Below, one piece after another: positions 1 to 64,000 of a DNA stretch of 64,000 nucleotides. The stretch comes from Candidatus Saccharimonadales bacterium (GTDB taxonomy: Bacteria > Patescibacteriota > Saccharimonadia > Saccharimonadales > 2-12-FULL-41-12). Position 1 is the first letter of the stretch; each line of letters starts with the position of its first letter. A program made the translations under genes and the position numbers. The notes beneath the pieces are model-generated. The model searched no databases, had not been told where the DNA came from, and saw only the letters and a program-made list of their open reading frames with translations. The stretch is taken from NCBI GenBank assembly GCA_035700225.1, contig DASSOT010000003.1:111-64110 (forward strand). The letters are read 5' to 3'.

Positions 1-124
1 CTGGCTTTTGATATTTTTTGTAATTACAAGGACATCCCCCGGCAAGCGCGAGGGCGGCGGCGAATTTCAAAAACAGCATTTAATTTAGCCATAGGCAATG
101 ATTATAAACTATTTTTCGTATAAT

Positions 125-814
125 TCAATTCTTTTTCAGAGTGATAAGCCTGGAATACGTATAAACGACCAGGTAGCCGCTGAAAAGGACCAAAAATAAC
201 GTCAGCGTTGCCAGGTAGGTATCCGAATGCTGGGTCGGATTGACCAGCCTGTCCGAAACGTCGAAAAGCAGGCCTGCCGGCCTGAGTAGGATATCCCACG
301 TATTGAAACGGGTAAATCTGCCCAGATATGTAGCAAAACTGGCCAGGAAAAAAACAACGGCTATTATGCCCAGCGCCGTGTGTGCATTCAGACGTCTTAA
401 AAGCTGTTTATGGATCAGATATACCGAACCGAAGCCCAGTACAATGCCGTTAAGCATAAAACCGGCCAGCAGGACAACGTCGAAATACAGGCCGACATCA
501 TCCGTCGGACGGAGGTGGACGAAATCGGTAATCAAATAAAAAGTGTTGGGTAAGAAACCTAGGTAAAGTATGGATAAGACCACCTGCGGCCAGCCGAACC
601 AGCTGAGGGTCTTGAGTCTTTCGCTCAGCCACCAGGCTACAAGCAAAGGTATCACGGCCAGTACGAGGTTCCATACCAGGAATATGTACCTTAAGCTGTC
701 GCTGGAAAATATCCTTCCAGCCAGCAGGGCCAAGCTTATCAGACAAGCCAACATAACGCTGGCTATGAACTGATAGCTTCTATCCTTACCGAGTTTGGCC
801 ATGACTCCCGCCAT
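125..814 (-). CDS. polytopic integral membrane protein, function unknown
   Basis: 229-aa ORF with about 6 hydrophobic helices (LISLALLAGRIF, LVWNLVLAVIPLLVAWW, VVLLAGFMLNGIVLGF...). No recognizable catalytic motif. Confidence 0.45.
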   Translation of the reverse strand: MAGVMAKLGKDRSYQFIASVMLACLISLALLAGRIFSSDSLRYIFLVWNLVLAVIPLLVAWWLSERLKTLSWFGWPQVVLSILYLGFLPNTFYLITDFVHLRPTDDVGLYFDVVLLAGFMLNGIVLGFGSVYLIHKQLLRRLNAHTALGIIAVVFFLASFATYLGRFTRFNTWDILLRPAGLLFDVSDRLVNPTQHSDTYLATLTLFLVLFSGYLVVYTYSRLITLKKN

Positions 815-841
815 AGCTAAATTATATCAATATGCCTTTAG

Positions 842-1873
842 TTAAACTTTTTTAAGCTCGACCTTCAGCTTTTCAATCAAATCCACGGGCGTAGGATCAA
901 GACCGTTCAAAAGAGCCAAATACAGGCTGGTGAAATCACCCAGCTGTATAGACCAAAGCAGTTGTTTCAGCAGGCTGTCGCCGGCAGGCTTTATGACTTC
1001 CGCCGTCGGTTTCTTTCCGGAAAGCAACTTCTCGCTGATTTCAAACCTTGCCTGAACCCTGGCATGTTCCAGATTGCTCCTTATATCCACCACCTTGTAC
1101 GGTTTTTCGACGGGATGGCTTATCCAGCCCTGAAACTCGTTGTGGTTGAATTCAGGCAGTTGGTTGCACCAGGCTATGTTCTTGGCGTTTTCGTTAAAGT
1201 TAATCTTCCATTTGTACGCCGCCGGGAACAGCTTCGGTCCGGAGTAGATAACGATTGAATTTCCGACCAGCTCCTGCGCCATTTTCTTAGCCAGGTTGCG
1301 TTCCGCAGGCACTTCCGGCCCCAGTTCCTTTGCCTGCTCGCCGAGCCAATCGGCCGCGCTCGCCAGCTCCTTCAGCTTGTCAGCACCTGTCAGTCCTGCG
1401 GAAACAAAAAGACTTATAAGCGCCGCGAAATTATAAAATATCGCCATCCTCGGCTGGAAACCGCCCGGTATCTTATAAAACGGGTAGTTCTTTTCTTTTG
1501 CCCGTTCAGCCAGCTTGCCGCCCGAGCAGATGATTACTATCTGGGCGCCCTTTTCTTCCGCCTCATCCAATCCTGCCAGCGTTTCTTCGGTATTGCCCGA
1601 ATAGCTGGATGCTATGAACAAGGTATTTTTGCCGACATAAGACGGCAGATTATAATTTTTCACTATCACAAAAGGCTTATCCAGGCCCGGCCAGCTGGCG
1701 GCTACCTCCGCGGCCAGCGCAGAACCGCCCATCCCGGCCAGCACCACGTTGTCGATGGGGCCGAAGTCCGCCTCTACGTCATAGGCCTGTTTTAACTGCT
1801 CCCATTGTTTTCCCGCAATGCCCAGCGAGTCTTCTTTGTCCCGGTTATGTATCATCTTCAAATCATCCAGCAT
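842..1873 (-). CDS. SIS-domain bifunctional phosphoglucose/phosphomannose isomerase
   Basis: 343 aa with the conserved SSYSGNTEET SIS motif and the GMGGSALAAEV nucleotide/sugar-phosphate-binding loop. Size matches archaeal-type bifunctional PGI/PMI. Confidence 0.6.
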   Translation of the reverse strand: MLDDLKMIHNRDKEDSLGIAGKQWEQLKQAYDVEADFGPIDNVVLAGMGGSALAAEVAASWPGLDKPFVIVKNYNLPSYVGKNTLFIASSYSGNTEETLAGLDEAEEKGAQIVIICSGGKLAERAKEKNYPFYKIPGGFQPRMAIFYNFAALISLFVSAGLTGADKLKELASAADWLGEQAKELGPEVPAERNLAKKMAQELVGNSIVIYSGPKLFPAAYKWKINFNENAKNIAWCNQLPEFNHNEFQGWISHPVEKPYKVVDIRSNLEHARVQARFEISEKLLSGKKPTAEVIKPAGDSLLKQLLWSIQLGDFTSLYLALLNGLDPTPVDLIEKLKVELKKV

Positions 1874-1983
1874 GTTTAATCTCCCTCGGTTAATGCTTTT
1901 GTTTATCAGCGGTTTTTGCTACTATCTTATTGTAAATTGAAAATCTTAAATTGAAAATTGTCCGTCATGAACGGAGGGTGGGG

Positions 1984-2484
1984 ATGCAAGAAGAAAATAC
2001 GAACCAAACAGAAAACACTGACACCGGCGCCGAAACGCCGGATGGCATACCGGAGCTAAGCCTTAGCGGCAATCCTTCCGGCCAGCAGGATTCTCCTGCG
2101 CCGGCGGTTACATCAGATGATACCGGGGGTACGGATACTTCCTCGTCTTCAGATGATTCTTCCGCAGTCGCGGATAGCGCTGGCGATACATCGTCTTCAA
2201 CACAGCCGTCGACACCGGTTGCTGAGGACGACCTGGATGCCATAAGAGACACCGCACTGCATGATTTAGCACCGATTGTGAACAAGCTGGACCAGGACCC
2301 GGAGGACAAGTACCGGACGTTGATGATGCTTATACAATCATCCGACGACCAAAGTCTGCTCAAAGAAGCTTACTCTGCCGCCCACAACATAGAAGATGAA
2401 AAAACCAGGGCCGAAGCCCTGCTTACCATCATCGATGAGATAAATTACTTCAAAGGCAAGGGCAAAAAGCCCGAAGAAGAGTAG
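1984..2484 (+). CDS. acidic low-complexity hypothetical protein
   Basis: ORF track starts at 1951, but GGAGGG lies 5 nt before the ATG at 1984 (MQEENTNQ...). The protein is rich in D/E/S/T with no known domain. Confidence 0.35.
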   Translation: MQEENTNQTENTDTGAETPDGIPELSLSGNPSGQQDSPAPAVTSDDTGGTDTSSSSDDSSAVADSAGDTSSSTQPSTPVAEDDLDAIRDTALHDLAPIVNKLDQDPEDKYRTLMMLIQSSDDQSLLKEAYSAAHNIEDEKTRAEALLTIIDEINYFKGKGKKPEEE

Positions 2485-2495
2485 AAAGACCCGGC

Positions 2496-2918
2496 TTACA
2501 GTCCCGGGTCGCCGGTGTCCGGCAAAGTGTCGCCAGTAGAAGGCGTAGTGCTTGGCGCTGTGGCATTATCACCAGTAGAAGGTGTGGAGGTCGAACCGCC
2601 GCCCGTCTGCGAGTTTGAGGTACCTTCACCGCCGGCTTGATTGCCGCTTTGTTTTTTCTTGTTTTCTGCTTCTTTCTTACTGTCGTCTGTTTTGGCTGTG
2701 GAGGGCTGGTTGTCGTTGGAATCGCCGTTAAGAGCCCGATAAATCGCCCGGCCGCCGAAAAAAAGCGCGCTGGCTATCAGTATGGTTACGAGAAGTGCGA
2801 ATAATCCGAACAGGACCGAAGCCACCTTGCTCCTGGCCGGTTCATCCTTATAAATTGAAAGGTCGTCAGACTCTTCGTCTTTGTCTTTACCACCTGAAAA
2901 TCTATCAAAAAACTTCAT
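2496..2918 (-). CDS. single-pass membrane protein with low-complexity S/T/G-rich tail
   Basis: 140 aa with one TM helix (VLFGLFALLVTILIASALFF) followed by a disordered S/T/G/N-rich region. Confidence 0.35.
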   Translation of the reverse strand: MKFFDRFSGGKDKDEESDDLSIYKDEPARSKVASVLFGLFALLVTILIASALFFGGRAIYRALNGDSNDNQPSTAKTDDSKKEAENKKKQSGNQAGGEGTSNSQTGGGSTSTPSTGDNATAPSTTPSTGDTLPDTGDPGL

Positions 2919-2993
2919 TAGCTCCTCCGTTACGGTTAAGCAAATTCTACACTTTTATGGCTTTTTTTGCAATCTTTTGATTAAAGTAGTTTA

Positions 2994-3023
2994 TTGACTT
3001 AGTTTGAGACAGGCGGCCATAAT
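2994..3023 (+). promoter_or_regulatory. sigma70-like promoter upstream of folK (TTGACT - about 18 nt - CATAAT)
   Basis: TTGACT at 2994-2999 and CATAAT at about 3018-3023, followed by AAAGGAG RBS and a TTG start at 3046. Confidence 0.4.
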
Positions 3024-3045
3024 GGATTTAACAAAGGAGAAATAT

Positions 3046-3531
3046 TTGGCAAAAGTTTATCTGAGCCTGGGCTCGAACGTAGGAAATCGGCGAGGATTTT
3101 TAACCGCGGCGCTAAAGGAGCTTGCAAAAAAAATCAATCTGTCCGACCAATCCGCCGTGTACGCGACCGCTCCGTGGGGGAATGAAAAGCAGGCGGATTT
3201 CCTCAATATGTGCGTAAGCGGCGAAACCGGACTTTCACCCCAACAACTGCTTGGTTTCATCAAAAATACTGAAACCGGTCTGGGCAGGAAACACACAAAA
3301 AAGTGGGGGCCACGGGAAATAGACATAGACATAATCTTCTACGACGGCGAAGTGATTGATATGCCCGGGCTGGCGATACCGCACCCTCATATGGCTGAGC
3401 GCCCTTTCGTACTGGTGCCGCTGGCCGAAATCGCGCCGGATTTCACACATCCGCTACTGCACAAAACCGTCTCAAAGATGGCGCAAGAAGCCGGTTCCGA
3501 AGGTGTCAAAAAGGCGGAAGCCGATGAATGA
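3046..3531 (+). CDS. folK: 2-amino-4-hydroxy-6-hydroxymethyldihydropteridine pyrophosphokinase (HPPK)
   Basis: VYLSLGSNVGNR, ATAPWG and REIDIDII motifs typical of HPPK. ORF track begins at ATG 3004, but the promoter -10 overlaps it and an AAAGGAG RBS precedes TTG 3046. That start gives about 161 aa, the canonical HPPK size. Confidence 0.8.
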   Translation: MAKVYLSLGSNVGNRRGFLTAALKELAKKINLSDQSAVYATAPWGNEKQADFLNMCVSGETGLSPQQLLGFIKNTETGLGRKHTKKWGPREIDIDIIFYDGEVIDMPGLAIPHPHMAERPFVLVPLAEIAPDFTHPLLHKTVSKMAQEAGSEGVKKAEADE

Positions 3532-4363
3532 ATTCACTCTATATCTGGCCGGTGGCAGTCAGCTTTCGGCGGACAAAACTCTGGTCATGGGCATACTCAA
3601 CGCCACGCCGGATTCTTTCAGCGACGGCGGAGACATCGCAGACCCGGGCAGGCTGGACACGCGCATCAGGGAAATGATAAACGCCGGGGCCGATATTTTA
3701 GATATTGGCGGCGAATCTACACGGCCGGGCCATGAAAAGGTGGATGCCGGCGAGGAAACAGCCCGCGTCGTTCCCGTCATCCGGGCCATCAGGAAAATAT
3801 CGAAAACCATGCCCATCAGCGTAGATACGCAAAAAGTCGAAGTAGCCGAAGAAGCACTGCGCGCCGGAGCAAGCCTGATAAACGATGTCAGCGCCTTTTC
3901 GGATAAAAAAATGGCTGAGGTAGTCCGCAAGCATGCCTGTTCAGTAATTCTGATGCGCAACGAGCCTACCGGTTCTGATACCGTGGCTAATACCAAACAA
4001 CAGTTTGAAAGAATCATTGAAGAAGCCGAGAAACACGGAGTAGATAAGAAATATCTGCTACTGGACCCGGGGTTGGGATTCGGTGATTTGAAAACCGGCG
4101 ACTACAGCCTGTCGCCCGGTTCGGACCCGGCCGCTAATCTGGAACTGATAAGGAGTATAAGCAAATATTCGCACGGCCTGCCGGTAGTCATCGGCGCCAG
4201 CAGAAAGCGTTTCATCGGCGACATCACAGGTGAAAAGGATGTCAAAAAACGCCTCGGCGGCTCGCTCGCCGCGGCCATATTGGCCGCTCAGGCCGGCGCC
4301 GGCATCGTGCGGGTCCATGACGTAGCCGAAACCGTCCAGGCGTTCAAGATTCTCAACTGCTAG
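3524..4363 (+). CDS. folP: dihydropteroate synthase
   Basis: In-frame ATG at 3524 overlaps the folK stop (GATGAATGA). LVMGILNATPDSFSDGG, DILDIGGESTRPG and the pterin-binding fold motifs are present. About 279 aa. Confidence 0.8.
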   Translation: MNEFTLYLAGGSQLSADKTLVMGILNATPDSFSDGGDIADPGRLDTRIREMINAGADILDIGGESTRPGHEKVDAGEETARVVPVIRAIRKISKTMPISVDTQKVEVAEEALRAGASLINDVSAFSDKKMAEVVRKHACSVILMRNEPTGSDTVANTKQQFERIIEEAEKHGVDKKYLLLDPGLGFGDLKTGDYSLSPGSDPAANLELIRSISKYSHGLPVVIGASRKRFIGDITGEKDVKKRLGGSLAAAILAAQAGAGIVRVHDVAETVQAFKILNC

Positions 4364-4371
4364 GCACTAAA

Positions 4372-4520
4372 CGCCGGGTGGCCCGGCGAAGCAATGTATT
4401 TCTTTTGTACGAAAGGGTTGCAAGGAGATTTAATGGCTGGGCAAGTAGAGGCAAGAACACCAAAAAATCTCCGCCTGGAGTAAAAAGAACTATACATTCG
4501 GAGCCGGGACGGGGCCCGGC
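4372..4520 (-). repeat. MITE/REP-like structured repeat, copy B, between convergent folP and trpA
   Basis: About 149 bp. The reverse complement aligns at roughly 75-80% identity to 18553-18704, sharing the blocks ATGTATAGTTCTT, TCCAGGCGGAGATTTTT, TTAAATCTCCTTGCAACCC and AAAAGAAATACAT. It has internal and terminal inverted repeats. The spurious ORF 4378-4611 lies over it. Confidence 0.55.
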
Positions 4521-4524
4521 AGAT

Positions 4525-5256
4525 CTAGCCCAATTGCCTGATGAATTTCAGCGCGCCGTTCGCGCCGCTTTTTTCTACTTCGCGGATGACCGAACTTCCT
4601 ACCACGGCTAAGTCCGCTATCTTCAATACCCGGCTTACATCGTCTGCATTTCTGATACCGAAACCTATGGCCACCTGCTTGTCCGGCGACAATTTCCTGA
4701 TTTCCCCGCCCAGCTTGCCTAGCTCATCTGATACTAGCAACCTATTACCAGTAATACCCTTGGTACTGGTCAGATACACCAGTTCGCCGGAGTTAGCGAG
4801 CGCCCCTTTCAGCCTTTGAGCGCTTATACCGGGCGACACTACCGGCACTATCTGAAGTGATGTTTCTGCTGTAGCGCGGATCAGTTCCTTATATTCAGGA
4901 CTGTCAAAAGGAAGGTCAGGGATGATTAGCCCCTTCGCCCCTGCTCTGCCTGCACGCTTGCAGAATGTACCGATGCCGTTATGAATCAGCTTCTGCGCAT
5001 AGCTCATGATGTAGATTTCCGCTTTCAACCCTTTTCGGCGCGCCTCTTCTATCAGTTTGAAGCTGGCCTCGGTATCCATGCCTTGTGCTAAGGCCTTATC
5101 ATTGGCCTTCATGATGGTTTCGCCGTCGGCAATCGGGTCGGAAAACGGAACCTGAACCTCCATGATTCCTACGCCGGCTTTTTGCATGCCAAGTAAGAGC
5201 TCAATGCATTCTTCCCTTGACGGATAGCCCGCCACAACATGAGTCATCAGCCCCAT
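4525..5256 (-). CDS. trpA: tryptophan synthase alpha chain (N-terminally short)
   Basis: EVQVPFSDPIADGETI catalytic region and GFGI glycine-rich phosphate-binding loop. AGGAGG RBS lies 9 nt upstream of ATG 5256. It lacks the first about 18 residues of E. coli TrpA. Confidence 0.85.
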   Translation of the reverse strand: MGLMTHVVAGYPSREECIELLLGMQKAGVGIMEVQVPFSDPIADGETIMKANDKALAQGMDTEASFKLIEEARRKGLKAEIYIMSYAQKLIHNGIGTFCKRAGRAGAKGLIIPDLPFDSPEYKELIRATAETSLQIVPVVSPGISAQRLKGALANSGELVYLTSTKGITGNRLLVSDELGKLGGEIRKLSPDKQVAIGFGIRNADDVSRVLKIADLAVVGSSVIREVEKSGANGALKFIRQLG

Positions 5257-5258
5257 GA

Positions 5259-5462
5259 CTACACAGCCCTCCTTTCCAAACCCAAAGCTTTAAGAAGCCT
5301 TATGGCTAACCCGTCTAGACTGTTAAAGCAAACCAGCCCGGCAAAGTGAGTTATTTTAATTTGAAAGAGTCTGCTAGCGCTTCCCTTGAATTTCCTGCCA
5401 AAGCTGGGAAATTCATAGGTGAAAAAGCGCTCTTGAAAGTAAAATAACTCACGATTACTCAT
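5259..5462 (-). CDS. possible 67-aa small ORF translationally coupled between trpB and trpA (may be an artefact of a palindromic element)
   Basis: ATG overlaps the trpB stop (ATGAGTAA) and the stop lies 2 nt before the trpA ATG. It is F/Y-rich with no homology recognized, and it lies over a nested inverted repeat. Confidence 0.2.
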   Translation of the reverse strand: MSNRELFYFQERFFTYEFPSFGRKFKGSASRLFQIKITHFAGLVCFNSLDGLAIRLLKALGLERRAV

Positions 5463-6942
5463 AGCTTTTTAGCTCCTCTTGCAAGAACTTCTTGAACTCA
5501 TCTCGAGCGAAATTCTTCGCCAGGGTGAATAAATCCTTATCGCCCCTGCCGGATATATTTATCACGAGCTTATTGCTCGGGCGCATCTTCTTGGCACGCC
5601 TGACAGCCTCGCTTACGGCATGGGCCGACTCCAGCGCCGGGATGATTCCTTCGTTCTCCGCCAGTATTCTCACGGCGCCCAGAGTGTCTTCGTCGCTCGC
5701 GCGGACGAATTCTACCCGGCCTTCATCGGCCAGCCGGGCCAGCTCCGGCCCTATACCGATGTAATCCAGCCCGGCGGCGATACTGTGCGTCGGCGCGCTG
5801 TTGCCATCTTTGTCCTGCAAGAAATACGACCTATAGCCTTCCATTATCCCGGGTTTCGCGCCGGGAAAACGAGCGGCGTGCTCGCCTGTCTTTTTCGATT
5901 TGCCGCCGGCTTCAACACCTATGAGGCGCACTTTTTTATTGCCCAAAAATTCATAAAAAGCTCCCAGCGCGTTGCTACCGCCGCCCACGCAGGCTACTAT
6001 CGCAGTCGGGTCTTCGCCCAGTTGCACCCTTATCTCCCGGCCGATTACCGACTGAAAATCCCGGTTCATCCTGGGATAAGGGTCCGGCCCAAGACACGAG
6101 CCGATGACATAGTGCGTGTCATCGCTGTTTTGCAACCAGTCGCGGATAGCCCCGCTAACGGCGTCCTTCAGCGTCCGGGCGCCATAGCTTATAGGTACGA
6201 CTTTAGCCCCTAAAAGCTCCATCAAGATTACATTAGGTTTTTGGCGGTCTATATCAACCTCTCCCATATAAACCGTGCATTCCAATCCGAACCGGGCGGC
6301 TACGGTAGCCGTAGCCAGACCGTGCTGGCCGGCGCCGGTTTCGGCTATCAGGCGCTTCTTGCCCATTTTTTTAGCCACCAGGGCCTGGCCTAGACAATGG
6401 TTTATCTTGTGCGCCCCGGTATGGTTCAGCCCTTCGTTCTTCAGATAAATCTGCGCTCCGCCGACGGCTTTGGTGAGGTTCTTAGCAAACACCAGAGGCG
6501 TCGGACGGTTGTTGTAGCGGGTCTGCAAATCGTCCAGCTCCGCCAGGAATGCCCTGTCGGTCTTGAGCTTGTCATATGTTTTCGCCAGTTTTTCCAGCTC
6601 GCCTTGCAACATCTCCGGCACGTAGCGTCCGCCGTGCCTGCCGAAATATCCGGATTCGTTTTTTTTCGATACGGTTTGTACGGGCTCTTCGCGCAAGACC
6701 TTGAAATAATCCTTGGCCAGCAGTTTTGAACCTTTGGTAACGGTGGCTACGCCCACGCCAAGATCATCAGCTATGGCGTGGTGGTTTTCGCCACTGAGGA
6801 GCTTTTTGACTATTTCGACCCGCTTAGGCAGGTTTTCTTTGTCCTTGTCAGAGGTAATGCCGTACATGAAATCCAGAAAATCATCATACCCCCGTATGGA
6901 GTACAAAAAATCAACAAAGCCCTGAAATTTTCGGTCTTTCAT
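5455..6942 (-). CDS. trpB: tryptophan synthase beta chain with N-terminal TrpR/YerC-like HTH domain (fusion)
   Basis: Residues about 96-495 are canonical TrpB (FGRHGGRYVPEML, GAHKINH PLP-lysine region, GGGSNA). Residues 1-95 carry a Trp-repressor-family HTH (KRVEIVKKLL...LGVGVATVTKGSKLL, resembling YerC/YecD). Confidence 0.85.
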   Translation of the reverse strand: MKDRKFQGFVDFLYSIRGYDDFLDFMYGITSDKDKENLPKRVEIVKKLLSGENHHAIADDLGVGVATVTKGSKLLAKDYFKVLREEPVQTVSKKNESGYFGRHGGRYVPEMLQGELEKLAKTYDKLKTDRAFLAELDDLQTRYNNRPTPLVFAKNLTKAVGGAQIYLKNEGLNHTGAHKINHCLGQALVAKKMGKKRLIAETGAGQHGLATATVAARFGLECTVYMGEVDIDRQKPNVILMELLGAKVVPISYGARTLKDAVSGAIRDWLQNSDDTHYVIGSCLGPDPYPRMNRDFQSVIGREIRVQLGEDPTAIVACVGGGSNALGAFYEFLGNKKVRLIGVEAGGKSKKTGEHAARFPGAKPGIMEGYRSYFLQDKDGNSAPTHSIAAGLDYIGIGPELARLADEGRVEFVRASDEDTLGAVRILAENEGIIPALESAHAVSEAVRRAKKMRPSNKLVINISGRGDKDLFTLAKNFARDEFKKFLQEELKSYE

Positions 6943-6948
6943 GTATAT

Positions 6949-6966
6949 ATACTAGCATACTAGTAT
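6949..6966 (-). promoter_or_regulatory. TrpR-type operator-like palindrome ATACTAG-CATA-CTAGTAT immediately upstream of trpB
   Basis: Two CTAG half-sites 8 bp apart inside an 18-bp near-perfect palindrome, 7-24 nt upstream of the trpB ATG (6942). It matches the E. coli trp operator pattern GNACTAG-N4-CTAGTNC. Confidence 0.45.
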
Positions 6967-6983
6967 TGCATATCAAGGGGTTT

Positions 6984-7958
6984 TTAAGCAACCGCGTGCA
7001 GTACTACTTCGACGTCTTCGAGTAACTTATCAGCTGATTGGTATCGGTCCGCCGGGTCCTTCTGGGTAGCCCTTTCTATCATGCTGATTACCGCAGGTGG
7101 TATATCCTTGCCATCCGGCACCGTGAAATCAATCTCTGCTTCTTTGTGCAGTTGGGCCAAGCGCCGTTCCCTCTGCTCCTTCGGCGATATCACCGCATCG
7201 TACGCGCTAGATTCCAGAGAACGCGGCTTCACATTCCTGGGCGTTTCCACCTGGAACGGAACCCTGCCGTAAAAGAGCTCGTATGCCGTTATGCCCAGAT
7301 TATAAAAGTCGCTCGTTATATCCACCCTCTGGTTATTAGCCTGCTCCGGCGACATGTATTCTGCCGAGCAAACGACCCTGCCCGAGGTATGCGGACGGCC
7401 GAATTTCAGCATGCGCTCGCGGGCTTCGTTGTGCTCCGTAGAACCGCCGAGCATCCGGCCGGAGTCAAGAAGATGCCCGTACGGTCGTGGCATGGCCGCG
7501 CCGAAATCTATAAGCGCTGATCGGCCCGTCCTCTGGGCGATTATGTTATCCGGTTTGATATCACCGTGTACAAAACCCTCGCCATGCACATACCCCAGCG
7601 GGCCGGCAACGGAACTGATAATTTTGGCGGCGGCCTCTGAGCCTTTGGTTGTCAAGGCCACGTTCATGCTCGGCATACCTGCCTCTCTCGTCATGATGAA
7701 ATACGGGTCTTCCTCGCCGGTGTGGTCCTCAATCAAGTCCGGTATCTGCGGATGGTCCAGTGCACCGAGTATTTTGGCTTCCGCCGTCAAAACTTCTTTT
7801 TGCAGAACAGTTGCGTCGGCTGGCACGCCTTTTATGACTGCCGGCGGTTTCAGCTCGGTTCCGGCGGTAACGAAAGTAGTCGCCATATTAGAGGTGATTC
7901 TTTCTTTGATTTCCCCGTAGCGTCCGGCCTCATGGGCCGGTAGAGCAAAACCGTTCAT
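6984..7958 (-). CDS. eukaryotic-like Ser/Thr protein kinase (cytoplasmic, no sensor domain)
   Basis: HGDIKPDNII catalytic loop, DFG motif, SPEQ (APE-like) activation segment and AVIK lysine-strand equivalent. The Gly-rich loop is degenerate. Confidence 0.6.
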   Translation of the reverse strand: MNGFALPAHEAGRYGEIKERITSNMATTFVTAGTELKPPAVIKGVPADATVLQKEVLTAEAKILGALDHPQIPDLIEDHTGEEDPYFIMTREAGMPSMNVALTTKGSEAAAKIISSVAGPLGYVHGEGFVHGDIKPDNIIAQRTGRSALIDFGAAMPRPYGHLLDSGRMLGGSTEHNEARERMLKFGRPHTSGRVVCSAEYMSPEQANNQRVDITSDFYNLGITAYELFYGRVPFQVETPRNVKPRSLESSAYDAVISPKEQRERRLAQLHKEAEIDFTVPDGKDIPPAVISMIERATQKDPADRYQSADKLLEDVEVVLHAVA

Positions 7959-8020
7959 TTGGTCTTATTATACCACTTATGCATTGATTATTCAATAAAA
8001 AAATTGCATAGTATCTAAAA

Positions 8021-8047
8021 TAAAAAGGCCCGGATTACGGGCCTCTT
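8021..8047 (-). terminator. rho-independent terminator downstream of groEL
   Basis: GGCCCG-GATTA-CGGGCC hairpin flanked by T/A runs on both strands, located between the groEL stop and the kinase gene start. Confidence 0.6.
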
Positions 8048-8068
8048 CATTTTTGAAGCATTGGGCTT

Positions 8069-9721
8069 TTACATGCCCATCATGCCGCCCATGTCTGGAG
8101 CTCCGCCGCCGGCTGGAGGTGTATTCTCCGGAACTTCAGCGACAAGTGCGCCCATGGTTATAGCCGTACCGGCTATAGAAACGGCGTTTTGGATGGCTTC
8201 CTTGGTTACACGGGTCGGATCAACCACGCCGCTGGCCTTGAGGTCGACCAGCTTATCGGGACTGCTTACGTCTATACCCTGTCCGGCTTTGGCCTTGCGT
8301 ACCTGGGGTAGCCATTCGTCAGGATTAAGGCCGGCATTTTCCAGCAATATGCGGAAGGGTTGCTCAAAGGCCCTAAACAGCAGGCTCTGGCCCGCTAAGA
8401 CAGATGCGTTTTCATTTGTCAGGGGCTTGATAGCGAATATCAGATTGACCAATGTCACGCCGCCGCCGGGGACGATTCCTTCGTCCAGCGCCGCTTTGAC
8501 CGCCGCTACAGCGTCATCGACACGGTATTTCTTCTCTTCTATCTCGGTTTCGGTAGCGCCGCCGACTTTGATGACGGCAACCTTGCCCTGAAGCGCCGCG
8601 CGCCTTTTTTCAAGGTTTTCTTTGTCGTATTCGCTGGTAGCGGCCGCGATTTGCGCGTTTATCTGCTCGATGCGCGCTTTAAGCTCCGCGGAAGAACCGC
8701 CGCCTTCGATGATGGTGGTGTTGTCCTTATCGACGATGACTTTTCGCGCCGTACCGATGACATCGAGGTCTACATTTTCAAAAGTCATGCCGCGGTCTTC
8801 GCTGATGACATCGCCGCCGGTGAGGATAGCGATATCAGTCAGGATATCCTTGCGCCTGTCGCCGAAGGCCGGGGCTTTGACACAGACCGCGTTCAATACG
8901 CCTTTAAGCTTGTTCAACACCAGCGTGCCGAGTATCTCGCCCTCTACGTCTTCCGCGATTATTATCAGGTCTTTTTTGCCGGCTTGGGCCAATTTCTCAA
9001 GGATAGGCAAGAATTCCTGGGTGCCGGAAATTTTCTTGTCGGTTATCAGGATGGCCGGTTTTTCTACCACAGCCTCCATGCGGGTCGTGTCGGTCACCAT
9101 GTATGGGCTGACGAAACCGCGGTCGAAGGTGAAGCCTTCTACCACTTCGCTTTCCAGCTCCAGGCTCTGGCCTTCTTCAACCGTCACCACGCCGTCTTTG
9201 CCGACCTTGTCGATGACATCGGCGATTAACGCACCGATTTCAGAGTCGCCTGCCGAGATGGTAGCGACTTCCGCTACGCGTTTTTTGTTAGCTTTGATGT
9301 CTTCGCTTATCGTAGCCAGCTTGGCCAGTACTTCCTGAGCGGCTTTTTCCAGTCCGCGCCGCAACTGCATCGGGTCGTGCCCGGCGGCAATCAGCTTGTT
9401 GGCTTCGCTTAAGATATGGTAAGTAAGCACGGTCACGGTCGTGGTGCCATCGCCGGCTACGTCGTTCATCTTGTTTGCGGCCTGCTTGATGAGCTCTGCA
9501 CCCACTTTGTAGCCGAGTGTTTCATCATCGACATCCTCAAGCTCCACGCCTTTGGCTACCGTCACGCCGTCATGGGTAACCGTAGGACTGCCGTAGCTTT
9601 TGCTGATGACCACATTGCGCCCTTTCGGCCCCATGGTAGTCTTTACGGCGTTATATAAGATTTCTGCGCCGCCCAGAATCCTCCGGCGGGCATCTTCATC
9701 ATAAAAAACTTTCTTTGACAT
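8069..9721 (-). CDS. groL: chaperonin GroEL (Cpn60)
   Basis: 550 aa; AAVEEGIVPGGG, GDGTTTVTVL and a C-terminal GGM repeat tail (MGGMMGM). Confidence 0.95.
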   Translation of the reverse strand: MSKKVFYDEDARRRILGGAEILYNAVKTTMGPKGRNVVISKSYGSPTVTHDGVTVAKGVELEDVDDETLGYKVGAELIKQAANKMNDVAGDGTTTVTVLTYHILSEANKLIAAGHDPMQLRRGLEKAAQEVLAKLATISEDIKANKKRVAEVATISAGDSEIGALIADVIDKVGKDGVVTVEEGQSLELESEVVEGFTFDRGFVSPYMVTDTTRMEAVVEKPAILITDKKISGTQEFLPILEKLAQAGKKDLIIIAEDVEGEILGTLVLNKLKGVLNAVCVKAPAFGDRRKDILTDIAILTGGDVISEDRGMTFENVDLDVIGTARKVIVDKDNTTIIEGGGSSAELKARIEQINAQIAAATSEYDKENLEKRRAALQGKVAVIKVGGATETEIEEKKYRVDDAVAAVKAALDEGIVPGGGVTLVNLIFAIKPLTNENASVLAGQSLLFRAFEQPFRILLENAGLNPDEWLPQVRKAKAGQGIDVSSPDKLVDLKASGVVDPTRVTKEAIQNAVSIAGTAITMGALVAEVPENTPPAGGGAPDMGGMMGM

Positions 9722-9767
9722 AGATTTTCCTTTCCTCTCTACAATCTACTAACTACTATCTGCTATG

Positions 9768-10034
9768 TTATTTAACCGTTGCCAGAATATCTTCTTCTTT
9801 AACCAGTATGTATTCTTTGCCGTCTATTTTTACGTCGTTGGTGCTATAACCTTTGTAAAGGATACGGTCGCCAACCTTTATCTGTTGTACTGCTTTGCCG
9901 ACGGCAGAAACCTTAGCTATCTTCGGTTTCTCAGTAGCGTTGTCCGGCAGATAGATACCGCTGGCTGTCTTGGTCTGGGCCGCAGGGGTTTCGGCCACAA
10001 CGTAATCACCCAGAGGGTTGATGGGGACACTCAT
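9768..10034 (-). CDS. groS: co-chaperonin GroES (Cpn10)
   Basis: 88 aa; PLGDYVV, SGIYLPD and mobile-loop architecture, directly upstream of groEL. Confidence 0.9.
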   Translation of the reverse strand: MSVPINPLGDYVVAETPAAQTKTASGIYLPDNATEKPKIAKVSAVGKAVQQIKVGDRILYKGYSTNDVKIDGKEYILVKEEDILATVK

Positions 10035-10094
10035 ATAGGGAACCTCCTTCGTTATGTTTTTTCACAGATGTTACCTCGCAAATAACACCTGCTG

Positions 10095-10121
10095 TTAGCA
10101 CTCACTATATATGAGTGCTAA
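10095..10121 (-). promoter_or_regulatory. CIRCE element (HrcA operator) upstream of groES
   Basis: Perfect TTAGCACTC-N9-GAGTGCTAA inverted repeat about 60 nt upstream of the groES start. Confidence 0.85.
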
Positions 10122-10153
10122 ATTTTCTGTCAAGAGGTTCTTGTGATGTGAGC

Positions 10154-10900
10154 CTATGCGCGGTACTGGTCGATGACGTTGATAGTGTAATTCGAGCCTG
10201 CTACGGGCGTACTTAGCCTTTCGACCAGAGCATTGCGTGGCTCCCAGTCGGTCAAGTATTTCGCCGGGTCTTTACCGCCGGCTTCAATGGCTCCCGCCAG
10301 CACATCATGAGCATGATCGTAAAGTGCCGGAACTTCGCCTTTGGCTTCTGCTATGCCGGCCTCTCCCATGTATGATTTCAGACGTTGTGCTCGGGCCGGG
10401 TCTATATCGGGGTAATCTATTATATCTTCGGCCGTTACTCCGCTGTCTATCCTATCCATCAGGATGAAAGTCTTCGGTTCCTGCTTATCAGGCCTGGCAT
10501 GAAGCGCATAGTGCACCGGCAGGTTCAACCAGCGCGGCAGACCGTGCTCCATGAAACTGTTGATTTCGTCCATGCGCGTAAGTTCGCTTAAAGCCCCGTA
10601 CACTCCGGATATACCGATTCTTTCCCTTACCGCATAGGGTCCCATACTATAAACGACCGCTTCCTTGCCGCGCCCCAGCTCTTTCCGTATATTAGGGTCT
10701 TCGCCAAGCAGGGCTATACTACCCAGTTCAACCGCCCGGTATCTGTCTACCAGACTGCGCAGTTCATCTTTTTTGTCGCCTTTGAGCAAATCCTGACCGG
10801 CGCTGGTAAGGATGGTGTATCTCCTTATATCCGCAGGATCTTCATAGACTTCCCATCGTGCGCCGTCCGGCTGTTCAGTTGTAAAGTTAGGCTTTCGCAT
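10154..10900 (-). CDS. hypothetical cytoplasmic protein (possibly kinase-like fold)
   Basis: 248 aa with no confident motif. Only weak resemblance to a phosphotransferase fold (ILMDRIDSG, LTDWEPRNALV). Confidence 0.35.
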   Translation of the reverse strand: MRKPNFTTEQPDGARWEVYEDPADIRRYTILTSAGQDLLKGDKKDELRSLVDRYRAVELGSIALLGEDPNIRKELGRGKEAVVYSMGPYAVRERIGISGVYGALSELTRMDEINSFMEHGLPRWLNLPVHYALHARPDKQEPKTFILMDRIDSGVTAEDIIDYPDIDPARAQRLKSYMGEAGIAEAKGEVPALYDHAHDVLAGAIEAGGKDPAKYLTDWEPRNALVERLSTPVAGSNYTINVIDQYRA

Positions 10901-10948
10901 ATCTATTGCTTAATTATACACTTTTTTTGCGTAAAAAGCAATAGGATT

Positions 10949-12232
10949 TTATATATTTTTAAGGAGTTCCCTGGCAACCTTCTGGTCGCTCCACGGCACC
11001 AGCCTGCCTCCCATGTTCCTGCTATCCTCGTGCCCCAACCCTGTTATCAGGACAGAGTCGTCCTTGCCGGCATCCATAAACGCCTGTTTCATCGCCTCTT
11101 TCCTGTCCGGGATGACCTTTGTCTTCCCCGCTCCTTTCGCACCTCTGATGCCTGACATGACCGCCTCTCTGATTTTTTGCGGGTCCTCGGTGTAGGTTTC
11201 ATCGTCGGTCAGATAGATTGCATCCGCCAGCTTGGCGGCAACCCGGCCCATATCCGGACGTTTTTCCCTGTCACGGTCGCCCGTCGCGCCGAAAACTACC
11301 CTGACCTTGCCCTTCGAAATCTTCTTCAGCGCCGTAAGGGCTTTTTCAATGGCATCAGGCGTTATGGCAAAGTCTACGAATACCCGGAAATCCTGCCTCG
11401 CGCTAATCTCTTCCATCCTCCCGGAAAGTTCCGCCAGGCTGTAAATTCCCTTCTTGATATCCTCCGGTTTGATTTCAAGCAAAAAACCGACGCCCACAGC
11501 GGCCGAAGCATTATAAACATTGAACTCGCCGGGCAGACGCGTGGCAATATCCAGCTTCTGTCCGCCATAAGTCAAGCGCGCGCTTGCACCCGAACCGTTA
11601 AGCTTTATCTCCGTTATCTTGATTTTGGCATTTTGCGCTTTGCCGTAAGGCACCACTTTGGCCGAAGAGCGCCCGCGGAAATATTCGAACCATTCGTCAT
11701 CGGCGTTAAGAAGCCCGTATTTTGCGCCGTAGTTCCTTAGCAGTAAGGATTTGGCCCGGGCGTAATTCTTCATCGTCTTGTGATAATCCAGGTGGTCCTG
11801 GGTCAGGTTGGTTATGAGGGCTATATCCACCTTCACGCCCATTATCCTGTCCTGGTCCAGCGCGTGGCTGGTGACTTCCAGGATTACATAATCAACCTTC
11901 GCTCTTTTAGCTCGCGCGAAAAATGACTGGACGATGGATTGTTTGTCCACGGTGAAATGAGTCGTGTTCGGCGTCTTTTTGCCGGCCACTTCGTAAAAAA
12001 CGGTGTTCAGGACCGCTGTTTTATACCCTGCGGCCTTCAATATCTCGTTTATGTAGCTGATGGTCGTGGTCTTGCCATTGGTTCCGGTTACCGCGATGAC
12101 ATGCATTCCGCGCGCCGGAAAGCCGTATCTGGCCTGCCAAAGCAGACCCCTGCTTTTGCGATATATCTTTTCAACCGCCCGCAGTAGCTCCGCAGGCAAC
12201 AAACTCCTTACCAGCTTTTTTATTTTCTGCAC
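10949..12232 (-). CDS. murE: Mur ligase, probably UDP-MurNAc-L-Ala-D-Glu:meso-DAP (or L-Lys) ligase MurE
   Basis: VTGTNGKTTT P-loop, GRME motif and a DNPR-like TDDETYTEDP segment near the C-terminus. Confidence 0.7.
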   Translation of the reverse strand: MQKIKKLVRSLLPAELLRAVEKIYRKSRGLLWQARYGFPARGMHVIAVTGTNGKTTTISYINEILKAAGYKTAVLNTVFYEVAGKKTPNTTHFTVDKQSIVQSFFARAKRAKVDYVILEVTSHALDQDRIMGVKVDIALITNLTQDHLDYHKTMKNYARAKSLLLRNYGAKYGLLNADDEWFEYFRGRSSAKVVPYGKAQNAKIKITEIKLNGSGASARLTYGGQKLDIATRLPGEFNVYNASAAVGVGFLLEIKPEDIKKGIYSLAELSGRMEEISARQDFRVFVDFAITPDAIEKALTALKKISKGKVRVVFGATGDRDREKRPDMGRVAAKLADAIYLTDDETYTEDPQKIREAVMSGIRGAKGAGKTKVIPDRKEAMKQAFMDAGKDDSVLITGLGHEDSRNMGGRLVPWSDQKVARELLKNI

Positions 12233-12295
12233 CTCTTAATCATAGCAATTCGCAGGAAGGCCGGGAAAAGCATTTAGTCTGCTAAACTGTTAAAC

Positions 12296-13363
12296 ATGAA
12301 AATTCTGGGGATAGAAACCAGTTGCGATGAAACCGCGGCGGCAGTCGTCGAGGATGGACGCAGACTGCTCTCGAACGTTGTGGCCAGCTCTATTGACCTG
12401 CATAAGGCCTACGGAGGCGTGGTCCCGGAAATAGCCGCCCGAAACCACATAGAGGTCATAAACCCTGTCATCAAACAAGCCCTGGAAGAAGCGGGCTCTA
12501 ACTGGAAAGATATCGATGGCATAGCCGTGACTTACGGTCCGGGGCTGGGCGGGAGCCTGCTCATCGGTGTACTCACCGCCAGAACGCTGGCTATTCTGCA
12601 CGATAAACCCCTGTATGCCGTAAACCATGTGCAGGCCCATCCGTTCGCCGCCTTCATCGACGAGGCCTCCCCTTCCCTGTCTTCTGCCTACGAAATGCCG
12701 GCTACCCCGCCGAAATTTCCGATTCTGGCTTTGATAGTCAGCGGCGGCCATACACAGCTCGTACTTTTCAAAAGCTATTTTGAATATGATGTATTGGGCC
12801 GTACCGGCGACGATGCTGTCGGCGAAGCTTTCGACAAGGTGGCCAAAATGCTCGGTCTTCCCTACCCCGGCGGACCCAGCGTGGAAAATCTGGCTCGCGA
12901 AGGAAACCCCTCAAAGCATAAATTCCCAAAAGCCCGGCTCGAGGGAAAATATGATTTTAGCTATTCCGGGCTCAAAACAGCCGTTCTAAGGGCCGCCCAG
13001 AAAGAAATAGGTGCGGATTACACCTTCCCCTCCCACGAGCTCTCAGGAAGGCTCGATAAGGCCCAGAAAGCGGATATTGCCGCAGGGTTTGCCCATATCG
13101 CCATAGAAATACTGGTAGACAAGACTTTGTCGGCCTATGAAGAGTTCGCTCCCGCCAGCGTTGTGGTCGCCGGCGGAGTATCGGCCAGCAAGGAGCTCAG
13201 GCGCCAGATGGCCAAGCGCCTGCCGGTAACTGCCTGCTTTCCTGATATCAAGCTTTGCACGGACAACGGCGCCATGATAGCGGTAGCGGGTTCATTCCTG
13301 GCCGCTGGCGGCAAGGCCGTTTCTGCGCACAAGCTGGATATCAACCCCGGATTGGCCATGTAA
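12296..13363 (+). CDS. tsaD: tRNA N6-adenosine threonylcarbamoyltransferase TsaD (Kae1/YgjD family)
   Basis: LGIETSCDETAAAV N-terminus, HxxAH metal-binding motif (NHVQAHPFAAF) and overall ASKHA fold signature. Confidence 0.85.
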   Translation: MKILGIETSCDETAAAVVEDGRRLLSNVVASSIDLHKAYGGVVPEIAARNHIEVINPVIKQALEEAGSNWKDIDGIAVTYGPGLGGSLLIGVLTARTLAILHDKPLYAVNHVQAHPFAAFIDEASPSLSSAYEMPATPPKFPILALIVSGGHTQLVLFKSYFEYDVLGRTGDDAVGEAFDKVAKMLGLPYPGGPSVENLAREGNPSKHKFPKARLEGKYDFSYSGLKTAVLRAAQKEIGADYTFPSHELSGRLDKAQKADIAAGFAHIAIEILVDKTLSAYEEFAPASVVVAGGVSASKELRRQMAKRLPVTACFPDIKLCTDNGAMIAVAGSFLAAGGKAVSAHKLDINPGLAM

Positions 13364-13431
13364 GCATGCCCGGTATTTGACCGGGCGGTGATACGGGAGT
13401 ATGTTAGTAAAACAAATAAGGGGTCTAAAGA

Positions 13432-14376
13432 ATGGCTACAGCCTTGACGCCTACGGGGCGCGGTGTTCCTACCATTACTTCCTCGCCTATTGAGGCGCTG
13501 GATAATGCGGGCGCGACCTGGTACGTCAAGGATGACCCGGGGCTGGAGCAGTTGGGCCAGCTTGATTTTCTGGATGATATCGGCTTGCCGGTGCCTGAAA
13601 GACTTTCGCCGGATGAAAACCATATGGCTGTCAGAAGCTCCGGCATTACTTTGAACGAGGCCGTTGCTAGCAATACTTTACCAGCCGGGCGGACCATACG
13701 CATGGCAGGCGTTCTGCTGGGAAAAACCCACGATTCCCTTGAGCGGGCCGAGGCCGAAGGCCTGGCCCCCGAAAAAACAGCCCCCGATTCTTCTACGACC
13801 GCCCACCCTGCCGCCAACTTCCACCACAGATTTGCCGAAGGAAAAAGCAGTTCGACCAACGCGATGTACGGCGATTTGCCCGAGAATGGCCTGGGGGTAA
13901 GAAGCAGTCTGCTGGAGCTGATAGAGCTTTTAGGCGAGCAGGAGATACCGGAATCCGTAGGCGGGGAAGATGAATTAAGTTATGGCGATTTCAAGCCGGA
14001 TAATCTGCTGTATGCCGCCGAATCCGGCCTGGTGTTGATAGACCCCCTCGTACACAGAGGAAGGCGGGTCAATGATTTTGCTAAGTTCTGTACGCGTTTC
14101 GCCATTGAGCCGACAGCTCCCGACAGCGATATAAGGACACAGTTGCAAGAAAGTTACCGGCAGGCTGGAGGGCAGGAATTCAGAGAGGGCGATGTAGCCT
14201 TGTCCGGCGCGCTCGACCTTGCCAACGTCATGTCAAGCTATCTGGGAAGGCTGGCTAAAGGTGATACAAGCTTTCGGATAGTCGGACATTTGAACAGCGA
14301 TACTGCCTACGCGGAGCGGGTAGAGGGCCTGGTTCGAGCCGCTTTGGCCGAAGTTGACCGGGGAGGCAGTGAATGA
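13432..14376 (+). CDS. hypothetical protein with APH/choline-kinase-like phosphotransferase motif
   Basis: YGDFKPDNLLY...GLVLIDP resembles the HGDxxxxNhh...IDxE catalytic region of the aminoglycoside/choline kinase fold. The N-terminal half is low complexity. Confidence 0.35.
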   Translation: MATALTPTGRGVPTITSSPIEALDNAGATWYVKDDPGLEQLGQLDFLDDIGLPVPERLSPDENHMAVRSSGITLNEAVASNTLPAGRTIRMAGVLLGKTHDSLERAEAEGLAPEKTAPDSSTTAHPAANFHHRFAEGKSSSTNAMYGDLPENGLGVRSSLLELIELLGEQEIPESVGGEDELSYGDFKPDNLLYAAESGLVLIDPLVHRGRRVNDFAKFCTRFAIEPTAPDSDIRTQLQESYRQAGGQEFREGDVALSGALDLANVMSSYLGRLAKGDTSFRIVGHLNSDTAYAERVEGLVRAALAEVDRGGSE

Positions 14377-15791
14377 ACCGTTCGGAAAAAATGAAAATAT
14401 TGTCGGTAGGGTGCAATGTTGACAATGAACTGCTGAGTCAAGTTATGCCATATATCGAGCTTATACGGGTGAAAGATGCGGCGGAAATCAACGAAAGCCA
14501 CGAGGATGTCCGGGCGGTGATATGGAGCAATGCACAGTCACTGGGGGCGGGCGAACTTCAACGGCTTTCCAACCTGAGATACATAGTCAACTGGGGTACC
14601 AGCAGGGTGAATATTGCGCATGACGTCATGTACGACAAAAAATACGACCTGATGTTCATAGACGATTACTGCTGGCGCAGTGTGGCCGATTTCGCCATGA
14701 AACTTATATCCGACAGCGGCAGATATGAAGCAGGTAAAACCAAAGTCGGCATAATAGGTCTAGGCAAGGTGGGGTTCTCGCTGGCTCAACTGCTTTTGTC
14801 GAAAGGCACCGAAAGGATTTACTACACGGCGACTCAGGACAAGGAGCTTGAAAATATGATTTTCATGACGCAAAAACAGCTCCTGTCCGAGTGCGATATC
14901 GTAGTTGCCGCCACTTCTTCGCCCAAACGAATATCGCTGGCAGGCGTTGATAACCCCCGCCTGACTCTCATAAACCTATGCTGGAACAGTTTGTTTTCAG
15001 CCGCGGAGTTGGACAAGCTCCTGCTTGAGGGCAAGATAGGGAACTTTCTGAGCGACACCGAACCGATACAGCTGAAAAGCGGCAAAGCGAAGTTCTTCGG
15101 CCACATAGCCTACAGGTCGCCCGAATCTATCAGGAACAAACATAACAAGCTGGCGTATCTGGTAAAGATAATGCTGGCTAGAGACGGCAAGCTTCCGATA
15201 AACCTCTATTTTCTACGCCACGGCGAAACCGAGAAGAATAAAAAAGGCATATACCAGGGCAGGGAAGATTCGCCGCTTACCGAACTGGGCCGCAAACAAG
15301 CCGGGCGCTCGGCAGGTTTCCTAACCACAAGGCCTATTAAGTATGTCTTTACATCTCCACTGGGCAGGGCCAAAAGCACGGCGGACATATTGTCATCAAG
15401 TCTGGGCGTAAAACCCGAAGTATGTGACTTTCTGGCCGAACAGAACTTCGGAGCCCTGCAGGGCATGAAAAAGACCGCGGCGGGGCATAAGTACGAAAAC
15501 TTCCTTACCCGCAGAAAAGCCTCCGCCTGGTATAAGCTCTATACGCCGTACCCCGGAGGGGGAGAGAGTTATTTCGACGTATACAACAGGGTTCATGACC
15601 CGTATGTAGAGCTCCTCGCCGGGCTGGACGGCGACGCAGTGTTCGTGGGGCATGAAAGCGTCAACCGCATCCTGAGAGGAATTTCCAAATGCCGGGAACC
15701 GCTGGGCATGATAATGGACAGGCAGGATAACGACCAGATAGTGGAGCTCAAGCTCGCCGATTTAAGCGAGAAAGTCCATAGATTTGATTAA
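14373..15791 (+). CDS. fusion protein: D-2-hydroxyacid-dehydrogenase-like NAD(P)-binding domain plus histidine phosphatase (phosphoglycerate-mutase family) domain
   Basis: N-terminal half has GIIGLGKVGFSLAQLL Rossmann motif in a 2-hydroxyacid dehydrogenase-like context. C-terminal half begins LYFLRHGETEKN...SPLTELGRKQA, the RHG histidine-phosphatase signature. Confidence 0.55.
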   Translation: MNRSEKMKILSVGCNVDNELLSQVMPYIELIRVKDAAEINESHEDVRAVIWSNAQSLGAGELQRLSNLRYIVNWGTSRVNIAHDVMYDKKYDLMFIDDYCWRSVADFAMKLISDSGRYEAGKTKVGIIGLGKVGFSLAQLLLSKGTERIYYTATQDKELENMIFMTQKQLLSECDIVVAATSSPKRISLAGVDNPRLTLINLCWNSLFSAAELDKLLLEGKIGNFLSDTEPIQLKSGKAKFFGHIAYRSPESIRNKHNKLAYLVKIMLARDGKLPINLYFLRHGETEKNKKGIYQGREDSPLTELGRKQAGRSAGFLTTRPIKYVFTSPLGRAKSTADILSSSLGVKPEVCDFLAEQNFGALQGMKKTAAGHKYENFLTRRKASAWYKLYTPYPGGGESYFDVYNRVHDPYVELLAGLDGDAVFVGHESVNRILRGISKCREPLGMIMDRQDNDQIVELKLADLSEKVHRFD

Positions 15792-16010
15792 TTTGCATAT
15801 TCATGTGAAACCAGAACATTTAGAGGAAGTTGCGTCAACATTATTATAATCATACAGAGGTGGTATACTATTATTTTAATGAGTACAGGCTATCAATCAT
15901 CCATAAAATACAGACAGCTCTTTATGGGCGAGCTTCGCCCGGCCCGTGGCGTTTACGACTGTCTTTATTTCACGGATGATTGCTTGGCAGAAAGGCGTGT
16001 CTGATATCCC

Positions 16011-18545
16011 GTGAATCTGCCTAAAAATTATGAACCGGCGCAGTACGAAGAAGATATCTACGCGCTTTGGGAACAGTCCGGGAAATTCCAGCCGAAGCAA
16101 GGCGGGGAGAGCTTTTCCATAGTTATGCCGCCGCCCAACGCCAATGCGAACCTGCATATAGGCTATGAGCTTACCGCGGCGCTGGAAGACATAGTCATCC
16201 GCTACCAAAGGATGAAAGGGAAGTCCGCATTGCTTTTGCCCGGAGCCGACCATGCCGGTTTTGAGACCCAGTCGGTTTATGAGAAACACCTGGCCCGGGA
16301 AGGCAAGAGCCGTTTTGATTTCAGCAGGGAAGAGCTCTATGACCGGATATGGGAGTTCGTCCAGAGTAACCGCGATAAGTTCGAAAAACAGCTCAGAGCC
16401 ATGGGCGCCAGCTGTGACTGGAGCCGCTACACCTTCACCCTGGATGAAAAGATCGTTTCCCAAGCCTATGAAACCTTCAGAAAAATGTGGGACGAAGGGC
16501 TGATTTACAGGGGTGAAAGGCTGGTCAATTACTGCACTTACCACGGCACGGGCTTCGCCGATATCGAAGTAGCCTATAAGGATGTGCCCGGCAAACTTTG
16601 GTATATCCGCTATCCACTGACAGACGACAGCGGGGAAGTCGTAGTCGCAACTACCCGCCCGGAAACCATGCTTGGCGACGTGGCCGTAGCGGTCCATCCG
16701 GATGACAAGCGTTATAAGGACTTTGTCGGCAAAACTATCAGACTGCCGCTGACCCACAGGGAAATCCCGATACTTGCGGACAAGTTCGTAAAATCCGAGT
16801 TTGGCACCGGCGCGGTAAAGGTAACTCCGGCCCATGACCCGAACGACTTCGAGGTAGCGGGTAGGCACGACCTGCCTATGATGAGTGTCATCGGCTACGA
16901 CGGCAACATGAACCAGCACGTTCCGGAAAAATACCGTGGCCTGAGCGTCAAAGAAGCCAGGGAACAGGTAGTAGCGGATTTGGACGCACAGAGCTTTTTG
17001 GAAAAAGAAGAAGAACACCCGCACAGCGTAGGACATTGCTATAAGTGCGGAACGGTCATAGAACCTCTGCTGAAGGAACAATGGTTCGTCGACATGAAAC
17101 CTCTGGCCAAAGAGGCGATAAACGCGCTCGAGGCCGGCAAGATAGCCTTCTACCCGGACAACAAGAAAAAACAGCTTATAAATTACCTTGAGGGGCTCAG
17201 GGACTGGAATATCAGCAGACAGATTGCCTGGGGCATCCCGATACCGGCTTTTCAGAACATTGACGACCCGACGGACTGGATATTCGACGAGAGGGTAGGC
17301 GAGAAGACCATTACCATAGACGGCAAGACTTACCATCGCGACCCGGACACGTTCGACACCTGGTTTTCCAGCTCAAGCTGGCCTTACTCCACCCTGGGCG
17401 GCCCCGGTGAAGATGACTTTGAAAAGTTCTACCCGACCAGCCTGATGGAAACGGGCGGCGAGATACTCTACCCGTGGGTCAGCAGGATGATAATGCTCGG
17501 GCTTTACCGGACAGGCGACGTTCCTTTCCGCGAAGTATATATCCACGGTTACGTCATGGCCGAGGACGGCGCCAAGATGAGCAAGTCCCTGGGCAATGTC
17601 GTAGACCCCATGCCGGTCATTGAAAAATACGGCTCCGATGCGCTTAGGATGGGTATCATATCCGGCCGTTCGCCGGCGGTGAACAGGGGTTATGACCCCC
17701 GGCGCGTCGAGGAAGCGCGCAACTTCTGCAACAAGCTTTGGAACATAGCGCGCTACATAGAAAGTGTGCCGGCAGACCAAAAATCAGAAAAAGCCATAGC
17801 CGATGATTGGATACTGGGCAGGTTGTCCTCAGCAGTAAGTTCCATAGAATCATGCCTACAGGACTACCGCTTCAACGAAGCTTACGAACTGCTTTACCAC
17901 TTCGTCTGGGACGATTTAGCCGATTGGTATATCGAAGCTTCCAAACAGGCCCCGAACCCACAGATGCTTAACCGTATACTTTCTTCCGTACTTAAACTGA
18001 CGCACCCGTTCGCGCCCTTTCTGACCGAAGTTATCTGGCAGACGATGAATCCGGATGATGACACGATGGTCATAAGCGAGCAGTGGCCAACTGCCCCGGA
18101 TTTCAACGCGAAATCCGCCGGCGAATTTGAAAAGGTAAAGACGATAATCAGCGAAATCCGCCAGCTAAAAACCCTGCTCAATCTGCAGGGCGGGGAACTG
18201 CGGTTCGAAGACTCTGATACCGTTTTCAACAACGCCGAGATAATCCGGCGCCTGTGCAAGCTGGAGTCCGTTTCCTCGGTAAAGACAGGCAAGGGGATAC
18301 GGCTTACCCAGACAAAAGAGAAATGCTGGCTGGACATCGGCTCGCAATCCGCGGATGCTCTCAAAGACTCACTGCAAAACAGGGAAGAGCAACTGCAAAA
18401 ATCCATAGACCACTTAAGCGAGCGCTTGGACAACCCCGGCTATGTCAAGAACGCCCCGAAAAAGCTCATAGATGAAACTAAGGCTCAACTGGAAGAAACC
18501 ATCAGCGAACAGGTAAAGATAAAGCAGTTGATAACCCGCCTATAG
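16011..18545 (+). CDS. valS: valyl-tRNA synthetase
   Basis: 844 aa; class-I HIGH (PNANANLHIGY) and KMSKS (KMSKSLGN) motifs, editing domain, and a C-terminal coiled-coil typical of ValRS. Confidence 0.9.
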   Translation: MNLPKNYEPAQYEEDIYALWEQSGKFQPKQGGESFSIVMPPPNANANLHIGYELTAALEDIVIRYQRMKGKSALLLPGADHAGFETQSVYEKHLAREGKSRFDFSREELYDRIWEFVQSNRDKFEKQLRAMGASCDWSRYTFTLDEKIVSQAYETFRKMWDEGLIYRGERLVNYCTYHGTGFADIEVAYKDVPGKLWYIRYPLTDDSGEVVVATTRPETMLGDVAVAVHPDDKRYKDFVGKTIRLPLTHREIPILADKFVKSEFGTGAVKVTPAHDPNDFEVAGRHDLPMMSVIGYDGNMNQHVPEKYRGLSVKEAREQVVADLDAQSFLEKEEEHPHSVGHCYKCGTVIEPLLKEQWFVDMKPLAKEAINALEAGKIAFYPDNKKKQLINYLEGLRDWNISRQIAWGIPIPAFQNIDDPTDWIFDERVGEKTITIDGKTYHRDPDTFDTWFSSSSWPYSTLGGPGEDDFEKFYPTSLMETGGEILYPWVSRMIMLGLYRTGDVPFREVYIHGYVMAEDGAKMSKSLGNVVDPMPVIEKYGSDALRMGIISGRSPAVNRGYDPRRVEEARNFCNKLWNIARYIESVPADQKSEKAIADDWILGRLSSAVSSIESCLQDYRFNEAYELLYHFVWDDLADWYIEASKQAPNPQMLNRILSSVLKLTHPFAPFLTEVIWQTMNPDDDTMVISEQWPTAPDFNAKSAGEFEKVKTIISEIRQLKTLLNLQGGELRFEDSDTVFNNAEIIRRLCKLESVSSVKTGKGIRLTQTKEKCWLDIGSQSADALKDSLQNREEQLQKSIDHLSERLDNPGYVKNAPKKLIDETKAQLEETISEQVKIKQLITRL

Positions 18546-18552
18546 GTTGTAT

Positions 18553-18704
18553 GCCGCGGGTCCTGTCCTTGCTCCAAATGTATAGTTCTTGTTTGCTCCA
18601 GGCGGAGATTTTTGGGTCTGCTCGCCTCGACTCGCAAGAGCCCTTAAATCTCCTTGCAACCCCTGCGCAAAAAGAAATACATTTTTCGCAAGGCCACCCG
18701 CGGG
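18553..18704 (+). repeat. MITE/REP-like structured repeat, copy A, between convergent valS and the HTH-HAD gene
   Basis: About 152 bp homologous to 4372-4520 (inverted orientation). Terminal inverted repeats CCGCGGGT...ACCCGCGG and internal inverted repeat GGCGGAGATTTTT...AAATCTCC. Spurious ORFs 18540-18857 and 18551-18784 overlie it. Confidence 0.55.
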
Positions 18705-18845
18705 ATCAAAGCATAGGAGGTTTTTCGCTTCTTGAATCGGGAGAGTCGCAAACGTCATGGGCTGAACTGAAAGTTCAACCATAGAGAGCTCTTTCGAGGC
18801 AAGAAGCGAAAAAGCCCCGTCGCATGGGAGCCAGGACAGGACCCG
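18705..18845. repeat. second palindromic module of the composite element, closed by an outer 20-bp inverted repeat
   Basis: Long hairpin TTTTCGCTTCTTG...CAAGAAGCGAAAA with central GAACTGAAAGTTC. GGAGCCAGGACAGGACCCGC at about 18826-18845 is the reverse complement (19 of 20) of GCGGGTCCTGTCCTTGCTCC at about 18555-18574. Confidence 0.4.
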
Positions 18846-18858
18846 CAAGTATAGCAAC

Positions 18859-19746
18859 TTAGTATTCGAGGGCTTTTTTGACCCGTTCTACGGATTCGTC
18901 CGGGTGGTTATCGTCAAACCAAAGCACATGCCAGCCCTGTTTGGCCGCTTCCATCAGGTTCGGCCGTGAATCATCCACGAGCAGAAGCGCCTCTTTAGGC
19001 ACGCCGGCTTCTTTGGCGGCAACTTTGTAGATTTCCGGCTCCGGCTTGATAAAGCCCGTCTGGGAAGAGTCTATGATGATGTCGTAAGGTATGTCTGGAA
19101 GCAGGCTTTTGCTGAACATGGATTTTATCAGTCCGGGCATGTTGTTGCTGAGCAACCCTACACGGTAGTGTTGCTGAACCCATTTGATAAGCTCGATGGT
19201 TTCGTTTATCGGCTCGACCGCTTCCAGATAGAAAGCCTGCCAGTCCACGCCCGGAACAGAGAATTTCTCCGCCAGAAGCTCGTTGAAATCATGCACGGAT
19301 ATGTCACCCTTGCAGACCAGATCGTTGTACTGCCAGAAGGTCGTTTCTATCAATTCCATCGGCACGCCGGATTCTTCAGCGATAAGGCTGAACGTCCTGT
19401 GAAAGAAGCGGACCATACTGCCGTTGATGTCGAAATACACGAACTCAACACCGCTTTTCGAGCGTTTCTTGGCCTTTTGCGGGCCTGCGGCACCGGCCGG
19501 CGCCTGCTTGCCCAACAGGCTTTCCACGGACACGTTAAGCGCTTCTGCGATGGTCTGGATGGTAAATACCGAAGGAGCTTTGATGGCCCCGCGCTCTATC
19601 TTGGCCAGCGTAGAATAGCTCAGATTTGAAATCTGGCAGAGCTGTTGCTGGGTATAGCCGGCTGTCTTGCGCGCAGTCTGTATACGTTTAGCCAAACCCT
19701 TTTCCATATCGGCTGTTGCCGCCAAAGTGCTCACCCCCCTTAGCAA
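18859..19746 (-). CDS. XRE-family HTH domain fused to HAD-superfamily hydrolase
   Basis: N-terminus has a Cro/C1-type HTH (QQQLCQISNLSYSTLAKIERG). C-terminus has HAD motifs (LLSNNMPG...; LLLVDDSRPNLMEA). Confidence 0.6.
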   Translation of the reverse strand: MLRGVSTLAATADMEKGLAKRIQTARKTAGYTQQQLCQISNLSYSTLAKIERGAIKAPSVFTIQTIAEALNVSVESLLGKQAPAGAAGPQKAKKRSKSGVEFVYFDINGSMVRFFHRTFSLIAEESGVPMELIETTFWQYNDLVCKGDISVHDFNELLAEKFSVPGVDWQAFYLEAVEPINETIELIKWVQQHYRVGLLSNNMPGLIKSMFSKSLLPDIPYDIIIDSSQTGFIKPEPEIYKVAAKEAGVPKEALLLVDDSRPNLMEAAKQGWHVLWFDDNHPDESVERVKKALEY

Positions 19747-19798
19747 AATGTTATATACCCATATATTACCAGTAAGCCCCAGCTACTGCCAAGCGGTG

Positions 19799-20020
19799 TC
19801 AGCCTTCAATGGCGGAATTTATGAAGCTTATGACCGTCAGAAACAGGATAAAGATTATTACCGCCGTTGCCCCGGCTATCGTAAGGGACTGTTTCGTGTT
19901 ATTGCCGGTGTAGCGCATGGCCTTGTTATAGACCCAGGCCGATACGCCGGCGGCACCGAATAATGCTACTAGAAACGGTGACATAAGAGAATTATACATT
20001 TTAGTCAAACCCGCAGACAA
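19799..20020 (-). CDS. small two-helix membrane protein, hypothetical
   Basis: 73 aa with two hydrophobic segments and no other evidence. Confidence 0.3.
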   Translation of the reverse strand: MSAGLTKMYNSLMSPFLVALFGAAGVSAWVYNKAMRYTGNNTKQSLTIAGATAVIIFILFLTVISFINSAIEG

Positions 20021-20050
20021 ACCGGGCGGGCAAGTTATAATGCTTGTGAA

Positions 20051-21067
20051 GTGGACGCAAAAAAAATATTCAGAGGAATCGCGCTGTACCTGCTGGGAAC
20101 TTTCCTTTTCTTTGTGCTTTTTGGTTTCGCGTACTTCCTGGCCTTCACCCAGATGGCCGGTAATCCGGACAGGGTCAAACAGGCGCTTTATAACAGCGGG
20201 CTTTATGAAAAGGCCGGCCCGGTACTATACGATAATTTCCAGGAATCCGAGGGTAGCAAGGGGCCGGAACAAGACATACCGCTCAAAGACCCCATAGTCC
20301 GCCAGGCGGTGCTTTCCGCTTTCAGCCCGTCCTTCATCCAAAAAAGCGTAGAAAACGTCATAGACGGCACATACGGCTGGCTCAACGGTGACACCGCGCA
20401 ACCGGAATTCTCGATAAACCTCGCCGAAGCGCAGAAGAACTTTTCCCAGACTTTGGGCGACGAGATTACCGAGCGGCTGAAAAAACTACCGCGCTGTAGC
20501 GCCGAACAGGTGCAGAAAGCTAAAAAGACCGACCCGTTCTCCATAAGATGCCTGCCTCCGGGAGTTTCTATAAAATCATTGCGAAAACAGGTGGTCAAAG
20601 AGGCAGAGGGCGGCGACGTACTGGAAAAGAAAAAGATAACCGCCTCGGACCTGAAATCAAAGGACGGCGGAGGAACCTTCTCTGACTCCTCAGCCCCAAG
20701 CGCCTACCGAACAGCGCTGAAAGTGCCGTATATCCTGCTGGTTTTGGGCGTCCTTCTCGGGACGGGGCTTGTTTACGCCAGCAGTAGCAGAAAAAACGGG
20801 CTGAAAAGGCTTGGTAAGATATTGGCGATAGCGGCTGTCTTCGCATTATTCGTACCGATAGCATTCAATATACTGTTTAGCATTTTGCTAAAAGCCGATA
20901 CGGGAGATAATATTATCACTGACCTGGCCGTACCTGTCATCCGGGAGTTCAACAAAGCAGGAAGCAAGTTTTACTACATAACCGGGGCAGGGTACGCGCT
21001 ACTGGCGGTCGGAGCGTTCTATCTGGCTAAAAGACTGCCCGCAGAGGGAGATAAGAGGAAGAAATAA
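20051..21067 (+). CDS. membrane protein, hypothetical
   Basis: 338 aa; N-terminal TM (LYLLGTFLFFVLFGFAYFLAF), a soluble middle region, and two C-terminal TM helices. Confidence 0.45.
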   Translation: MDAKKIFRGIALYLLGTFLFFVLFGFAYFLAFTQMAGNPDRVKQALYNSGLYEKAGPVLYDNFQESEGSKGPEQDIPLKDPIVRQAVLSAFSPSFIQKSVENVIDGTYGWLNGDTAQPEFSINLAEAQKNFSQTLGDEITERLKKLPRCSAEQVQKAKKTDPFSIRCLPPGVSIKSLRKQVVKEAEGGDVLEKKKITASDLKSKDGGGTFSDSSAPSAYRTALKVPYILLVLGVLLGTGLVYASSSRKNGLKRLGKILAIAAVFALFVPIAFNILFSILLKADTGDNIITDLAVPVIREFNKAGSKFYYITGAGYALLAVGAFYLAKRLPAEGDKRKK

Positions 21068-21071
21068 ACTG

Positions 21072-22139
21072 ATGGAATACACACTGCAGAATGGACCTGA
21101 CGGCAAAGCTACGAGAGTAGTGATAGGCGGCTCCGCCTTTAATGAGCTGAAGAAACTGGCGGAAGGACATACCAAGATCGCGTTGATAACCGACAAACAA
21201 ACCGATAAGCACTGCTTCAAAAAGCTACATCCCTATCTGCCCACAGCGGAAAAGATAATCCTGCCGGACGGCGAAGCGATTAAGAGCCTGGCCCGCGTAG
21301 AAGATACACTCAAGCACCTACGGGAATCAGGATTTGACCGCAAGAGTCTGATAATAGGCTTGGGCGGAGGAGTGGTGAACGACCTGGCCGGGTTCTGCGC
21401 CAGCACTTACATGCGGGGTATTGATTGGGTGATGATTCCCAGTACGCTGACAGCGCAGGCTGACGCTTCCATCGGCGGAAAAACAGGTGTGAACCTGGGC
21501 GGTTACAAGAATATGGTCGGCAGTTTCTGGCCGTCCAGAGCCGTGCTGATAAATCCTGTCCTGCTTGAAACTTTACCCAAGGAGCATCTGATGAACGGAC
21601 TGGCTGAAATCATCAAGATGGGCTTCATCTACGACCCACAGATTCTCGAGCACGTAAGTCGGCTCGACCCTGCTAAACTTTTGGGCGACGATCTGGACAC
21701 GGCCTCGCGCCTGGCCGCCAGAGGGAAGATTGAGATAGTTAACACCGACCCTTATGAGGCCGGGGGGAGAAAACTGCTTAATTTCGGCCATACGGTGGGG
21801 CATGCGCTGGAGGCGATTTCAATGGACGGTGACAAGCCCCTGCTACACGGCGAAGCTATATCCATAGGCATGGCCGCCGAAACCAAACTGGCGGAGCTGG
21901 AAAGCGTCTGCGCGCCTGGTCTGAGCGCCAAGGTCAAACAAACGCTGAAGCGTTTCGGCCTGCCGGTCGCATACCCTCACGCATCGCTTGAAGACATACT
22001 CGGCAAGATAACTTCGGACAAGAAGAATGTCGGCGGCGCCATCCGCTGGACCTTGCCGGAAAACGAAGGCCGGGGCGTTTACGACCACGAGGCGGACGAA
22101 GAAAACATAAAGACGGCCATAGGCTCGATATTGTCTTGA
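21072..22139 (+). CDS. aroB: 3-dehydroquinate synthase
   Basis: GGGVVNDLAGF NAD-binding loop, metal-binding histidines (HTVGHALE...HGEAISIG) and DHQS-family length. Confidence 0.85.
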   Translation: MEYTLQNGPDGKATRVVIGGSAFNELKKLAEGHTKIALITDKQTDKHCFKKLHPYLPTAEKIILPDGEAIKSLARVEDTLKHLRESGFDRKSLIIGLGGGVVNDLAGFCASTYMRGIDWVMIPSTLTAQADASIGGKTGVNLGGYKNMVGSFWPSRAVLINPVLLETLPKEHLMNGLAEIIKMGFIYDPQILEHVSRLDPAKLLGDDLDTASRLAARGKIEIVNTDPYEAGGRKLLNFGHTVGHALEAISMDGDKPLLHGEAISIGMAAETKLAELESVCAPGLSAKVKQTLKRFGLPVAYPHASLEDILGKITSDKKNVGGAIRWTLPENEGRGVYDHEADEENIKTAIGSILS

Positions 22140-22148
22140 TGCCGGCTT

Positions 22149-23117
22149 TTATTTAAGCTCAAGCGATGCGGCTACCGGGAAAAGATAAGATTCTGCCTGG
22201 CTATCCAGAGATTTTTTGCTCGACGGGCTGATTGCCAGGGTAATCGCGTGGTCGCCATCCCAGAAATAAAGCGTCCTAGAGAAGATGTCCGGAGCCTCCA
22301 CGTCGACCTGCCTCCATGTCCTGCCGTTGATGTTTACCTTCAGATCATTTACTTTGACATCGCTCTTATTTGCGCCGAACAGGGCTATTATGCCGGCCAC
22401 GAAATCCTTGTCCGTAACCTTTTTGTAAAATTCCGTTTCTGATTTTGAGCCTTTCAGGCTTTCGGTTCCTACGGATACGTATGTGCGGTAGGGCAGTACC
22501 TGGCCGGAGTTCGGCGGACTTTCTAGGCCTATGTTCATGTTCTTTGATACCAGCCCTTCGAAATCCGAACTAAGCGGCAGGGATTTATCCTTCGTCCAGT
22601 CCGGCGGAGCCTTGACGGTAAAACCGAATTCAGTGTCAATTGTCTTCCAGTCGCCGGGTACTTCTATCGTCTTCTGCGCGATATCTTCTCCCGTAGCCTG
22701 CTCCGGCTGGTTCGGCACGGGCGTATTCTGCGCGGTCTTATCCTGCTTTTCGCCTTTGTTAAAGATAAAGAAATAGGCTCCGGCGCCTGCACCGACCAGA
22801 ACCAGTATTAATAAAATTGCCAGCAGGGGAGTTCTGCGGCGTTTGGGAGGCGGCATGTTAGGGTCGTATTTATCGTAAACATTCTGCTGGGAAAAAGCTT
22901 TGAGAGCTTTGTCGTGTTCGGAAGTGTTAAGAGGCTCGGGGTTTATAGATTGCGGCTGGTGGCCGGAAGGGCGCGGCGGAATCGGCTGAACAGGGGCAGG
23001 AGCCGCAGGCGGCAGGGTATTATCATCCGTATTAACCGGAGAAAATTGCGTGTTATTTTCCTCCGGGGCGCCGGCAGGATTTCCTCTTTGGCTTCGGTTC
23101 TTCCAGTCCTCATCCAT
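22149..23117 (-). CDS. bitopic membrane protein with Pro-rich cytoplasmic N-terminus, hypothetical
   Basis: 322 aa; P/Q-rich first 90 aa, a single TM (LLAILLILVLVGAGAGAYFFIF), then an extracytoplasmic beta-rich domain. Confidence 0.4.
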   Translation of the reverse strand: MDEDWKNRSQRGNPAGAPEENNTQFSPVNTDDNTLPPAAPAPVQPIPPRPSGHQPQSINPEPLNTSEHDKALKAFSQQNVYDKYDPNMPPPKRRRTPLLAILLILVLVGAGAGAYFFIFNKGEKQDKTAQNTPVPNQPEQATGEDIAQKTIEVPGDWKTIDTEFGFTVKAPPDWTKDKSLPLSSDFEGLVSKNMNIGLESPPNSGQVLPYRTYVSVGTESLKGSKSETEFYKKVTDKDFVAGIIALFGANKSDVKVNDLKVNINGRTWRQVDVEAPDIFSRTLYFWDGDHAITLAISPSSKKSLDSQAESYLFPVAASLELK

Positions 23118-23209
23118 AGATATGTCGAGTTTAGCATAAGCGGACTTGTCGTTCGAATCCTTATTTCACAATCCTTCATAGCTCCGCAGGAGCGGAGCGG
23201 CGAAGGATG

Positions 23210-23297
23210 GCGGAGAGAGAGGGATTCGAACCCTCGAAGACGTTGCCGCCTTACCGCTTTTCGAGAGCGGCCAGTTCAACCACTCCTGCATCTCTCC
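23210..23297 (-). tRNA. tRNA-Ser (anticodon CGA), class II with long variable arm
   Basis: Reverse complement reads GGAGAGATGCAGGAGTGGTTGAACTGG-CCGCT-CTCGAAA-AGCGG-...GGGTTCGAATCCC...CTCTCCGCCA. Anticodon stem CCGCT/AGCGG, loop CUCGAAA. CCA is encoded. Confidence 0.8.
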
Positions 23298-23358
23298 TTG
23301 CCACCATTATACTTGACTATAAGGTATTGATTATTTTATAAAAATGTGTTAAAATATC

Positions 23359-23778
23359 ATGATGTTTGAAAAACTCAGGCCAGATCCTGAAGGCGGGCCT
23401 ATATCTTCAACCGCCTTTAATCTGCTAAGCTCGTTAGGTTTTTATCATGAGGAAATCAGCGAACTGCAGGAACCTCCTACGCCGGAGCCACTTACGGCAA
23501 TAATCGGAGGCGTCCGCTGGGACTTTGAAGACAAGGACACTTATCTGGCAGTTTGCGAAGAGAATCCGGAACTTTCATGCATAGTACGCCTTGTACTGGA
23601 CGAAAGCGGAGACATAGAGAACGGGCACTGCTTCTACGATCAGCCGGACCTTATGGAAAAGATGGAAAAACTCGGGTTCGCAGTAGTGCCTGAAACTCTT
23701 GAAGAAGCCGAAATGAACCATCAATATTTCGCTCCGGCCGACGAATTTCGCGCCGGACAGGAAATCAACCTGAATTAG
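23359..23778 (+). CDS. acidic hypothetical protein
   Basis: 139-aa ORF between two tRNA-Ser genes with no motif recognized. Confidence 0.35.
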   Translation: MMFEKLRPDPEGGPISSTAFNLLSSLGFYHEEISELQEPPTPEPLTAIIGGVRWDFEDKDTYLAVCEENPELSCIVRLVLDESGDIENGHCFYDQPDLMEKMEKLGFAVVPETLEEAEMNHQYFAPADEFRAGQEINLN

Positions 23779-23799
23779 CCTGTTATAATCGTTATCCGA

Positions 23800-23889
23800 G
23801 GAGAGGTGTCCGAGCGGTTTAAGGAACTGGTCTTGAAAACCAGCAGGCCGGAAACGGTCTCGTGGGTTCGAATCCCACCCTCTCCGCCA
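23800..23889 (+). tRNA. tRNA-Ser (anticodon TGA), class II
   Basis: GGAGAGGTGTCCGAGCGG...CTGGT-CTTGAAA-ACCAG...GTGGGTTCGAATCCCACCCTCTCCGCCA. Perfect anticodon stem, long variable arm, CCA encoded. Confidence 0.85.
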
Positions 23890-23998
23890 TACAAAAATTC
23901 CTGCTGTTTTAGGCAGGTGTTTTTGTATCGTAGGATGATAGATTCGAACGGGAAGTCCAGTGGACTTCCCCGGCACTTTTGGAGATTCATCGAGAAAA

Positions 23999-24020
23999 GC
24001 GAATCCCACCCTCTCCGCCA
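23999..24020 (+). repeat. 22-nt direct repeat of the 3' end of tRNA-Ser(TGA); possible attachment-site scar or tRNA fragment
   Basis: GCGAATCCCACCCTCTCCGCCA repeats the T-loop-to-CCA segment of the tRNA at 23868-23889, about 110 bp downstream, followed by a weak terminator. Confidence 0.5.
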
Positions 24021-24049
24021 GAAACATGGCCGGTCTTTGAGGCCGGTTT

Positions 24050-26131
24050 TTAATTTGTCGGGGTTACGAGGTTTTGGCTGGCAGAATGGCCGGCTTTGTA
24101 AGCCAGGTGAGCTTTGCGGTGGCGGATTATCAACCTGCCGGAAACCAAAGCCACGATGGCGCCTCCTATGCCGCCAGTGATTATGGCGGCCAGAGCATAT
24201 GGCGGATCTTTCCTATCCTTGCCCTCGCGGATTGCCTGTCGGGACTGTTCGATATAGCTGTTGACCAGTCTGTGCGCCGGATAAAGCTTCTCGACACGCG
24301 CGAACTGCATCAGCGCCTTTGAGTATCTGTCATCGTTAAAAAGATTCAGACCGTCCTCCCAGTATTTCTGTGTCGGGCTGTTCGTATCAAGGGTGATTTC
24401 TTTTGAATCCAGCAAGTCGGCGAAGTCTGCTATGTCGCGGATATAGCTTTTGGCCGAATCAGCCTCGTTGTTGCTCTTGAAACGATAAGTGACCAGCCCG
24501 AAAGCTCTGCCCCGGCTGTCTATGGCCGGGCCGCCGCTACTGCCCTCTGAAGCATCCGCATCAGTCTGAAAAAGCAGGGAAGAACTACCGTTGGCCCTGC
24601 GTATGGAGCTGACCGTACCATTCGTGACCGACGGCGATATTACGCTGTTTTCAGTAAGCTGATTGTCGGCATCGGCAGGGAAACCTATCAGGCTTATCAG
24701 CGCATTCTGGGTGATACTTCCGCTGTCGGACAGCTTGATATAGGGGGCGTTCTTTATGTCCGCTTTAAGCAGTGCGACGTCGCTGGCCGAGAAGCCCGAC
24801 TTCGTATTCTGTTCGATTACCAGCAGGTCCTTTGGGTTGTAATTGACCGCTATTTTCTCGGCCTTTTTGATAGATTCGCTGTCTTGTCTGTTTATGAGCG
24901 CTTTGGCGTCTGACTGGCCGTTTATGACCAGCGGCGTAGCGCCTAGCGAAACGAAAGTGGCTTCTCTGCGATTATCGAGCCTCAGTTGCTGGTCGGGCAA
25001 ATCATATATCTTCGCCAGCAAAGACGCTACGACATCGCTCTTGGCGCTGTCTTCGGCAGAAAGTCCCGCAGTGGCCGTGAATTGGCTCAAAAGCGCCGGA
25101 TTGTTCATAAGCTGGCTTACCAATATGTCAGCCGCGTCCAGAACCACGACATGGCCGCTGGTAGCTATATAGCCGTCGCTTGAAACCAAAAAGCCGGAAC
25201 CGGCGCCTCCGTCACAGGCGTCCTGGCCGTATTTTTCGCCGTTTATGACCAGAGTGCCGCAGACAAGGTGATAAATCTTTACCACGGCAGGAGAAACCTT
25301 GTTAACATCAAAAGCCTGCTTTCCGGTAGAGTCGGAAAGCACGTCTTTGGAAGAATTGCCAAAGCTCAATGATTCCAGTATCCGCCCGTAAATCGAAGGG
25401 ATGTTGCTATCAATGAGATTCTGCAGATATATCCTTACGGGGCGGCCCTCGGAAATGCCGGCCCAGACTATGGCGTAAACCGGCTCGGCATCAGCGCTGA
25501 ACGTCGGCGTTCGCTTATATATTATTTTTTGGAATTTCACCGAGCCTATCTTTTGATAGCTACGGCCTGTTTCTTCGTTCGTAAAATTACCATCGTTTTC
25601 CGGAGCGTAATAGCTTGCCAGAGCTTCGTAGGTGTCCTTGTATCCGTATCTGCGCATATAGCCGTCAAAAGCACTGCCGTCTTTCTCTGTGCTTACCTCA
25701 AGCTCGCTGAGAGCGTCAGGCCCTTTTACTGATGAGTTTTTCGGCTTGGCGCTTGCTTTTACAAGGGCCTTCGCCTGTTTAAGCGAACGGCCCGGGACTT
25801 TTTGGCCCGATTGCGTTTCTCCGGTAACGGAAAATACTGACGGGTCGTAGCGGAAGAAAAATCCGAGCTTGGAATTTACCGCTCCGCCGGAAGGCCGGAT
25901 TATATTGGAGCTCGCCGAGTCGACGGGTACGGTCGTGATATCGGCTTTGCCGAGCATATATCCGGCGAAAAAGACGGACAGGAACATGGCCGAAAGACCG
26001 GCTAAAAACAGACCGATGTGGCGTATCCGATACGGTTTGTGGTGTTTTTTCGGGTGTATAGGCAAAGGAGTTTGCCCGCCGCGGTTTCTGCCTTTTACAT
26101 ACATGCTTATGCCTACTATAACAGATGTCAA
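24050..26131 (-). CDS. membrane-anchored trypsin-like serine protease (S1/Trypsin_2 type) with C-terminal helical and TM segments
   Basis: Catalytic triad context: TSGHVV (His), GSSGGPAIDSRGRAFGLV (GxSGGP Ser motif). N-terminal signal/TM anchor and a C-terminal TM (LAAIITGGIGGAIVALVSG). Confidence 0.65.
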   Translation of the reverse strand: MTSVIVGISMYVKGRNRGGQTPLPIHPKKHHKPYRIRHIGLFLAGLSAMFLSVFFAGYMLGKADITTVPVDSASSNIIRPSGGAVNSKLGFFFRYDPSVFSVTGETQSGQKVPGRSLKQAKALVKASAKPKNSSVKGPDALSELEVSTEKDGSAFDGYMRRYGYKDTYEALASYYAPENDGNFTNEETGRSYQKIGSVKFQKIIYKRTPTFSADAEPVYAIVWAGISEGRPVRIYLQNLIDSNIPSIYGRILESLSFGNSSKDVLSDSTGKQAFDVNKVSPAVVKIYHLVCGTLVINGEKYGQDACDGGAGSGFLVSSDGYIATSGHVVVLDAADILVSQLMNNPALLSQFTATAGLSAEDSAKSDVVASLLAKIYDLPDQQLRLDNRREATFVSLGATPLVINGQSDAKALINRQDSESIKKAEKIAVNYNPKDLLVIEQNTKSGFSASDVALLKADIKNAPYIKLSDSGSITQNALISLIGFPADADNQLTENSVISPSVTNGTVSSIRRANGSSSLLFQTDADASEGSSGGPAIDSRGRAFGLVTYRFKSNNEADSAKSYIRDIADFADLLDSKEITLDTNSPTQKYWEDGLNLFNDDRYSKALMQFARVEKLYPAHRLVNSYIEQSRQAIREGKDRKDPPYALAAIITGGIGGAIVALVSGRLIIRHRKAHLAYKAGHSASQNLVTPTN

Positions 26132-26898
26132 CGCTTCGGCGGACGGGGTATGAGCACGGAAGTATGTTTCTTATACTCCTGGTATTTTTGGTCGTTTTCG
26201 TATTTTTTCTCGAGGATGGGCACGCCTGAAAACCGCGTTATCAGGTAGGTTATGGCAAAAGTTCCGATAAGCCCCCAGTAATTCCCCGCCGAGCAAGCCA
26301 CGATTCCGGCGCCTACCCAGGCGGTAATCTCGCCGAAATAATTCGGGTGCCGGCTATAGCGCCAAAGACCGCTGGTCATAATTCCACCTTTCTTTTTCCC
26401 GCTTCGGATGAAGCGTTGCAGTTGGGCATCAGCTATCGCCTCAAAGACAATCCCCAAACCCCACACAGCCAGACCCAAAAAGGCAACGGGGCGGTTGAAA
26501 TCTTCGGCGATTATCGCGCCTATCGATGCCATGCTGATAACCAATATCAGAGCGCCTTGGGCCAGGAAAAGACGGATATAAACGAGCCTGTTCAGTCTGC
26601 GTGCAAATTTTTTACGGTATATGGTGTAGCGTTCGTCTTCTTCTTTGTGCATATTCCTGGCGGTGATGTGCAGAAAAAGCCGTACGCCCCACAAGCTCAC
26701 CAGCGCCAGGCTTAGCAGTGGGATAGGCTGATAATTTCCGAGTATTACCATGGAGATTCCTGCCAGATATACAAACCCCAGCCCCCATGCGCTATCGACA
26801 GAATCGATGCGTTTAAGATATAGGAATCCGAACACATACCATGCGCTCATGTATACCAACATCGTCAGAGCCAGCAGAAGGAACAACCCGACCAACAT
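26128..26898 (-). CDS. DUF1295/ICMT-like polytopic membrane protein (putative methyltransferase/reductase family)
   Basis: GLWRYSRHPNYFGE motif typical of the isoprenylcysteine carboxyl methyltransferase / steroid reductase-like DUF1295 fold, with multiple TM helices. Confidence 0.55.
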   Translation of the reverse strand: MLVGLFLLLALTMLVYMSAWYVFGFLYLKRIDSVDSAWGLGFVYLAGISMVILGNYQPIPLLSLALVSLWGVRLFLHITARNMHKEEDERYTIYRKKFARRLNRLVYIRLFLAQGALILVISMASIGAIIAEDFNRPVAFLGLAVWGLGIVFEAIADAQLQRFIRSGKKKGGIMTSGLWRYSRHPNYFGEITAWVGAGIVACSAGNYWGLIGTFAITYLITRFSGVPILEKKYENDQKYQEYKKHTSVLIPRPPKR

Positions 26899-27470
26899 CA
26901 GTTTGCCTCTATACCCAGTTCGTTCAGTTCCGCTTTGAGGCTGGCGAGATCTTTGTAATGTATAGCCGTTATGCCCAGAGTGCGCGCCGAGTCGGTATTG
27001 TAGGAATTATCGTCTATGAAAACTGTTTCCGCCGGTTCTACGCCCAGCTTTTCAACGGTTAGTTTGAATATTTCCGGGTCCGGTTTGATTATTCCGACTT
27101 CCGAAGAGATTATATCGACATCAAACAGCCCGGCTATGCCGTGTTCTTCCAATATAGGGCGCAGATAAGCATTGCTGGCATTTGAAAGCAAGCCTATCTT
27201 ATAGCTTTTCTTCAGTTCTTTTATCAGATTGACAAGAGATTCATCTATCATCCTGTCATCATAAAAAGCTTCTTTTATTTCCGCCTCGGTCTGCTTGCTT
27301 AAAGCGCTCAGTCTTTGAAAAAATTCCTGCCAGGTTATCAGATTCTTGTCTACCATGTCGGAAAGGTCGGCGAATTCACCCCCGCGCTTGAAACCATGTT
27401 TGTTCAGCCAGCGCTGATACGGATCCGCGTGAATCACGCCGAAAAAGTCAAAGATTACGGCCTTGTACAT
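26898..27470 (-). CDS. HAD-superfamily hydrolase (subfamily IA)
   Basis: Motif I AVIFDFFGVI; motifs III and IV (KIGLLSNA...VFIDDNSYN). Confidence 0.6.
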   Translation of the reverse strand: MYKAVIFDFFGVIHADPYQRWLNKHGFKRGGEFADLSDMVDKNLITWQEFFQRLSALSKQTEAEIKEAFYDDRMIDESLVNLIKELKKSYKIGLLSNASNAYLRPILEEHGIAGLFDVDIISSEVGIIKPDPEIFKLTVEKLGVEPAETVFIDDNSYNTDSARTLGITAIHYKDLASLKAELNELGIEAN

Positions 27471-27509
27471 CCCTCAATTGTAGCAACTTGGTTGCTTGTG
27501 AGAGTAAGG

Positions 27510-28442
27510 TTATTTCGTTTTTGCCGTCTGTTTGGCCAAAGCGAGCTTATTAGCATCTTTGGCTATGAGGTATATGGATCCGGTCAAAACAAGGGCCCCT
27601 ATGCCCTGCGTCAGCGTCAGGCCCTGTTCCAGCCAGATGTAACCGACTATCACGGCTGATAGTGGCCAGGCTAGCTCCAGCAGGGCGGCTCTGGAAGCCA
27701 GCACCCGCTTCAAACCGAAATAATAAATCAACAAGGCGACCATACCGGTAGAGAAAGTAATCGCCACCAGATATTTAAACTGGCTGAAGGTTATAGAGCC
27801 AAGCGAAGCCGCACTGCCTGACAAAAATACGAAGCCGAGCGCGAAAAACGGCGTGATGCCGAAGCGCAAGGCCGTGATGTGCAATGTAGAAGTATCTTTC
27901 AGGGCGTATTTGGAAAAAGCCGTCGAGCTACCCCATGCGGCGGCGGCGCCGACAGCATAAAGCGCGGCTATTACCGTCCCGCTACCCGTCGAAAGATTCA
28001 CGCTCAAGCTGGGGAACGTTACGAAATATGCGGCCACCAGCGAAATTACGGCCAGCCCCATAAAGCGCCTGCTGAGCGGCTCGCGCAAAAGCAAAGCGGC
28101 GGCCGTGATGGCAAACACCGGGTTCAGTTGTTGTAAAAGCACCACTACGGAGAAATCGATGAAATTTATCCGCCCTAAAGCGGCCGTATACAGGATAGTT
28201 CCGACTGCGCCGGAGAGAAAAGCTACCCCTGTGATGGCATACCATTGCTTGCGCGTTAACTCCTTGAACGATTTGAAAGATTTCAACGCGAACGGAGCCA
28301 GTATTATCAGCCCGAACAGATGTTCGTAGAACACGATTATCGACGGAGGAAGCGTGTAAAGATGCCTCCGAAGCAACCCGTCCACACTGAAAAGCAATGC
28401 CGCTAAAATCAGAGCGACAGAGCCGAACTTAATATATTTCAT
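27510..28442 (-). CDS. EamA/DMT-family transporter
   Basis: 310 aa with about 10 TM helices in a duplicated 5+5 arrangement. Confidence 0.6.
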   Translation of the reverse strand: MKYIKFGSVALILAALLFSVDGLLRRHLYTLPPSIIVFYEHLFGLIILAPFALKSFKSFKELTRKQWYAITGVAFLSGAVGTILYTAALGRINFIDFSVVVLLQQLNPVFAITAAALLLREPLSRRFMGLAVISLVAAYFVTFPSLSVNLSTGSGTVIAALYAVGAAAAWGSSTAFSKYALKDTSTLHITALRFGITPFFALGFVFLSGSAASLGSITFSQFKYLVAITFSTGMVALLIYYFGLKRVLASRAALLELAWPLSAVIVGYIWLEQGLTLTQGIGALVLTGSIYLIAKDANKLALAKQTAKTK

Positions 28443-28663
28443 TTTTACCCTTTCTGTTGCCTGCTAGCAACACCCGCTTTTTATAAACGGGTCCCGACTA
28501 TACGGTCGGCTCATGATTTTCACATGATCATCCCCTTTGAAGAAAGAGGTCGACGGCTGTTACGTCCGATTGGCGAATTTCACGCCACCCACAGGAAATT
28601 AAATTTTATTGCACGATATATATTACACCAACACATCAGGGCGCTCAAACACAAATTGAAAGC

Positions 28664-29026
28664 TTACCAGACGCCGACAAGATGCGTCGCAACAAGAGCC
28701 AACGCTACTACAAGGATACCGCCGGTCTGTATGAAGGGCTCGTGGCCCAGCTCAGGCAGTTCGCCTCTGCGTATGGCCTTGTCGGCCGCTTTGAAGCGTA
28801 TATAGCCCACTACGGCCATAAATGCACCGAGCATGACTACTGCGGTACCGAAGATGTTCTGGGTGGCGGCGTCTTCTCCGGCAAGCTGGATGAGCGCTAT
28901 GCCTCCGGCCAGCACGGCCAAAGCTGTGCGCACCCAAGCCAGGAGCGTGCGCTCGTTGGCCAGCAGGAACCGGGCATCCACGTCCAGTTCATCCTTCTTT
29001 GGATTTTTCTTCTTAGTTTTAACCAT
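28664..29026 (-). CDS. DUF202 (YidH-like) small membrane protein
   Basis: LANERTLLAWVRTALA signature followed by two TM helices. Confidence 0.55.
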   Translation of the reverse strand: MVKTKKKNPKKDELDVDARFLLANERTLLAWVRTALAVLAGGIALIQLAGEDAATQNIFGTAVVMLGAFMAVVGYIRFKAADKAIRRGELPELGHEPFIQTGGILVVALALVATHLVGVW

Positions 29027-29350
29027 CTAGGTACTTATAGGGTAAGGTATTTCTCTCTCGGCAGTCAAGCTTATCTATAGAGCATTATGCCGAATACGAC
29101 CAGAGTGCGACTATAACCCAGAGAGCCAAAGCATATCTACCATGCTGAATCCAGCTTGAAGACTGAAATCAGCATGGTATACCAAGGCAGGATTCGGTCA
29201 CGTTCCGCGACCCCGAAACTTCATCTTTGAAAACAAGTTTTCAAGAGAAGATTTCCTTGCGAAATGCCCCCGGCATTTCTCACCTGTGACCCTCGCAGGT
29301 TCGAGCCATGAGATTCCATGACAAAACCCGGCAAAAACCGGGCCATGTCA

Positions 29351-29427
29351 TGGTACACCCGACAGGATTCGAACCTGTGACCTCCGGCTCCGCAAGCCGA
29401 CGTTCTATCCAGCTGAACTACGGGTGC
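29351..29427 (-). tRNA. tRNA-Arg (anticodon read as GCG; needs tRNAscan confirmation)
   Basis: Reverse complement reads GCACCCG-TA-GTTC-AGCTGGATA-GAAC-G-TCGGC-TTGCGGA-GCCGG-AGGTC-ACAGG-TTCGAAT-CCTGT-CGGGTGT-ACCA. 77 nt, cloverleaf closes with a G1:U72 wobble. Confidence 0.7.
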
Positions 29428-29474
29428 GCAAATATACGCGTAACAGAGGTTATTTTACAGGTATAGTTGAAAAA

Positions 29475-30068
29475 TTAAAAGTTAAGTTTGCGCGCCAGCT
29501 TGTCAACGGTGCGCTCCGTATGTTCGCTGTGTGGCAGATGGTCGGAAAGGAAACTGACGATTGCCGCCTCCTGGTCGGGCGGAAAGTATAGTGAAAGTTC
29601 CGGCATAAAACGTTTCAAAGGCATGAAGTTGATACTCCTTATACCGTCTTCCTGGGCAAGGCCGAAGGAGCGGAAAAGATTGTAAGGATAAAACTTTTTG
29701 TCTATCGTTATGCCCTCGTCGTTGATTTCAAAGGTCAGTTGATGTGGTTTTCTGCCCGCCAAAATCAAAAAGATTATACCGGCCATAGCTATCGCCACGA
29801 CAGAGATAATATCTTTGGTAAGCAAATACACGAGCACGCTCAGTACGACTATCCCCAAGAAGAAGACTGTGTACCAGCCGCTACTTTTATGGCGATGAAC
29901 GAATTCCGAAGCCGTCCAGGTTATCGGCTTTTTATTTTTGGGCTGTTCGGGTTTTGGATTGGCGGCAGGTTCTTCAGGCTTGTATGCCCATGTTGCTTTT
30001 TCATCTTGTGGAGGCATAAGCACATTGTATCCAAATATCCGTTCTTCTACCAGCTTGGCGAGTGACAA
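29475..30068 (-). CDS. membrane protein, hypothetical
   Basis: 197 aa; P/K-rich N-terminus, two TM helices (WYTVFFLGIVVLSVLVYLL; VVAIAMAGIIFLILAG) and a soluble C-terminal domain. Confidence 0.4.
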   Translation of the reverse strand: MSLAKLVEERIFGYNVLMPPQDEKATWAYKPEEPAANPKPEQPKNKKPITWTASEFVHRHKSSGWYTVFFLGIVVLSVLVYLLTKDIISVVAIAMAGIIFLILAGRKPHQLTFEINDEGITIDKKFYPYNLFRSFGLAQEDGIRSINFMPLKRFMPELSLYFPPDQEAAIVSFLSDHLPHSEHTERTVDKLARKLNF

Positions 30069-30118
30069 CCGAGGTTAATATTGATATACTTTACATCTGT
30101 TAAAATAGACAACGATAC

Positions 30119-30211
30119 GGAGAGGTACCCAAGTGGCTGAAGGGGACGGTTTGCTAAATCGTTAGGGGGGCGCAAGCTCCCGCGAGGGTTCGAATCCCTC
30201 TCTCTCCGCCA
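30119..30211 (+). tRNA. tRNA-Ser (anticodon GCT), class II
   Basis: GGAGAGGTACCCAAGTGGCTGAAGGG...ACGGT-TTGCTAA-ATCGT...GGGTTCGAATCCCTCTCTCTCCGCCA. Long variable arm, CCA encoded. Confidence 0.85.
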
Positions 30212-30459
30212 TGGAAAGTGCCGGGCTCTCATGCCCGGCGGTTTTCATGACATAGGGTTTGAACAGAAACATGGCCGGGCGACTGCCCAGGGTTTGTTTC
30301 TGGCCAGACGAAAGAGAATCCTTCTATCCGCCGATTTTTGACAAAAATTTTTTTATCTCCTAAGATTACACCTGATGATTATATTTGAAAGCCAGCCGAT
30401 GATGATGCCTATGTTACGCCCTAGGCCGGTTCAATAATTGCTATAAACTAAAAACTTTA

Positions 30460-30481
30460 CCGGCCTAGGGCCGGTTTTTTT
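30460..30481 (+). terminator. rho-independent terminator
   Basis: CCGGCC-TAG-GGCCGG hairpin followed by a T7 run. Confidence 0.6.
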
Positions 30482-30514
30482 ATATTCAATACTAATAGAG
30501 AAGAAAGCAAAGGT

Positions 30515-31747
30515 ATGACATCAAATAATTCGGCTCAAACACAGGGTTCTTTGGGGCCTGCTTCATTTGAGGTCGCCCCAGGCCGCCTGGAAACGATTGA
30601 AGAACTCGATGCCTCTTGGAAAGAAAAAAATTTATCTAATCCAACTGCGGGCGGGATATATCTTAGGGATGTGGACCCTAATGTTGTCGCTGTTGAGCGG
30701 CAACTCTCCGGTGTAACAATTCCCTATCAGCGTCTTGTCGTAGCTCTTACTTCGGGAGAAGCGGCAGTAGATACAGCCATAGGTTCATCATTGTCTCTGT
30801 CAGGAAAGAACAAAAACGGAGCACCGCTTCTTGCCTGTGCGGAGGAGGTATATCCGCCTACCGCAAAAATGGTTGAGGATTATAAAAACATGGGAGTGAA
30901 AACAATCAAATTCAATAGCGGCGATCCTGATAGCACAAACCGCGTTATGGACACCGCGCCCGATGTAGTGTTCCTGGAAACTGTTTCAAATACGCCGGAA
31001 ATGCCCGTAGCAAATGTTTTTAGATGGCTTGATTGGAACCGTGCCGGAGGGAATGAAACCACATTGCTTTTTGACCACACCTTGCTAAAGAAAACTGGTT
31101 TTGATTTTGCCCCCGTACTTAGGCCTGATGATAATGTGCTGGTTGCTGAAAGCATCAGCAAGGCCGAACTCCTAAATGGCGTTGCGGGAGTAGGCGGCGT
31201 GATATACGGAGGTAATGAGGCTCTCATAAGCGAGGTCAGGCGGTACCGGACAAATCACGGGCCGGTTATAACCAGCGCCGGGGCGGAAGTTTTTTCAAAA
31301 ATTTTGGAAGTGTCGTTGCCTGGATTTCATAAAAGAAACAAAAAACTTTTTGAAAATACCGGCAAAATAGCACTCGCTTTTCATGAAGCAAAAGAAGAGT
31401 TAGGAGAAGAAGCTGATTTCGACATATCCTATCCTACCCTTCCAAACCACCCCAACCATGATTATGCCAGGAGACATCTACATAACGGAGTTTCTCCTGT
31501 TGCATTTGTCTCCAGCCAAGACACGGCCGAAGGGGCTGGCAGGGGATTGCTGGAAAGGATAACTTCCCATCCGAGTATCAAGGACCAAATTCGTAAAGGG
31601 CGGGGGTTTTTTGGACAGAGTTTCGGGTTTTCTGAAGCTACCTTCTTCTATCGTCCGGGGTTTTCCTTTGCACGGTTCTCCGGAGGATACGATATGGATG
31701 CGGATGAATTCAGCGGTGCTATCAAGGAAGCGGCCATCGATATATGA
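30515..31747 (+). CDS. divergent PLP-dependent enzyme of the Cys/Met-metabolism (trans-sulfuration) fold, tentative
   Basis: VVFLETVSNTPEMP resembles the E-[ST]-x-[ST]-NP segment of the family. VLVAESISKAELLNG fits the SxTK PLP-lysine region. Confidence 0.35.
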   Translation: MTSNNSAQTQGSLGPASFEVAPGRLETIEELDASWKEKNLSNPTAGGIYLRDVDPNVVAVERQLSGVTIPYQRLVVALTSGEAAVDTAIGSSLSLSGKNKNGAPLLACAEEVYPPTAKMVEDYKNMGVKTIKFNSGDPDSTNRVMDTAPDVVFLETVSNTPEMPVANVFRWLDWNRAGGNETTLLFDHTLLKKTGFDFAPVLRPDDNVLVAESISKAELLNGVAGVGGVIYGGNEALISEVRRYRTNHGPVITSAGAEVFSKILEVSLPGFHKRNKKLFENTGKIALAFHEAKEELGEEADFDISYPTLPNHPNHDYARRHLHNGVSPVAFVSSQDTAEGAGRGLLERITSHPSIKDQIRKGRGFFGQSFGFSEATFFYRPGFSFARFSGGYDMDADEFSGAIKEAAIDI

Positions 31748-31753
31748 GCAATG

Positions 31754-32380
31754 CTAATCTCTACTGTGTATCACCACTAATTTTCGATTTCCTAAATCTA
31801 TTTCGGCCATATCTGAAATCATTTCATTGCTTATGCCGGTATTTCCTTGTAGCGAAAGGGTGTATTTTGCCAAATCATATTTCAGGCCGCTGGAAAATTC
31901 AGCCTTAACATCACCGAAAACCGGTATGAAAGATATGGCGTCGCCTTTTTTGCCCCTGATGATAACTTTACCCGTTATCATATAAATTTCCTGGTTTCCT
32001 TCGATAATCTTCAGCTTTATGCCAACAAAATCCTGCTTATTCAACAGGTATATGTTGCCTAGCATATGGTCGACCCGTCTCCCCAGCAGGGCGACCAGGA
32101 TTACTTCGCCGGCCCCCTGTTTAATGGCATAGCGGATAGCGGCCTCGGAATCCGTATAGTCCTTATCCTCGGGATGCTCGATGATTTCTATGTCTTCGCG
32201 AAGTAGGCTTTTGTCAAAGGAGTCGAAATCGCCGACTATCGCGTACGGTTTATAGCCCAAAGCGGTTATGTGTTTCGAACCTCCGTCGCAACCGATGAGC
32301 AGAGTTTTGCTGTCGATATAGCTTTTTATATGGGTTAAATCAGCACAGTCGCCATTAAGGAAAATCACCGCCCTATTCAT
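31754..32380 (-). CDS. thiamine pyrophosphokinase
   Basis: AIVGDFDS motif, catalytic Asp cluster, and C-terminal thiamine-binding half. Last gene of the thiamine-salvage operon. Confidence 0.7.
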   Translation of the reverse strand: MNRAVIFLNGDCADLTHIKSYIDSKTLLIGCDGGSKHITALGYKPYAIVGDFDSFDKSLLREDIEIIEHPEDKDYTDSEAAIRYAIKQGAGEVILVALLGRRVDHMLGNIYLLNKQDFVGIKLKIIEGNQEIYMITGKVIIRGKKGDAISFIPVFGDVKAEFSSGLKYDLAKYTLSLQGNTGISNEMISDMAEIDLGNRKLVVIHSRD

Positions 32381-33128
32381 CGCCGTACCTCCAGGGCATT
32401 AAGGCTTTTTGTGCGAACGCTACGAGCGCCAGCAGTACCAAAGTAAGCGCCACTATCACGAAGATTGATGCGAACACCAGGTCTATCGCCCGGGAGTGCG
32501 CCGCCGTCTGCATGAATATCCCGAGCCCCTTGTAGGCCCCGACATATTCGCCGACTATCGCGCCTGTAACCGCGTACGTGGTGCTTATTTTGAGGCCGGA
32601 AAAGAAAGCCGGCATGGCGGAAGGGAACTGCACGTAGCGCAATATCTGTAATCGGGTAGCCTTCATGCTTTTCATCAGGTCAACCAGATGTTCAGGGGTG
32701 CCTAAAAGCCCATCGGAAACGGCCACGGCTATAGGGAAAAAGCCGTACAATGCGACGATTATCACCTTGGGCATTACGCCGAACCCGAACCAGAGGATAA
32801 GAAGTGGCGCCAGCGCGATTATAGGTATGGTCTGGGAAGATGCCAGCAGGGGATAAACGGTTTTTCTGAGGCGCGCTGACAAGAATATCCCCGCACCGAT
32901 GAGCGTACCCAGCACAATGGCTAAAAACAGGCCGTACAGCGTTTCCAAGAGCGTCTGCCAGGTGTGTTCCAGTATGATAGCCCGGTAATCGACCAAGGCG
33001 CTCCATACATCGCTTGGAGCCGGCAGGACGAACTTATCGACAAACCCGGCTTGTGCGTAGGCCTGCCATAGGAGTAAGAACAAAGCAAATACCGCAACCG
33101 CGGGAAAATACGAGCTGGCGCGTTTCAC
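32373..33128 (-). CDS. ABC transporter permease (NitT/TauT-type, binding-protein-dependent inner membrane component)
   Basis: 6 TM helices. Overlaps neighbours by 4-8 nt in an operon with the ATPase and SBP. Confidence 0.7.
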   Translation of the reverse strand: MKRASSYFPAVAVFALFLLLWQAYAQAGFVDKFVLPAPSDVWSALVDYRAIILEHTWQTLLETLYGLFLAIVLGTLIGAGIFLSARLRKTVYPLLASSQTIPIIALAPLLILWFGFGVMPKVIIVALYGFFPIAVAVSDGLLGTPEHLVDLMKSMKATRLQILRYVQFPSAMPAFFSGLKISTTYAVTGAIVGEYVGAYKGLGIFMQTAAHSRAIDLVFASIFVIVALTLVLLALVAFAQKALMPWRYGDE

Positions 33129-33862
33129 CCCTTTACCCCCAGCAGTACATTGAGCCGTTTTTCCAGCTTTTTAGCTTTTTCCAGATGTAGATGGCGGTGT
33201 TTCCTGGGCCTGGGCAAATCCACCTCCAGCCTTTCCTTTATAGTGCCCGGACGCCCGCTCATGACGTAGATGGTATCTGATAAGAATATCGCTTCGCGGA
33301 TGTCATGCGTCACGCATACCACCGCAGGCCGGGATTTCTGCCAAAGGTCTAGGAGCCAGCTCTGCATATTAACGCGTGTTATGGCATCCAGGGCGGAAAA
33401 AGGTTCATCAAGGAGTAGTAGTCTGGGGTTCGTCAGCACAGACCGGATTAAGACTGCTTTTTGTTGCATGCCTCCGGAGAGCGCCCTGGGGTATGCTTCC
33501 GCGAATTCGCTTAAATCGAACTCCTGTAACATTTTACGGGCCTTATTACGTGCGGTTTTAGTGCCGGTTTTTCGGATTTCGGCAGGCAACATCATATTAT
33601 CCTCTATGGTGCGCCAGGGCAGGAGGCTGGGACTCTGCGGCAGGTAAGCCGTCTTTTTTATGACATTTACATCTCCCGAGGAATGCTCAAGAATACCTCC
33701 TGCAATCTTTAGCAGGGTGCTCTTACCACAGCCGTTCGGGCCGACCACGCAGACGAACTCATTCTTTTCTACGGATAAATCAACACCTGAGAGCGCCTTT
33801 ATGGTCTTGCCGGAGCTTTTGTAATCCTTGCCGGCGTTTTTTACGGTAAGCGCGCGGGTCAA
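33125..33862 (-). CDS. ABC transporter ATP-binding protein
   Basis: Walker A GPNGCGKST, signature LSGGMQQK, Walker B LLLLDEPFSALD. Confidence 0.8.
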   Translation of the reverse strand: MTRALTVKNAGKDYKSSGKTIKALSGVDLSVEKNEFVCVVGPNGCGKSTLLKIAGGILEHSSGDVNVIKKTAYLPQSPSLLPWRTIEDNMMLPAEIRKTGTKTARNKARKMLQEFDLSEFAEAYPRALSGGMQQKAVLIRSVLTNPRLLLLDEPFSALDAITRVNMQSWLLDLWQKSRPAVVCVTHDIREAIFLSDTIYVMSGRPGTIKERLEVDLPRPRKHRHLHLEKAKKLEKRLNVLLGVKG

Positions 33863-33870
33863 CTCGGCTC

Positions 33871-34896
33871 CTATGGCAGGAATTCGTTAGTGAACAGCGA
33901 GCTGAAATCAAGCGTGCTTACAGGTTTGCCGGAAGAGTCCGTAACGGTACCTTTGTCCAGCATGAACTGCGGATATTTGCGCCAATATGCCGGATCCTGC
34001 ACGCCCCAGGCCTTGCCATCATCCTGATATAGAGGGCTCAGGTAGCCCTGGCTGTCGTATACCAATGATTCATCCGGAAAAGTACCAGGCTGTGTGTTCT
34101 TAATAAGCAGTTTTGCCGACTCTTCAGGGTGGCTTCGGGCGTATTCATACCCTTTTGCCGTAGCGGCCATGAATTTCTTTAGCGCGTCATGCTTGTTTTT
34201 GATTGTTTCAGGCGAAGATATGATGTTGGGCGTAGAATAATCAGGTATGCCCCAGTCCTGGAGCGTAAAAGTCTTGAGCTGTAAACCTTCGTGTTTGGCT
34301 TGGATACCTTCCCAGCCGTTGAAAACCCAGGCGAAATCAATGCTTTTATCCTTGAGCGCCTGCAAGGGGGAAGTATTCACGGTAACCGTCTTGAAATCGC
34401 CACTGCCGCCGGCATTTTTGATAACTTGTCCCATCACGGCTTTTTCATAAGGCGCGCCAAACCCGCCGAAAGTTTTGCCGTCCAGCTGGGCGGGCGAGGT
34501 TATCCCGGAATCTTTGCGCACAGCTATAACAGAGGTGTTATGGGCTATTATCGAGGCTATGGAAACCACGTCTGAGCCGACTGCCGCATCGGATACTATG
34601 TATTCAGTGAATCCTATTCCGGTATCTGCTTTGCCGGTAGCGACAAGCACGTCGGATGAAGCGCTGTCGGAATAGGGGAGTATTTTCAAGTCAATCCCCT
34701 GGTCCTTATACCAGCCCTTGGCTTGGGCCACATATATGCCGGTGTGGTTCGTGTTCGGCGTCCAGTCCAATGCCAATGATATCGGCGTCAAATCCTTAGA
34801 CTGTTCCCGGCCATTGCTACCGGCCTTCTGCCAAAAAGCCCATCCGGCTACGGCTATTAGCACCGCTAGCAGTGCTATGTAAATATTTTTTTTCAT
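33871..34896 (-). CDS. NMT1/THI5-like substrate-binding protein (probable HMP/thiamine-precursor binding, ThiY-like)
   Basis: ORF track starts at 34917, but AAGGGAG RBS precedes ATG 34896 (MKKNIYIALLAVLIAVAGWA signal peptide). The upstream ATG lies inside the TPP riboswitch. Periplasmic-binding fold. Confidence 0.65.
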   Translation of the reverse strand: MKKNIYIALLAVLIAVAGWAFWQKAGSNGREQSKDLTPISLALDWTPNTNHTGIYVAQAKGWYKDQGIDLKILPYSDSASSDVLVATGKADTGIGFTEYIVSDAAVGSDVVSIASIIAHNTSVIAVRKDSGITSPAQLDGKTFGGFGAPYEKAVMGQVIKNAGGSGDFKTVTVNTSPLQALKDKSIDFAWVFNGWEGIQAKHEGLQLKTFTLQDWGIPDYSTPNIISSPETIKNKHDALKKFMAATAKGYEYARSHPEESAKLLIKNTQPGTFPDESLVYDSQGYLSPLYQDDGKAWGVQDPAYWRKYPQFMLDKGTVTDSSGKPVSTLDFSSLFTNEFLP

Positions 34897-34995
34897 CTGT
34901 TCTCCCTTCGACGGCATTACCCGTACAGGTTCAGAGGGTCACCTAGATAAAAGCTAGGACTCTCAGCCCGGCTGCCCCCGAGCTCCCCTTGAATC
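34897..34995 (-). promoter_or_regulatory. TPP (THI-box) riboswitch in the 5' leader of the thiamine ABC/TPK operon
   Basis: Minus-strand read: GGGGAGCUCGGGGGCAGCCGGG-CUGAGA-GUCC...GACCCUCUGAACCUGUACGGGUAAUGCCGUCGAAGGGAGAACAG-AUG. This matches the conserved CUGAGA, ACCC..GAACCUG, GGUAAUGCC and GAAGGGA elements of the THI element. Confidence 0.8.
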
Positions 34996-35027
34996 GTTTA
35001 TTTTACGCGGATATTGTAACATGCGCC

Positions 35028-35702
35028 TCACTCGGGCTGGGCAAAAACGGCGGCGTCGACGGTTTTAGCGCCTGCCGACTTGAGTACTTTTGCCGCTGAT
35101 TCGATGGTCGCCCCGGTAGTGGTTATATCATCGACCAACAATATATGCGCACCGACGGGAAAAACACGGGTACGTACTTTTAATGCTTTTTCAAGATGTT
35201 TGAACCGTTCTTCCCGGCTGGCTCCGACCTGCCTTGAGCTACCCCGGCGTATTAACAGCTTCCTGTGTTCCCAGCCTCTGGCTTTTGCCAGGTGTTCGGC
35301 AATTAGCCGGGCCTGGTCATAGCCTCTTTGCCTGACCCGACTGTCGGCTGTCGGTATGTGGCATATGATGATATCGTCCGGCAACTGAGGCAGTACGCTG
35401 TCGATAGCGCGCGCTACGACCTTTGAGGCGGCTTTAGCGCGGTGAAACTTATATCTGTAAATCAGTTCTTTCACGGTTCCGCCGTATTTGGTGGCAACCC
35501 ATACATGCGCTATCTTTGTGGTTGATTTACAACTTTTGCAAGTCGAGCTTTGTCTGCTCAAGCCGTGGCAACGGAAACAACGGCTCACTACTCCCAGTAA
35601 TGAAGAATTTTCGCAGGACTCGCAGAGAAGTTCTCCGTTTCGCCCGCACACGATACAGTGGTGGGGCGCGATTAACGCTATTGCTTGTTCTATAATATTC
35701 AT
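35028..35702 (-). CDS. comFC: ComF-family protein (ComFC; phosphoribosyltransferase domain with N-terminal Cys4 zinc finger)
   Basis: CxxC...CxxC N-terminus (HHCIVCG...CESCE) and PRTase motif ILLVDDITTTGATI. Confidence 0.75.
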   Translation of the reverse strand: MNIIEQAIALIAPHHCIVCGRNGELLCESCENSSLLGVVSRCFRCHGLSRQSSTCKSCKSTTKIAHVWVATKYGGTVKELIYRYKFHRAKAASKVVARAIDSVLPQLPDDIIICHIPTADSRVRQRGYDQARLIAEHLAKARGWEHRKLLIRRGSSRQVGASREERFKHLEKALKVRTRVFPVGAHILLVDDITTTGATIESAAKVLKSAGAKTVDAAVFAQPE

Positions 35703-35867
35703 GCCCGGTTACAGAGGTAAGATTCTTTCAGTTGTAATTATTGTGTTGTAAATAAGTACATATTATGGTTGCGCTTAGTTAAATGTATTCTATACTAGGA
35801 GTAATATAAAAACTCGTTTCCGAACAAAAGAAAAGAAAACAATCTAACAGACACCTCGGAGGGTAAA

Positions 35868-36344
35868 ATGGCGCGAAAAAGTCGCGATCAAGATTTGTTG
35901 ATGGAAGATGAGTTGACTGCAGCATTTCTAGGAGATGATGAAGTTACTTCATCAGCATCAGCAGACACTTCAACACCGCAGGAGGCGGTAGAAGAAGAAT
36001 GGGACGAAGAAGACGCAGTCCCGGGCCAATTGGCTGTAGACGTATACGAAACAAAAGAAAAGCTGATAGTAAAGGCCCGAACAGCCGGCGTCAACAAACA
36101 GGACCTGGACGTAAGCCTATCTGATAACACGCTGAGCATCCGCGGCACTTTGAGCGCCGGCGGGGAAGACCAGGTTGAGAATTACTTCGTACAAGAGTGT
36201 TACTGGGGCGAGTTCAGCCGAAGTATCGCATTGCCGGTACCGGTCAAAGAAGACGAGGTGGAAGCCGTGCTAAAAGACGGTGTCCTAACAATCACCTTCA
36301 CCAAGGTCAATCAGGAAACGGTCAAGAAAATACAAATACAATAA
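35868..36344 (+). CDS. Hsp20/alpha-crystallin-family small heat-shock protein
   Basis: Alpha-crystallin domain (VDVYETKEKLIVKARTAGVNKQDLDVSL...) and a C-terminal I-x-I-like motif (KIQIQ). Confidence 0.8.
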   Translation: MARKSRDQDLLMEDELTAAFLGDDEVTSSASADTSTPQEAVEEEWDEEDAVPGQLAVDVYETKEKLIVKARTAGVNKQDLDVSLSDNTLSIRGTLSAGGEDQVENYFVQECYWGEFSRSIALPVPVKEDEVEAVLKDGVLTITFTKVNQETVKKIQIQ

Positions 36345-36348
36345 GTTG

Positions 36349-36392
36349 TCTTAAAAAAAAATTAAACCTCCCGATTTATGCGGGAGGTTTTT
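36349..36392. terminator. bidirectional rho-independent terminator shared by hsp20 (+) and the pilin operon (-)
   Basis: CCTCCCG-ATTTATG-CGGGAGG hairpin flanked by an A9 run upstream and a T5 run downstream. Confidence 0.7.
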
Positions 36393-36416
36393 AGTTTCTT
36401 AGCGGTTACTAAAGTT

Positions 36417-36872
36417 TTAGCTTCCGGGGTTCACTTTGGACAGGACGAATTTGACTATAAGCTGGGCGAAGGCGACTATAACCAGGCCGATGATGGCATA
36501 AAGGATAGTGTTGCGGGCAGACTTGGTGTTTTCAGGGTTGCCGCCGGAAGTCACATAGCGGAAACCGGCATAGATAATCATGATTACCGCCAGTACTCCG
36601 ACTATTACCGAGAAGATATTGAGGGCATCCGCAAGCAACTTATCAATCCCTTTCTCCGGATCGGTGCTGTTGGTTTGATGGCCTTCGGCATCTTTATTAC
36701 AACCCTGGGCTTTGTCGTCAAAGGTGAGATTAGCCCCGCCGCAAATCTTGTGGATGGTGTCTTCCTGCGCCGAAACAGCGGGGGACAGCAAAAGAAAAAC
36801 TGCAAAAAGCGCTGACAATATAAGACCGAGTCTGGTGAGCGGGTTGAGGACTGGAGCTGATTGCATATTCAT
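36417..36872 (-). CDS. VirB2/TrbC-like T4SS pilin paralog 1
   Basis: Sec signal peptide, Cys-containing variable ectodomain, then conserved C-terminal double-TM anchor IFSVIVGVLAVIMIIYAGFRYVTSGGNPENTKSARNTILYAIIGLVIVAFAQLIVKFVL. Confidence 0.6.
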   Translation of the reverse strand: MNMQSAPVLNPLTRLGLILSALFAVFLLLSPAVSAQEDTIHKICGGANLTFDDKAQGCNKDAEGHQTNSTDPEKGIDKLLADALNIFSVIVGVLAVIMIIYAGFRYVTSGGNPENTKSARNTILYAIIGLVIVAFAQLIVKFVLSKVNPGS

Positions 36873-36880
36873 AATGTTAT

Positions 36881-37318
36881 CTAGGCTATCTTGCTTAATA
36901 CAAATTTTACTATCACCTGGGCAAAAGCGACTATTAACAAGCCGACCAGGGCATAAATAATGGCGTTCCTGGCGGCTTTCGTGTTCTCCGGGTTGCCGCC
37001 GGAGGTTACCATCCGGAAACCGCCGTAGATTATCATGATTACGGATATGATTCCTACGATTATCGAAATTATATCCACGACATTGTTTATCAATCTAGTT
37101 ATCTTGGACTCAGCCGCTACATTGACGGGGTTCCCGTGTTCGTCGGTTTCATGCACCTGGCACTGCCCGTCGGCTCCTGTGAACTGAAAATCTGCTCCGG
37201 TACAGAGCTGTCCTACGCCCGCGGCCGATGTTTTCGGCGCCATCATCAGGGCGAACGCCAACAATAGGCCGGATAACAGCAATGTAATCTTTTTGAGGCT
37301 GATAGTTTGTGTAAACAT
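36881..37318 (-). CDS. VirB2/TrbC-like T4SS pilin paralog 2
   Basis: Same architecture; C-terminus IISIIVGIISVIMIIYGGFRMVTSGGNPENTKAARNAIIYALVGLLIVAFAQVIVKFVLSKIA. Confidence 0.6.
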   Translation of the reverse strand: MFTQTISLKKITLLLSGLLLAFALMMAPKTSAAGVGQLCTGADFQFTGADGQCQVHETDEHGNPVNVAAESKITRLINNVVDIISIIVGIISVIMIIYGGFRMVTSGGNPENTKAARNAIIYALVGLLIVAFAQVIVKFVLSKIA

Positions 37319-37335
37319 ATTTTTATCTTATAGGT

Positions 37336-37764
37336 TTATGAGTTGCCCGTAGCTTTGGCCAGGACGAATTTGACGATGAATTGCGCTAATGCCACTATCA
37401 CCAGACCGATTATGGCGTATAGGATGGTGTTTTTCGCGGTAGATATATTGCCGGATTCGCCGCCGGAAGTCACATAACGGAAACCGCCGTAGATTATCAT
37501 AATCACACAGACTACACCGACGATTACGGAGAAGATATTGATGACTCTTGCGACAAGAGTGTTCGCATTATCACCGGCATCCGCCGTCGAGGTCTTACAT
37601 GTGTTTGAGCTTGCATCGTCGGCCAGGTTCAAATCCGCGCCCTGGCAAGTAGAGTCAGTAATCAGGGGCGTATCAGCCGCCATAGCTACGGCAGGGACTC
37701 CGCCGAGTATCAACAAAAGCCCGGCGCTGGTGACAGCTATCAATCTTTTTATTTTGTTTATCAT
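37336..37764 (-). CDS. VirB2/TrbC-like T4SS pilin paralog 3
   Basis: C-terminus IFSVIVGVVCVIMIIYGGFRYVTSGGESGNISTAKNTILYAIIGLVIVALAQFIVKFVLAK; N-terminal signal peptide. Confidence 0.6.
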   Translation of the reverse strand: MINKIKRLIAVTSAGLLLILGGVPAVAMAADTPLITDSTCQGADLNLADDASSNTCKTSTADAGDNANTLVARVINIFSVIVGVVCVIMIIYGGFRYVTSGGESGNISTAKNTILYAIIGLVIVALAQFIVKFVLAKATGNS

Positions 37765-37802
37765 TTCTTTTTTCCTTTCGCTAAACGCTTTATCTTTAGC
37801 CT

Positions 37803-38267
37803 TTACGATCCTGTGGCCTTGGACAGGACGAACTTAACGATGAATTGCGCTAATGCTACAATTACTAGTCCTACAATAGCATATAATATCGTATTTTTGG
37901 CAGAAGAAACATTACCGGAATCCCCGCCGGAAGTCACATAACGGAAACCGCCGACGATTATCATTATCACGGCGACTACGCCGACTACCACGGAGAATAA
38001 ATTCACTATCGTTGCTATCAAGTCATTAAGTTTGTTTTCCGGTTCGTTGCCGGTGAAAGCACAGGCATCAGGCGAAACCTGGCCGGTAGGGAATTTCAGC
38101 TCCGCGCCCTGGCAGGTTGAAGCTTGTATGTTGGGGGTTTCCTGCTGAGGATCAGCCTGCGGCTGTTGGGCCGCAACCAAGCCCCCTGCGCCGAAAAAAA
38201 CCGCGAACATAGCCAGGCTGGCGATGAGATATGTGCTTCTTTGTAATGTTCTTCTGATTATTTCCAT
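37803..38267 (-). CDS. VirB2/TrbC-like T4SS pilin paralog 4
   Basis: C-terminus LFSVVVGVVAVIMIIVGGFRYVTSGGDSGNVSSAKNTILYAIVGLVIVALAQFIVKFVLSK. Confidence 0.6.
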   Translation of the reverse strand: MEIIRRTLQRSTYLIASLAMFAVFFGAGGLVAAQQPQADPQQETPNIQASTCQGAELKFPTGQVSPDACAFTGNEPENKLNDLIATIVNLFSVVVGVVAVIMIIVGGFRYVTSGGDSGNVSSAKNTILYAIVGLVIVALAQFIVKFVLSKATGS

Positions 38268-38293
38268 GAATCGTCCTGATTTAACTATTTTCT

Positions 38294-38322
38294 ATCATAT
38301 AACGCGCACATTATTGTCACAA
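38294..38322 (-). promoter_or_regulatory. candidate internal promoter (TTGTGA-N17-TATGAT) between pilin paralogs 5 and 4
   Basis: Minus-strand read of the 65-bp spacer gives TTGTGA then a 17-nt spacer then TATGAT. It is the only sizeable gap inside the nine-gene array. Confidence 0.3.
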
Positions 38323-38332
38323 TGAATTTTCC

Positions 38333-38743
38333 CTAGGCTATCTTGGTTAACACAAGCTTGACTATTATCTGAGCGAAGCCGACGATAATCAAACCGACCA
38401 AGGCATAGATAAAGGTATTCCTAGCTGAGGTAATCTGGTTTGAGTCTCCTGCCGCTGTAACGAATCGGATGCCGCTGATAATAATCATGATTACACATAT
38501 CAGGCCGACGATTATCGTCAGCAGATTTATTACCTTGTCCACCGTACCGCCAAGCCCTTGACTGCTTGTCTTCAGCTTGTCCTGGTCACAATGGCCGCTT
38601 CCATCCCCTACGCCAACAGTGACGCAAGCTTCATCCTTAGCTCCGCTGTATAAGGCGTGCGCACTGCCGCCAAAAAAGGGAAGGGCCAAGCCCAAGGAGA
38701 GAACGGTTAGAAGCGCGATATTTTTTAATTTTTGAACAATCAT
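38333..38743 (-). CDS. VirB2/TrbC-like T4SS pilin paralog 5
   Basis: C-terminus LLTIIVGLICVIMIIISGIRFVTAAGDSNQITSARNTFIYALVGLIIVGFAQIIVKLVLTKIA. Confidence 0.55.
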   Translation of the reverse strand: MIVQKLKNIALLTVLSLGLALPFFGGSAHALYSGAKDEACVTVGVGDGSGHCDQDKLKTSSQGLGGTVDKVINLLTIIVGLICVIMIIISGIRFVTAAGDSNQITSARNTFIYALVGLIIVGFAQIIVKLVLTKIA

Positions 38744-38761
38744 ATGCGTTTTGAACTCATT

Positions 38762-39175
38762 TTACACCCCGATTTTGAATAAGACCAGTCTGACCAGAGC
38801 CTGCGCGATGGCGGCTAAAACAAGTCCGATTATGGCGTACTGGATATATTCGCGCGCTTTGCCGACATCCTCCGGATTATTTCCGGACGTGGCAAGCTTT
38901 ATACCGGCCCAGATTATACTGACTACCGCGGCAAGCCCCGTTATTAAGGTAATGAGATCTACCACCTTGTTGATAATACCGTTCGGCCCGTATATCGGGT
39001 TACCGCCTTCGCTACTGTCTTTGCATGGCGCCGAGTCAGCCGCAGGGCCTACGTTCGCCTGATTGCAAATATCATCGTAAAGCTTTACGCCCGGGCCTGC
39101 CGCATAAGAAGTATACGCCGGCAGTAGGAGCGCGCTTAAAACCAATATGCCTGCAAAAAATTTTTTATACATCAC
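38762..39175 (-). CDS. VirB2/TrbC-like T4SS pilin paralog 6
   Basis: C-terminus LITLITGLAAVVSIIWAGIKLATSGNNPEDVGKAREYIQYAIIGLVLAAIAQALVRLVLFKIGV. Confidence 0.55.
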   Translation of the reverse strand: MMYKKFFAGILVLSALLLPAYTSYAAGPGVKLYDDICNQANVGPAADSAPCKDSSEGGNPIYGPNGIINKVVDLITLITGLAAVVSIIWAGIKLATSGNNPEDVGKAREYIQYAIIGLVLAAIAQALVRLVLFKIGV

Positions 39176-39591
39176 AACCTGCCTATGACCGTTATTATTA
39201 TGGCTTCCGCGCTAAGCGCTATGACCAGACCCAGGAGAGAAAAAACTATGGCTTGTTTGGAGCGGGAAATCTTTTCCGTATCAGTAGACGCAGTGGTATA
39301 GTTGAACGCCGCTATCGCAAGAGAGATGAGCGCCACGCCGGCCGCTACGCCGAACACTATCCTCATGCCGTTTTGAAGCTGATCGTTGTCTCCGCTGACC
39401 TTTGGCAGGGCGGTCAGACAATTTTGGTTGGGATTGAATGCGTTCGAATCATTGGTAGAGCAGTTGGTTACATCTATACGATCCGCCGCGGCATGTACGT
39501 TTTGCGACGCAGTAAAAATTGAAATAAATGCTACGGCAATCAAGCATATGAGTAGCATAACCAGCTTGCGCGAAGATAACTTGGCAATCAT
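39172..39591 (-). CDS. VirB2/TrbC-like T4SS pilin paralog 7 (divergent)
   Basis: Signal peptide, Cys pair, and a divergent but recognizable double-TM C-terminus (VFGVAAGVALISLAIAAFNYTTASTDTEKISRSKQAIVFSLLGLVIALSAEAIIITVI). Its start overlaps the stop of the neighbouring paralog (ATGA). Confidence 0.5.
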   Translation of the reverse strand: MIAKLSSRKLVMLLICLIAVAFISIFTASQNVHAAADRIDVTNCSTNDSNAFNPNQNCLTALPKVSGDNDQLQNGMRIVFGVAAGVALISLAIAAFNYTTASTDTEKISRSKQAIVFSLLGLVIALSAEAIIITVIGRL

Positions 39592-39971
39592 TGCGTGAAC
39601 CTCCCGGCAAAGAAACTTACGGCAGACGTCGCTACCAAGGCTATTATAAGACCGGTCAATGCATCTATGAGAGTACTCTTGGCCTTTGTGACCTTGTCGC
39701 TGTTACCGCGCGATTCGCTGTATTTGATACCGGCGAATATTACGTAGCCTAAGGCTACCAGCACGGCGATGCGGGTAAGTATTTCTATGACGGCCAAGCC
39801 TATCAGCCACAGGTCATTTATGCCGTTAAGCCTGGGCGTACAGCTGTTGACAGGATCGCTTGGCAAGTATTTGACGTCCAGATATTCGAACCAGGGCGGT
39901 ATGCCCAGGAAGCTTCTGATGCATTCTTTGTCGGCTACCGCGAAAGTGCTTATCCAGGATATAAGGTTCAT
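39588..39971 (-). CDS. VirB2/TrbC-like T4SS pilin paralog 8 (divergent)
   Basis: C-terminus IAVLVALGYVIFAGIKYSESRGNSDKVTKAKSTLIDALTGLIIALVATSAVSFFAG. Short N-terminal hydrophobic leader; 4-nt start/stop overlaps on both sides. Confidence 0.45.
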   Translation of the reverse strand: MNLISWISTFAVADKECIRSFLGIPPWFEYLDVKYLPSDPVNSCTPRLNGINDLWLIGLAVIEILTRIAVLVALGYVIFAGIKYSESRGNSDKVTKAKSTLIDALTGLIIALVATSAVSFFAGRFTQ

Positions 39972-40546
39972 GTCTTAAACAAGCCTCCCGGTATCAGATA
40001 TTGCAATATGGAAAATGCGAAGATGTAGATAGCCAGGCCGATGACCGCATACTGGGCCCGCTGTTTGGCGCTTTGGCTGTTTTCGGGGTTGCCTTCAGCC
40101 ATACTGTATTGCAGGCCGGCGAGTATCAGCGAAACCGTTATGACAATACCGATTCCAACCGAAGCGAACCGGATAAGTGCAAACACCAGGTCTTGGATTG
40201 GCCCGAGGTTCGCCGGACCGTTTTTGCCCAGACAGCCGAAATTAAATTTGGTCTTGACGTTTCTGGACTGGTCGTCGAGATTGCCGCACTGGTAATTGCC
40301 TTTCTGGCCAGCGCCCTCTATGGTGAATTTGTTTATCACATCGGCTTTACAGCCACCGGGGTCATCGCTGTCGGCACAATTATCGAATGCTTTCTTGCAT
40401 TTGTCGGCATCATAAATAAAGTCGCCATTACAGTCCGACCTTCTGGCGGCGGCGTCCGTCTTAGCAGACAAGAACAATACTGGCGCAACAAACACCATTA
40501 GAAAGAAACTTGTCAGGACTATTTTCTTTACGGCTAAGGTTTGCAT
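39968..40546 (-). CDS. VirB2/TrbC-like T4SS pilin paralog 9 (largest, Cys-rich ectodomain); first gene of the pilin operon
   Basis: 192 aa; signal peptide, 8 cysteines in the ectodomain, C-terminus VGIGIVITVSLILAGLQYSMAEGNPENSQSAKQRAQYAVIGLAIYIFAFSILQYLIP. Confidence 0.5.
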   Translation of the reverse strand: MQTLAVKKIVLTSFFLMVFVAPVLFLSAKTDAAARRSDCNGDFIYDADKCKKAFDNCADSDDPGGCKADVINKFTIEGAGQKGNYQCGNLDDQSRNVKTKFNFGCLGKNGPANLGPIQDLVFALIRFASVGIGIVITVSLILAGLQYSMAEGNPENSQSAKQRAQYAVIGLAIYIFAFSILQYLIPGGLFKT

Positions 40547-40684
40547 GGTTTATTTGTTTTTAGTGGTCGTTACAGCTTAATTATGACCTTTATGTTTATG
40601 TTTAGCAAGCTGGCACGGGTATTTATTTAGGTATCGACTTTTTAGCTTAAGTGTTTTATGCTCATTAAAGAAGAGTAGTCTTCC

Positions 40685-42019
40685 TTGATTATTCATCGTC
40701 AAAAACATAAAAAGAACATGAACAAAAAAATAACAAAAAGTCTGTTTGGCCGAGCTTCTGTCATGTTGCTCGCTTTTGTTTTTTTTGGTTCTATTCTTAC
40801 TTCGCTGTTTTTCTTCTCCCCCCCTGTAGCCGCCGACAATAGCGGTACAGGTACGTTTGAGTACAAAGACATACACAATGAAACCATAATAGAGGTCAGG
40901 GGCGGTGATACGCAGGAATATCATAAAAGCACCGGCGGCAATGGCGTATACAACGGCGGGGGTGCTGAAGGTTTTGACGGGTGTACGGCCTGGATTCAGA
41001 CCAACAGCCATAAATACGACGGTGATACGCATGCCAAATGGTGGGCCGGGTGTCTAGGCGGGCCCGACAAAACTCCTACCGAGCCGGGTAAAAAATCCAT
41101 CACCATAAAGGCGGCACACAACTATACCGGGGACTGGATAGACCATAGCCACATAAAAGTCGGCGGCACCATTTATTACGACAACCACATAGACGACACG
41201 CTCGATTTCAAAGCTACAAACCAGAATAATGGTTGTGATACGAACGTCATTAACGGCTTTCCTGAGTCCGACGGGGGTGACATAACCAACGCCCCGGCCG
41301 CCGAGATAACCATTAACAAGCCTGTCAGCGCAACCAACAATAACTGCGTTCAGACTAAGCACCCCGTATATTTCAATAACACACAAAATTTTGCAATCTA
41401 TTTCATGTGGGTGGACGCAGGAACCATACAGACCTCCGATAGGACAGCCATGGTTTACGTGCAGAACGGCGGGGGCGGGCCTTATCTGGATAACGGTAGC
41501 GGGCGCAGTAGTGATTCCAGTTGTCTATCCCAGATAGTACCGGATAGCGTCGGCTCAAGACATGGAACCTTAATCCTGCGCAATAGCGACGGTAATCCTT
41601 TTTCAAGCGGATTCAGCCCGCAGATATCCGGCGTTGATTTTCATGATCACGGAGGGTGCAAAGTAAGTGACCCTTTGCGCGTGAACATAGGCGGTAATGT
41701 GAACGCATCGAAGCCGCCCGGTAGTGGAGATGCCGGCGGAGCCGATGCCGGAGATGCCGGCGGAAACATAACCGACTGCGATACCGAGCTCACCTCGCCA
41801 TTAAGCTGGATATTATGCCCGCTGATAGACATAGGCTCCAATGTTTCTGATTTTGTCTTCAACGACCTGGCCAAACCGTTGCTTAGCGACATACCTATAA
41901 GCACCAAGCGGGACAACGGCACCTACAGAGCCTGGCAAGGCTTCAGGTTTTTAGCTAACATCATGCTTATCGGGTCCATGCTGGCGATAGTTTACGCCCA
42001 AGCGAGGGGGGAGAAGTAA
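40685..42019 (+). CDS. secreted Gly/Asn-rich beta-type surface protein with C-terminal membrane anchor (possible pilus-associated protein or adhesin)
   Basis: Probable start MNKKITKSLFGRASVMLLAFVFF about 40718 (signal peptide). Low-complexity GGxG runs (GSGDAGGADAGDAGGN). C-terminal TM LANIMLIGSMLAIVYAQ. First gene of the plus-strand T4SS-like operon. Confidence 0.4.
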   Translation: MIIHRQKHKKNMNKKITKSLFGRASVMLLAFVFFGSILTSLFFFSPPVAADNSGTGTFEYKDIHNETIIEVRGGDTQEYHKSTGGNGVYNGGGAEGFDGCTAWIQTNSHKYDGDTHAKWWAGCLGGPDKTPTEPGKKSITIKAAHNYTGDWIDHSHIKVGGTIYYDNHIDDTLDFKATNQNNGCDTNVINGFPESDGGDITNAPAAEITINKPVSATNNNCVQTKHPVYFNNTQNFAIYFMWVDAGTIQTSDRTAMVYVQNGGGGPYLDNGSGRSSDSSCLSQIVPDSVGSRHGTLILRNSDGNPFSSGFSPQISGVDFHDHGGCKVSDPLRVNIGGNVNASKPPGSGDAGGADAGDAGGNITDCDTELTSPLSWILCPLIDIGSNVSDFVFNDLAKPLLSDIPISTKRDNGTYRAWQGFRFLANIMLIGSMLAIVYAQARGEK

Positions 42020-43947
42020 TGTTAGACTCCTATACAATTAGAAAAATAGTCCCGCGCCTGGCCCTGGCCGTAATCGGTGTGAACCTGTCCATATATCTCT
42101 GCCTGGCGGCGGTTGACGTCACAAATATCATCGGAGGCGGTTTGGGCGACCTTATACGCACGCCCTTCGTGGACAGCGGCAGTTTCGGCAGTATCGGTAT
42201 AGAGAAAAACGCGCTCAATGGCATCGTCGGTGCCGTCGGGGCCGGGTTGATGGCGGCCATAGTTACTGCCGTCGTAGCGCTGGGGTTGACAGCTTCATTC
42301 ATAATAGTCGGCCTCGGTATGTTGCTTTTGGCCAGTGCTGTCGTCGTACTTGTCGCGATAGCTGTTCTGGCCACGCTCGTACTCAGATACGGTGCGATAA
42401 TCTTCCTAAGCATAGTTTCACCGATAGCCATCGCTTGCCTGGTCCTGCCGGGAACAGAAAAATACTTTAAGACCTGGTGGGATTTTTACCTTAAAACGCT
42501 GATTGTCTATCCTATCATCGCGGCTATATTCGCCATCTCCGATGTCTTGGGGGCAATATTCTTAAGCACCCAGGCCTCCGTAAATAACCTGAGCAGTCTG
42601 GTTTCCATATTCGTCGTGCTGGCGGCCATGTACGCGCCTCTTTTCATGATTCCGTTTTCATTCAAGATGGCCGGCGGGTTCCTGGGCAACTTCTACGACT
42701 TCCTTAACACACAAGGGGTCAACCGGGTGCGCGAAAAGCTCAACAAATGGAAAGAAGACCCGGAAAGCTGGTACGCCCAGAACAAGCAACGCCTGCATGA
42801 CCAAAAATATGAAAAAGGTTTCACGGCCAAGCAGATAGCCAGCGGTACGATAGCCGGTGGAAGAAGCTTCATGAGAGGCCAGGGGTTTAGAGCCGCTTAC
42901 GGCGGTAAGTCCAGGGCACTCGGCGCGCAGAAGATACTCGCCGCCGCTAAACAGGCTCAGGAGCGCGAAATCATGGCAACAATCCAGGGCGATGACGATA
43001 TCGGTGAAGCCCTTTATGCAGGTGGTAGCCGGCAGGAAATAGCCAATGCTTTAATGAAGGCGAACTCAACCCGCTTCGGCGACATAAATGACCCTTCCAA
43101 GCATACTGCCGAGCAGTTGAGAGAGCGCGAGGAAGCCATAGCGCTGGTGCAAAGCGCTCAGGGCATGATGGGCAACAGCGTACGAAAGTTTGTTGCCGGA
43201 CACGAAATAGCAAGCTCTACCACCGGCTTCAACAAGGCCGGCGGCGTAGAGCTATTCCAAAAAGCCCAAGGCGTGGGCGATTCCGAAATGCTCAGGATGC
43301 GCTCGATGATAGACATGAAAGGCGAGCAGAAGAAGTTAAACCGTCTGGATTCCGGCGGGTACAGTACATCCAAGGCTCTTAACCTGAGGAAAGAATACGC
43401 CGCCGGTACCGGCGACTTTGCCGGTCTTAACCAGGCGCAAAGGGACACTTTACTGGAAGAGAAACTGCTTGATTCCGCTATCGAAAAGAACAGCCCGTCG
43501 GCGCTGGCCACCATGGACCACAATGGTATGAAGCGCGTGTCCCAGCGTATAGGCCATAGGCTTAACCAAGCCCGCATGATCGAGGATCCTGAAGAGCGCG
43601 CCAAAGCAATCGAGCTGGAAACTGCCCATTTAGCCGCCTTGCGCGATGCACTTAACTACGCCTCCAACGAAAACCGCACTGACTTGGTAGACGATGTTTA
43701 CTCCACTTCTGTCGAAGGAATGTCTATACAAGTCAAGAAAAGGGACGAGCTTGGTAATGTCATGAAGGATGCAGAGGGCAATGAAATTATGGAAACCAGA
43801 GCGCCGAACGTAAGAGAGCTTGTACAGTTAATGGATTCTGGCAAAGGTCTATTTAGCACCTATGATGACGCCCACAGGGGCTATGGTTCTAGTGAATTGG
43901 ATGAGCGGCACAGGATGGACGATATTATGCGACCTCCGGGTGGATAA
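42019..43947 (+). CDS. VirB6/TrbL-like polytopic T4SS channel protein with long C-terminal soluble extension
   Basis: About 6 TM helices in the first 230 aa, then a 400-aa hydrophilic domain. Start ATG overlaps the upstream stop (TAATG). Topology and position match VirB6-like proteins of Gram-positive T4SS. Confidence 0.5.
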   Translation: MLDSYTIRKIVPRLALAVIGVNLSIYLCLAAVDVTNIIGGGLGDLIRTPFVDSGSFGSIGIEKNALNGIVGAVGAGLMAAIVTAVVALGLTASFIIVGLGMLLLASAVVVLVAIAVLATLVLRYGAIIFLSIVSPIAIACLVLPGTEKYFKTWWDFYLKTLIVYPIIAAIFAISDVLGAIFLSTQASVNNLSSLVSIFVVLAAMYAPLFMIPFSFKMAGGFLGNFYDFLNTQGVNRVREKLNKWKEDPESWYAQNKQRLHDQKYEKGFTAKQIASGTIAGGRSFMRGQGFRAAYGGKSRALGAQKILAAAKQAQEREIMATIQGDDDIGEALYAGGSRQEIANALMKANSTRFGDINDPSKHTAEQLREREEAIALVQSAQGMMGNSVRKFVAGHEIASSTTGFNKAGGVELFQKAQGVGDSEMLRMRSMIDMKGEQKKLNRLDSGGYSTSKALNLRKEYAAGTGDFAGLNQAQRDTLLEEKLLDSAIEKNSPSALATMDHNGMKRVSQRIGHRLNQARMIEDPEERAKAIELETAHLAALRDALNYASNENRTDLVDDVYSTSVEGMSIQVKKRDELGNVMKDAEGNEIMETRAPNVRELVQLMDSGKGLFSTYDDAHRGYGSSELDERHRMDDIMRPPGG

Positions 43948-43995
43948 GACATATCCTTATTTGACAAAATAACAAAAATATAAAATTATAACAAT

Positions 43996-46464
43996 ATGAC
44001 CGAAGCACTAAAAGACAGAGCAGTAGACGCCGCCACAGATTACGTAGTCGACAGGCCTGTCACGGGAGGTTCGGACGGTTATGCGCATCACCACCATGGG
44101 CCTCAGCCTTTGGATTGGCCGGTTGAAACTCCAGCCGACGTATATGACGATAGGGAACCTTTGGGTGATGAATTTGAAGTTCCCAGTTCGGTGTCCGGGG
44201 GCGAGGTTGGCAGATATGCCGAAGAGTCGCAACAGGGCGGGATAGTCAGAAAATCACTCGGAAAGGTCGCTACGCGCTTCTTAAAGCGCGGCGAAGGTTA
44301 TGAAAAGCTGGCCAAGGCCAGACGCGACATACCGGGCGCATTGCACCAGCACGAAGGCGCAGACGCCGCCCCGCCGATTGATGCGCCGCCGCGGGACTAT
44401 AGGCGATGGGAAAGGGCGCGACGAAAGGATGCAAAAAATACCTTGCGTCATAACGACATCATCCAGGACCGACATGTCCTAATTGATCGAAGCCACTCTA
44501 CGCAAGGGTTGCGTTCGGGCAAGATGGTCCGAAACCGCATAACATGGCAAAAACGACAGAACGCCCTAGCGGAAGCGGCCAGTCAAGAGCCTAGCTATGG
44601 CTTTATATTTACGAAAGACGGAAGAAAAGTACCCACCATTTTTACCCCAACCTACCAGGAGCCTTTACTCGATCAGGACGACCATCTGCCCAAAGAAGAA
44701 CAGGCACGCATAGCGGCAGAAAACAAAAGGATAAAAGCAGAGAATAAGGCACGTCTTAAGACAACAGCTGGCAGACACGAAAAGCTGGGGAAGCTGGTAA
44801 AGGGTCTCGACCCTGACAAACCTATTGACGTTAATAATCCTCTGGATGTAAGAAGCGTACCGATTAACAATGAAGCCGCGACCCTGACTTCTGATGAAGC
44901 CGCAGAAGTTGAAACCGTAATGATGAACAGTGTTAATCCCGACCTAAAAAGGCAAGTAGATGCCGGCGTCCTCACTCGCGCAGAGGCAAAAAAGAAAGCT
45001 TCAGAAATAAGGGGCGTGATTGAAAACAGGCTACTAGTTACACGCTCTATGAAGCCTGATATCGAAAAAAAGGTTAAAAAAGAAGTTGATGACGACATAC
45101 GCGCGGGGACGGTAGCACCGGCAGACGCGGAAAAAGAAGTCAAAAAAAGAACCAACAAAGCAATCAAACAGGAACTGAGGCAAAGCCGCAGGAAAAAGAC
45201 AAAAGCTGGAAAGAAAATAAGGGACGACCGCGAGAAAGTCGAACAAATCAAATACTGGATGGGCCGGGCCGCCGAAGACTATGAAGAAACAAGCAATCCG
45301 AGCCCTATACCGGACCTGGACAACCCGGACCAGGCGATTGACCGCATAAATAACCGTACGCCTAACTGGGGCGGCAACCGGGCTAATGAAGCCAAGCAAC
45401 TGCGCAAATGGATGCGCTTGAACCGGGAATCACATCGCATACGCGAAAGACAGGAAGCCGTTTCCGAAGGCAGGGATTGGACCGGGCGCAGGTTCAAAAG
45501 GCAGTCAAAACGAAGGCGCAACGCCGCCAGCAAGATAGTCGGCGCCCAGAAAAACAGCGCCAGGGCCAGGACCAGGATAGGCGAAACCAGTGAGCAGGTA
45601 AAAGACAAAGCCCGATACAAGGCCCAGAGAGCTTCCATAAAAGCGCTGGGCAAAGCAACTGAAGCCTCCAGAAAAGTGCGCGGCAAGTTCGGCGAAATGG
45701 CCCACAAGATACACATGCGCGATTATGACAATACCAAGCTAAGCAAAAAGGCCGAGGAATTACGCACTCGTAGTTACAGGGATGCGCGACTGAAGGTACG
45801 CGCCGACAACCTATGGCTGAAAGACTATGGCGACACCCGCCTTGCTAGGCTAGGCCGTAAAAAGCCGAAGCTTCAGAAAGTCGCGGACAAACAACGGCAG
45901 TTCGGCGAGTTTCGAGCCAAGAAACTGGACAAGCTGGCTGACAGGCAGGAGCAGTTCGGCAGGTTCCGCGGCAAACAGGTCAAAAAAGCCGCTAAAGGCC
46001 AGGAAAAATTTGCAGACTATAGGCGCAAGAAATACAGGGGCGGCGCCATAAAGGCCGGCGAAGTAGCCGCTGAGTTTGACGCGCGCCGGCAACAGACCAA
46101 AACCCGAAAGAAAATAGCCGACAGAATCAGCAGAAGACGGGCGGTAGAAAGACGCGAGCGCCGACAGGGCGATGCCCACGATCAAGAATTCAGGGTAAGG
46201 GATAGAAGAAACCGTAACAAGGGCCATATAGACAAGATGGCTACCGACCAGAAGAAACTCAGGGAAGGTTTCGTCAAAGGATTCCCCGCCGACCGGGTTG
46301 AAGCTTTTGACGAACAGGTTGAGCGCCTGCGAGAGAGGATGGTTCAGGACTTTCAAGATACCCGCGGTAGAGACCCCTATCCGACTGAAGGCGCCCGTCT
46401 GCTTTATAGGGCTACGCAAGGAGCCATCCGGGCTACACGCGCTAGCGGTTCCACCGGCCCTTAG
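43996..46464 (+). CDS. 822-aa highly basic (K/R/E-rich), low-complexity cytoplasmic protein of unknown function
   Basis: No TM, no NTPase motifs. The C-terminal 500 aa are periodic K/R-rich helical repeats (RKKxx, RxxRR). Embedded between VirB6-like and VirB3/VirB4-like genes. Confidence 0.4.
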   Translation: MTEALKDRAVDAATDYVVDRPVTGGSDGYAHHHHGPQPLDWPVETPADVYDDREPLGDEFEVPSSVSGGEVGRYAEESQQGGIVRKSLGKVATRFLKRGEGYEKLAKARRDIPGALHQHEGADAAPPIDAPPRDYRRWERARRKDAKNTLRHNDIIQDRHVLIDRSHSTQGLRSGKMVRNRITWQKRQNALAEAASQEPSYGFIFTKDGRKVPTIFTPTYQEPLLDQDDHLPKEEQARIAAENKRIKAENKARLKTTAGRHEKLGKLVKGLDPDKPIDVNNPLDVRSVPINNEAATLTSDEAAEVETVMMNSVNPDLKRQVDAGVLTRAEAKKKASEIRGVIENRLLVTRSMKPDIEKKVKKEVDDDIRAGTVAPADAEKEVKKRTNKAIKQELRQSRRKKTKAGKKIRDDREKVEQIKYWMGRAAEDYEETSNPSPIPDLDNPDQAIDRINNRTPNWGGNRANEAKQLRKWMRLNRESHRIRERQEAVSEGRDWTGRRFKRQSKRRRNAASKIVGAQKNSARARTRIGETSEQVKDKARYKAQRASIKALGKATEASRKVRGKFGEMAHKIHMRDYDNTKLSKKAEELRTRSYRDARLKVRADNLWLKDYGDTRLARLGRKKPKLQKVADKQRQFGEFRAKKLDKLADRQEQFGRFRGKQVKKAAKGQEKFADYRRKKYRGGAIKAGEVAAEFDARRQQTKTRKKIADRISRRRAVERRERRQGDAHDQEFRVRDRRNRNKGHIDKMATDQKKLREGFVKGFPADRVEAFDEQVERLRERMVQDFQDTRGRDPYPTEGARLLYRATQGAIRATRASGSTGP

Positions 46465-46521
46465 CCGTTTTTCCTGGTTGAGCTTGTTAAAATACTAATG
46501 GTAAACTGTTAAACAGTTCCT

Positions 46522-47526
46522 ATGGCAACATACAAAGTAATCCAGGACATAGAGGCCGAAGATAAGTTCGTAGGCCCGCTGACGCTGAAACAATTCGTTT
46601 TTGCTATGTTCGGCGCGCTTTTTGCATATCTGTCGTTCTTCGTACTTACCAAAGGCCTGGCATGGGGTCTAATAGCCACTATGCCGCCTTCTCTTTTCGG
46701 ATTTTTCATGGCCGTGCCGTGGAGTAGTGAACAACCTACGGATATATGGGTGCTGGCAAAGATACGTTTCAGACTGAAACCAAAAAAACGCATCTGGGAC
46801 CAAAGCGGCATGCAGGAGCTTGTGACCATAACCGCCCCCAAGAAGGAAGAAAAGCCCCTGACCAAAAATATGTCGCAGGCCGAAGTAAAAAGCCGGCTGA
46901 AGGCACTGGCCGAAACGATTGACAGTCGAGGCTGGATTATCAAGGATTCCCCGGATAGTTTCGTGGCCGAAGAAGCTAGCGACCGCTTGATAGACCCGGG
47001 CATAATGCCGAGGCAGGTGCCTGACGTTGATATGGCCGCCATACCGGATATGCTTGAGGAAGAGCACGGTCTGGACAGCATGATTCAGCAGAGCGATGAG
47101 GCCAGAAAAGCCCAACTTATGGAAAAGATGAACCGTATCAGGCAGGGCGAGTCCGTAATTGCCACCGAGGAGCCGGAGCCCGTCGTTTCCCCGCCTGACG
47201 AAAACACTGAAAACGCGCTTGATGAAGCGGTTTTGAGCGCCAGCCTGAGAGCAAAGAAGCAGGCCGGAGATATATCAAGAGGCAACATGCATGCCATACC
47301 GGCCAGCCAGCCAGTAGCGCAGACAAGCCAGCCTGCGGGACAGGATGAAGGTGCAGAGGAAGCGGAGCAAACAGAGGTAGAAAAAGCACAAGCGTCTGTG
47401 ACAGAACAGAGAAGGCCTGATATACTGGACTTAGCCCGGAACAACGATCTGAACGTATCAACTATTGCGAGGCAAGCCAGCAATAAAGACAAAGGTCCGG
47501 ATGAAGTCGTTATTGCCCTTCACTAG
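46522..47526 (+). CDS. PrgI/VirB3-like two-TM T4SS protein with acidic C-terminal extension
   Basis: N-terminus IQDIEAEDKFVGPLTLKQFVFAMFGALFAYLSFFVL...GLIATMPPSLFGFFMAV gives two TM helices. Position is immediately upstream of VirB4, as in Gram-positive conjugation systems (PrgI, ConD). Confidence 0.5.
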   Translation: MATYKVIQDIEAEDKFVGPLTLKQFVFAMFGALFAYLSFFVLTKGLAWGLIATMPPSLFGFFMAVPWSSEQPTDIWVLAKIRFRLKPKKRIWDQSGMQELVTITAPKKEEKPLTKNMSQAEVKSRLKALAETIDSRGWIIKDSPDSFVAEEASDRLIDPGIMPRQVPDVDMAAIPDMLEEEHGLDSMIQQSDEARKAQLMEKMNRIRQGESVIATEEPEPVVSPPDENTENALDEAVLSASLRAKKQAGDISRGNMHAIPASQPVAQTSQPAGQDEGAEEAEQTEVEKAQASVTEQRRPDILDLARNNDLNVSTIARQASNKDKGPDEVVIALH

Positions 47527-47571
47527 GCCGGCTTCGCTTGAAAGATCAAAACATGAAAAGGGTGGAAAAGG

Positions 47572-48444
47572 ATGAATCCTTCCCAGCAAAATGCTAACGC
47601 TCAACCGAATATAAATTTACAGACACCCCAGCATTCAGGCGCTGAGGTTGTGCAGAATGCCCAGCCCGCGAACCCCGCCCAGCCCGCAGGACAGATTCCG
47701 GCAAAACCGGCAGTAAATACCAACAGCACCCAGAACAACCTTCAGATAGCCGAGATACGCGACGGTATAGTTATCATGAACGACGGTTCTTTCCGTTCCG
47801 TGGTCATGTTCAAGTCCATCAACTTTGATCTTATGAGCCCCGACGAGCGCGAAGGGGTCGAATATGCATACCAAAGCTTCTTGAACTCGCTTTATTTTCC
47901 TATACAGATATTCGTCCGTTCCGAAAAAGTCGACATGAGGCCGTACATGGAAAGATTACAGAAGATTCAGAACGAACATGACAACATGCTCCTGGCTATC
48001 CTGATGGACGATTACCTCGGTTATATAGAACAATTGTCGGCTCAGACCAACATAATGGACAAGCATTTCTATGTCGTCATACCCTTTTTGCCCAGCGAAT
48101 CCAAGGAACATACGCTTACATCCAGCAAAAATATATTGGATGGAGTGATAGGGCTTTTCAGCAAATCTCCGACACATGTGGTCATCAACGAAGCCAAGCT
48201 GGAAGAAGCCAAGACTGAACTGCGCAACCGAGTCCAGGCTGTGTTGAGCGGTCTGCTTGACTGCGGAGTTCAGGGCTTGCCGCTGGACACGGAAGAGCTT
48301 ATCGAGCTTTATTACGACACCTATAACCCCGACACGGCCACCAGACAACATCTGCAAAGGTTCAAGGATCTTTCTGCGCCGGTAGTAACCAAGGGCGAAG
48401 GGCAGGCGCCACAGCCCGACCTGGATAAGGAGCTCGAAACGTAG
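47572..48444 (+). CDS. VirB4 N-terminal domain encoded as a separate ORF
   Basis: IRDGIVIMNDGSFRSVVMFKSINFDLMSPDEREGVEYAYQSFLNSLYFPIQIFVRSEKVD matches the conserved N-terminal domain pattern of VirB4/TrbE/ConE. Its stop overlaps the next ORF start (TAGTG). Confidence 0.6.
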   Translation: MNPSQQNANAQPNINLQTPQHSGAEVVQNAQPANPAQPAGQIPAKPAVNTNSTQNNLQIAEIRDGIVIMNDGSFRSVVMFKSINFDLMSPDEREGVEYAYQSFLNSLYFPIQIFVRSEKVDMRPYMERLQKIQNEHDNMLLAILMDDYLGYIEQLSAQTNIMDKHFYVVIPFLPSESKEHTLTSSKNILDGVIGLFSKSPTHVVINEAKLEEAKTELRNRVQAVLSGLLDCGVQGLPLDTEELIELYYDTYNPDTATRQHLQRFKDLSAPVVTKGEGQAPQPDLDKELET

Positions 48445-50357
48445 TGGGTATTTTTAAGAAAAAACAGACCGTCCCCTTGGATCCTGCCACAGCGGCGCAG
48501 GCGCAGAAAATGCGCGAAGAACAAGAGGTAGCCGCCGCCTTTCAAAAGGGCATAACGGCACTGCGCGATTTTATTGCTCCCAGCTCCATAGAGTACAGCG
48601 CTACGAGCTTTACCCTAGGCACCCGCTACGCCAGGAACTACTACGTATACGGTTACCCCCGACAGCTCTCGACCGGCTGGCTCAGCAGTATGGTAAATCT
48701 GGACGAGGTAATCGACCTTTCTTTGTACATTTATCCCGTGGAAAGCCAGGTAGTTCTGGAAAACCTGCGCAAAAAAGTGGCCCAGCTGGAAGCAGGCATA
48801 CAGATAGATATGGAAAAGGGCCGCGTGCGCGACCCGGGCAAGCAGAACGCCATCATGGATGCCGAAGAAATGCGCGACAAACTGCAGGTGGGCGAGGAGC
48901 GCTTTTTCCGCTTTGGGCTGTACTTTACCGTATACGGCTCGTCCATGGACGAGTTGGAATTTATATCACATAAGATTGAGTCCATTTTGGGGCAACAACT
49001 GGTCTATTCCAAACCCGCAAGCTCACAGCAGGAACAAGGCTTCAACAGCACAATCCCGCAATTTTTCGACCAGCTACAGATACGCAGGAACATGAACACC
49101 GGCGCAATAAGCACCAGCTTTCCGTTCACCAGTGCCGACTTAAGCCAGGAAGACGGAATCCTATACGGCATCAATATGCACAATTCCGGCCTGGTCATAT
49201 TTGACAGATTTACCCTGGAAAACGGCAATGCGGTAGTCTTTGCAAAGTCAGGCGCCGGCAAAAGCTTCGCCGTAAAGCTCGAGGCACTGCGTAGCTTGAT
49301 GCTCGGCACGGAAGTGTTCATAGTCGACCCGGAAAACGAATACCAGAGGATGTGCGAGGCTGTCGGCGGAGCTTATGTACGGCTCAGCCTGAACTCGGCT
49401 ACCCGCATAAATCCTTTTGATTTGCCGAAAGTGGTGGACTCCGATGAAGCCGACAGCGCACTTAGAAGCAATCTTATAACCCTTCACGGCCTGCTCAGGC
49501 TTATGATGGGCGGAGCGGCCTCTCAGGCCAGCGGCGGCGCCGTCGACGCGGTCCTGAACGCTTCGGAAGAAGCCGACCTGGATGCGGCACTGATAGAAAC
49601 CTACGCCAAAGCCGGTATCACCAACGACCCTCTCACGCACAACTCCGCTCCTCCTACCATTACAGATCTTTATGACACCTTGCTCCATATGGGCGGGAGC
49701 GGCCCTGAGCTGGCGCAAAGACTGCGTAAATACACATCGGGTACTTTTGCCGGCATATTCTCCCAACAGAGCAACATAAACATCGACAACCCGATGGTCG
49801 TATTCAATATCCGCGACCTGGAAGACGAACTGCGCCCGGTAGCCATGTACATAGTGCTTAATTACATCTGGAACAAGACCAAGAGTGACCAGAAACGTCG
49901 CCTGCTGGTGATAGACGAAGCATGGCAATTGATGAAATACGAGGACAGCGCCAGCTTTATGTTCTCTCTGGCTAAAAGAGCTCGAAAATACAATCTCGGT
50001 ATATCGACCATATCCCAGGACGTTGAAGATTTCATGGGTTCCCGCCTGGGGCGCGCCATAGTCGCCAACTCCTCTATGCAATTATTGCTCAAACAGTCGC
50101 CTTCGGCGGTTGACGTACTGGCAGATGTCTTCAAGCTCACCAGCGAAGAAAGAAAACGCCTGAGCGGCTTTCCGGTCGGCCAGGGCCTGTTTTTCGCCGG
50201 GCAGAACCATGTGCACATAAATATCCTGGCCAGTCCGACGGAACAGGGGCTTATCACTACCAATCCGGATGAGATTAAGCAGTTGGAACAGGCAGGCGAA
50301 CTGGCCGACGCGCAGGGAACCATTGATCTGGAGAACCGCTTGAGCCCGGGAATGTGA
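48444..50357 (+). CDS. VirB4-family T4SS ATPase (C-terminal NTPase module)
   Basis: Walker A VVFAKSGAGKSFAV; Walker B RRLLVIDEAWQLM; AAA-like and VirB4-CagE motifs (GISTISQDVEDF). GTG start at 48444. Confidence 0.8.
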   Translation: MGIFKKKQTVPLDPATAAQAQKMREEQEVAAAFQKGITALRDFIAPSSIEYSATSFTLGTRYARNYYVYGYPRQLSTGWLSSMVNLDEVIDLSLYIYPVESQVVLENLRKKVAQLEAGIQIDMEKGRVRDPGKQNAIMDAEEMRDKLQVGEERFFRFGLYFTVYGSSMDELEFISHKIESILGQQLVYSKPASSQQEQGFNSTIPQFFDQLQIRRNMNTGAISTSFPFTSADLSQEDGILYGINMHNSGLVIFDRFTLENGNAVVFAKSGAGKSFAVKLEALRSLMLGTEVFIVDPENEYQRMCEAVGGAYVRLSLNSATRINPFDLPKVVDSDEADSALRSNLITLHGLLRLMMGGAASQASGGAVDAVLNASEEADLDAALIETYAKAGITNDPLTHNSAPPTITDLYDTLLHMGGSGPELAQRLRKYTSGTFAGIFSQQSNINIDNPMVVFNIRDLEDELRPVAMYIVLNYIWNKTKSDQKRRLLVIDEAWQLMKYEDSASFMFSLAKRARKYNLGISTISQDVEDFMGSRLGRAIVANSSMQLLLKQSPSAVDVLADVFKLTSEERKRLSGFPVGQGLFFAGQNHVHINILASPTEQGLITTNPDEIKQLEQAGELADAQGTIDLENRLSPGM

Positions 50358-50385
50358 ACATTAGCAAAAACTGAAAGAACAAAAA

Positions 50386-53300
50386 ATGGCAGATGACCCC
50401 GCCGAAAAACCAGATGGAGTATACGACGAGCCCGGCGCGTCAGACCTGCAGGTACCTAGTGGGAGCGGCTATATGCCAAGGGGAGAAAAGCCGCGGCGCA
50501 CACCGCACGAACCGGTTTATGAAGATGATTCCGATGGCCAGGTAGCCCAAGCCGGTATGGGCCCTCCAGGGCAGGGCGGGGATGAACACGGCGGGCGCAG
50601 AAGACTGGGCTCCCCCAGCTGGGCCGACCGTATGCGCCAGCGCAGAAGCATGGCCAACCGGCGGCAAGGCCGGGGGCACGGTAGGAGCCGCGGCGACATC
50701 AACAACTCGGAAGAAAACGCCGAGGAACCGGCTCCAACCAGGGCTGACGACAAAGAAAGGTCGCAGGTCGGCGATGGTGGCGGCGAAGAAGACAAAGGCT
50801 CAAGCCTTTACAACCCTACAGATGCCGCTCTTCCGGCAAATGTCAGGATAGCCAAACAGCTGGCCAAGGCTTTCATGAGCAAAAAGGGCAGGAGAGGCAT
50901 GACCGCAGGCGGAGTCGTCGGGCTGGTATTCTTCCTTTTCAGCCTGGCGCACGGCCCGCTGGAAATAATCCACATAGGGATGCTGTTGCAAAAAGCCCAT
51001 TTCAGCAACCAGGAAGGCGTCGGCGACCTGACTATGAGCAGGCTTTACCGCTTCATCAGAAGTGGCGGCGATGTGGGCGAAACCCGCATAGGCTGGTACG
51101 AAAGCCGGGTGAAGAACAAAATGCTGGCAGATTTGAAGAAAATCGGCCTGGAGCCTGAATTCACAAGCGCCAGCAGTATTTATGAATCATTCAAGGTAGA
51201 CACTACCGACAGCAAAAGCCCTTATTACAACATGACTGAGGACGAACTAAGAACAGAGCTATCCAAAAAAGGCTACGATTTCGACGGTACGAGCGAAGTA
51301 TCCAAAGGAAAATACAGCGTAAAGCTGGGCAATGATTTTACAAGGAGAAAATCTCTCACGCTACTGGTCAAGGAAACCGGCAGGAAGGGCTTGTTCGCCT
51401 CTTTGAAGGCCCGTCCGTTAAAGAAATACGGCTGGGTGGATTGGCACCCTATACATCCTTTGGACCGCAAGGTCAACGACTCTATAGATAAGCTTTACAA
51501 GAATTGGAAGCAAAAGAGGGCTGAAAAAAGAGCCGGGCGGGGTAAGCCCGCGACCATCGACAGCACCAATGCCAAAGAACAGACGGTAGACGCCGACGGA
51601 AACACCGTAGATAATCCTATAGCCGATGGTAGCGTACAAACCGTGGACGACACGAGCAAAAGCGCCCAATTGATACAGGATCTGAAAACCAGTAGCGGGC
51701 TTAAGATTACCGGAGGCGTTGCCGCCGCGGCGGGTGTTGCCTGCGCGGTAAAGGAAATAAATGATAATTACAGCCTCATACAATACCTGGACTTCATCAA
51801 ACCCGTCATACAGATAGGTATGGACGCCGTTACCATCGCAAACCAGGCTATGAGCGGAGTGGGCGGTATAGACCTGTTGCAAGCTGGTTTTGTTGCACGC
51901 GATTTTCTGCAAAAAGACAAGGACACAGGCAAGGTCGTGTCCTCTTGGGATGAGGCAAAGACATTCCGTGCGGGAGAGGGCAAAAAAGGCGGTAAGGACC
52001 TGGACAAACGCACCAAGGAAGAGTTTTCAAAAGGGGCGCCCTGGTGGATAAACTGGACAGGCAAAGACCCGGCAAAAGGTGTGCTCAAGCCTTTGTGCTC
52101 AACAGCCGGAACAATTGCTACCGGCGCCATCAGCGTCGGGATTGATGTAATCACCGGCCACAGCGTTTCTACGCTCGCTAACCTTGTAGGGAGCTATTTT
52201 GCCGGACCGGTAATAATAGACAAGATTAGCCATCTCCTGGTCGGGGATGCGCTTGATTTGGACAATGTAGCCGGTGCAACATGGGGCAATCTGGCCAATT
52301 ACGGGACGCGTTTTGCGGCCAACGGCATGGCTCTTTTGGACGGCGGGGTGAAATTGACGCATTTGGATGAGATTGCCCTGAACAACGAACGCTTGCAGGA
52401 TGAACAGCAGGAATTCAACAACCGTAGTTTCGCATATAGAATGTTTAACCCCTACGACACTCGCTCTCTGGCATCCGCCGTCATAGACGATACGCCGGCC
52501 CTGTCGATGAACAACCTTTCCAGCGTATTCCAAAGCTTCCCGAGCCTGTTTTCGTCCGCCTTCAAGTTCCCCTCCGGCTTGTTATCCGGTACTGTTTCGG
52601 CACAACGCTTTACTGCCCCGCCCTATGACTATCCCTTTCCCTCCATAGGCTTCAGCATAGAAGATCGCGACAACAGCAAAGTGATAGACCCGATAGAAAA
52701 TGACCATAAGGTCGCCAAGATACTTGATAACAACGGAGAAGGCGGCAATCCGGACTACATAGAGCGCGCAAAGGAATGCTTCAACGTCGATATAAAGAAG
52801 GAAAGCGCTGGCGGATGGAACGCAACTCCCGGGGAGAATGACGACGAGTTCTTCAGCAAACTCTATACGGATGAATACCCCGACGGCTGTACTGACAAAA
52901 GCCTCGAGTGGATACGGGTAAGGAGTTTCATTCTGCAGGTACAGACCATGAAGGCCTACGCCTGTTGGGCGGATGACGAAGAAGCTTGTGCCGAGCTTGG
53001 CTACAACGATAGCTCTGTAACTGGCGGCGGCTCTCCGGGCGTTTTACCGAGCGGCTCCGCGCAGGCATTAGCTGGCCAGCTAATCGGTTTCATAAACAGC
53101 GGCAAGATTTCCTGCAACGGCCAGGCTAGCGACTGTCCTGATATCAAAAATACAGCCAACGGCACCAGCATAAAAGGCGGGGCCTGTAACGTCGATGCGC
53201 TGGACGCAAAGCTTTTGGGGATGATGCTGGAGCTCGCCCAGATGGGACATACGTTCGTGTTCTCGGCTCTTTGTACTGATCATCCCAGCAATCCGGCCAG

Positions 53301-53550
53301 CTATCATCATCTCGGCAAAGCGGCTGACTTTAACTATATCGATGGTGTTTTCATGGGGCCTAGTGACTCGGCCTGGACGGGCGAAAAGCTCAGCGTAGGC
53401 AAGAAACTTGACCAAGATGTGGCGTCCTTTATGCCTAAGAGTACCGGCTTTGGCCAGGAAGGTGGCAGATGCCACCCACATTTTAATTTCCTGGACGGCT
53501 TCGACACCTTTGACGACGCCTGCCACCATCAACACATACAAGTGGAGTAG
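50386..53550 (+). CDS. 1054-aa bitopic protein: disordered cytoplasmic N-terminus, single TM, large extracytoplasmic region ending in an M15/LAS-type zinc metallopeptidase (cell-wall hydrolase) domain
   Basis: TM GMTAGGVVGLVFFLFSLA at about aa 170. C-terminal SYHHLGKAADF (SxHxxGxAxD) plus a downstream HPH (HxH) zinc-ligand pair typical of VanY/M15 peptidases. Confidence 0.6.
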   Translation: MADDPAEKPDGVYDEPGASDLQVPSGSGYMPRGEKPRRTPHEPVYEDDSDGQVAQAGMGPPGQGGDEHGGRRRLGSPSWADRMRQRRSMANRRQGRGHGRSRGDINNSEENAEEPAPTRADDKERSQVGDGGGEEDKGSSLYNPTDAALPANVRIAKQLAKAFMSKKGRRGMTAGGVVGLVFFLFSLAHGPLEIIHIGMLLQKAHFSNQEGVGDLTMSRLYRFIRSGGDVGETRIGWYESRVKNKMLADLKKIGLEPEFTSASSIYESFKVDTTDSKSPYYNMTEDELRTELSKKGYDFDGTSEVSKGKYSVKLGNDFTRRKSLTLLVKETGRKGLFASLKARPLKKYGWVDWHPIHPLDRKVNDSIDKLYKNWKQKRAEKRAGRGKPATIDSTNAKEQTVDADGNTVDNPIADGSVQTVDDTSKSAQLIQDLKTSSGLKITGGVAAAAGVACAVKEINDNYSLIQYLDFIKPVIQIGMDAVTIANQAMSGVGGIDLLQAGFVARDFLQKDKDTGKVVSSWDEAKTFRAGEGKKGGKDLDKRTKEEFSKGAPWWINWTGKDPAKGVLKPLCSTAGTIATGAISVGIDVITGHSVSTLANLVGSYFAGPVIIDKISHLLVGDALDLDNVAGATWGNLANYGTRFAANGMALLDGGVKLTHLDEIALNNERLQDEQQEFNNRSFAYRMFNPYDTRSLASAVIDDTPALSMNNLSSVFQSFPSLFSSAFKFPSGLLSGTVSAQRFTAPPYDYPFPSIGFSIEDRDNSKVIDPIENDHKVAKILDNNGEGGNPDYIERAKECFNVDIKKESAGGWNATPGENDDEFFSKLYTDEYPDGCTDKSLEWIRVRSFILQVQTMKAYACWADDEEACAELGYNDSSVTGGGSPGVLPSGSAQALAGQLIGFINSGKISCNGQASDCPDIKNTANGTSIKGGACNVDALDAKLLGMMLELAQMGHTFVFSALCTDHPSNPASYHHLGKAADFNYIDGVFMGPSDSAWTGEKLSVGKKLDQDVASFMPKSTGFGQEGGRCHPHFNFLDGFDTFDDACHHQHIQVE

Positions 53551-53552
53551 TC

Positions 53553-55913
53553 ATGTTAAATAGAATTCTTCTCGCAATAGCCGCACTCTTCCTTACATCT
53601 TATACGATTATTGTCCCCCAGGTAGCAAGAGCTCTTCCGGCCGCACAGAAACAACTTTTTGGCAAAAACATAAGGTATTTTGATCTTGGGTGCGATACCA
53701 CGGGCACAACTCCAGCCACTGGGGGCGCCACTGACCTAGACGGTAAAAAAGTGTACATGGTGGGAGATTCTATAACCGAAATAACGACGCCTCAATTGGA
53801 ACAAGCATTCAAAGACGCAGGTGCTAACCCAACGGTGGACGGTGTGGGTGGTGCCGCAATAGTACCCGAGAATACGCCCGACACTATTTTGAGCGGAGTG
53901 GAAATAGTAGAGAAGGATAAGGCAACCATCAGAGATGCGGGAGTCATTGTCGTAGCTCTGGGCACCAACGAATATCCGGACGTCTTTGAAGAACACTTAA
54001 AAGAACTATTCAACAAGATCAGGAATATTAACGAGTCATCACCTATATATTGGGTTAATACCTTTACTTCGGATGACGGTGGCGGCAACCCGGCCTATAC
54101 CACGGCTGGGGCCGAAAAGAAAAACAAGATAATAGACAAGCAGTCTACCAGACTGGGCTTTAACGTAGTAGATGTAAAATCGGCCAATATTAAAACCACT
54201 GACGGTATCCACCCGTTTAACGATAAAGAAAAATATGCCAAGACTGTGGTTGACGGTGTTTCTGGTGGTGCACCATCAGGAGGGGGTGGTGGGGGGGGCG
54301 GTTCAGGGCCTTCTTCGGTAACGGCCGGAAACATACCTGCGGAAGGAAAAGATGTGGGTGCTACTGAGTATACCGGAAGTACCGGATACAGAGGAGATGA
54401 CCTGACCACTACTTATGCTTATGCTGAGTTGGTGCCCGGAGGTCACGGTACAGCAACCGAAGATACTGCTAAAGCTATGGGCGGGCTAAAATATAAGCAA
54501 AAACTTGCCATAACTCTTAATGGCAAAACTGTAGTTGCGCAAAAACTTGATATTGGCCTTGGCGGGGGACCGATAAACGGCCACGACAGGGCAATAGATC
54601 TGCACTTTGACAAGACCGCGTCTTCACTTGGGATTTCCAGCCCTGCAAGCTGGGCCGGTGTTGTCCATGTCCAGGCTGTTTCGGACAGCACCCCTCTTGG
54701 ACCCACAGACACAATACCTACCGCCGAACCGCCTGCCGCAGGCGCCGGCGGTTCTTGCTCCTGCCCGGCCGGTGGCGAGGGGTTAGACACTACGCTTACC
54801 GGTAGCGACCATGTTGAACAAGCATACAATTTCTTTGTCGGCAAGGGGCTTACCCCTTTGCAGTCGTCGATAATAGTCGGTGTAATAATGGAAGAGTCCG
54901 GTCACGAGCTTGATACCACCGCAACAAACCCTTCTACCGGGGCTTACGGTATTGCCCAGTGGACAAACCCTCCCTACAGCAACAGATTGCCAGAACTAAA
55001 AGATTTTGCGCGCTCCCAAGGAAAGCCTGCCAGCGATTTTGCCACACAGCTTAATTTTATGTGGAAAGAGCTTACGGGGGGCTATACAAGTACTTTGAAT
55101 AAGTTAAAGAGCGTGAGTTCGCCAAGCGAATTGGATCAGGCGGTTTATGATTTTGAGGCTACTTATGAAGTTTCTGGCCATCAGCTTATACCCGAAAGAC
55201 AAGATAATGCTCGGTTCGTGTTCAGCCACTATGGCGGCGGGGTGGCGGGACCTGGCGGGGGAAGCGTGACCATAGACGGCGGGGGAAGCTGTAGCGAGCC
55301 TTCGGTTGAGGATGCTAACCTGAGCAAAACCATCACAGTGAGCACTAAGGGTAAATTTATCACGTTGCCAAGTAAATATTCGTGCCCCGGTCGTACAACT
55401 GTAATAGATTCGCGCGTGGCTCCAGGTCTTGCATATTTATTAACCAAATATGATATGTGTGCCGCTGATGGATTAGCGGACGGACATAAAAGCCATGGAG
55501 CCGGGATTTCCGTTGACCTTGCACCAAAAAGTGGAAATTCCAAAGAGGTATGGAAAAATTCAACAGAGGCCGCGGCACGAGCTATCGGCTGGTTTGGCGA
55601 CGGTGCTACAGATCCTATAGGGTCACAACACGGCTGTGCTTTCTACGACGGGGGTTATGGCCAGTGTATGCACATAATACATCCGGATAAAATTCCTAAG
55701 TGGGTGCGCTGGATCGGCTATAACGGAGATATCGACCATGGCGACCCCTGGCATTGCCAAAGTAACGGCGGGTCTTGTTATCCGCACTTGCACATCAGCT
55801 GGGACTCACCTAATGGGGATGCGACCTCGGCAACGTCAATACCGGAGCCAATACCTGAAGTTTATACATTTCCTGCCCCTGTTCCTGATGATTTGAGGGG
55901 GTTGTTGGAGTGA
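53553..55913 (+). CDS. 786-aa secreted multi-domain cell-wall hydrolase: SGNH/GDSL esterase, RlpA/3D-like barrel, SLT-like lytic transglycosylase and C-terminal LAS-like metallopeptidase motifs
   Basis: Signal peptide. KVYMVGDSITE (SGNH block I). Poly-Gly linker GGGGGGGGSG. IVGVIMEESGHE...GAYGIAQWT (SLT catalytic Glu plus GxxQ). HKSHGAGISVDL...HLHISW (HxxGxSxD...HxH). Confidence 0.6.
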   Translation: MLNRILLAIAALFLTSYTIIVPQVARALPAAQKQLFGKNIRYFDLGCDTTGTTPATGGATDLDGKKVYMVGDSITEITTPQLEQAFKDAGANPTVDGVGGAAIVPENTPDTILSGVEIVEKDKATIRDAGVIVVALGTNEYPDVFEEHLKELFNKIRNINESSPIYWVNTFTSDDGGGNPAYTTAGAEKKNKIIDKQSTRLGFNVVDVKSANIKTTDGIHPFNDKEKYAKTVVDGVSGGAPSGGGGGGGGSGPSSVTAGNIPAEGKDVGATEYTGSTGYRGDDLTTTYAYAELVPGGHGTATEDTAKAMGGLKYKQKLAITLNGKTVVAQKLDIGLGGGPINGHDRAIDLHFDKTASSLGISSPASWAGVVHVQAVSDSTPLGPTDTIPTAEPPAAGAGGSCSCPAGGEGLDTTLTGSDHVEQAYNFFVGKGLTPLQSSIIVGVIMEESGHELDTTATNPSTGAYGIAQWTNPPYSNRLPELKDFARSQGKPASDFATQLNFMWKELTGGYTSTLNKLKSVSSPSELDQAVYDFEATYEVSGHQLIPERQDNARFVFSHYGGGVAGPGGGSVTIDGGGSCSEPSVEDANLSKTITVSTKGKFITLPSKYSCPGRTTVIDSRVAPGLAYLLTKYDMCAADGLADGHKSHGAGISVDLAPKSGNSKEVWKNSTEAAARAIGWFGDGATDPIGSQHGCAFYDGGYGQCMHIIHPDKIPKWVRWIGYNGDIDHGDPWHCQSNGGSCYPHLHISWDSPNGDATSATSIPEPIPEVYTFPAPVPDDLRGLLE

Positions 55914-55967
55914 TTATGAACATGGCTCTCAGTACTAGGTGTAGAATAAAAAAGAACAGCGAACTAT

Positions 55968-57386
55968 ATGGTAAATGAAAATACTAACTGGCGGAAAATT
56001 GTAGCACTCTTTGTCTCGGCTACCGTGATATTCCTGGTTATAATATGGGTCAATAAGTCCTTAACTACAGGCCAAATAACCGCCACATCCGATAATTCGG
56101 AGAATCGCTTAAAGATAGAAAGGATTTTAGAAAATAATCAAGATAAGCCTTTTTCCGCGGAGGGGCAGGGGAAACTTACGGTTCACGTCAAGCCGGGAAG
56201 GTACAATGTGTCTGTTTATAGTGAGTCTGGTGTATATGGTTCCAGCCAAGTAGTCCGGATAAAAGCGCGGGAGAAAAAAAGCGTCGTGCTGAACTCGATA
56301 CAGCCCTCAGAAACAGAGCCGGTTTATGGCCAGGAAGTTGTTGGTGTAACCGTTAACGATACGAGTCTTATGTTCTTGGATTCCCTTACCCAGAAACTCA
56401 AGGAAGTTGGCCCAGACAATAAGCTCAACGATATGTTCCCGGGTACGAAAATAGAAGATATTTCTTGGGCCAAGCCGGGCCTCGGTGTTGCGCTGGGTGC
56501 AAAGAACAGCCTCTTTTTGATAAGGTCTGGTTCGATTAAACCGATTAACCCGCCCTTTTCTATAGAAAAGGGGGCCGCGGTTAGCTTAAAAATGATTGAC
56601 AAAAAGCATGTTTATTTAAGCATTGGCCGCGATATTTACTCTGGCCAGGCAAGCGGCAACTTTAAGAAAATATATACCGCCAGCGCTAGCGCGTTACAGA
56701 TTACGGCTAGTCGCGAAGCCCTGGCCGTTATAGAGTTTGGCAGAAACGAAGGGGCTAATTCTTTCCTTGTTATATCAAAAGGTGGCAAAAAAATTGCAAG
56801 TAAGGACATTGATGCTAGAAACTCTGCCTGGTCTCCAGACGGTAAACGACTCTTAATCAGCGAGGCGGGGAAAGTGGGCGTATATGATAATTCCTTGAAT
56901 CAACTTTCCTCAGTACCTTCGAATAAATCTTCCGCTCTTGCATGGATGGACAGAGACTCCTTTTTATATGGTTACGGTAACCAACTTATGATCTACAATC
57001 TCACCAACCAAAAATCACACCAGTTAGCCCTCGTGCCTGGCCGAGGAGCTATCACGGGGATTTATCCGGACGAGAATAGGTCTTATATATATTTTTCTAC
57101 TCAGGCAACAGCAGTGGATGGAAGCGAAAGAGATCGTCTTTATAGGGTGGGGCTAAAAGGCCAAGAAAGGCCTGATTATCTGGCTGGTTTTAGCATATTT
57201 ATGCCTGAACATCTGGATTATTGTTACCTTGATTATATAAACTTCAAAAAACCGACGATATTAATAAGTTATCCTTCCGCGGAATCCGCCCGGGTCTGTC
57301 GCATAGCCGCGGAAACGGAGTTAAAAAACTATAATATCAGCCCTGCAAGGGTTGAGTTCCAGTTCTTTCCATACTACGGCGATTGA
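55968..57386 (+). CDS. membrane-anchored PD40/TolB-like beta-propeller protein
   Basis: N-terminal TM (IVALFVSATVIFLVIIWV) and PD40 repeat signature NSAWSPDGKRLLIS. Confidence 0.45.
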   Translation: MVNENTNWRKIVALFVSATVIFLVIIWVNKSLTTGQITATSDNSENRLKIERILENNQDKPFSAEGQGKLTVHVKPGRYNVSVYSESGVYGSSQVVRIKAREKKSVVLNSIQPSETEPVYGQEVVGVTVNDTSLMFLDSLTQKLKEVGPDNKLNDMFPGTKIEDISWAKPGLGVALGAKNSLFLIRSGSIKPINPPFSIEKGAAVSLKMIDKKHVYLSIGRDIYSGQASGNFKKIYTASASALQITASREALAVIEFGRNEGANSFLVISKGGKKIASKDIDARNSAWSPDGKRLLISEAGKVGVYDNSLNQLSSVPSNKSSALAWMDRDSFLYGYGNQLMIYNLTNQKSHQLALVPGRGAITGIYPDENRSYIYFSTQATAVDGSERDRLYRVGLKGQERPDYLAGFSIFMPEHLDYCYLDYINFKKPTILISYPSAESARVCRIAAETELKNYNISPARVEFQFFPYYGD

Positions 57387-57444
57387 CGGCCTCTTGATTA
57401 TTTTGGTAATTTATGGTAATATATCTATATTCTAGGAGTTTTGT

Positions 57445-58083
57445 ATGAGTAGCCCGGAATCTAAGACAAAGTTTTTTGACCTGGCTGACAGATATAAGCG
57501 GACAAGGGCGGGGTTGGCGGTCATGTTGTCTGCGGCGGCACTGGTCGGTGCCGGTTGTGGCAACTCGGACAATGAAACCGCTCCTGTACATAATACGGCT
57601 CCAAAACCCGCAAAAACACCTAAGCCGGAAGGCGGCCAGCCTTCGCAGGCCCAGCAAAAACCAGAGAAAGAAAACTACTCTCCCGCCGATGTCATAAGTG
57701 TTGTAAGAGCACATTTTAATGCCGGCAGGACGGGTAATGCTAAAGAAGTCTGCGAAACGGAATATAGCGCTGAAAACTGGGGTGATTACACACCTTGCCC
57801 GGACTATACGGGATCCGGCAAACCTATGCCGGGCACTGAAGGGTCTGAGGTAGTAGAGATAGACGAAGTAACCGGTGATGAAAGCAGTCCTTGCGTGCCT
57901 TTCCCCCTTCCGAACGTGGCGCCTCCCAGGGGTGAGGTCCAGGCCGCCCGCGAATCACAACCTACCAGGATAGTCGAATCACAAAACGCCGCCGGGGAAA
58001 CCTATTGTTCAGAACTTCTGCAGGACGGAACACAAGGCGGAGCCTGGAGGATAGACCTCACCAACACGGTTGCAGGCAACTAG
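57445..58083 (+). CDS. putative lipoprotein / secreted P/E/K-rich protein
   Basis: Signal peptide ending LVGAGCGNS (lipobox-like), P/K/E-rich linker, and small Cys-containing C-terminal domain. Confidence 0.4.
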   Translation: MSSPESKTKFFDLADRYKRTRAGLAVMLSAAALVGAGCGNSDNETAPVHNTAPKPAKTPKPEGGQPSQAQQKPEKENYSPADVISVVRAHFNAGRTGNAKEVCETEYSAENWGDYTPCPDYTGSGKPMPGTEGSEVVEIDEVTGDESSPCVPFPLPNVAPPRGEVQAARESQPTRIVESQNAAGETYCSELLQDGTQGGAWRIDLTNTVAGN

Positions 58084-59141
58084 GCCAGGGCTATTATCTG
58101 ACAGTTTTGGGAAAAGTTCTTTAGTACGACATCCGCGTCGGTCGTGGTTATTATCGTCTGATATTTATTCAAAAACCTGGTCAGGGCTTTTCTTCTGGCG
58201 CCGTCGAGTTCGCTGAAAACATCGTCAAGCAGTAGTAGTGGTCGGGTGCCGAACTTTTCTTCCAGTATTTCCAGCTCTATTATTTTAAGTGCCAGTAAAA
58301 GCGTGCGGGTTTCTCCCCTGGAGGCGGTTTCCGATATCAGCTGTCCGTCTAAAGTGATCACAAAATCTTCCCTGTGCGGTCCGCTTCCGGTAAAACCCCT
58401 GGCTCTGTCCAAGTCCAGGTCCGCTTCAAGCTTGTTGAGCAAGCTCGCCGAATAATTACGTGTGTTAAAAGGGGACTTGTAGCCCATGTTCAGCTTTGTC
58501 TTTTTACCTGAGATGTCCGAGTATGTTCGGCTGAGCTTTTCATTTATCAGATCAATGGTAGCGAGGCGTTTTTTGACTATGTTCTCGGCAAGCTCGCAAA
58601 GGCGGATGTTCCATACGAACAGCTGGCTTTTGTCCAGGTGTGGGCTTTTGAGCAGGGCGTTCCTCTGTACCAGGGCGCGCTTGTAGCGCAGAAGGGTGCT
58701 TGCAAAGCCTTCGCTGATATCAGAAGAAAGTCGGTCCAGATACTCTCTTCTGGCTTGGGGCTCACCATGCACCAGCAGTAGGTTGTTCGGCTCGAACAAC
58801 ACTGCCGGGTGTTTTTGCTGATTGCCAAGTCTTTTGTATATTTTGTCGTTTATCGCGTATTCGATACCAAGCCTGTCATTGCTCACTTCAAGGGTTATTT
58901 TGGCTGTTCTAGCTTTATTTTCTTCCGTGTGCACATCTATGCGAGCCCACCCCGCCTTTTGTTTTATAAGCCCGGTCTTGCCCCTGTACGCATGCCCGCT
59001 GGTAACCAGCAGTATCGCTTCTATCAGGTTGGATTTGCCGGCGGCGTTGGGTCCTACGATTATCGTCACGCCTCCATCGAACTCAAAGGAAGAGTCTTTA
59101 TAAGATCTGTAGTTCTGTAGTCTTATGTCTGTGAACACCAT
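58080..59141 (-). CDS. recF: DNA replication and repair protein RecF
   Basis: Walker A GPNAAGKSNLIEAI, ABC-like signature and Walker B LLLLDDVFSELD; synteny dnaA-dnaN-recF. Confidence 0.85.
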   Translation of the reverse strand: MVFTDIRLQNYRSYKDSSFEFDGGVTIIVGPNAAGKSNLIEAILLVTSGHAYRGKTGLIKQKAGWARIDVHTEENKARTAKITLEVSNDRLGIEYAINDKIYKRLGNQQKHPAVLFEPNNLLLVHGEPQARREYLDRLSSDISEGFASTLLRYKRALVQRNALLKSPHLDKSQLFVWNIRLCELAENIVKKRLATIDLINEKLSRTYSDISGKKTKLNMGYKSPFNTRNYSASLLNKLEADLDLDRARGFTGSGPHREDFVITLDGQLISETASRGETRTLLLALKIIELEILEEKFGTRPLLLLDDVFSELDGARRKALTRFLNKYQTIITTTDADVVLKNFSQNCQIIALA

Positions 59142-59161
59142 GCGGTGTTATTATCCCACGC

Positions 59162-60253
59162 TTAGCTCTTAAGCGGCATTATCACGTGCAGATAGCTGTC
59201 GTCCCCCTGGCCCTTGATAATGAAGGGTTCGAGCTTTTCGTTGAAGCCCAGGAAAACCTCATCGTTGTCCAAAACATTCAGCGCGTCGATTATATAACGC
59301 GAGTTCAGTGTGATTTCGCCGTCTCCGGTCGTTTTGGCGTCTGCTTTGGCGGAGTTTTCGCCCAGCTGGGAAGCGATAGAGTCTATGCTTATCTTTTTAT
59401 CCTTGCTGTCGACGTTTACTTTGACGCTGCCGGCGGTTTCGCGGGCGAACAGGCTGGAAACCTTGGTGATGTTGGCAATGTCGCCCCTGGCTACGACAGC
59501 GCTGGTCTGAAACTTGTTCGGTATCAGCTTTTTGTAGTCCGGGAATTTGCCGTCTATCAGCCTGGTTACCAGCTCCACGTCGCCTTTTTGGAACAATATC
59601 TGTTGTTCGTCGCTGGTTACCTCGACGTCTTCGTCGCTATCATCAAGGAGTCTGAGTAAATCCTGCACGGCGCTTGCAGGTACCAAAACGCCTATCTCTT
59701 GTTTCATCGGCATAAGTTTCTTTTCTGCCAGGCGGTAGCTATCTGTAGCCACCACGTACAGATTGCCGTCCTGGGTGAAGAAGTTGACGCCCGTCAAAAC
59801 CGGTCTAGCATCGTCATTACTGGCGGAAATTACCACTTGTGAAAGCGCTTTTTTGAGTTCTTTTGAGGATATCTTCCACTTCTTGCCGTCTTTTATCTTC
59901 GGCATCACCGGATAATCATCCGCCGGTACACCGTTGATGACGGATTTGTGCTGGTCTGTGCTGATGTGCAATTTGTTATCTTCCAGACTGACATCTATGA
60001 CGCCTCCTGGCAGGCTGGAGATAAAATCCTGCATCAATCTGGCTGGCACGGTTATGGAACCCTCTTCGCTTACCTTGGAGCCGATGTAGTTAGTTATCGC
60101 AATATTCAGGTTGGTAGCGGCTATACACACCCTGTTATCGACGGTTTTTATCAGTACATTTGCAAGTATGGGCAGGGTATTTCGGGTTGTGGCTATGCGG
60201 GCTACGTTGTTCAGAGCTCGGCTTAAGTTTTCCTGGGTGACCTGAATCTTCAT
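59162..60253 (-). CDS. dnaN: DNA polymerase III beta sliding clamp
   Basis: 363 aa, three-domain clamp; N-terminus MKIQVTQENLSRALNNV...TRNTLPILANVLI typical of DnaN. Confidence 0.9.
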   Translation of the reverse strand: MKIQVTQENLSRALNNVARIATTRNTLPILANVLIKTVDNRVCIAATNLNIAITNYIGSKVSEEGSITVPARLMQDFISSLPGGVIDVSLEDNKLHISTDQHKSVINGVPADDYPVMPKIKDGKKWKISSKELKKALSQVVISASNDDARPVLTGVNFFTQDGNLYVVATDSYRLAEKKLMPMKQEIGVLVPASAVQDLLRLLDDSDEDVEVTSDEQQILFQKGDVELVTRLIDGKFPDYKKLIPNKFQTSAVVARGDIANITKVSSLFARETAGSVKVNVDSKDKKISIDSIASQLGENSAKADAKTTGDGEITLNSRYIIDALNVLDNDEVFLGFNEKLEPFIIKGQGDDSYLHVIMPLKS

Positions 60254-60504
60254 ATAATTAATCCTTTTAATTTATTTGATTAGTTTTCATAGTAAAAAGG
60301 TATGTGTAAATGGTGGATAAAAAAGCGCTGACTGTAAGAAATTTCACACTCAAGCTTTGGAAAACTCTGCGCACAAGCCGTGTAAAAGACTGGGTATAAA
60401 GAACTTTATCAACAGGAGAAAAACACAACACGCCTTTTCGTGTGTAAAAAATTTCACTTATGCACACACTTGAGGAGCTTTCGCCCACAGGCGAAACACA
60501 GTTT

Positions 60505-61926
60505 TTAGACATGCAGTTTTTCCTTTATCGCGCTTATTGCCGCCCTTACATCCGGGTCATAGGCTTGTTCTTTATTTATCTTTTCAACGGAATGTATGGC
60601 GGTGGTGTGGTCTTTTCGGCCCAGCTCGCGGGCGATTTTCGGGAAGCTTAGGTGTAGCTCGCTTCTTATTATGAACATGGCTATCTGCCTAGGCACGACG
60701 ATTTCCTTGTCTCTTTTTGGCCCCACGAGATCCTCTACGTCCAGAGAGAAATATCTAGCCGTCTTTTCTATGACCTGGCGCGCATTAAGGTGCCGGGGGC
60801 GGCTTTTCTGGTTGCCAAGCAGTGCGACTGCAACCTCCAGGGTAGGCTCCAGCTGACGCATCTCACAGAAGGCTACGAGCTGGTTCAGCACACCCTCCAA
60901 CTCCCTTATATTGTTCTGGGCGGTGCTTGCGAGGTGCTCCACCAGATCGTGCTGTAATTTTATGCCGTGTTGCTGGGCCTTTGACTGGATGATTACACAC
61001 CTTGTTTCAAAATCCGGCGCTTGCATATCTATGGCCATACCCCACTCAAAACGCGACCGGAGCCTGTCTGTCAGGGTAGGGATGTCCTTGGGCCTCGTGT
61101 CACTGCTGATGATTATCTGTTTGTTGGCCTGATGAAGCGCGTTGAAGGTGTGGAAGAACTCCTCCTGCGTCTTTTCTTTGCCGGCGATGAACTGCACATC
61201 GTCTACTATCAGCACGTCCGCGCCGCGATAATAGTCGGCGAAGTCCGTATTCTTCTTATATCTTATGGCGTCTAAAAATTCTTGGACGAACTGCTCGGTG
61301 GTTATATAGACGACGCGCGAAGCCTTTTTGTTAGCCATAAGCGTATTGCCCACGGCTTGTATGAGGTGTGTCTTGCCGATGCCGACTCCGCCGTAAAGGA
61401 ATAAGGGGTTGTATTTAGAGCCCGGGTTCTGGGCGATGGCCTGGCAGGCGGCGTGCGCCAGTTCGTTGCCCGAGCCGACTATGAAGTTTTCAAAAGTATA
61501 TTTCTCGTTCAACCCGTGCCTGTATGAGTGGGTCAGGCTGGAGGCAGGGGTTTCGACGTTTGGCGTAGTGGTTCCAGCGCTGGAACTGCCCCTGTTAGAT
61601 AAGATTACAGACGTGTCTTCCACTCTGCGGTGCAGGGAGGAGGCGGGCAGTATCTTGTATTCCACGCTGGCAGGCTTGATGCCGTTGTTCTCCAGGGTCT
61701 GGGTGATTATGTCGTTAAACTTGCTTTCGAGTTGTTGTTTTATGAACACATTCGGCGCTCCAACGACCACTTTCTGGTCGTCCAGCTTCATCAGCCGGGT
61801 GTTTTTGAACCAGGTGGCAAAATTTCCTTGCGAGACACTGAGCTCTATTTCGCCCAGCACTGTTTGCCACAATGTGGTGGTGTCCAACGTTTTACTCATC
61901 CCCTCTTTGTTCTTTTTTTCGTTCAC
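60505..61926 (-). CDS. dnaA: chromosomal replication initiator protein DnaA
   Basis: AAA+ Walker A LFLYGGVGIGKTHL and a C-terminal DnaA-box-binding HTH (KDHTTAIHSVEKI). The ORF starts at GTG 61926. An alternative ATG about 61899 (MSKTLDTTTLWQ...) aligns better with DnaA N-termini. Confidence 0.9.
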   Translation of the reverse strand: MNEKKNKEGMSKTLDTTTLWQTVLGEIELSVSQGNFATWFKNTRLMKLDDQKVVVGAPNVFIKQQLESKFNDIITQTLENNGIKPASVEYKILPASSLHRRVEDTSVILSNRGSSSAGTTTPNVETPASSLTHSYRHGLNEKYTFENFIVGSGNELAHAACQAIAQNPGSKYNPLFLYGGVGIGKTHLIQAVGNTLMANKKASRVVYITTEQFVQEFLDAIRYKKNTDFADYYRGADVLIVDDVQFIAGKEKTQEEFFHTFNALHQANKQIIISSDTRPKDIPTLTDRLRSRFEWGMAIDMQAPDFETRCVIIQSKAQQHGIKLQHDLVEHLASTAQNNIRELEGVLNQLVAFCEMRQLEPTLEVAVALLGNQKSRPRHLNARQVIEKTARYFSLDVEDLVGPKRDKEIVVPRQIAMFIIRSELHLSFPKIARELGRKDHTTAIHSVEKINKEQAYDPDVRAAISAIKEKLHV

Positions 61927-62229
61927 GACTCACTATAACCAACCGGGGCAGGGTTTTCCACAGTAATTTTCATAACATTTCACGTTTCATTAAAAAGTTC
62001 CCCAACAGATTAATAGTTATACACAGGATAACAAATAATCAGTTAAATTGTGGAAAAAAGTAACCCCGCAGTGGATAAACACCCCTGATTGTTGGCAATA
62101 ACATTGTCAAAACTACTGCGAAACCAAAAACCTTTTCCAATTCTTATGAACATGTGTTAAGTTGCCAAACCCCGCGCTATTAGCTAATATTTATTAACGC
62201 ATTTAACTAAATAAACCTTAAGGAAAACG
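61927..62229. other. oriC-like region with clustered DnaA boxes between dnaA and rpmH
   Basis: TTTTCCACA (about 61953), TTATACACA (about 62026), TGTGGAAAA (about 62049) and GTGGATAAA (about 62071) are all within 1-2 mismatches of TTATCCACA. AT-rich flanks. A further box-like TGGTGGATAAAA sits in the dnaA-dnaN spacer (about 60311). Confidence 0.6.
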
Positions 62230-62367
62230 ATGCCCAAAAGGACATTTCAGCCAAAGAAACGCAAGCGCTCCCGCGAACACGGATTCTTCAAACGCATGGC
62301 TAGCAAAGCCGGCCAGAAAGTTATAAAACGCCGCCGAGCCAAAGGCCGCGCTAAACTTTCCGCCTAA
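62230..62367 (+). CDS. rpmH: 50S ribosomal protein L34
   Basis: Translates to [45 protein letters not shown] (45 aa). It is too short for the ORF track. Confidence 0.9.
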
Positions 62368-62426
62368 ACCCTGCCTGCTATCTACGACCCACGAACTACT
62401 AACTACCGGCTGTTCAAGGTATCCTA

Positions 62427-62783
62427 TTGTTAATGATATCCAGAAAAAACCGTTTCCGCGGGCGCAATTCGCTTGACCATGTCTACAAAAAAGGCCGGAC
62501 CGTAAAATCCGGCCCGCTGAGCCTGAAGTACGTGCCCTCAAAGAGAGAAGATTACCGGTTGGCCGTAGTTGTCAGCAAAAAGGTCAGCAAGTCTGCTGTT
62601 ACGCGTAACAGGATACGCCGCCGGATATTCGAGCTTTTCAGGAAAAAACGGGCAGAATACGGCACACCGATAAACCATGACTTCATCATCAGCGTCTTCG
62701 ACGATAAGCTTGCGGATATGCCTGCCGAAGAACTGTCGCGCATGTTCGAAAAATTGATGAGTAGCGCGCACATCGGGCCTTAG
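62427..62783 (+). CDS. rnpA: ribonuclease P protein component
   Basis: 118-aa basic protein directly downstream of rpmH; RNR motif region (VTRNRIRRRIFE). Confidence 0.8.
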   Translation: MLMISRKNRFRGRNSLDHVYKKGRTVKSGPLSLKYVPSKREDYRLAVVVSKKVSKSAVTRNRIRRRIFELFRKKRAEYGTPINHDFIISVFDDKLADMPAEELSRMFEKLMSSAHIGP

Positions 62784-62909
62784 TCCTGTGTTAAAGTAGA
62801 AGGTATTGTTCTTGCCCGGCGCCCTGCGAATTACCGCTGAAAGTGCCACACGATTAGTACGCACAGTCCGGCCCGGTAAAGAACCTGGAAACTAACAGGA
62901 GAGTCAAAA

Positions 62910-63821
62910 GTGTTCCAAACCTTCGTCGAACAGCCGGTTTTTAACTTGCTTGAATTCATCTATGCCATTATTCCGGGCCACGATCTGGGTCTGGCAATAA
63001 TAATCTTTACCATCGTCATAAGGCTGTTGATGTGGCCCCTGGTGAAAAAGCAACTGCACCAGGCCAAGGCGATGAAGAAGCTCCAGCCCCAGCTGAAAAA
63101 AATAAAGGAATCATCCAAGGGCGACAGGCAGAAAGAAGCCCGCCTACAGATGGAACTTTACAAAGAGCACGGGGTAAAGCCGTTTGCTACCATCGGCACA
63201 CTTATCATCCAACTGCCGATATTCATCGCCCTGTACCAATCCGTGCGAAAGCTCATAGACGACCCGAACATCCTGTTCAATTTCTCCTATGACTGGGTAA
63301 ACAACCTGCCCTTCATACAGGAACTGCACAATGACATTTCCAAGTTCGACCATACTTTTTTCGGCTTCGTCGATCTCTCCAGAAAGGCGGTGGAGGCAGG
63401 CGGGCTTTATGTCCCGGCCCTGATAGTAGCTATCGCCGCCGCCATAACCCAGTACTACCAGAGCAAGCTGATGATGCAGGACAACAAAGACTCCCGCAAA
63501 CTCATGCAGATACTGCGCGAAGCCGCCGAAGGCAAGCAGGCCGACCAGTCGGAAATAGGCGCGTCCATCAGCAGGATGATGCAGTATTTTCTCCCGTTCA
63601 TCACCTTCATCTTCGCCATCAGCATCCCTTCCGCGCTTTCGCTGTACCTTCTGACTACCAGCGCCGTGGGCTACTTCCAGCAGGCACATGTCCTCAAACA
63701 GGACGAAGAAGAAATGCATGAACTGGCCGTAGAAGCCGAAGAAAAGGACAAAACCAAACCAAAAACAAAGGCCAAAAAGGCAAAGAAACCCTCCGCGAAG
63801 AAAAAAAGGAGGAAAAGATGA
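62910..63821 (+). CDS. yidC: membrane protein insertase YidC/Oxa1 family (short Gram-positive type)
   Basis: 303 aa; conserved TM2 region IIIFTIVIRLLMWPL, KMQ..QP loop and a C-terminal K/R-rich tail. Confidence 0.85.
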   Translation: MFQTFVEQPVFNLLEFIYAIIPGHDLGLAIIIFTIVIRLLMWPLVKKQLHQAKAMKKLQPQLKKIKESSKGDRQKEARLQMELYKEHGVKPFATIGTLIIQLPIFIALYQSVRKLIDDPNILFNFSYDWVNNLPFIQELHNDISKFDHTFFGFVDLSRKAVEAGGLYVPALIVAIAAAITQYYQSKLMMQDNKDSRKLMQILREAAEGKQADQSEIGASISRMMQYFLPFITFIFAISIPSALSLYLLTTSAVGYFQQAHVLKQDEEEMHELAVEAEEKDKTKPKTKAKKAKKPSAKKKRRKR

Positions 63822-64000
63822 GCAAAGAAGAAAAAATAAGCAGTCAAGACATAGAAAAGGCCATCCAATTCGCCAAGAAATACTTGGAAGATATGCTGTC
63901 CTTTTTTGGTCTTAACACCGAAGTTTATGCTACTAATAGCGAGGACGAGGTCATAGAGCTTCAAGTGCCTTCAACGCACCTGAACGGCTTCCTGATAGGC
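63818..64000 (+). CDS. khpB: Jag/KhpB (R3H/KH-domain RNA-binding protein), 5' partial at window edge
   Basis: ATG overlaps the yidC stop (ATGA). N-terminal Jag_N-like sequence MSKEEKISSQDIEKAIQFAKKYLEDML. The ORF continues beyond the window. Confidence 0.65.
   Translation, partial: MSKEEKISSQDIEKAIQFAKKYLEDMLSFFGLNTEVYATNSEDEVIELQVPSTHLNGFLIG

Follow-up and report, generated by a model that had tools for sequence, protein, structure and literature searches.

The window, a 64,000-nucleotide stretch of a Candidatus Saccharimonadales contig, carries a gene in which a TrpR-type repressor domain and tryptophan synthase beta (TrpB) are joined in a single open reading frame, with trpA downstream and a palindrome built on two CTAG cores immediately upstream. 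The initial annotation had placed this gene and its palindrome at 5455-6990; its strand, which is the minus strand, is added to that placement here. The features of the locus are:

6971..6976, minus strand: -35 hexamer TTGATA of the predicted trpR::trpB promoter (sole sigma-70-like site in 4300-7200, both strands)
6949..6966, minus strand: predicted TrpR-type operator ATACTAG-TATG-CTAGTAT, 18 bp (from sequence, chance expectation and orthologue conservation)
6949..6957, minus strand: putative extended -10 TGcTAGTAT, inside the operator (TG at 6957-6956, hexamer TAGTAT at 6954-6949)
6940..6942, minus strand: ATG start, 6 nt after the -10 hexamer and without a Shine-Dalgarno sequence
6942..5455, minus strand: trpR::trpB fused gene, 495 aa
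6691..6942, minus strand: TrpR-type repressor domain, residues 1-84 (PF01371, PDB profile match, fold match, pN versus pS)
6718-6762, minus strand: helix-turn-helix (HTH) of the TrpR-type domain, residues 61-75
6652..6690, minus strand: flexible linker, residues 85-97, Lys/Glu/Pro-rich (pLDDT <50; length and sequence variable)
5455..6651, minus strand: canonical TrpB domain, residues 98-495, and stop codon (TIGR00263; HTGAHKINH motif)
5346..5452, minus strand: long hairpin-forming element, imperfectly paired, between trpB and trpA (198-nt gap; predicted fold)
5268-5272, minus strand: Shine-Dalgarno GGAGG of trpA, 11 nt before the trpA ATG, unlike the fused gene
4525..5256, minus strand: trpA, 243 aa (PF00290 at 9.5e-57; TIGR00262 at 169 bits, cut-off 102)

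The carboxy-terminal part of the fused protein reads as a canonical tryptophan synthase beta and a complete enzyme domain: residues 98-476 score 540.8 bits against the NCBIfam trpB model TIGR00263 (cut-off 392.45), residues 144-465 match PALP (Pfam), the TrpB2-type model TIGR01415 scores far under its own cut-off, and the PLP-lysine motif HTGAHKINH is invariant in 39 fused homologues. The linker of about 13 residues that precedes it is modelled by AlphaFold with pLDDT <50 and varies across 40 homologues. Public records name such fused proteins merely ‘tryptophan synthase subunit beta’ (for example, HEX5797422.1 and HEX5798458.1), and an exact look-up of the window protein returned no identical protein on record. 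The claim that the window lacks trpEDCF held among the 54 of 60 window open reading frames of at least 90 aa that were scanned with Pfam, but its extension to the whole genome is not supportable; a metabolism limited to indole salvage is plausible rather than proven, because TrpA retains its catalytic motif (E-x-x-V-PFSDP-I-ADG).

Family and fold of the amino-terminal domain

The initial annotation had described the first part of the protein as ‘TrpR/YerC-like’, and had placed a TrpR-family HTH at the N-terminus of TrpB. The presence of that HTH was borne out by Pfam, in which residues 6-76 matched PF01371 (Trp_repressor) at E=2e-7 and 31.4 bits against a cut-off of 27, with the HTH (LGVGVATVTKGSKLL) at residues 61-75; PF01371 is also a precomputed match in 40 of 40 fused homologues. 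The TrpR equivalog model TIGR01321 scored 40.7 bits, under its cut-off of 67.25, and the domain is best classed as divergent TrpR-type and not as an equivalog by the NCBI rule. A profile search of the PDB with the same domain ranked E. coli TrpR chains best (E=2e-11), with weaker matches to YerC/HisR-type structures (3g1c at 3e-7, 3frw at 1e-4 and 3kor at 2e-3). The AlphaFold2 model of the domain predicted six helices, with pLDDT 84-92 over residues 21-80, and its top Foldseek matches were all E. coli TrpR (probability 1.00, TM 0.62-0.70, rmsd 2.5-2.8 Å); the full-length model, a low-confidence monomer from a shallow alignment (mean pLDDT 68) that is informative on linker disorder only, was left out of this fold search. 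Taken as a check of family membership, the Pfam match places the domain in the TrpR family, and the PDB profile and Foldseek comparisons favour E. coli TrpR.

The first half of the ‘TrpR/YerC-like’ label accordingly stands and the second does not. YerC is the histidine repressor HisR, which recognizes the motif TTTA-N6-TAAA (PMC9413887), and a YerC/HisR identity was rejected on account of the weaker structure matches, an operator of CTAG type rather than that motif, and the trpB-trpA neighbours; no YerC-type NCBIfam match (of the TIGR02531 type) was returned for the fused protein. HisR (YerC/YecD) does share PF01371 with the fused domain, and is likewise a small HTH repressor with a palindromic operator of about 20 bp that is often autoregulated (PMC9413887), but it differs in its operator, in its histidine effector, in the replacement of Arg69 by Tyr, and in being a worse structural match to the fused domain than TrpR.

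Operator, promoter and recognition residues

On the coding strand the operator reads ATACTAGTATGCTAGTAT (window 6966..6949) and lies 7-24 nt ahead of the first base of the start codon (6942), exactly where the palindrome had been reported. It consists of two CTAG cores 4 bp apart, that is, of ATACT half-sites in an 8-bp register. The earlier comparison of this spacing with the E. coli trp operator is correct, because the latter, as taken from NC_000913.3 (AACTAGTTAACTAGTAC), likewise has two CTAG cores 4 bp apart and overlaps its promoter. The suggested overlap with a -10 element was also recovered: the right arm, together with the TG that precedes it, makes up the putative extended -10 TGcTAGTAT, and the operator occupies the 16-nt spacer (with its TG ahead of the hexamer) and the -10 of the predicted promoter, the sole sigma-70-like one in the 41-nt intergenic gap. 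The mRNA of the fused gene is probably leaderless. The window contains 61 copies of the tetranucleotide CTAG, where 199 +/- 13 are expected, and for ATACTAGNNNNCTAGTAT with up to two mismatches the expectation is 0.08 per shuffled window; the window holds one perfect operator site, and the sole further match, with two mismatches, lies inside trpA.

Inspection of orthologous fused genes found the palindrome upstream as an identical 18-mer, in front of 11 independent genes whose flanks have diverged and whose synonymous sites are saturated (it occurs at L001, L006, L008-L011, L133, L210/211, L212 and L213); the exception was L209, in which the left arm is degenerate. The two marks of a TrpR-type operator, CTAG cores 4 bp apart and overlap with the promoter, are found both in the window and in the orthologues. 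Of the two outcomes that the initial annotation had named as speaking against its reading, an N-terminal domain outside the TrpR/YerC family and loss of the palindrome from orthologous fused loci, neither was observed. In a wider set of about 80 TrpR genes from GTDB, most are preceded at about 21 nt before the ATG by [A/G]TACTAG-N4-CTAGTA[T/C] or by three CTAGs at an 8-bp period, and the motif also precedes most of the unfused trpR genes examined; a TTGACA-like box stands at equal distance in most related loci, and the last two of the four spacer nucleotides of the operator are TG in nearly every Saccharimonadales locus. Across metagenome contigs, 58 of 120 exact 18-mers lay within 700 nt of a TrpR-like open reading frame (HMM search, both sides), and about 12 high-GC loci had the exact 18-mer beside GntR/FCD regulators; those left over were in part GntR/FCD-associated, in part low-complexity repeats or larger palindromes, and in part had no obvious partner. 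The exact 18-mer is not exclusive to TrpR.

E. coli TrpR contacts DNA through R69, I79, A80, T81, T83 and R84 (PMC9413887), and at these six positions the window protein has H55, V65, A66, T67, T69 and K70, of which three are identical and two conservative, the remaining change being that of R69 to His. Where Arg stands at position 69, the outer operator bases are of GTAC type (18 of 20 sites), and where His or Gln stands there they are of ATAC/GTAT type (65 of 68 sites). This covariation between the position-69 residue (E. coli numbering) and the outer base of the operator (G-to-A) supports recognition of the operator by the domain, although the set of contact residues is not kept in full; the most conserved part of the domain is the HTH recognition helix (L61-G62-V63-G64, A66, T67 and T69 invariant). 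In the tryptophan pocket, R54 and G85 are kept (as R41, which is invariant, and G71), T44 is replaced by S31 (Ser or Thr across homologues), and R84 and S88 are changed to K70 and L74 in 39 of 40 fused proteins. The Lys/Leu pair is confined to TrpR::TrpB fusions, standalone and TrpC-fused relatives having Arg and Glu; because these two changes are specific to the TrpB fusion, the effector, or the affinity for it, may differ from that of E. coli TrpR.

Relatives and origin of the fused gene

Fused proteins of full length (485-529 aa), with both PF01371 and PF00291, form at least 40 distinct 90%-identity clusters, with identities of 73-99%, drawn from NCBI, JGI, ENA and Logan (Saccharimonadales metagenomes). 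Four GTDB species representatives have the fusion, and no other match to the TrpR pattern was found in those four assemblies; the locus is syntenic, in the order groES-groEL-(kinase)-trpR::trpB-trpA-folP-folK. Among the four closest fused genes (that of the window and those of L008-L010) the TrpR domain has a pN of 0.09-0.11, rising to 0.34 against the outliers L011 and L209; TrpB has a pN of 0.10-0.15, with pS saturated at 0.7-0.9, and the linker has a pN of 0.43-0.78, which nears pS and indicates weak constraint. Judged by its distribution and these rates, the fusion is real, and purifying selection acts on both of its domains.

When the N-terminal domain alone was used in a word-indexed search, four matches were returned; P0001 and P0002 proved to be fused genes interrupted by a stop codon or frameshifts. 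In a search of 50%-identity representatives the relatives of that domain were nearly all 80-120 aa long. The notion that its relatives are all short was ruled out by a full-length query, which revealed the fused family; since the fused proteins probably sit hidden within the TrpB clusters of the 50%-representative set, a census of that set is no gauge of their rarity.

Other Saccharimonadales have unfused trpR-trpC-trpB-trpA operons, in which TrpR is 46-56% identical to the fused domain and the operator and promoter layout and downstream trpB-trpA are the same; these operons keep trpC and have Arg/Glu at positions 84/88, whereas the TrpB-fused clade has no trpC at the locus and has Lys/Leu. 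In three further relatives (L042, L047 and P0014) TrpR is fused to IGPS (TrpC) instead. A single origin of the TrpB fusion within one Saccharimonadales clade is probable, through loss of trpC from a trpR-trpC-trpB-trpA operon, and the TrpR domain was probably lost later in some lineages. At L208, trpB is unfused and lacks both TrpR and palindrome, and this locus, together with the degenerate arm at L209, marks TrpR-based regulation as apparently dispensable in relatives. In the literature searched, in which few subscription journals were covered, neither a TrpR-TrpB fusion nor any TrpR in Patescibacteria was described; the fusion is a variant of the classic trp circuit, and its novelty is not proven by that absence.

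Proposed self-repression and its alternatives

The action of TrpR on its operator is a textbook example of repression switched on by a ligand, and the TrpR of these studies is a free-standing protein of about 100 residues. In the fusion this module sits covalently on the enzyme that makes its presumed corepressor, with the operator in that enzyme's own promoter, in uncultured, ultra-small hosts (TM7) with tiny genomes and few regulators. Enzyme and DNA-binding domain share one chain, as in bifunctional enzyme-repressors; that the protein would also repress its own pathway according to the state of that pathway has indirect support from the conserved operator. Given this domain and this operator, the enzyme very probably switches off the gene that encodes it, and we regard it as likely that TrpR::TrpB represses trpB-trpA at that promoter with L-tryptophan as the most probable corepressor. 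In the mechanism that we infer from the sequence, (i) two fused chains would pair into a dimer, because TrpR and TrpB are both dimers in their known forms; (ii) the TrpR dimer would bind the ATACTAG-N4-CTAGTAT operator, which covers the spacer, extended -10 and -10 hexamer of its own, probably leaderless, promoter; (iii) RNA polymerase would be excluded and trpB-trpA repressed, because the operator occupies the promoter; and (iv) the corepressor would most likely be L-tryptophan, the product of the fused enzyme, which would make the circuit one of product-controlled negative autoregulation.

With E. coli TrpR the fusion shares family, fold, and an operator of CTAG cores 4 bp apart (GNACT-type) in an 8-bp register that overlaps the core promoter (PMC9413887), as well as autoregulation of the repressor gene, as proposed here; the tandem arrays of three CTAGs in relatives fit the tandem mode of binding in PDB 1TRR. 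It differs in that E. coli TrpR is free and has 108 aa, whereas the domain here is covalently joined to TrpB; in its half-site (ATACT with His, against GNACT with Arg69); in having Lys for Arg84 and Leu for Ser88; in the position of the -10, which lies in the right arm of the operator rather than at its centre; and in its probably leaderless mRNA with no leader peptide or attenuator. The trpRBA operon of Chlamydia trachomatis, in which TrpR represses from a promoter upstream of trpR (PMC7755916, PMC6504234), has the same order of trpR, trpB and trpA in a reduced-genome, host-dependent organism that lacks the early pathway, but its trpR is a separate open reading frame, and the intergenic region after it contains a second promoter and an operator for YtgR, whereas the fusion is one polypeptide and its sole intergenic gap is that between trpB and trpA.

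In BirA, PutA and NadR a metabolic enzyme shares its chain with a DNA-binding domain through which genes of the same pathway are repressed, and BirA makes its corepressor in its own active site, as would be the case for tryptophan here. Their DNA-binding domains (winged-helix, ribbon-helix-helix and HTH_3) are unrelated to TrpR, and the enzymes are a ligase, a dehydrogenase and an adenylyltransferase; to our knowledge, none uses TrpR or a PLP fold-type II enzyme. In those three proteins the coupling is experimentally established, whereas that of the fusion is a proposal from sequence.

A self-repressing fusion might instead respond to a signal other than free L-tryptophan, either through another ligand of the Lys70/Leu74 pocket (indole, serine or a tryptophan analogue) or through allosteric coupling to the catalytic state of TrpB or its association with TrpA, as in BirA or PutA. 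The confinement of Lys/Leu to TrpR::TrpB fusions is in keeping with this, as is the fact that E. coli TrpR variants engineered to bind indole-3-acetic acid (IAA) are, according to PDB titles, changed at T44, T81, N87 and S88, the substitution at S88 implying that position 88 affects ligand choice; indole would also be the logical signal if the genome truly lacks trpC-E, none of which appeared among the scanned window open reading frames. The equivalents of Arg54, Thr44 (as Ser/Thr), Gly85 and Thr81 are nevertheless kept, Lys for Arg is conservative, the sequence names no specific alternative ligand, and a disordered, variable linker speaks against tight inter-domain allostery; we consider such a signal unlikely. 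A comparably doubtful, and more ambitious, version would have the Lys70/Leu74 pocket re-tuned to make binding to DNA reflect what the attached TrpB produces or the state of its substrates (local tryptophan, indole or alpha2-beta2 assembly), giving a BirA/PutA-like trigger enzyme derived from TrpR and, with the TrpR::TrpC fusions, pointing to a general merging of regulators and enzymes in genome-reduced Patescibacteria.

It is more improbable still that the TrpR domain acts off DNA, as a tryptophan-binding feedback, oligomerisation or solubility domain, with the palindrome kept as promoter or for another regulator such as one of GntR type. The extended -10 does coincide with the right arm plus the spacer TG, the 18-mer does flank GntR/FCD regulators in unrelated high-GC contigs, and a closely related lineage works without the TrpR domain; yet the left arm, ATACTAG, falls within the promoter spacer, for which promoters require no specific sequence, and is invariant in 11 fused loci despite the saturation of synonymous sites, conservation within the domain is highest in the recognition helix, the residue at the Arg69 position covaries with the outer operator base, and a GntR gene is absent among the 54 of 60 window open reading frames scanned. 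An artefactual origin of the fusion, whether by misassembly, by a frameshift error or as a pseudogene that links trpR to trpB, can be dismissed as highly improbable, since the two broken relatives (L001, where a TAA in frame interrupts the N-terminal motif of TrpB, GGRYVP*M, and L006, which has several frameshifts) are set against at least 40 intact full-length fused frames from independent samples and assemblers, continuous through a length-variable linker and with both domains under purifying selection, and since the L001 stop stems from a single G-to-T substitution and the L006 breaks look like errors of that one assembly.

If self-repression by TrpR::TrpB is correct, the protein would represent a new class of self-regulating trigger enzyme, and a natural test system for repressor dose, product channelling and negative autoregulation. 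It would also supply predictions for Saccharimonadales of promoter, operator and a probably leaderless start, features that the literature searched did not describe, and a natural specificity pair (Arg69-to-His with G-to-A) and a Lys84/Leu88 pocket variant for the engineering of TrpR-based biosensors. On the matter of dose, an abundant enzyme bearing a repressor domain would be in great excess over a single operator, which would complicate graded control.

The hairpin-forming element of the trpB-trpA gap has a predicted folding energy of -61.9 kcal/mol (z = -2.55). A search of the gap against Rfam returned nothing at gathering or E-value thresholds, and a multi-copy MITE is unsupported as its source, because the hairpin has no repeat copies in the window or in 208 other loci. 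The element is absent from, or unalignable in, the other fused loci except L010, with which it is identical at 58 of 60 positions, against about 62-85% identity in the flanking coding DNA.

The fused gene and its repressor-type domain

A TrpR-type domain and a complete TrpB are joined in one conserved chain, encoded at a locus whose elements are as follows.

Ending at 6984: Ser/Thr kinase gene, the upstream neighbour, leaving 41 nt of intergenic DNA before trpR::trpB
6966-6949, minus strand: CTAG palindrome (operator)
6942 (ATG) to 5455 (stop), minus strand: trpR::trpB, 495-codon ORF
5346-5452, minus strand: imperfect hairpin of about 105 nt between trpB and trpA (-61.9 kcal/mol, z = -2.55)
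5256-4525, minus strand: trpA, after a 198-nt gap
4731-4748, plus strand: operator near-match ATACTAGCAACCTATTAC within trpA, two mismatches, right arm poor

The Pfam Trp_repressor family (PF01371) matches residues 6-76 of the protein (31.4 bits; cut-off 27) and PALP (the Pfam PLP-enzyme family) matches residues 144-465; residues 98-476 form a canonical TrpB by NCBIfam TIGR00263 (540.8 bits against a cut-off of 392). The NCBIfam TrpR model TIGR01321 gives a clear match to the N-domain (40.7 bits), yet one below its equivalog cut-off of 67. The adjoining TrpA retains the catalytic motif E...PFSDP-ADG, and the synteny of the fused locus is groES-groEL-(kinase)-trpR::trpB-trpA-folP-folK.

Searching with the full-length protein gave at least 40 distinct clusters at 90% identity, 485-529 aa long, drawn from NCBI, JGI, ENA and Logan assemblies and 73-99% identical, all of which carry PF01371 together with PF00291. 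In every cluster the reading frame runs unbroken from the TrpR domain to the TrpB N-terminal motif GYFGxYGGRYVPE, across a linker rich in Lys, Glu and Pro that varies in length and has about 13 residues in the window protein. The fused sequences are already public, annotated as TrpB only; the named records read 'tryptophan synthase subunit beta [Candidatus Saccharimonadales bacterium]'. Between fused genes, pN is 0.09-0.11 in the TrpR domain among the window gene and the related loci L008-L010 (up to 0.34 with L011 and L209), 0.10-0.15 in TrpB and 0.43-0.78 in the linker, with pS saturated (0.7-0.9) in all regions; the repressor domain is therefore under as much constraint as the enzyme, with a linker close to neutrality.

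The initial annotation had described the domain as 'TrpR/YerC-like', of which the first half stands and the second does not. A profile of the N-domain and its relatives matched E. coli TrpR chains at E=2e-11, and HisR/YerC-type structures were weaker in the same search (3g1c, 3e-7; 3frw, 1e-4; 3kor, 2e-3). In an AlphaFold2 model six helices, with pLDDT 84-92 for residues 21-80, precede a disordered tail, and a Foldseek comparison of that model with the PDB placed E. coli TrpR entries at the top (TM 0.62-0.70, rmsd ~2.6 A), with YerC-like proteins behind. The distinction matters because YerC, now known as HisR, is a histidine repressor with a different motif, TTTA-N6-TAAA (PMC9413887). The DNA contacts of E. 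coli TrpR are made by R69, I79, A80, T81, T83 and R84 (PMC9413887), and alignments place H55, V65, A66, T67, T69 and K70 of the window protein at these six positions.

The operator and its distribution

The 41-nt gap reads, on the coding strand, TTGATA-tgca-ATACTAG-TATG-CTAGTAT-atatac-ATG, with the palindrome 7-24 nt from the A of the start codon, just as first annotated. A promoter scan of 4300-7200 on either strand returned one sigma-70-like site, TTGATA / 16 nt / TAGTAT, with TG at the extended -10 position; from its location it follows that the TrpR-type operator lies over the spacer and the -10 element of the fusion's own promoter. The -10 hexamer ends 6 nt before the ATG and no Shine-Dalgarno sequence intervenes (trpA, by contrast, has GGAGG 11 nt before its ATG), a distance and an absence that together point to a probably leaderless trpR::trpB mRNA. 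The closest known system is E. coli TrpR and its operator, AACTAGTTAACTAGTAC, which lies across the trp promoter TTGACA-N17-TTAACT (NC_000913.3) with the same promoter-occlusion logic; the CTAG-N4-CTAG core is common to both sites, in agreement with the E. coli-like spacing claimed initially.

Across the window CTAG is avoided about 3.3-fold (61 observed against 199 +/- 13 in shuffles), and shuffled windows are expected to contain ATACTAGNNNNCTAGTAT, at two mismatches or fewer, 0.08 times each. The perfect operator occurs once, and the sole other match, that within trpA, is probably due to chance.

The initial annotation had made its reading depend on the palindrome recurring upstream of orthologous fused genes, and the identical 18-mer is indeed found there, between diverging flanks, at L001, L006, L008, L009, L010, L011, L133, L210/211, L212 and L213; in the last of these the gene caller began the ORF at an ATG within the palindrome. 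The left arm is degenerate (ATATCAG) in L209, a fused form that is basal and has Arg at the equivalent of position 84. A scan of GTDB genomes with the TrpR-domain alignment yielded 80 loci, mostly from Saccharimonadales and other Patescibacteria, nearly all of which carry [A/G]TACTAG-N4-CTAGTA some 21 nt ahead of the ATG and, farther upstream, a TTGACA-like box. Several display three CTAGs at an 8-bp period, and a single GTACTAGTAC is present in more distant homologues from proteobacteria. As sequence patterns, these sites fit the TrpR operator rule of a GNACT half-site in 8-bp register (PMC9413887) and the tandem binding mode of PDB 1TRR.

A reverse search of metagenome contigs with the exact 18-mer recovered at least 120 loci. 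A TrpR-like ORF lies within 700 nt in 58 of them; in about 12 high-GC loci the 18-mer flanks GntR/FCD regulators instead, in one it stands upstream of an unfused trpB, and the remainder are repeats, larger palindromes or unexplained. The 18-mer is therefore strongly, not exclusively, tied to TrpR.

Two classes of these contigs have further features. The exact 18-mer ATACTAGTATGCTAGTAT adjoins GntR+FCD (FadR-subfamily) genes in promoter-like positions on contigs of GC 0.59-0.66 (L096, L105, L114, L129, L145, L147, L152, L154, L163, L170 and L171), so that this sequence appears to serve an unrelated repressor family as well. In a large AT-rich class (L092, L098, L109, L115, L121, L150 and others), a TrpR-like ORF begins directly after the palindrome on the CATA-reading strand, and CTGTGGATA, which on the opposite strand is the DnaA-box-like TTATCCACAG, follows the 18-mer by about 45 nt with a TTGCTT/TTGACT box between them.

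Probable autoregulation and its alternatives

TrpR and TrpB are each dimeric in known forms. We infer that two fused chains would dimerise, and that the resulting dimer would bind the operator and block RNA polymerase, the enzyme thus repressing trpB-trpA, with L-Trp, the product of the attached enzyme, as the presumptive corepressor. This model, taken whole, is likely to be correct, and autoregulation as such is held with greater confidence than the whole; tryptophan as the signal is only slightly favoured, because of changes in the corepressor pocket at Lys70 and Leu74. In that pocket R41, the equivalent of E. coli Arg54, is invariant in all relatives and Gly85 is kept, with Thr44 replaced by Ser31, Arg84 by Lys70 and Ser88 by Leu74; the Lys/Leu pair at E. 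coli positions 84/88 is carried by 39 of 40 TrpB fusions, and the standalone and TrpC-fused proteins all lack it, having Arg/Glu in its place. An altered effector, or coupling of repression to the catalytic state, is an unlikely alternative.

Among 119 TrpR loci with a recognisable site (from non-independent lineages) the outermost base of the arm varies with the residue at the position of E. coli Arg69: the site ends in ...GTAC in 18 of 20 cases where that residue is Arg, and in ...GTAT (ATAC on the other arm) in 65 of 68 where it is His or Gln. Such a pattern would be expected if the HTH of the domain reads this operator, and conservation and covariation together are consistent with direct operator recognition. 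A domain inactive on DNA, with the palindrome serving as promoter only or as another regulator's site, is improbable: against it stand the invariance of the left arm within the promoter spacer, the invariant recognition helix and the position-69 covariation. That the fusion is an artefact may be dismissed as a negligible prospect. The two damaged copies are exceptions, either pseudogenes or assembly errors: in L001 (6328-6333) a TAA replaces the Glu codon of GGRYVPE with an ATG directly after, splitting the fusion into 109 + 367 aa, and in L006 (1060-1410), from an apparently error-prone assembly, trpB carries several frameshifts.

In function the fusion protein resembles enzyme-repressors of the BirA, PutA and NadR type. 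The literature searched yielded no account of TrpR fused to TrpB, nor of any TrpR from Patescibacteria.

Origin of the fusion and its genomic setting

Unfused relatives (TrpR 46-56% identical) head trpR-trpC-trpB-trpA operons with overlapping stops and starts. TrpR is fused instead to TrpC (indole-3-glycerol-phosphate synthase) in proteins of 367-369 aa (L042, 3020-4129; L047, 5992-7095; P0014), at loci where trpB-trpA come next and three CTAGs at an 8-bp period extend up to the start codon. A rough NJ tree built from TrpB domains groups the 41 fused sequences with 8 unfused ones, nested among them, in a single 49-member clade; 33 operon-type TrpBs stand apart. One of the nested sequences, L208 (1184-1400; GCA_035628555.1, DASPJO010000039.1), is a syntenic, unfused 403-aa trpB (TrpB 81% identical) with neither TrpR domain nor CTAG palindrome at the locus, and its placement suggests secondary loss of the repressor domain. 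The simplest reading of the tree would be one fusion event followed by occasional domain loss, the fusion plausibly having arisen by loss of trpC from a trpR-trpC-trpB-trpA operon. No second TrpR-pattern match was found in the four GTDB assemblies with the fusion. Near-complete assemblies that carry it include JANWLD010000001.1 (538 kb), DASUKF01 and DASUOG01.

Many Patescibacteria also have a standalone, operator-preceded trpR without trp biosynthesis genes downstream (L013-L016, L021, L025, L029, L046, L049, L051 and others). Its recurrent neighbours are a 275-aa protein without Pfam match, a luciferase-like oxidoreductase and a 100-aa protein; others are an Asp/Glu racemase-family protein, DUF3182 with an AstE/AspA-like protein, and a class I Trp/Tyr-type tRNA synthetase.

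The initial statement that the window lacks trpEDCF holds for the 54 of 60 ORFs of at least 90 aa scanned with Pfam, among which no trpC, D, E, F or G was found. A trpBA-only, Chlamydia-like indole-salvage lifestyle is plausible, as judged from these 64 kb; the closest gene arrangement is the chlamydial trpR-trpB-trpA operon, in which trpR is a separate ORF (PMC7755916). A 3-dehydroquinate synthase homologue (21072-22139, plus strand) adjoins a 338-aa ORF without Pfam match (20051-21067, plus strand), and the window showed no further genes of the shikimate or aromatic pathways.

No other DNA of the locus is as well conserved between the window and L010 as the trpB-trpA hairpin, whose counterpart in L010 lies at 7490-7610 (58/60 identical, against 62-85% in coding DNA with synonymous sites saturated). 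In the closer fused relatives L210 and L212 the trpB-trpA gap is filled by unrelated sequence, and in L008, L009, L011 and L213 it is absent. No Rfam family matches the hairpin, a second copy was found neither in the window nor in 208 other loci, and a 67-codon ORF (5259-5462) overlaps it; it may represent a mobile insertion, an RNA element or a small protein.

Elsewhere in the window, a second HTH-enzyme fusion (18859-19746, minus strand; 295 aa) joins an XRE-type HTH_3 (residues 22-75) to a HAD-family hydrolase domain. A TPP riboswitch (34887-34999, minus strand; 58.2 bits, above gathering) precedes what looks like a thiamin-precursor salvage operon, encoding an NMT1/THI5-like binding protein, an ABC ATPase, a permease and thiamin pyrophosphokinase (33871-34917 to 31754-32380). 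Regions 36417-38743 (minus) and 46522-55913 (plus) hold five tandem T4SS_pilin/TrbC paralogues (type IV secretion pilin) and a nearby cluster with PrgI, a TraG-type P-loop ATPase and a 786-aa protein with a phage-tail-lysozyme domain. Finally, dnaA, dnaN, a RecF-like ATPase and yidC are present in 58080-61926 (minus) and 62910-63821 (plus), and the window therefore adjoins the presumed replication origin.

Follow-up and report, generated by a model that had tools for sequence, protein, structure and literature searches.

Tandem arrays of pilin genes linked to type IV secretion systems (T4SS) have already been described in Patescibacteria. According to the part of a recent survey drawn on here, 441 such arrays, with 2-11 genes each, are found near virB4 and often near dnaA, and their within-array identity is 25% on average and 54% at most (Quinonero-Coronel et al., 2025, PMC12102498). 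In Southlakia epibionticum ML1, the one species tested, a six-gene pilin array (SEML1_0014-0019) is essential; the authors describe the series of pilin genes as essential, and their Tn-seq table lists each of SEML1_0016-0019 as such (Wang et al., 2023, PMC10633639). For the upstream pilin genes of this species, essentiality in Tn-seq could be a polar effect. Such arrays bear on whether Patescibacteria, which are monoderm and depend on a host, assemble a T4SS pilus and exploit that host through it. In the review literature this pilus is still hypothetical, and no filament has been observed in any Patescibacterium.

The window analyzed here is a stretch of 64,000 nucleotides from a Candidatus Saccharimonadales bacterium. 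ORF calling places nine consecutive genes on its minus strand at 36417-40546, exactly as given in an earlier note on this DNA, and an HMM built from the family retrieves no tenth copy among the window ORFs of at least 70 aa. Starting from the 3' end, the intergenic spacings are 8, 17, 38, 65, 18, -4, -4, and -4 nt. The earlier note had mentioned several ATGA overlaps; overlaps are indeed present, but they number three and only two of them are ATGA. The third, in which the start of position 4 overlaps the stop of position 3 (ttGTGATGtat), is GTGA; with codon 2 as the start of 38762-39175, it would be TGATG. “Pilin” is the existing NCBI name for two of the array genes looked up, position 9 being HET7672943.1. 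Arrays of this kind are already published and the window adds no new kind of system. In particular, a size larger than that of the Rickettsiales arrays, pointed out in the earlier note, adds nothing new because arrays of 2-11 genes are on record for Patescibacteria (PMC12102498).

All nine genes match PF18895 (T4SS_pilin, E 1.5e-16 to 1.7e-4), eight of them above its gathering threshold of 26.6 bits (28.8-60.6 bits). Position 1 (39968-40546, 192 aa, 28.8 bits) is a pilin-family protein whose signal-like N-terminus is followed by a folded ectodomain with six Cys and by a C-terminal hairpin. Position 2 (39588-39971, 127 aa, 30.0 bits) belongs to the same family and has no clear signal peptide. 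Position 3 (39172-39591, 139 aa) is a divergent member, under the cut-off with 22.0 bits (E 1.7e-4), in which hydropathy detects the two-helix anchor. Positions 4 (38762-39175, 137 aa, 54.5 bits) and 5 (38333-38743, 136 aa, 49.6 bits) are pilins, the latter being the final gene of a tightly coupled 5' block. A gap of 65 nt (38268-38332), with a promoter-like site inside, then splits the array. It is followed by the canonical pilins, namely position 6 (37803-38267, 154 aa, 59.7 bits), which is the first of them and the top-scoring copy, position 7 (37336-37764, 142 aa, 54.8 bits), and two extra copies present in close relatives only, positions 8 (36881-37318, 145 aa, 60.6 bits) and 9 (36417-36872, 151 aa, 58.3 bits). 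The gathering threshold of PF04956 (TrbC/VirB2), 27.9 bits, is passed by two to three copies, with 28.0 bits for position 9, 29.1 bits for position 4, and 31.9 bits for position 6; the remaining copies score 13.9-25.6 bits or, for positions 1 and 3, give no match.

Two C-terminal hydrophobic helices separated by a short polar loop are found by hydropathy in the nine genes. AlphaFold2 models of the two positions modeled contain the corresponding hairpin, with helices 76-112 and 117-152 in position 6 (pLDDT ~90) and 116-149 and 154-184 in position 1 (pLDDT 82.9 overall), the hairpin helices of both having pLDDT values of ~85-91. The two-helix C-terminal anchor proposed earlier is borne out. Position 6 has 4899 homologues at E<=1e-3, and the profile of the array's family has no sequence match among solved pilins. 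Type IV pilus (Tfp) pilins were considered as a candidate and rejected, the class III signal motif of prepilins (G|F/M-x-x-x-E) being missing from all nine genes. A signal-like N-terminal hydrophobic segment occurs in eight of the nine; in 39588-39971, no hydrophobic window is found within the first 50 residues. Hence, the Sec signal peptide formerly attributed to every protein stands for eight and fails for this one. Together with VirB4, PrgI, and VirB6-like neighbors, the Pfam matches, which are to T4SS pilin families, and the predicted hairpins support the view, already that of the earlier note, that the array encodes VirB2-like pilin subunits of a T4SS and not Tfp pilins.

The T4SS core genes lie on the opposite strand from the array, the first one 139 nt away, and recF-dnaN-dnaA is also nearby. 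The first product to consider is a polytopic membrane protein of 642 aa (42019-43947, plus strand), likely a VirB6/TrbL-like platform on the basis of synteny. It has no Pfam match of its own; its syntenic counterparts in the related loci L082 and L081 carry PF19590 (TrbL_3), and the structure of its S. epibionticum counterpart, SEML1_0013, resembles TrbL/VirB6. Also on the plus strand are genes for a PrgI-family (VirB3-like) protein (46522-47526, PF12666, 45.6 bits), a TrsD-like protein, the counterpart of a stand-alone VirB4 N-terminal domain (47572-48444, VirB4-family N-terminal matches and NF041427 TrsD at E 1.8e-7, below cut-off), a VirB4-like ATPase of the CD1110 family (48444-50357, NF045971, 352 bits for a cut-off of 325, and a TraG P-loop domain, 93.6 bits), and a VirB1/PrgK-like cell-wall hydrolase with a phage-tail-lysozyme domain (53553-55913, PF18013, 82.8 bits). 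At the other end, between the array and a convergent hsp20 gene, there is a bidirectional terminator-like hairpin (36364-36390); 6 of its 10 stem pairs are G-C, and both strands have T-runs. The promoter-like site that lies upstream of position 1, TTGCTA-17-CATAAT (40580-40608, minus strand), is a consensus match only and weak evidence alone, because the promoter scan finds 10 sites in the region vs. 7.1 expected from shuffles, which is not an enrichment. Overall, we consider it quite likely that the array is the pilin-subunit operon of a chromosomal, origin-proximal, Gram-positive-type (MPF-FATA-like) T4SS matching the essential array of S. epibionticum, an estimate that is meant jointly with the mechanism and division of labor proposed below.

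Gene order was compared across 80 related loci. For position 1, 60 of them contain a reciprocal best hit, each time as the first gene. Position 2 has one in 72, where it is the second gene in 62 cases, and each of the 52 complete arrays has exactly one member of its class. The counterparts of position 3, identified by position in loci L081 and L001, are 53-55% identical, and the 10 reciprocal best hits of position 5 are all located at position 5. In the closest related species, represented by the same two loci, a diagonal identity matrix gives one-to-one, same-order counterparts for positions 1-7. Positions 1-5 are single-copy and their order is fixed across species. Positions 8 and 9, with one and no reciprocal best hit, respectively, among the 80 loci, lack clear counterparts beyond close relatives. 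The paralogs of the array are ancient and keep to fixed positions; they form a set of distinct parts, not a pool of variants.

A two-block layout is also shared. Related arrays begin with a tightly coupled 5' block, usually of five divergent paralogs, followed by a gap of ~70 nt and by 1-5 canonical pilins, a number that varies between species; the array of the window is of the 5 + 4 type. In 76 of 78 arrays, the canonical pilins come after the largest gap (median 76 nt vs. 2 for the other gaps), the mean HMM score being 83 bits for 5' genes vs. 149 bits for 3' genes. Inside this gap, an extended -10 motif, TGnTATAA, is found in 48 of the 78 arrays, as compared to 1.1% of background windows, at a median of 34 nt upstream of the start codon. 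Where related arrays have this motif, the window has TTGTGA-17-TATGAT (38322-38294), without the TGn extension. Gene order, spacing, and HMM score suggest that the two blocks correspond to minor and major subunits. The genes behave as fixed distinct parts accompanied by an expandable bulk subunit, and the layout points to where a second promoter may sit. It is possible, albeit doubtful, that an ordered set of subunits gives rise to a heteropolymeric filament, in which five “minor” VirB2-like subunits, each single-copy and fixed in position (the first Cys-rich, folded, and tip- or adhesin-like, the second signal-less), would act as specialized parts and be combined with 1-5 “major” pilins expressed from their own conserved extended -10 promoter. 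Such an ordered minor/major arrangement is not described in the papers on these arrays drawn on here.

In the mechanism that we propose, each protein would enter the membrane by the Sec route, eight of the nine having signal-like N-termini that end in A-x-A-type sites. The helical hairpin would then reside in the membrane with both ends outside and with its conserved net-basic loop, GFRYVTSGG..N...AKN, in the cytoplasm. A VirB4/VirB6-like platform would extract the subunits, leading to a polymerized VirB2-type tube; polymerization into a filament is what we infer from family membership only. By analogy with the solved F and T pili, the loop may line the lumen and the N-terminal disulfide-loop extension may decorate the outer, host-facing surface. 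The five translationally coupled 5' genes could provide low-abundance subunits specialized in initiation, tip, or base, and the four 3' canonical copies, behind the internal promoter-like gap, the bulk subunits. Variation of canonical copy number (1-5) may tune the pilus surface.

The earlier note had favored rapid diversification and antigenic variation. According to this explanation, the paralogs are surface variants that diversify fast, can replace one another, and serve antigenic variation or the recognition of different host surfaces, as proposed for Anaplasma and Bartonella virB2, and the surface-variant idea is also raised in the part of the survey drawn on here (PMC12102498). Indeed, the ectodomain evolves faster than the anchor, as the note had stated: median identities of position 6 to its database homologues are 35% and 76%, respectively, and positions 6 and 7 are 80% identical in the anchor and only 27% in the N-terminal region. 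The variable number of 3' copies and the restriction of positions 8 and 9 to close relatives go in the same direction. Other contrasts had been overstated. Anchors of the four 3' genes are conserved rather than “near-identical,” because their identity is 58-80%. Nor are the ectodomains essentially unrelated, since a C-x11-17-C pair recurs in seven of the nine genes and homologues of position 6 keep a core, I-Q-x3-C-x-G-A-x-L-x-F...C, in which C52 and G54 reach 100% conservation and C69 97%. The subfamily of position 1 has a motif, QCGNL..NVKTKFNFGCLG..GPIQDL, with C87 and C105 invariant, and C..FLGIPPWFEYL..C is conserved in the alignment of position 2, upstream of the hairpin. Against interchangeable variants stand the single-copy, same-order positions 1-5 of different species and the S. 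epibionticum pilin genes, scored as essential, not redundant (PMC10633639). In a small sample of six strain contigs (99.2-99.4% identity), all nine genes are intact, and their order is unchanged. Synonymous changes outnumber non-synonymous ones 9:1 in ectodomains and 18:1 in anchors, variable sites amount to 9.7 and 8.8 per kb, respectively, and neither hypervariability nor cassette exchange is found in the exposed region among these contigs. Within the population, the array is under purifying selection. Neither silent cassettes nor repeats that would lend themselves to recombination were seen; the sole internal DNA similarity, ~78% over 219 nt, links positions 6 and 7. Rapid diversification is not supported, given positions fixed across loci and the predominance of synonymous ectodomain changes, and we hold the surface-variant explanation to be unlikely.

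It may also be asked whether the proteins are pilus subunits at all. They would otherwise be small bitopic membrane proteins belonging to the envelope or to the translocation channel, or else factors exported by Sec, in line with the “Sec secreted array” and “putative effectors” of earlier TM7x papers. VirB2 homologues have channel roles independent of the pilus, and the hairpin fold is generic in structure comparison. A review states that VirB2 is required for substrate transfer. Besides the missing observation of a filament so far, these points are in favor of a non-pilus role. However, the family match is specific to PF18895 and PF04956, with E-values down to 1e-16, and with two C-terminal membrane helices, the proteins are unlikely to be freely secreted effectors. 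Moreover, the VirB2-like PrgF of a related Gram-positive T4SS has been reported as essential and modeled as a pilus-like assembly (bioRxiv 10.64898/2025.12.18.695078). A function other than that of pilus subunit appears very unlikely to us, and pilin subunits of a T4SS remain the preferred reading.

As T4SS pilins, the array proteins can be compared with several known systems. Like the VirB2/TrbC pilins of PF04956 (Agrobacterium VirB2, RP4 TrbC, F TraA), they have a signal peptide, a two-helix hairpin, and a short basic loop. Unlike these Gram-negative systems, the array has an N-terminal extension of ~40-110 aa with a disulfide-type Cys pair, belongs to a monoderm organism, and provides many paralogs for one system; in further contrast, neither a cyclase gene nor any other gene for maturation was identified. 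The virB2 families of Anaplasma and Bartonella likewise comprise several tandem divergent genes within one T4SS (cited in the part of PMC12102498 drawn on here), but in these animal pathogens they are discussed as variants for immune evasion, whereas here order is conserved and selection is purifying. PrgF of pCF10 and the pilin-like proteins of the Mycoplasma ICE (Mbov_0395) are small two-helix proteins from the same T4SS class (CD1110-type VirB4, PrgI, lysozyme). Position 6 reaches 34.2 bits with NF045849 (E 1.5e-8), below the cut-off of 40, and a comparison of profiles with PrgF reaches only 17.5% probability across 33 columns. For PrgF there is one gene, which encodes 75 aa and no ectodomain, as opposed to nine genes with ectodomains here. 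If true, the proposed heteropolymeric filament would be to the T4SS what minor-pilin priming complexes are to type IV pili and type II secretion systems.

The closest likeness is found within Patescibacteria. SEML1_0006-0021 of S. epibionticum shares the layout of the present locus, with recF, lysozyme, VirB4, PrgI, VirB6-like, pilins, Hsp20, and ComF-like genes. Its pilins also belong to PF18895, the two arrays being matched through synteny and the domain table published for S. epibionticum. There, the largest listed gap (83 nt) precedes the last, canonical pilin gene, just as the largest gap precedes the canonical pilins here, and six genes (5 + 1) are present vs. nine (5 + 4). Compared with the surveyed arrays, tandem pilins next to virB4 are again found, and the within-array identity is 29% on average and 50% at most vs. 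25% and 54%. The part of the survey drawn on here describes variability (PMC12102498); the ordered conserved gene set, the two-block layout, and the promoter motif of the internal gap are absent from that part and come from the present comparison.

The nine pilin genes are arranged head to tail on the minus strand, with coordinates exactly as the earlier note gave them. In transcription order, they are position 1 (39968-40546, 192 aa), position 2 (39588-39971, 127 aa), position 3 (39172-39591, 139 aa), position 4 (38762-39175, 137 aa), position 5 (38333-38743, 136 aa), position 6 (37803-38267, 154 aa), position 7 (37336-37764, 142 aa), position 8 (36881-37318, 145 aa) and position 9 (36417-36872, 151 aa). 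Successive genes are joined by three 4-nt overlaps, then separated by gaps of 18, 65, 38, 17 and 8 nt; start/stop overlaps are thus present, but they are three in number and not "several". A terminator-like bidirectional hairpin at 36364-36390 closes the operon. When window ORFs of at least 70 aa were searched with the family HMM, only the nine matched and no tenth copy was found. Other long ORFs lie antisense to the pilin genes and the upstream region or overlap them (36378-36815, 39025-39522 and 40001-40501 on the plus strand; 40577-41032 on the minus strand). In three strain contigs (L085-L087), the ninth pilin gene is intact, yet the gene caller picked an antisense ORF there. Hence, automated annotation can under-count the array.

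According to hydropathy, all nine proteins carry two C-terminal hydrophobic helices. A signal-like hydrophobic N-terminus is present in eight of them and absent in position 2, so that the signal peptide formerly ascribed to each would apply to all but one; the cleavage sites (A-x-A) were read by eye from the sequences and are not predictions. A Cys pair with a spacing of 11-17 residues precedes the anchor in positions 3-9, and position 1 has six Cys. The ectodomains, described earlier as essentially unrelated, in fact have a conserved Cys-loop core in common. Among the four 3' genes (positions 6-9, the canonical pilins), the anchors are indeed conserved, at 58-80% identity rather than near-identity. 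None of the nine proteins contains a type IV prepilin motif, in agreement with the view that they are not Tfp pilins.

Membership in the T4SS pilin family is established by PF18895 (T4SS_pilin), which matches all nine genes and whose gathering score is exceeded by eight; position 3 reaches 22.0 bits for a cut-off of 26.6. Three copies exceed the threshold of PF04956 (TrbC/VirB2), and NCBI annotates positions 9 and 6 as "pilin". Long helical hairpins are clear in the AlphaFold2 models of positions 6 and 1 (pLDDT about 85-91). The model of position 6 is poor in the stretch that links signal peptide and hairpin; in position 1, this stretch is a small, confidently folded domain made up of helices and short strands. 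With both the HMM similarity and the hairpin present, the identification of the array proteins as VirB2-like pilins of a T4SS is correct. Fold searches were uninformative because the hairpin fold is too simple, and no solved pilin was found by sequence, the family profile giving only chance-level matches to PDB sequences (E 0.12). The comparison with PrgF of pCF10 gave no firm homology (17.5% probability in profile comparison, no PF18895 match in PrgF); kinship with Gram-positive VirB2-like proteins is putative. Position 6 matches the NCBIfam model NF045849, the "Mbov_0395 pilin-like conjugal transfer protein" of a Mycoplasma ICE (E 1.5e-8; 34.2 bits, below the cut-off of 40). This match hints that patescibacterial pilins may have their origin in a VirB2-like ancestor within monoderm MPF-FATA systems and not in a loan from diderm ones. 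A tblastn search of 72,556 plasmids with a canonical pilin gave no match, and therefore no close plasmid-borne relative.

The adjacency to a T4SS is direct, with the T4SS genes beginning 139 nt from the array on the plus strand. In order from the array, they encode an exported protein (444 aa), a polytopic membrane protein (642 aa) with TrbL_3 in its syntenic counterparts, an 822-aa protein (43996-46464) with no match in PDB sequences, Pfam or NCBIfam, a PrgI (VirB3-like) protein, a TrsD-like protein (47572-48444) matching VirB4 N-terminal regions, a CD1110-type VirB4 ATPase with a P-loop (48444-50357; 352 bits), a 1054-aa protein (50386-53550) without Pfam, NCBIfam or PDB-sequence match and, last before recF, dnaN and dnaA, a lysozyme-domain protein. 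VirB4 appears to be split into a TrsD-like N-terminal part and a P-loop part; the stop of the TrsD-like gene overlaps the start of the P-loop gene. Neither a coupling protein nor a relaxase was recognised within the T4SS locus. On the opposite side of the array are an Hsp20 gene and a ComF-like gene (35028-35702). The latter is called as 148 aa in L085-L087 and as 224 aa in the window and two other contigs, a difference that may reflect start-site choice or a frameshift.

When one genome per species was scanned with the pilin alignment as query, 585 loci were confirmed; this query was used instead of the VirB6-like protein, which gave 145 pattern matches and none confirmed. Each of the best 80 of these 585 loci has one array of 2-9 pilin genes; among them, complete arrays most often have six genes and never more than nine. 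Gene order is conserved across species, as scored by reciprocal best hits in the same 80 loci. Position 1 has counterparts in 60 loci and is always the first gene, position 2 in 72 (second gene in 62), position 3 in 24 (third in 20), position 4 in 16 (fourth in 15) and position 5 in 10 (fifth in all 10). Positions 6 and 7, with counterparts in 32 and 55 loci, are mostly matched by the last gene or genes; positions 8 and 9 are almost without counterpart (1 and 0 loci). A close relative (L081) also has nine genes, fully syntenic with those of the window, and the identity matrix against the two closest relatives (L081 and L001) is diagonal for positions 1-7. Identity to homologues is 35% in the ectodomain vs. 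76% in the anchor; the ectodomain thus diverges faster over long times. Saccharimonadales-type arrays were also seen on contigs labelled Candidatus Babeliales or Candidatus Dormiibacterota (L014, DATIIZ010000036.1; L064, DATLRC010000009.1), labels that probably result from binning contamination or mislabelling.

This order follows a two-block layout. For the 78 related arrays of four or more genes, the median length is 76 nt for the largest intergenic gap and 2 nt for all the others. In 76 of these arrays, every gene after the largest gap has a higher family-HMM score than every gene before it (means of 149 and 83 bits, respectively). Five genes precede the gap in 49 arrays; one gene follows it in 46, and up to five elsewhere. 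An extended -10 element, TGnTATAA, is found in the gap in 48/78 arrays, for a background of 1.1% of 80-nt windows. The end of this element lies at a median of 34 nt upstream of the start codon of the first canonical pilin gene, and a Shine-Dalgarno-like AAGGA is found downstream of the site in 62/78 arrays. Upstream of the first array gene, TGnTATAA occurs in only 4/76 arrays. In the window, the 65-nt gap (38268-38332) has TTGTGA-17-TATGAT at the equivalent place, without the TGn.

The two leading genes are two distinct subfamilies. Position 1 proteins have, ahead of the first helix, the motif QCGNL..NVKTKFNFGCLG..GPIQDL and, at the C-terminus, a conserved QFLIPGG. Their N-terminal part is of variable length: the whole protein has 192 aa in the window and 341-344 aa in relatives (L081, 7147-8181; L001, 7228-8253), where Gly-rich repeats (GGQGGTGGQGG...) and further Cys pairs account for part of the extra length. 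The position 2 class, present in exactly one copy in 52/52 complete arrays, carries the conserved motif C..F(L/F)G(I/F/L)P(P/T)W(F/Y)(E/K)YL..C and mostly has no long hydrophobic N-terminus. Many of its members (e.g., in L004, L007, L011 and L066) have a short N-terminus ending in FAA(A/S)C, lipobox-like, without a basic n-region. A lipoprotein assignment for position 2 was rejected; the window copy reads FAVADKEC in place of FAA(A/S)C, which makes its lipidation doubtful.

The earlier note proposed rapid diversification or antigenic variation, which would be in line with paralogs acting as interchangeable variants. In six metagenome contigs, 99.2-99.4% identical over the array, all nine genes are intact and in the same order. 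Variable sites are somewhat denser in the array (about 9 per kb) than in flanking housekeeping genes (3.5 per kb); they are not concentrated in ectodomains (9.7 per kb, as compared with 8.8 per kb in anchors). Synonymous outnumber non-synonymous substitutions 9:1 in ectodomains and 18:1 in anchors, which, in this small sample of six contigs, points to purifying selection on the array. The fixed positions across species, the intact strain arrays and the nearly all-synonymous change do not support rapid diversification. Interchangeable variants are likewise weakened by the fixed cross-species positions and by purifying selection within the population. A less likely rival reading makes them membrane or exported proteins that form no pilus; in its favor, no filament has been seen. 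A 2025 review presents the arrays as a remarkable feature and the pilus as still hypothetical.

By analogy with VirB2 and F pili, the proteins would be inserted via Sec and their signal peptides cleaved, leaving the hairpin N-out/C-out with its basic loop on the cytoplasmic side. VirB4 and the VirB6-like platform would extract and polymerise the subunits; in the polymer, the loop would line the lumen, and the Cys-loop extension at the N-terminus would be exposed on the surface. The architecture suggests that the coupled 5' genes may supply specialised, low-abundance subunits, and the 3' genes the bulk subunits, from a second promoter.

According to a 2025 preprint (bioRxiv 10.64898/2025.12.18.695078), conjugation by a Gram-positive T4SS cannot proceed without the VirB2-like PrgF. 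A survey that applied PF18895 and PF04956 to 3,035 Patescibacteria genomes reports 441 arrays of 2-11 pilin genes each in 383 assemblies, with a within-array identity of 25% on average and 54% at most (Quinonero-Coronel et al., 2025, PMC12102498); for the window array, these values are 29% and 50%. The survey already draws the comparison with Bartonella and Anaplasma. Hence, the core interpretation of the earlier note is right but already published. The ordered 5+N layout with its conserved internal promoter motif, not found in the literature consulted on such arrays, is a modest addition. In Southlakia epibionticum ML1, the T4SS locus (SEML1_0006 to 0021) has the same gene order as the locus in the window, with six PF18895 genes, then Hsp20 and ComFC, and its largest listed gap, 83 nt, likewise lies ahead of the last pilin gene. 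This six-gene pilin series is reported as essential (Wang et al., 2023, PMC10633639). The window array is a large, nine-gene example of this published type.

Follow-up and report, generated by a model that had tools for sequence, protein, structure and literature searches.

Organization of the locus

The window, i.e., the whole 64-kb stretch of DNA that was analysed, belongs to a Candidatus Saccharimonadales MAG, of which it is one contig. Two divergent operons are found in it, a pilin operon on the minus strand and an apparatus operon on the plus strand. The apparatus operon (40718-58083, plus strand, 17 kb) ends against recF-dnaN-dnaA, and the full unit, pilin operon included, spans 36417-58083. 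The features are the following:

36417..40546 (-): nine tandem VirB2-like T4SS pilin paralogs, assigned by PF18895 matches and alignment
40547..40717: AT-rich divergent intergenic region with the presumed promoters, read directly from the sequence
40718..42019 (+): gene A, secreted protein with a Gly/Asn-rich ectodomain, from its translation and hydrophobic segments
42019..43947 (+): gene B, putative VirB6-like polytopic membrane protein with an alpha-solenoid tail
43996..46464 (+): gene C, 822-aa very basic soluble orphan protein
46522..47526 (+): gene D, PrgI/VirB3-like membrane anchor (Pfam PF12666)
47572..48444 (+): gene E, TrsD/TraD-like, free-standing VirB4 N-terminal domain (NCBIfam TrsD)
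48444..50357 (+): gene F, VirB4 ATPase, the motor (NCBIfam NF045971)
50386..53550 (+): gene G, 1054-aa membrane-anchored envelope protein, putative wall hydrolase (motif and orthologues)
53553..55913 (+): gene H, 786-aa secreted multi-domain wall hydrolase (Phage_lysozyme2, PF18013)
55968..57386 (+): gene I, membrane-anchored envelope protein, assigned to the operon by position
57445..58083 (+): gene J, 212-aa putative lipoprotein, the last gene before the convergent recF, assigned to the operon by position alone
58080..61926 (-): recF, dnaN and dnaA (Pfam), the flank that marks the origin region

All parts named in the first-pass annotation are present at or near the positions it gave, but its limits (40685-55913) have to be widened to those of the full unit. 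The start of gene A, placed there at TTG 40685, is probably the ATG at 40718, and the 822-aa ORF at 43996-46464 (gene C) had been left out of its gene list. The VirB2/3/4/6 plus VirB1 core of monoderm type that it recognized is borne out by the pilins, PrgI, VirB4, the VirB6-like gene B product and the wall hydrolases, and the adjoining recF, dnaN and dnaA are all three confirmed by Pfam.

There are 15 DnaA-box-like 9-mers in the window, seven of which flank dnaA on both sides (60312-60466 and 61954-62078). Just past the pilin array lies comFC (35028-35702; Pribosyltran and zinc ribbon matches in Pfam). A promoter scan of the divergent intergenic region gave results at chance level, with no specific site to claim, and the terminator-like sites are for the most part antisense; therefore no regulatory site is claimed.

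Components of the apparatus

The pilin operon is composed of the following genes, all on the minus strand:

36417-36872 (-): pilin 1
36881-37318 (-): pilin 2
37336-37764 (-): pilin 3
37803-38267 (-): pilin 4
38333-38743 (-): pilin 5
38762-39175 (-): pilin 6
39172-39591 (-): pilin 7
39588-39971 (-): pilin 8
39968-40546 (-): pilin 9

Eight of the nine paralogs exceed the 26.6-bit cut-off of Pfam PF18895 T4SS_pilin (28.8-60.6 bits), the ninth reaching 22 bits, and six of the nine have weaker matches to TrbC/VirB2. In their alignment, most sequences have a signal peptide, one Cys is conserved and two helices form a hairpin at the C-terminus; identity to the first paralog is 19-52%. The DNA of the array repeats with a period of 455-464 nt, and equivalent arrays are present in relatives. 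A structure model made from the nine paralogs is of low confidence (pLDDT 61.5), and the fold search with this poor model retrieved generic helical hairpins only.

The gene F product matches NCBIfam NF045971 (CD1110-type VirB4) with 352 bits, above the cut-off of 325, over profile positions 182-732. It has P-loop_TraG and AAA_10 matches in Pfam and aligns with VirB4 of PDB 4ag5 (E 1.7e-48); a Walker A (GAGKS) and a Walker B motif (LLVIDEAW) are readable in its translation. Gene E aligns with positions 11-119 of the CD1110 VirB4 profile. It matches NCBIfam TrsD/TraD (E 1.8e-7, below the full-length cut-off of the family) and its orthologues bear PF26593 TraC-like, while a PDB sequence search with gene E gave no match, nor did Pfam at E <= 1. 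The presence of VirB4 in two ORFs, already noticed in the first-pass annotation, is confirmed. This split is considered native, and a frameshift artefact is ruled out because independent assemblies carry the same split. With 543 confirmed stretches, relatives of this VirB4 occur in over 500 genomes of Saccharimonadales; identity to it is 79-90% for the best 80 of the 543, and nearly all homologous VirB4 proteins listed have 634-645 aa.

Within the comparison set, which consists of 82 related Saccharimonadales loci from species-level genomes, the TrsD-like gene stands upstream of virB4 in 81 loci (median identity 67%) and prgI directly upstream of the TrsD-like gene in 77. The PrgI/VirB3-like assignment of gene D, proposed from the start, rests on PF12666 (E 1.1e-11; 45.6 bits for a cut-off of 27); the protein has a long acidic C-terminal tail.

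The gene A product has a signal peptide and, towards its C-terminus, a single membrane helix, with hydrophobic stretches at residues 19 and 420. This is in line with the secreted Gly-rich surface protein of the first-pass annotation; its Pfam matches at E <= 1 are weak and below cut-off. The gene A stop overlaps the start of gene B at 42019. The C-terminal part of A and the start of B form one ORF in 26 relatives and are split in 10, and the gene A product corresponds to the extracellular N-terminal region that relatives have within a fused "extended VirB6". Independent assemblies show the same split, which thereby is no frameshift artefact. The division of VirB6 into A and B, fused in most relatives, seems unreported.

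The gene B product consists of a helical bundle (about residues 1-246) and a probably cytoplasmic alpha-solenoid tail (about residues 250-560). Its designation as a predicted VirB6-like protein rests on this structure and on its orthologues. The polytopic VirB6-like protein that had been proposed is hence found, but on its own it stays below every profile cut-off; a profile of its orthologues retrieved nothing significant among PDB sequences.

Two giant peptidoglycan-remodelling enzymes had been proposed downstream of virB4. This holds for gene H, by its match to Phage_lysozyme2 PF18013 (E 3.4e-23, residues 421-558), while gene G has no match of its own and is assigned through a motif and its orthologues. 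Close orthologues of gene H also bear GDSL and Peptidase_M23 domains, its translation has the C-terminal motifs SHGAGISVD and HLH, and its matches to PDB sequences are at chance level (E >= 0.05). Gene G has no profile match (Pfam also at E <= 1) and no PDB sequence match. Its C-terminus carries the motifs SYHHLGKAADF and HHQH, which follow the pattern SxHxxGxAxD...HxH, and its positional orthologues (n=42) match VanY (13), Amidase_2 (3) or CHAP (1). From this motif and these matches we infer that gene G codes for a LAS/VanY-type cell-wall hydrolase in the VirB1 role. The counterpart in Southlakia epibionticum bears the annotation of a Hedgehog/DD-peptidase fold (PMC10633639).

Gene I has only weak matches to PD40, beta-propeller and transthyretin-like families, all below cut-off (Pfam, E <= 1), and homologues at the equivalent position in 7 of the 82 loci. 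One or two genes stand at this position before recF in all relatives, and those of S. epibionticum are essential (PMC10633639). The gene J translation has a signal and a Cys (AGC); it has no homologue in the 82 loci and no Pfam match at E <= 1.

Conservation and relation to described systems

Neither the layout of the locus nor its position beside recF-dnaN-dnaA varies among the 82 related loci, with a recF match in 68 of them and a dnaA match in 55, numbers that are bounded by contig and flank length. Its composition is similar to that of the flanks (GC 0.512 versus 0.523; RSCU r = 0.91), and no direct or att-like repeats bracket it in the window, where the only repeats are those of the pilin paralogs. 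Because of this shared position, flank-like composition and lack of bracketing repeats, the T4SS locus is core and not mobile. Among window ORFs of at least 243 aa there is no integrase profile match, no relaxase family among the Pfam hits and, within these 64 kb, no VirD4/T4CP coupling protein family match; VirB11 was not found within the 64-kb window and no VirB8-like component was identified at the locus. The first-pass annotation had listed relaxase, coupling protein, VirB11 and integrase as missing, regarded the locus as probably core rather than mobile and unlikely to be a conjugative element, and named base composition, codon usage and the dnaA-proximal region of related genomes as the comparisons to make. 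The profile searches and the comparisons agree with it on each of these points.

Conservation differs strongly along the locus. The median identity across relatives is 82% for VirB4 and 67% for DnaA, while envelope-facing parts fall to 32% (VirB6-like B), 27% (G) and 31% (H). The conservation of VirB4 above DnaA seems unreported. Combined with the fast divergence of every envelope-facing part, it is a useful comparative residue of this analysis.

The idea of a possibly undescribed gene set and order did not hold, as an orthologous cluster in the same order and place has been published. It is the T4SS of S. epibionticum ML1, SEML1_0004/0006-0019 (Wang 2023, PMC10633639), where SEML1_0004 to 0020 have the same order, flanked by Hsp20 and comF on one side and recF-dnaN-dnaA on the other. 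The pilin genes are part of that cluster, in which neither a coupling protein nor a relaxase was recognised, and all of its genes except 0012 are essential by Tn-seq (PMC10633639). A T4SS region was described in TM7x in 2020 (McLean 2020, PMC7427843). The locus, complete in this window, is therefore an already known system: its gene content, gene order, lack of conjugation genes and closeness to the origin are all published, and the window holds one more orthologous copy of a published cluster.

The two clusters share the succession dnaA-dnaN-recF, two small envelope genes, lysozyme-type hydrolase, peptidase of ~1100 aa, VirB4, TrsD-like gene, PrgI, VirB6-like gene(s), divergent pilins, Hsp20 and comF, as well as the absence of relaxase and coupling protein from the cluster and its head-on orientation to replication. 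They differ in the number of pilins (nine here, six in S. epibionticum) and in the hydrolase domain sets. In S. epibionticum there are two large VirB6-like proteins (~1000-1090 aa) and a non-essential TAT-signal gene, whereas here the VirB6 unit consists of A (433 aa) and B (642 aa), followed by the orphan basic C.

A phylum-wide survey of Patescibacteria (Quinonero-Coronel 2025, PMC12102498) covers the same ground. It describes a split TrsD, which is the most frequent partner, PrgI, VirB6, pilin arrays of 2-11 genes and dnaA proximity. In its VirB4 tree the Patescibacteria form the sister clade of MPF_FATA; the survey also finds relaxases missing or rare in these T4SSs and reports that coupling-protein (VirD4) homologues are often encoded far from virB4. 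The locus does not differ in kind from the Patescibacteria-clade T4SS: both have an MPF_FATA-related VirB4, TrsD beside virB4, a PrgI-type VirB3, VirB6, VirB2 arrays within the range of 2-11 genes, no relaxase and dnaA/dnaN proximity. Neither the division of VirB6 into A and B nor the hypervariable slot ahead of prgI (see below) seems to be described in the survey. A review counts the Patescibacteria system as a new T4SS subtype (PMC12857230).

MPF_FATA systems (e.g., pGO1 TrsC/D/E/G, CTn2 CD1110 and pCF10 PrgH/I/J/K) likewise have a CD1110-type VirB4, a TrsD-like partner, PrgI, a VirB6-like channel and large multi-domain wall hydrolases. Unlike them, the locus is chromosomal and core, has neither relaxase nor coupling protein in the window and carries VirB2-like pilins, of which those systems have none, while its orthologue is essential in the studied relative. 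The T4CP-less effector T4SSs Bordetella Ptl and Brucella VirB also function without a coupling protein, but they are diderm systems with VirB7/9/10 and VirB11. McLean et al. likened the array of small Sec-signal proteins to ptx/ptl (PMC7427843); in the present locus these small proteins are pilins of VirB2 type and not subunits of a toxin. The Patescibacteria T4SS joins a monoderm-type machine with VirB2-like pilins, and no T4SS had before been shown to be essential for the bacterium carrying it.

Proposed function and the hypervariable slot

The locus very probably codes for the core chromosomal T4SS of Saccharimonadales (Saccharibacteria/TM7, Patescibacteria), orthologous to the T4SSs of S. 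epibionticum ML1 and TM7x. VirB4 hexamers, docked on PrgI and VirB6, would energise assembly of a pilus or conduit made of Sec-exported pilins, while the hydrolases would open the epibiont's own wall and possibly that of the host. The structure would act at the epibiont-host contact site, moving proteins or other macromolecules and not conjugating DNA. A conserved motor with fast-diverging surface parts would fit adaptation to particular hosts. Note that the requirement for epibiotic growth comes from Tn-seq in S. epibionticum ML1 only.

An apparatus that holds the host through its pilus and surface proteins and translocates nothing is an unlikely reading. In its favour, nine divergent pilins and a variable ectodomain protein point to recognition of the host surface, a substrate receptor (T4CP) is not recognisable, and tubular structures at the parasite-host interface have been reported as possible T4SS pili. 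Adhesion of Saccharibacteria is, however, already ascribed to type IV pili (PMC12857230, PMC12102498), and a VirB4 that is fully conserved and catalytically intact, 82% identical across the order, is kept together with the VirB6 channel, although VirB4 is needed for pilus assembly alone as well. A machine for DNA uptake, like H. pylori ComB or archaeal Ced, has still lower probability. ComB and Ced likewise have a VirB4-family ATPase and lack relaxase and coupling protein, neither of which was found in the window; comFC adjoins the pilin array, as in TM7x and S. epibionticum; and VirB4 matches CedB (E 1e-14) and CedD (E 1.6e-5) weakly. Yet these matches are far below the family cut-offs (53.7 bits for 700 and 23.8 bits for 600, respectively), which speaks against membership in the ComB/Ced family. 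In addition, deletion of comEC in S. epibionticum abolishes transformation and leaves viable cells while the T4SS is essential, competence being attributed to type IV pili and ComEC (PMC12857230).

The CD1110-type VirB4, TrsD and PrgI do stem from monoderm conjugative elements, and the survey infers an ancient transfer from such elements (PMC12102498). That the locus is a decayed or cryptic integrative conjugative element, which lost relaxase, coupling protein and integrase, is nevertheless extremely improbable: 82 species-level genomes share its position and order, VirB4 surpasses DnaA in conservation, the orthologue is essential in S. epibionticum, and neither integrase, att repeats nor a compositional shift was found.

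Between the VirB6-like gene and prgI lies a slot, occupied by gene C in this locus, that has 1-3 ORFs in 27 of 65 related loci. Nearly all of these ORFs are without membrane helix and about half are very basic (n=32), and no similarity is detectable between any two of the 32. This hypervariable slot seems unreported and could be mined for candidate substrates or adaptors. That it encodes lineage-specific soluble proteins acting as T4SS cargo or as substitutes of the coupling protein is a long shot. The gene C product itself (pI 10.2, net charge +66) has no Cys and no membrane helix, and no family match was found, including Pfam at E <= 1. It could be a nucleic-acid-binding partner that might dock on the VirB6 alpha-solenoid tail and VirB4, feeding or receiving RNA, DNA or protein at host contact. 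A word search among 5.8 billion indexed proteins returned gene C alone, and a profile of its family found no relative among the slot proteins of other loci. Four homologues are present among 1.84 billion representative proteins, one of which occupies the same slot in another T4SS locus (L084).

Organization and components of the T4SS locus

The locus is a real, non-conjugative core T4SS of an episymbiont. Its apparatus operon groups ten plus-strand genes (A–J, 40.7–58.1 kb) spaced by 0–58 nt, with two 1-nt overlaps, and is divergent from an array of small genes:

Genes of the apparatus operon and of the divergent array (window coordinates, strand, product)
36417–40546, −, nine tandem small genes, divergent from A
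40685/40718–42019, +, gene A, 444/433 aa
42019–43947, +, gene B, 642 aa
43996–46464, +, gene C, 822 aa
46522–47526, +, gene D, 334 aa
47572–48444, +, gene E, 290 aa
48444–50357, +, gene F, 637 aa
50386–53550, +, gene G, 1054 aa
53553–55913, +, gene H, 786 aa
55968–57386, +, gene I, 472 aa
57445–58083, +, gene J, 212 aa

Hsp20 and a ComFC-like gene lie on the far side of the array from A. At the opposite end recF is convergent with J and abuts its end, followed by dnaN and dnaA, with yidC further out. The components listed in the first-pass annotation, which was made from the sequence alone, were confirmed overall, but gene C had been omitted, the call for G is softer, and the start of A is corrected, most likely to the ATG at 40718.

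The Pfam and profile searches proposed in that annotation place both D and F above cut-off. D is the expected PrgI/VirB3 protein (PF12666, 45.6 bits for a cut-off of 27). F is VirB4: it matches positions 182–732 of the NCBIfam CD1110-type VirB4 profile (352 bits, cut-off 325), Pfam P-loop_TraG and AAA_10, and the VirB4 structure PDB 4ag5 (E 1.7e-48), and Walker A and Walker B motifs are legible in its translation. E matches TrsD/TraD (E 1.8e-7) and also aligns to positions 11–119 of the profile matched by F, so that E and F together form one full VirB4. VirB4 is thus encoded in two ORFs, as first annotated, E being the TrsD-like amino-terminal part and F the ATPase. A frameshift origin was rejected in favor of a native two-ORF state because the VirB4s listed among relatives nearly all have 634–645 aa and a TrsD-like gene directly precedes virB4 in 81 of the 82 related Saccharimonadales loci compared.

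The assignment of B as a putative VirB6-like polytopic protein, already made at first pass, is supported by its relatives and by structure prediction. B itself remains below the TrbL/VirB6 cut-off (E 0.87); four of its homologues are above it, TrbL is matched by 10 of 44 B orthologues, and the AlphaFold2 model (59 homologues, pLDDT 87.8) predicts an amino-terminal helical membrane bundle and a carboxyl-terminal alpha-solenoid. In 26 loci (for example L005 3809–6943, L007 1618–5469 and L073 1582–5328) a single 800–1300-aa ORF joins the carboxyl-terminal part of A to the start of B; the two are split in ten loci, which include the closest relatives of the window. B is matched without A in 30 further loci, most of them with long amino-terminal extensions on the same ORF. 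The extended VirB6 architecture comprises a signal peptide, an ectodomain, the membrane bundle and the solenoid tail. Most relatives have a single gene in place of A and B, which identifies A, the secreted Gly-rich surface protein of the first annotation, as the detached extracellular domain of this extended VirB6. The A/B split (40718–43947, +) seems to be a minor, new feature. Some fused VirB6-like proteins carry at their extreme carboxyl terminus a Peptidase_S74 domain (endosialidase intramolecular chaperone, self-cleaving; L050 3125–6832, residues 1160–1208; L082 3802–7125, residues 1031–1079), an ending of these orthologues that also appears to be new, if minor.

The nine small genes code for VirB2-like pilins, as had been proposed. 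PF18895 scores are above the cut-off for eight and reach 22 bits for the ninth; a conserved Cys and a carboxyl-terminal two-helix hairpin are common to them, and a signal peptide is present in most. Regarding the two giant peptidoglycan enzymes annotated downstream of virB4, H is confirmed by its phage-tail-lysozyme domain (E 3.4e-23). The call for G, which has no profile or PDB match, draws on a motif and on positional orthologues. Its carboxyl-terminal end reads SYHHLGKAADF...HHQH, whose SxHxxGxAxD / HxH pattern we take to be the VanY/LAS peptidase motif, and proteins in the G position of relatives (n = 42) match VanY (13), Amidase_2 (3), GDSL (2) and CHAP (1). Note that H and I (53553–57386, +) have a GC3 of 0.46, below the rest of the operon and housekeeping genes (0.57–0.62), a possible sign that turnover or exchange is faster for these envelope genes.

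Conservation, mobility and relation to described systems

The scan of species-representative genomes confirmed 543 VirB4 relatives, the best 80 being all from Saccharibacteria/Saccharimonadales with 79–90% identity. Layout is constant over the 82 fetched loci (L083 and L084 were added later via gene C look-ups): minus-strand pilin array, A/B unit, variable stretch, prgI, TrsD-like gene, virB4, a 900–1300-aa protein, a 400–1000-aa protein, one or two small genes, then recF, dnaN and dnaA. On the downstream side, 68 loci show recF and 55 show dnaA; the counts fall short of 82 because contigs end and flanks were limited to 10 kb. At the same loci VirB4 (F, median identity 82%) is more conserved than DnaA (window 60505–61926; 67%), DnaN (63%) and RecF (50%), while the operon's envelope-facing proteins are 27–53% identical (pilins 35–53%, B 32%, H 31%, G 27%). 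This gradient supports a host-facing role.

The fixed position among relatives weakens the reading of the locus as a mobile element, as does the essentiality of the T4SS in Southlakia epibionticum, and the layout shared by the 82 loci agrees with the initial view that it is core. Relaxase, VirD4/TcpA coupling protein, VirB11 and integrase gave no match among ORFs of at least 243 aa over the whole 64 kb, within which their annotated absence holds; the remaining window codes for housekeeping functions (GroEL, Mur ligase, ValRS, TsaD, PGI, TrpA, TrpB, DHPS, AroB, ABC transporters). Pilin paralogs are the sole direct repeats around the locus, so that nothing att-like brackets it, in line with the first reading. 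The suggested composition checks gave a GC of 0.512 for the locus versus 0.523 for the flanks, and a synonymous codon use correlated with that of housekeeping genes at r = 0.91 (0.97 between housekeeping halves). The comEC result obtained in S. epibionticum makes the other alternative, a DNA-uptake machine, less likely.

The non-conjugative T4SS of the window is of an already described kind, including the specific points first flagged as possibly new. A conserved T4SS region was reported in TM7x and most Saccharibacteria, coding for VirB4, VirB6, PrgI, an array of 4–6 small Sec-signal proteins and comF/gntX (McLean et al. 2020, PMC7427843). SEML1_0006–0019 of S. epibionticum ML1, essential for growth on the host, most closely resembles Gram-positive conjugative T4SSs, contains pilin genes and is without recognisable coupling or relaxase proteins (Wang et al. 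2023, PMC10633639). Its gene order (dnaA, dnaN, recF, two small exported proteins, lysozyme-type hydrolase, 1113-aa DD-peptidase-fold protein, VirB4, 293-aa protein, PrgI, two VirB6-like proteins, six pilins, Hsp20, comF; Wang et al. 2023 tables) is that of the window read in the opposite direction. In the phylum survey of Quinonero-Coronel et al. 2025 (PMC12102498), Patescibacteria VirB4s group in a clade beside MPF_FATA, and TrsD is the partner met most often. The survey also describes PrgI-type VirB3, VirB6 and VirB2 arrays of 2–11 genes (~25% mean identity), finds relaxases rarely, locates most T4CP homologues a long way from virB4, and reads the proximity to dnaA and dnaN as an effect of gene dosage. 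A review from 2025 (PMC12857230) lists the system as new within the superfamily. The suggestion that gene set and order may be undescribed thus fails against PMC7427843, PMC10633639 and PMC12102498.

The first functional reading, a secretion or attachment apparatus, is sound. VirB4 with its detached amino-terminal domain would dock on PrgI and the VirB6 bundle, and the Sec pathway would export the pilins, which would polymerise to form a pilus or conduit. Peptidoglycan of the epibiont, and perhaps that of the host too, would be cut by G and H, while A, I and J would sit in the envelope. The system would operate where the epibiont touches its host, to transfer proteins or other macromolecules and not to conjugate DNA. 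A preprint describes tubular structures that may be T4SS pili at another Patescibacteria–host interface.

Variable slot, replication origin and other features of the window

The slot that separates prgI from the VirB6-like gene holds one to three extra ORFs in 27 of 65 loci, nearly all without a membrane helix, about half very basic and the rest acidic; no two of the 32 slot ORFs are similar at E 1e-5. It is occupied in the window by C (43996–46464, +; pI 10.2, net charge +66). A word-indexed search of 5.8 billion proteins returned only C itself, and 1.84 billion representative proteins include four relatives, one of which occupies the equivalent slot in a second Saccharimonadales T4SS locus (L084 7427–9661). 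This hypervariable slot seems a minor, new finding; together with protein C it provides the only leads worth follow-up.

Near-matches to TTATCCACA, DnaA-box-like 9-mers, number 15 in the window, a total not above chance, so that their clustering alone counts as evidence: seven are in two short intergenic regions on both sides of dnaA (60312–60466 and 61954–62078). This distribution fits a predicted oriC in these regions. Transcription of the 17-kb apparatus operon (40718–58083, +) proceeds in the direction of dnaA and would meet forks from the putative origin head-on, as in the S. epibionticum T4SS. This orientation seems to be a further minor, new trait.

Elsewhere, a TPP riboswitch (Rfam RF00059, 58.2 bits; 34887–34999, −) precedes a region coding for an NMT1/THI5-like binding protein and ABC transporter (32373–34917, −), a unit probably engaged in thiamine-precursor uptake. 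Adjoining trpA (4525–5256), 5455–6942 (−) codes for a tryptophan synthase beta-type PLP enzyme with an amino-terminal Trp_repressor domain (E 2e-7), an unusual fusion, and 18859–19746 (−) for an HTH_3 DNA-binding domain fused to a HAD-family hydrolase domain. Three tRNA-Ser genes (CGA, TGA, GCT) and one tRNA-Arg gene (GCG) lie within 7 kb (23208–23297, 23800–23889, 29351–29427, 30119–30211), three of the four being reported by Rfam at gathering threshold.
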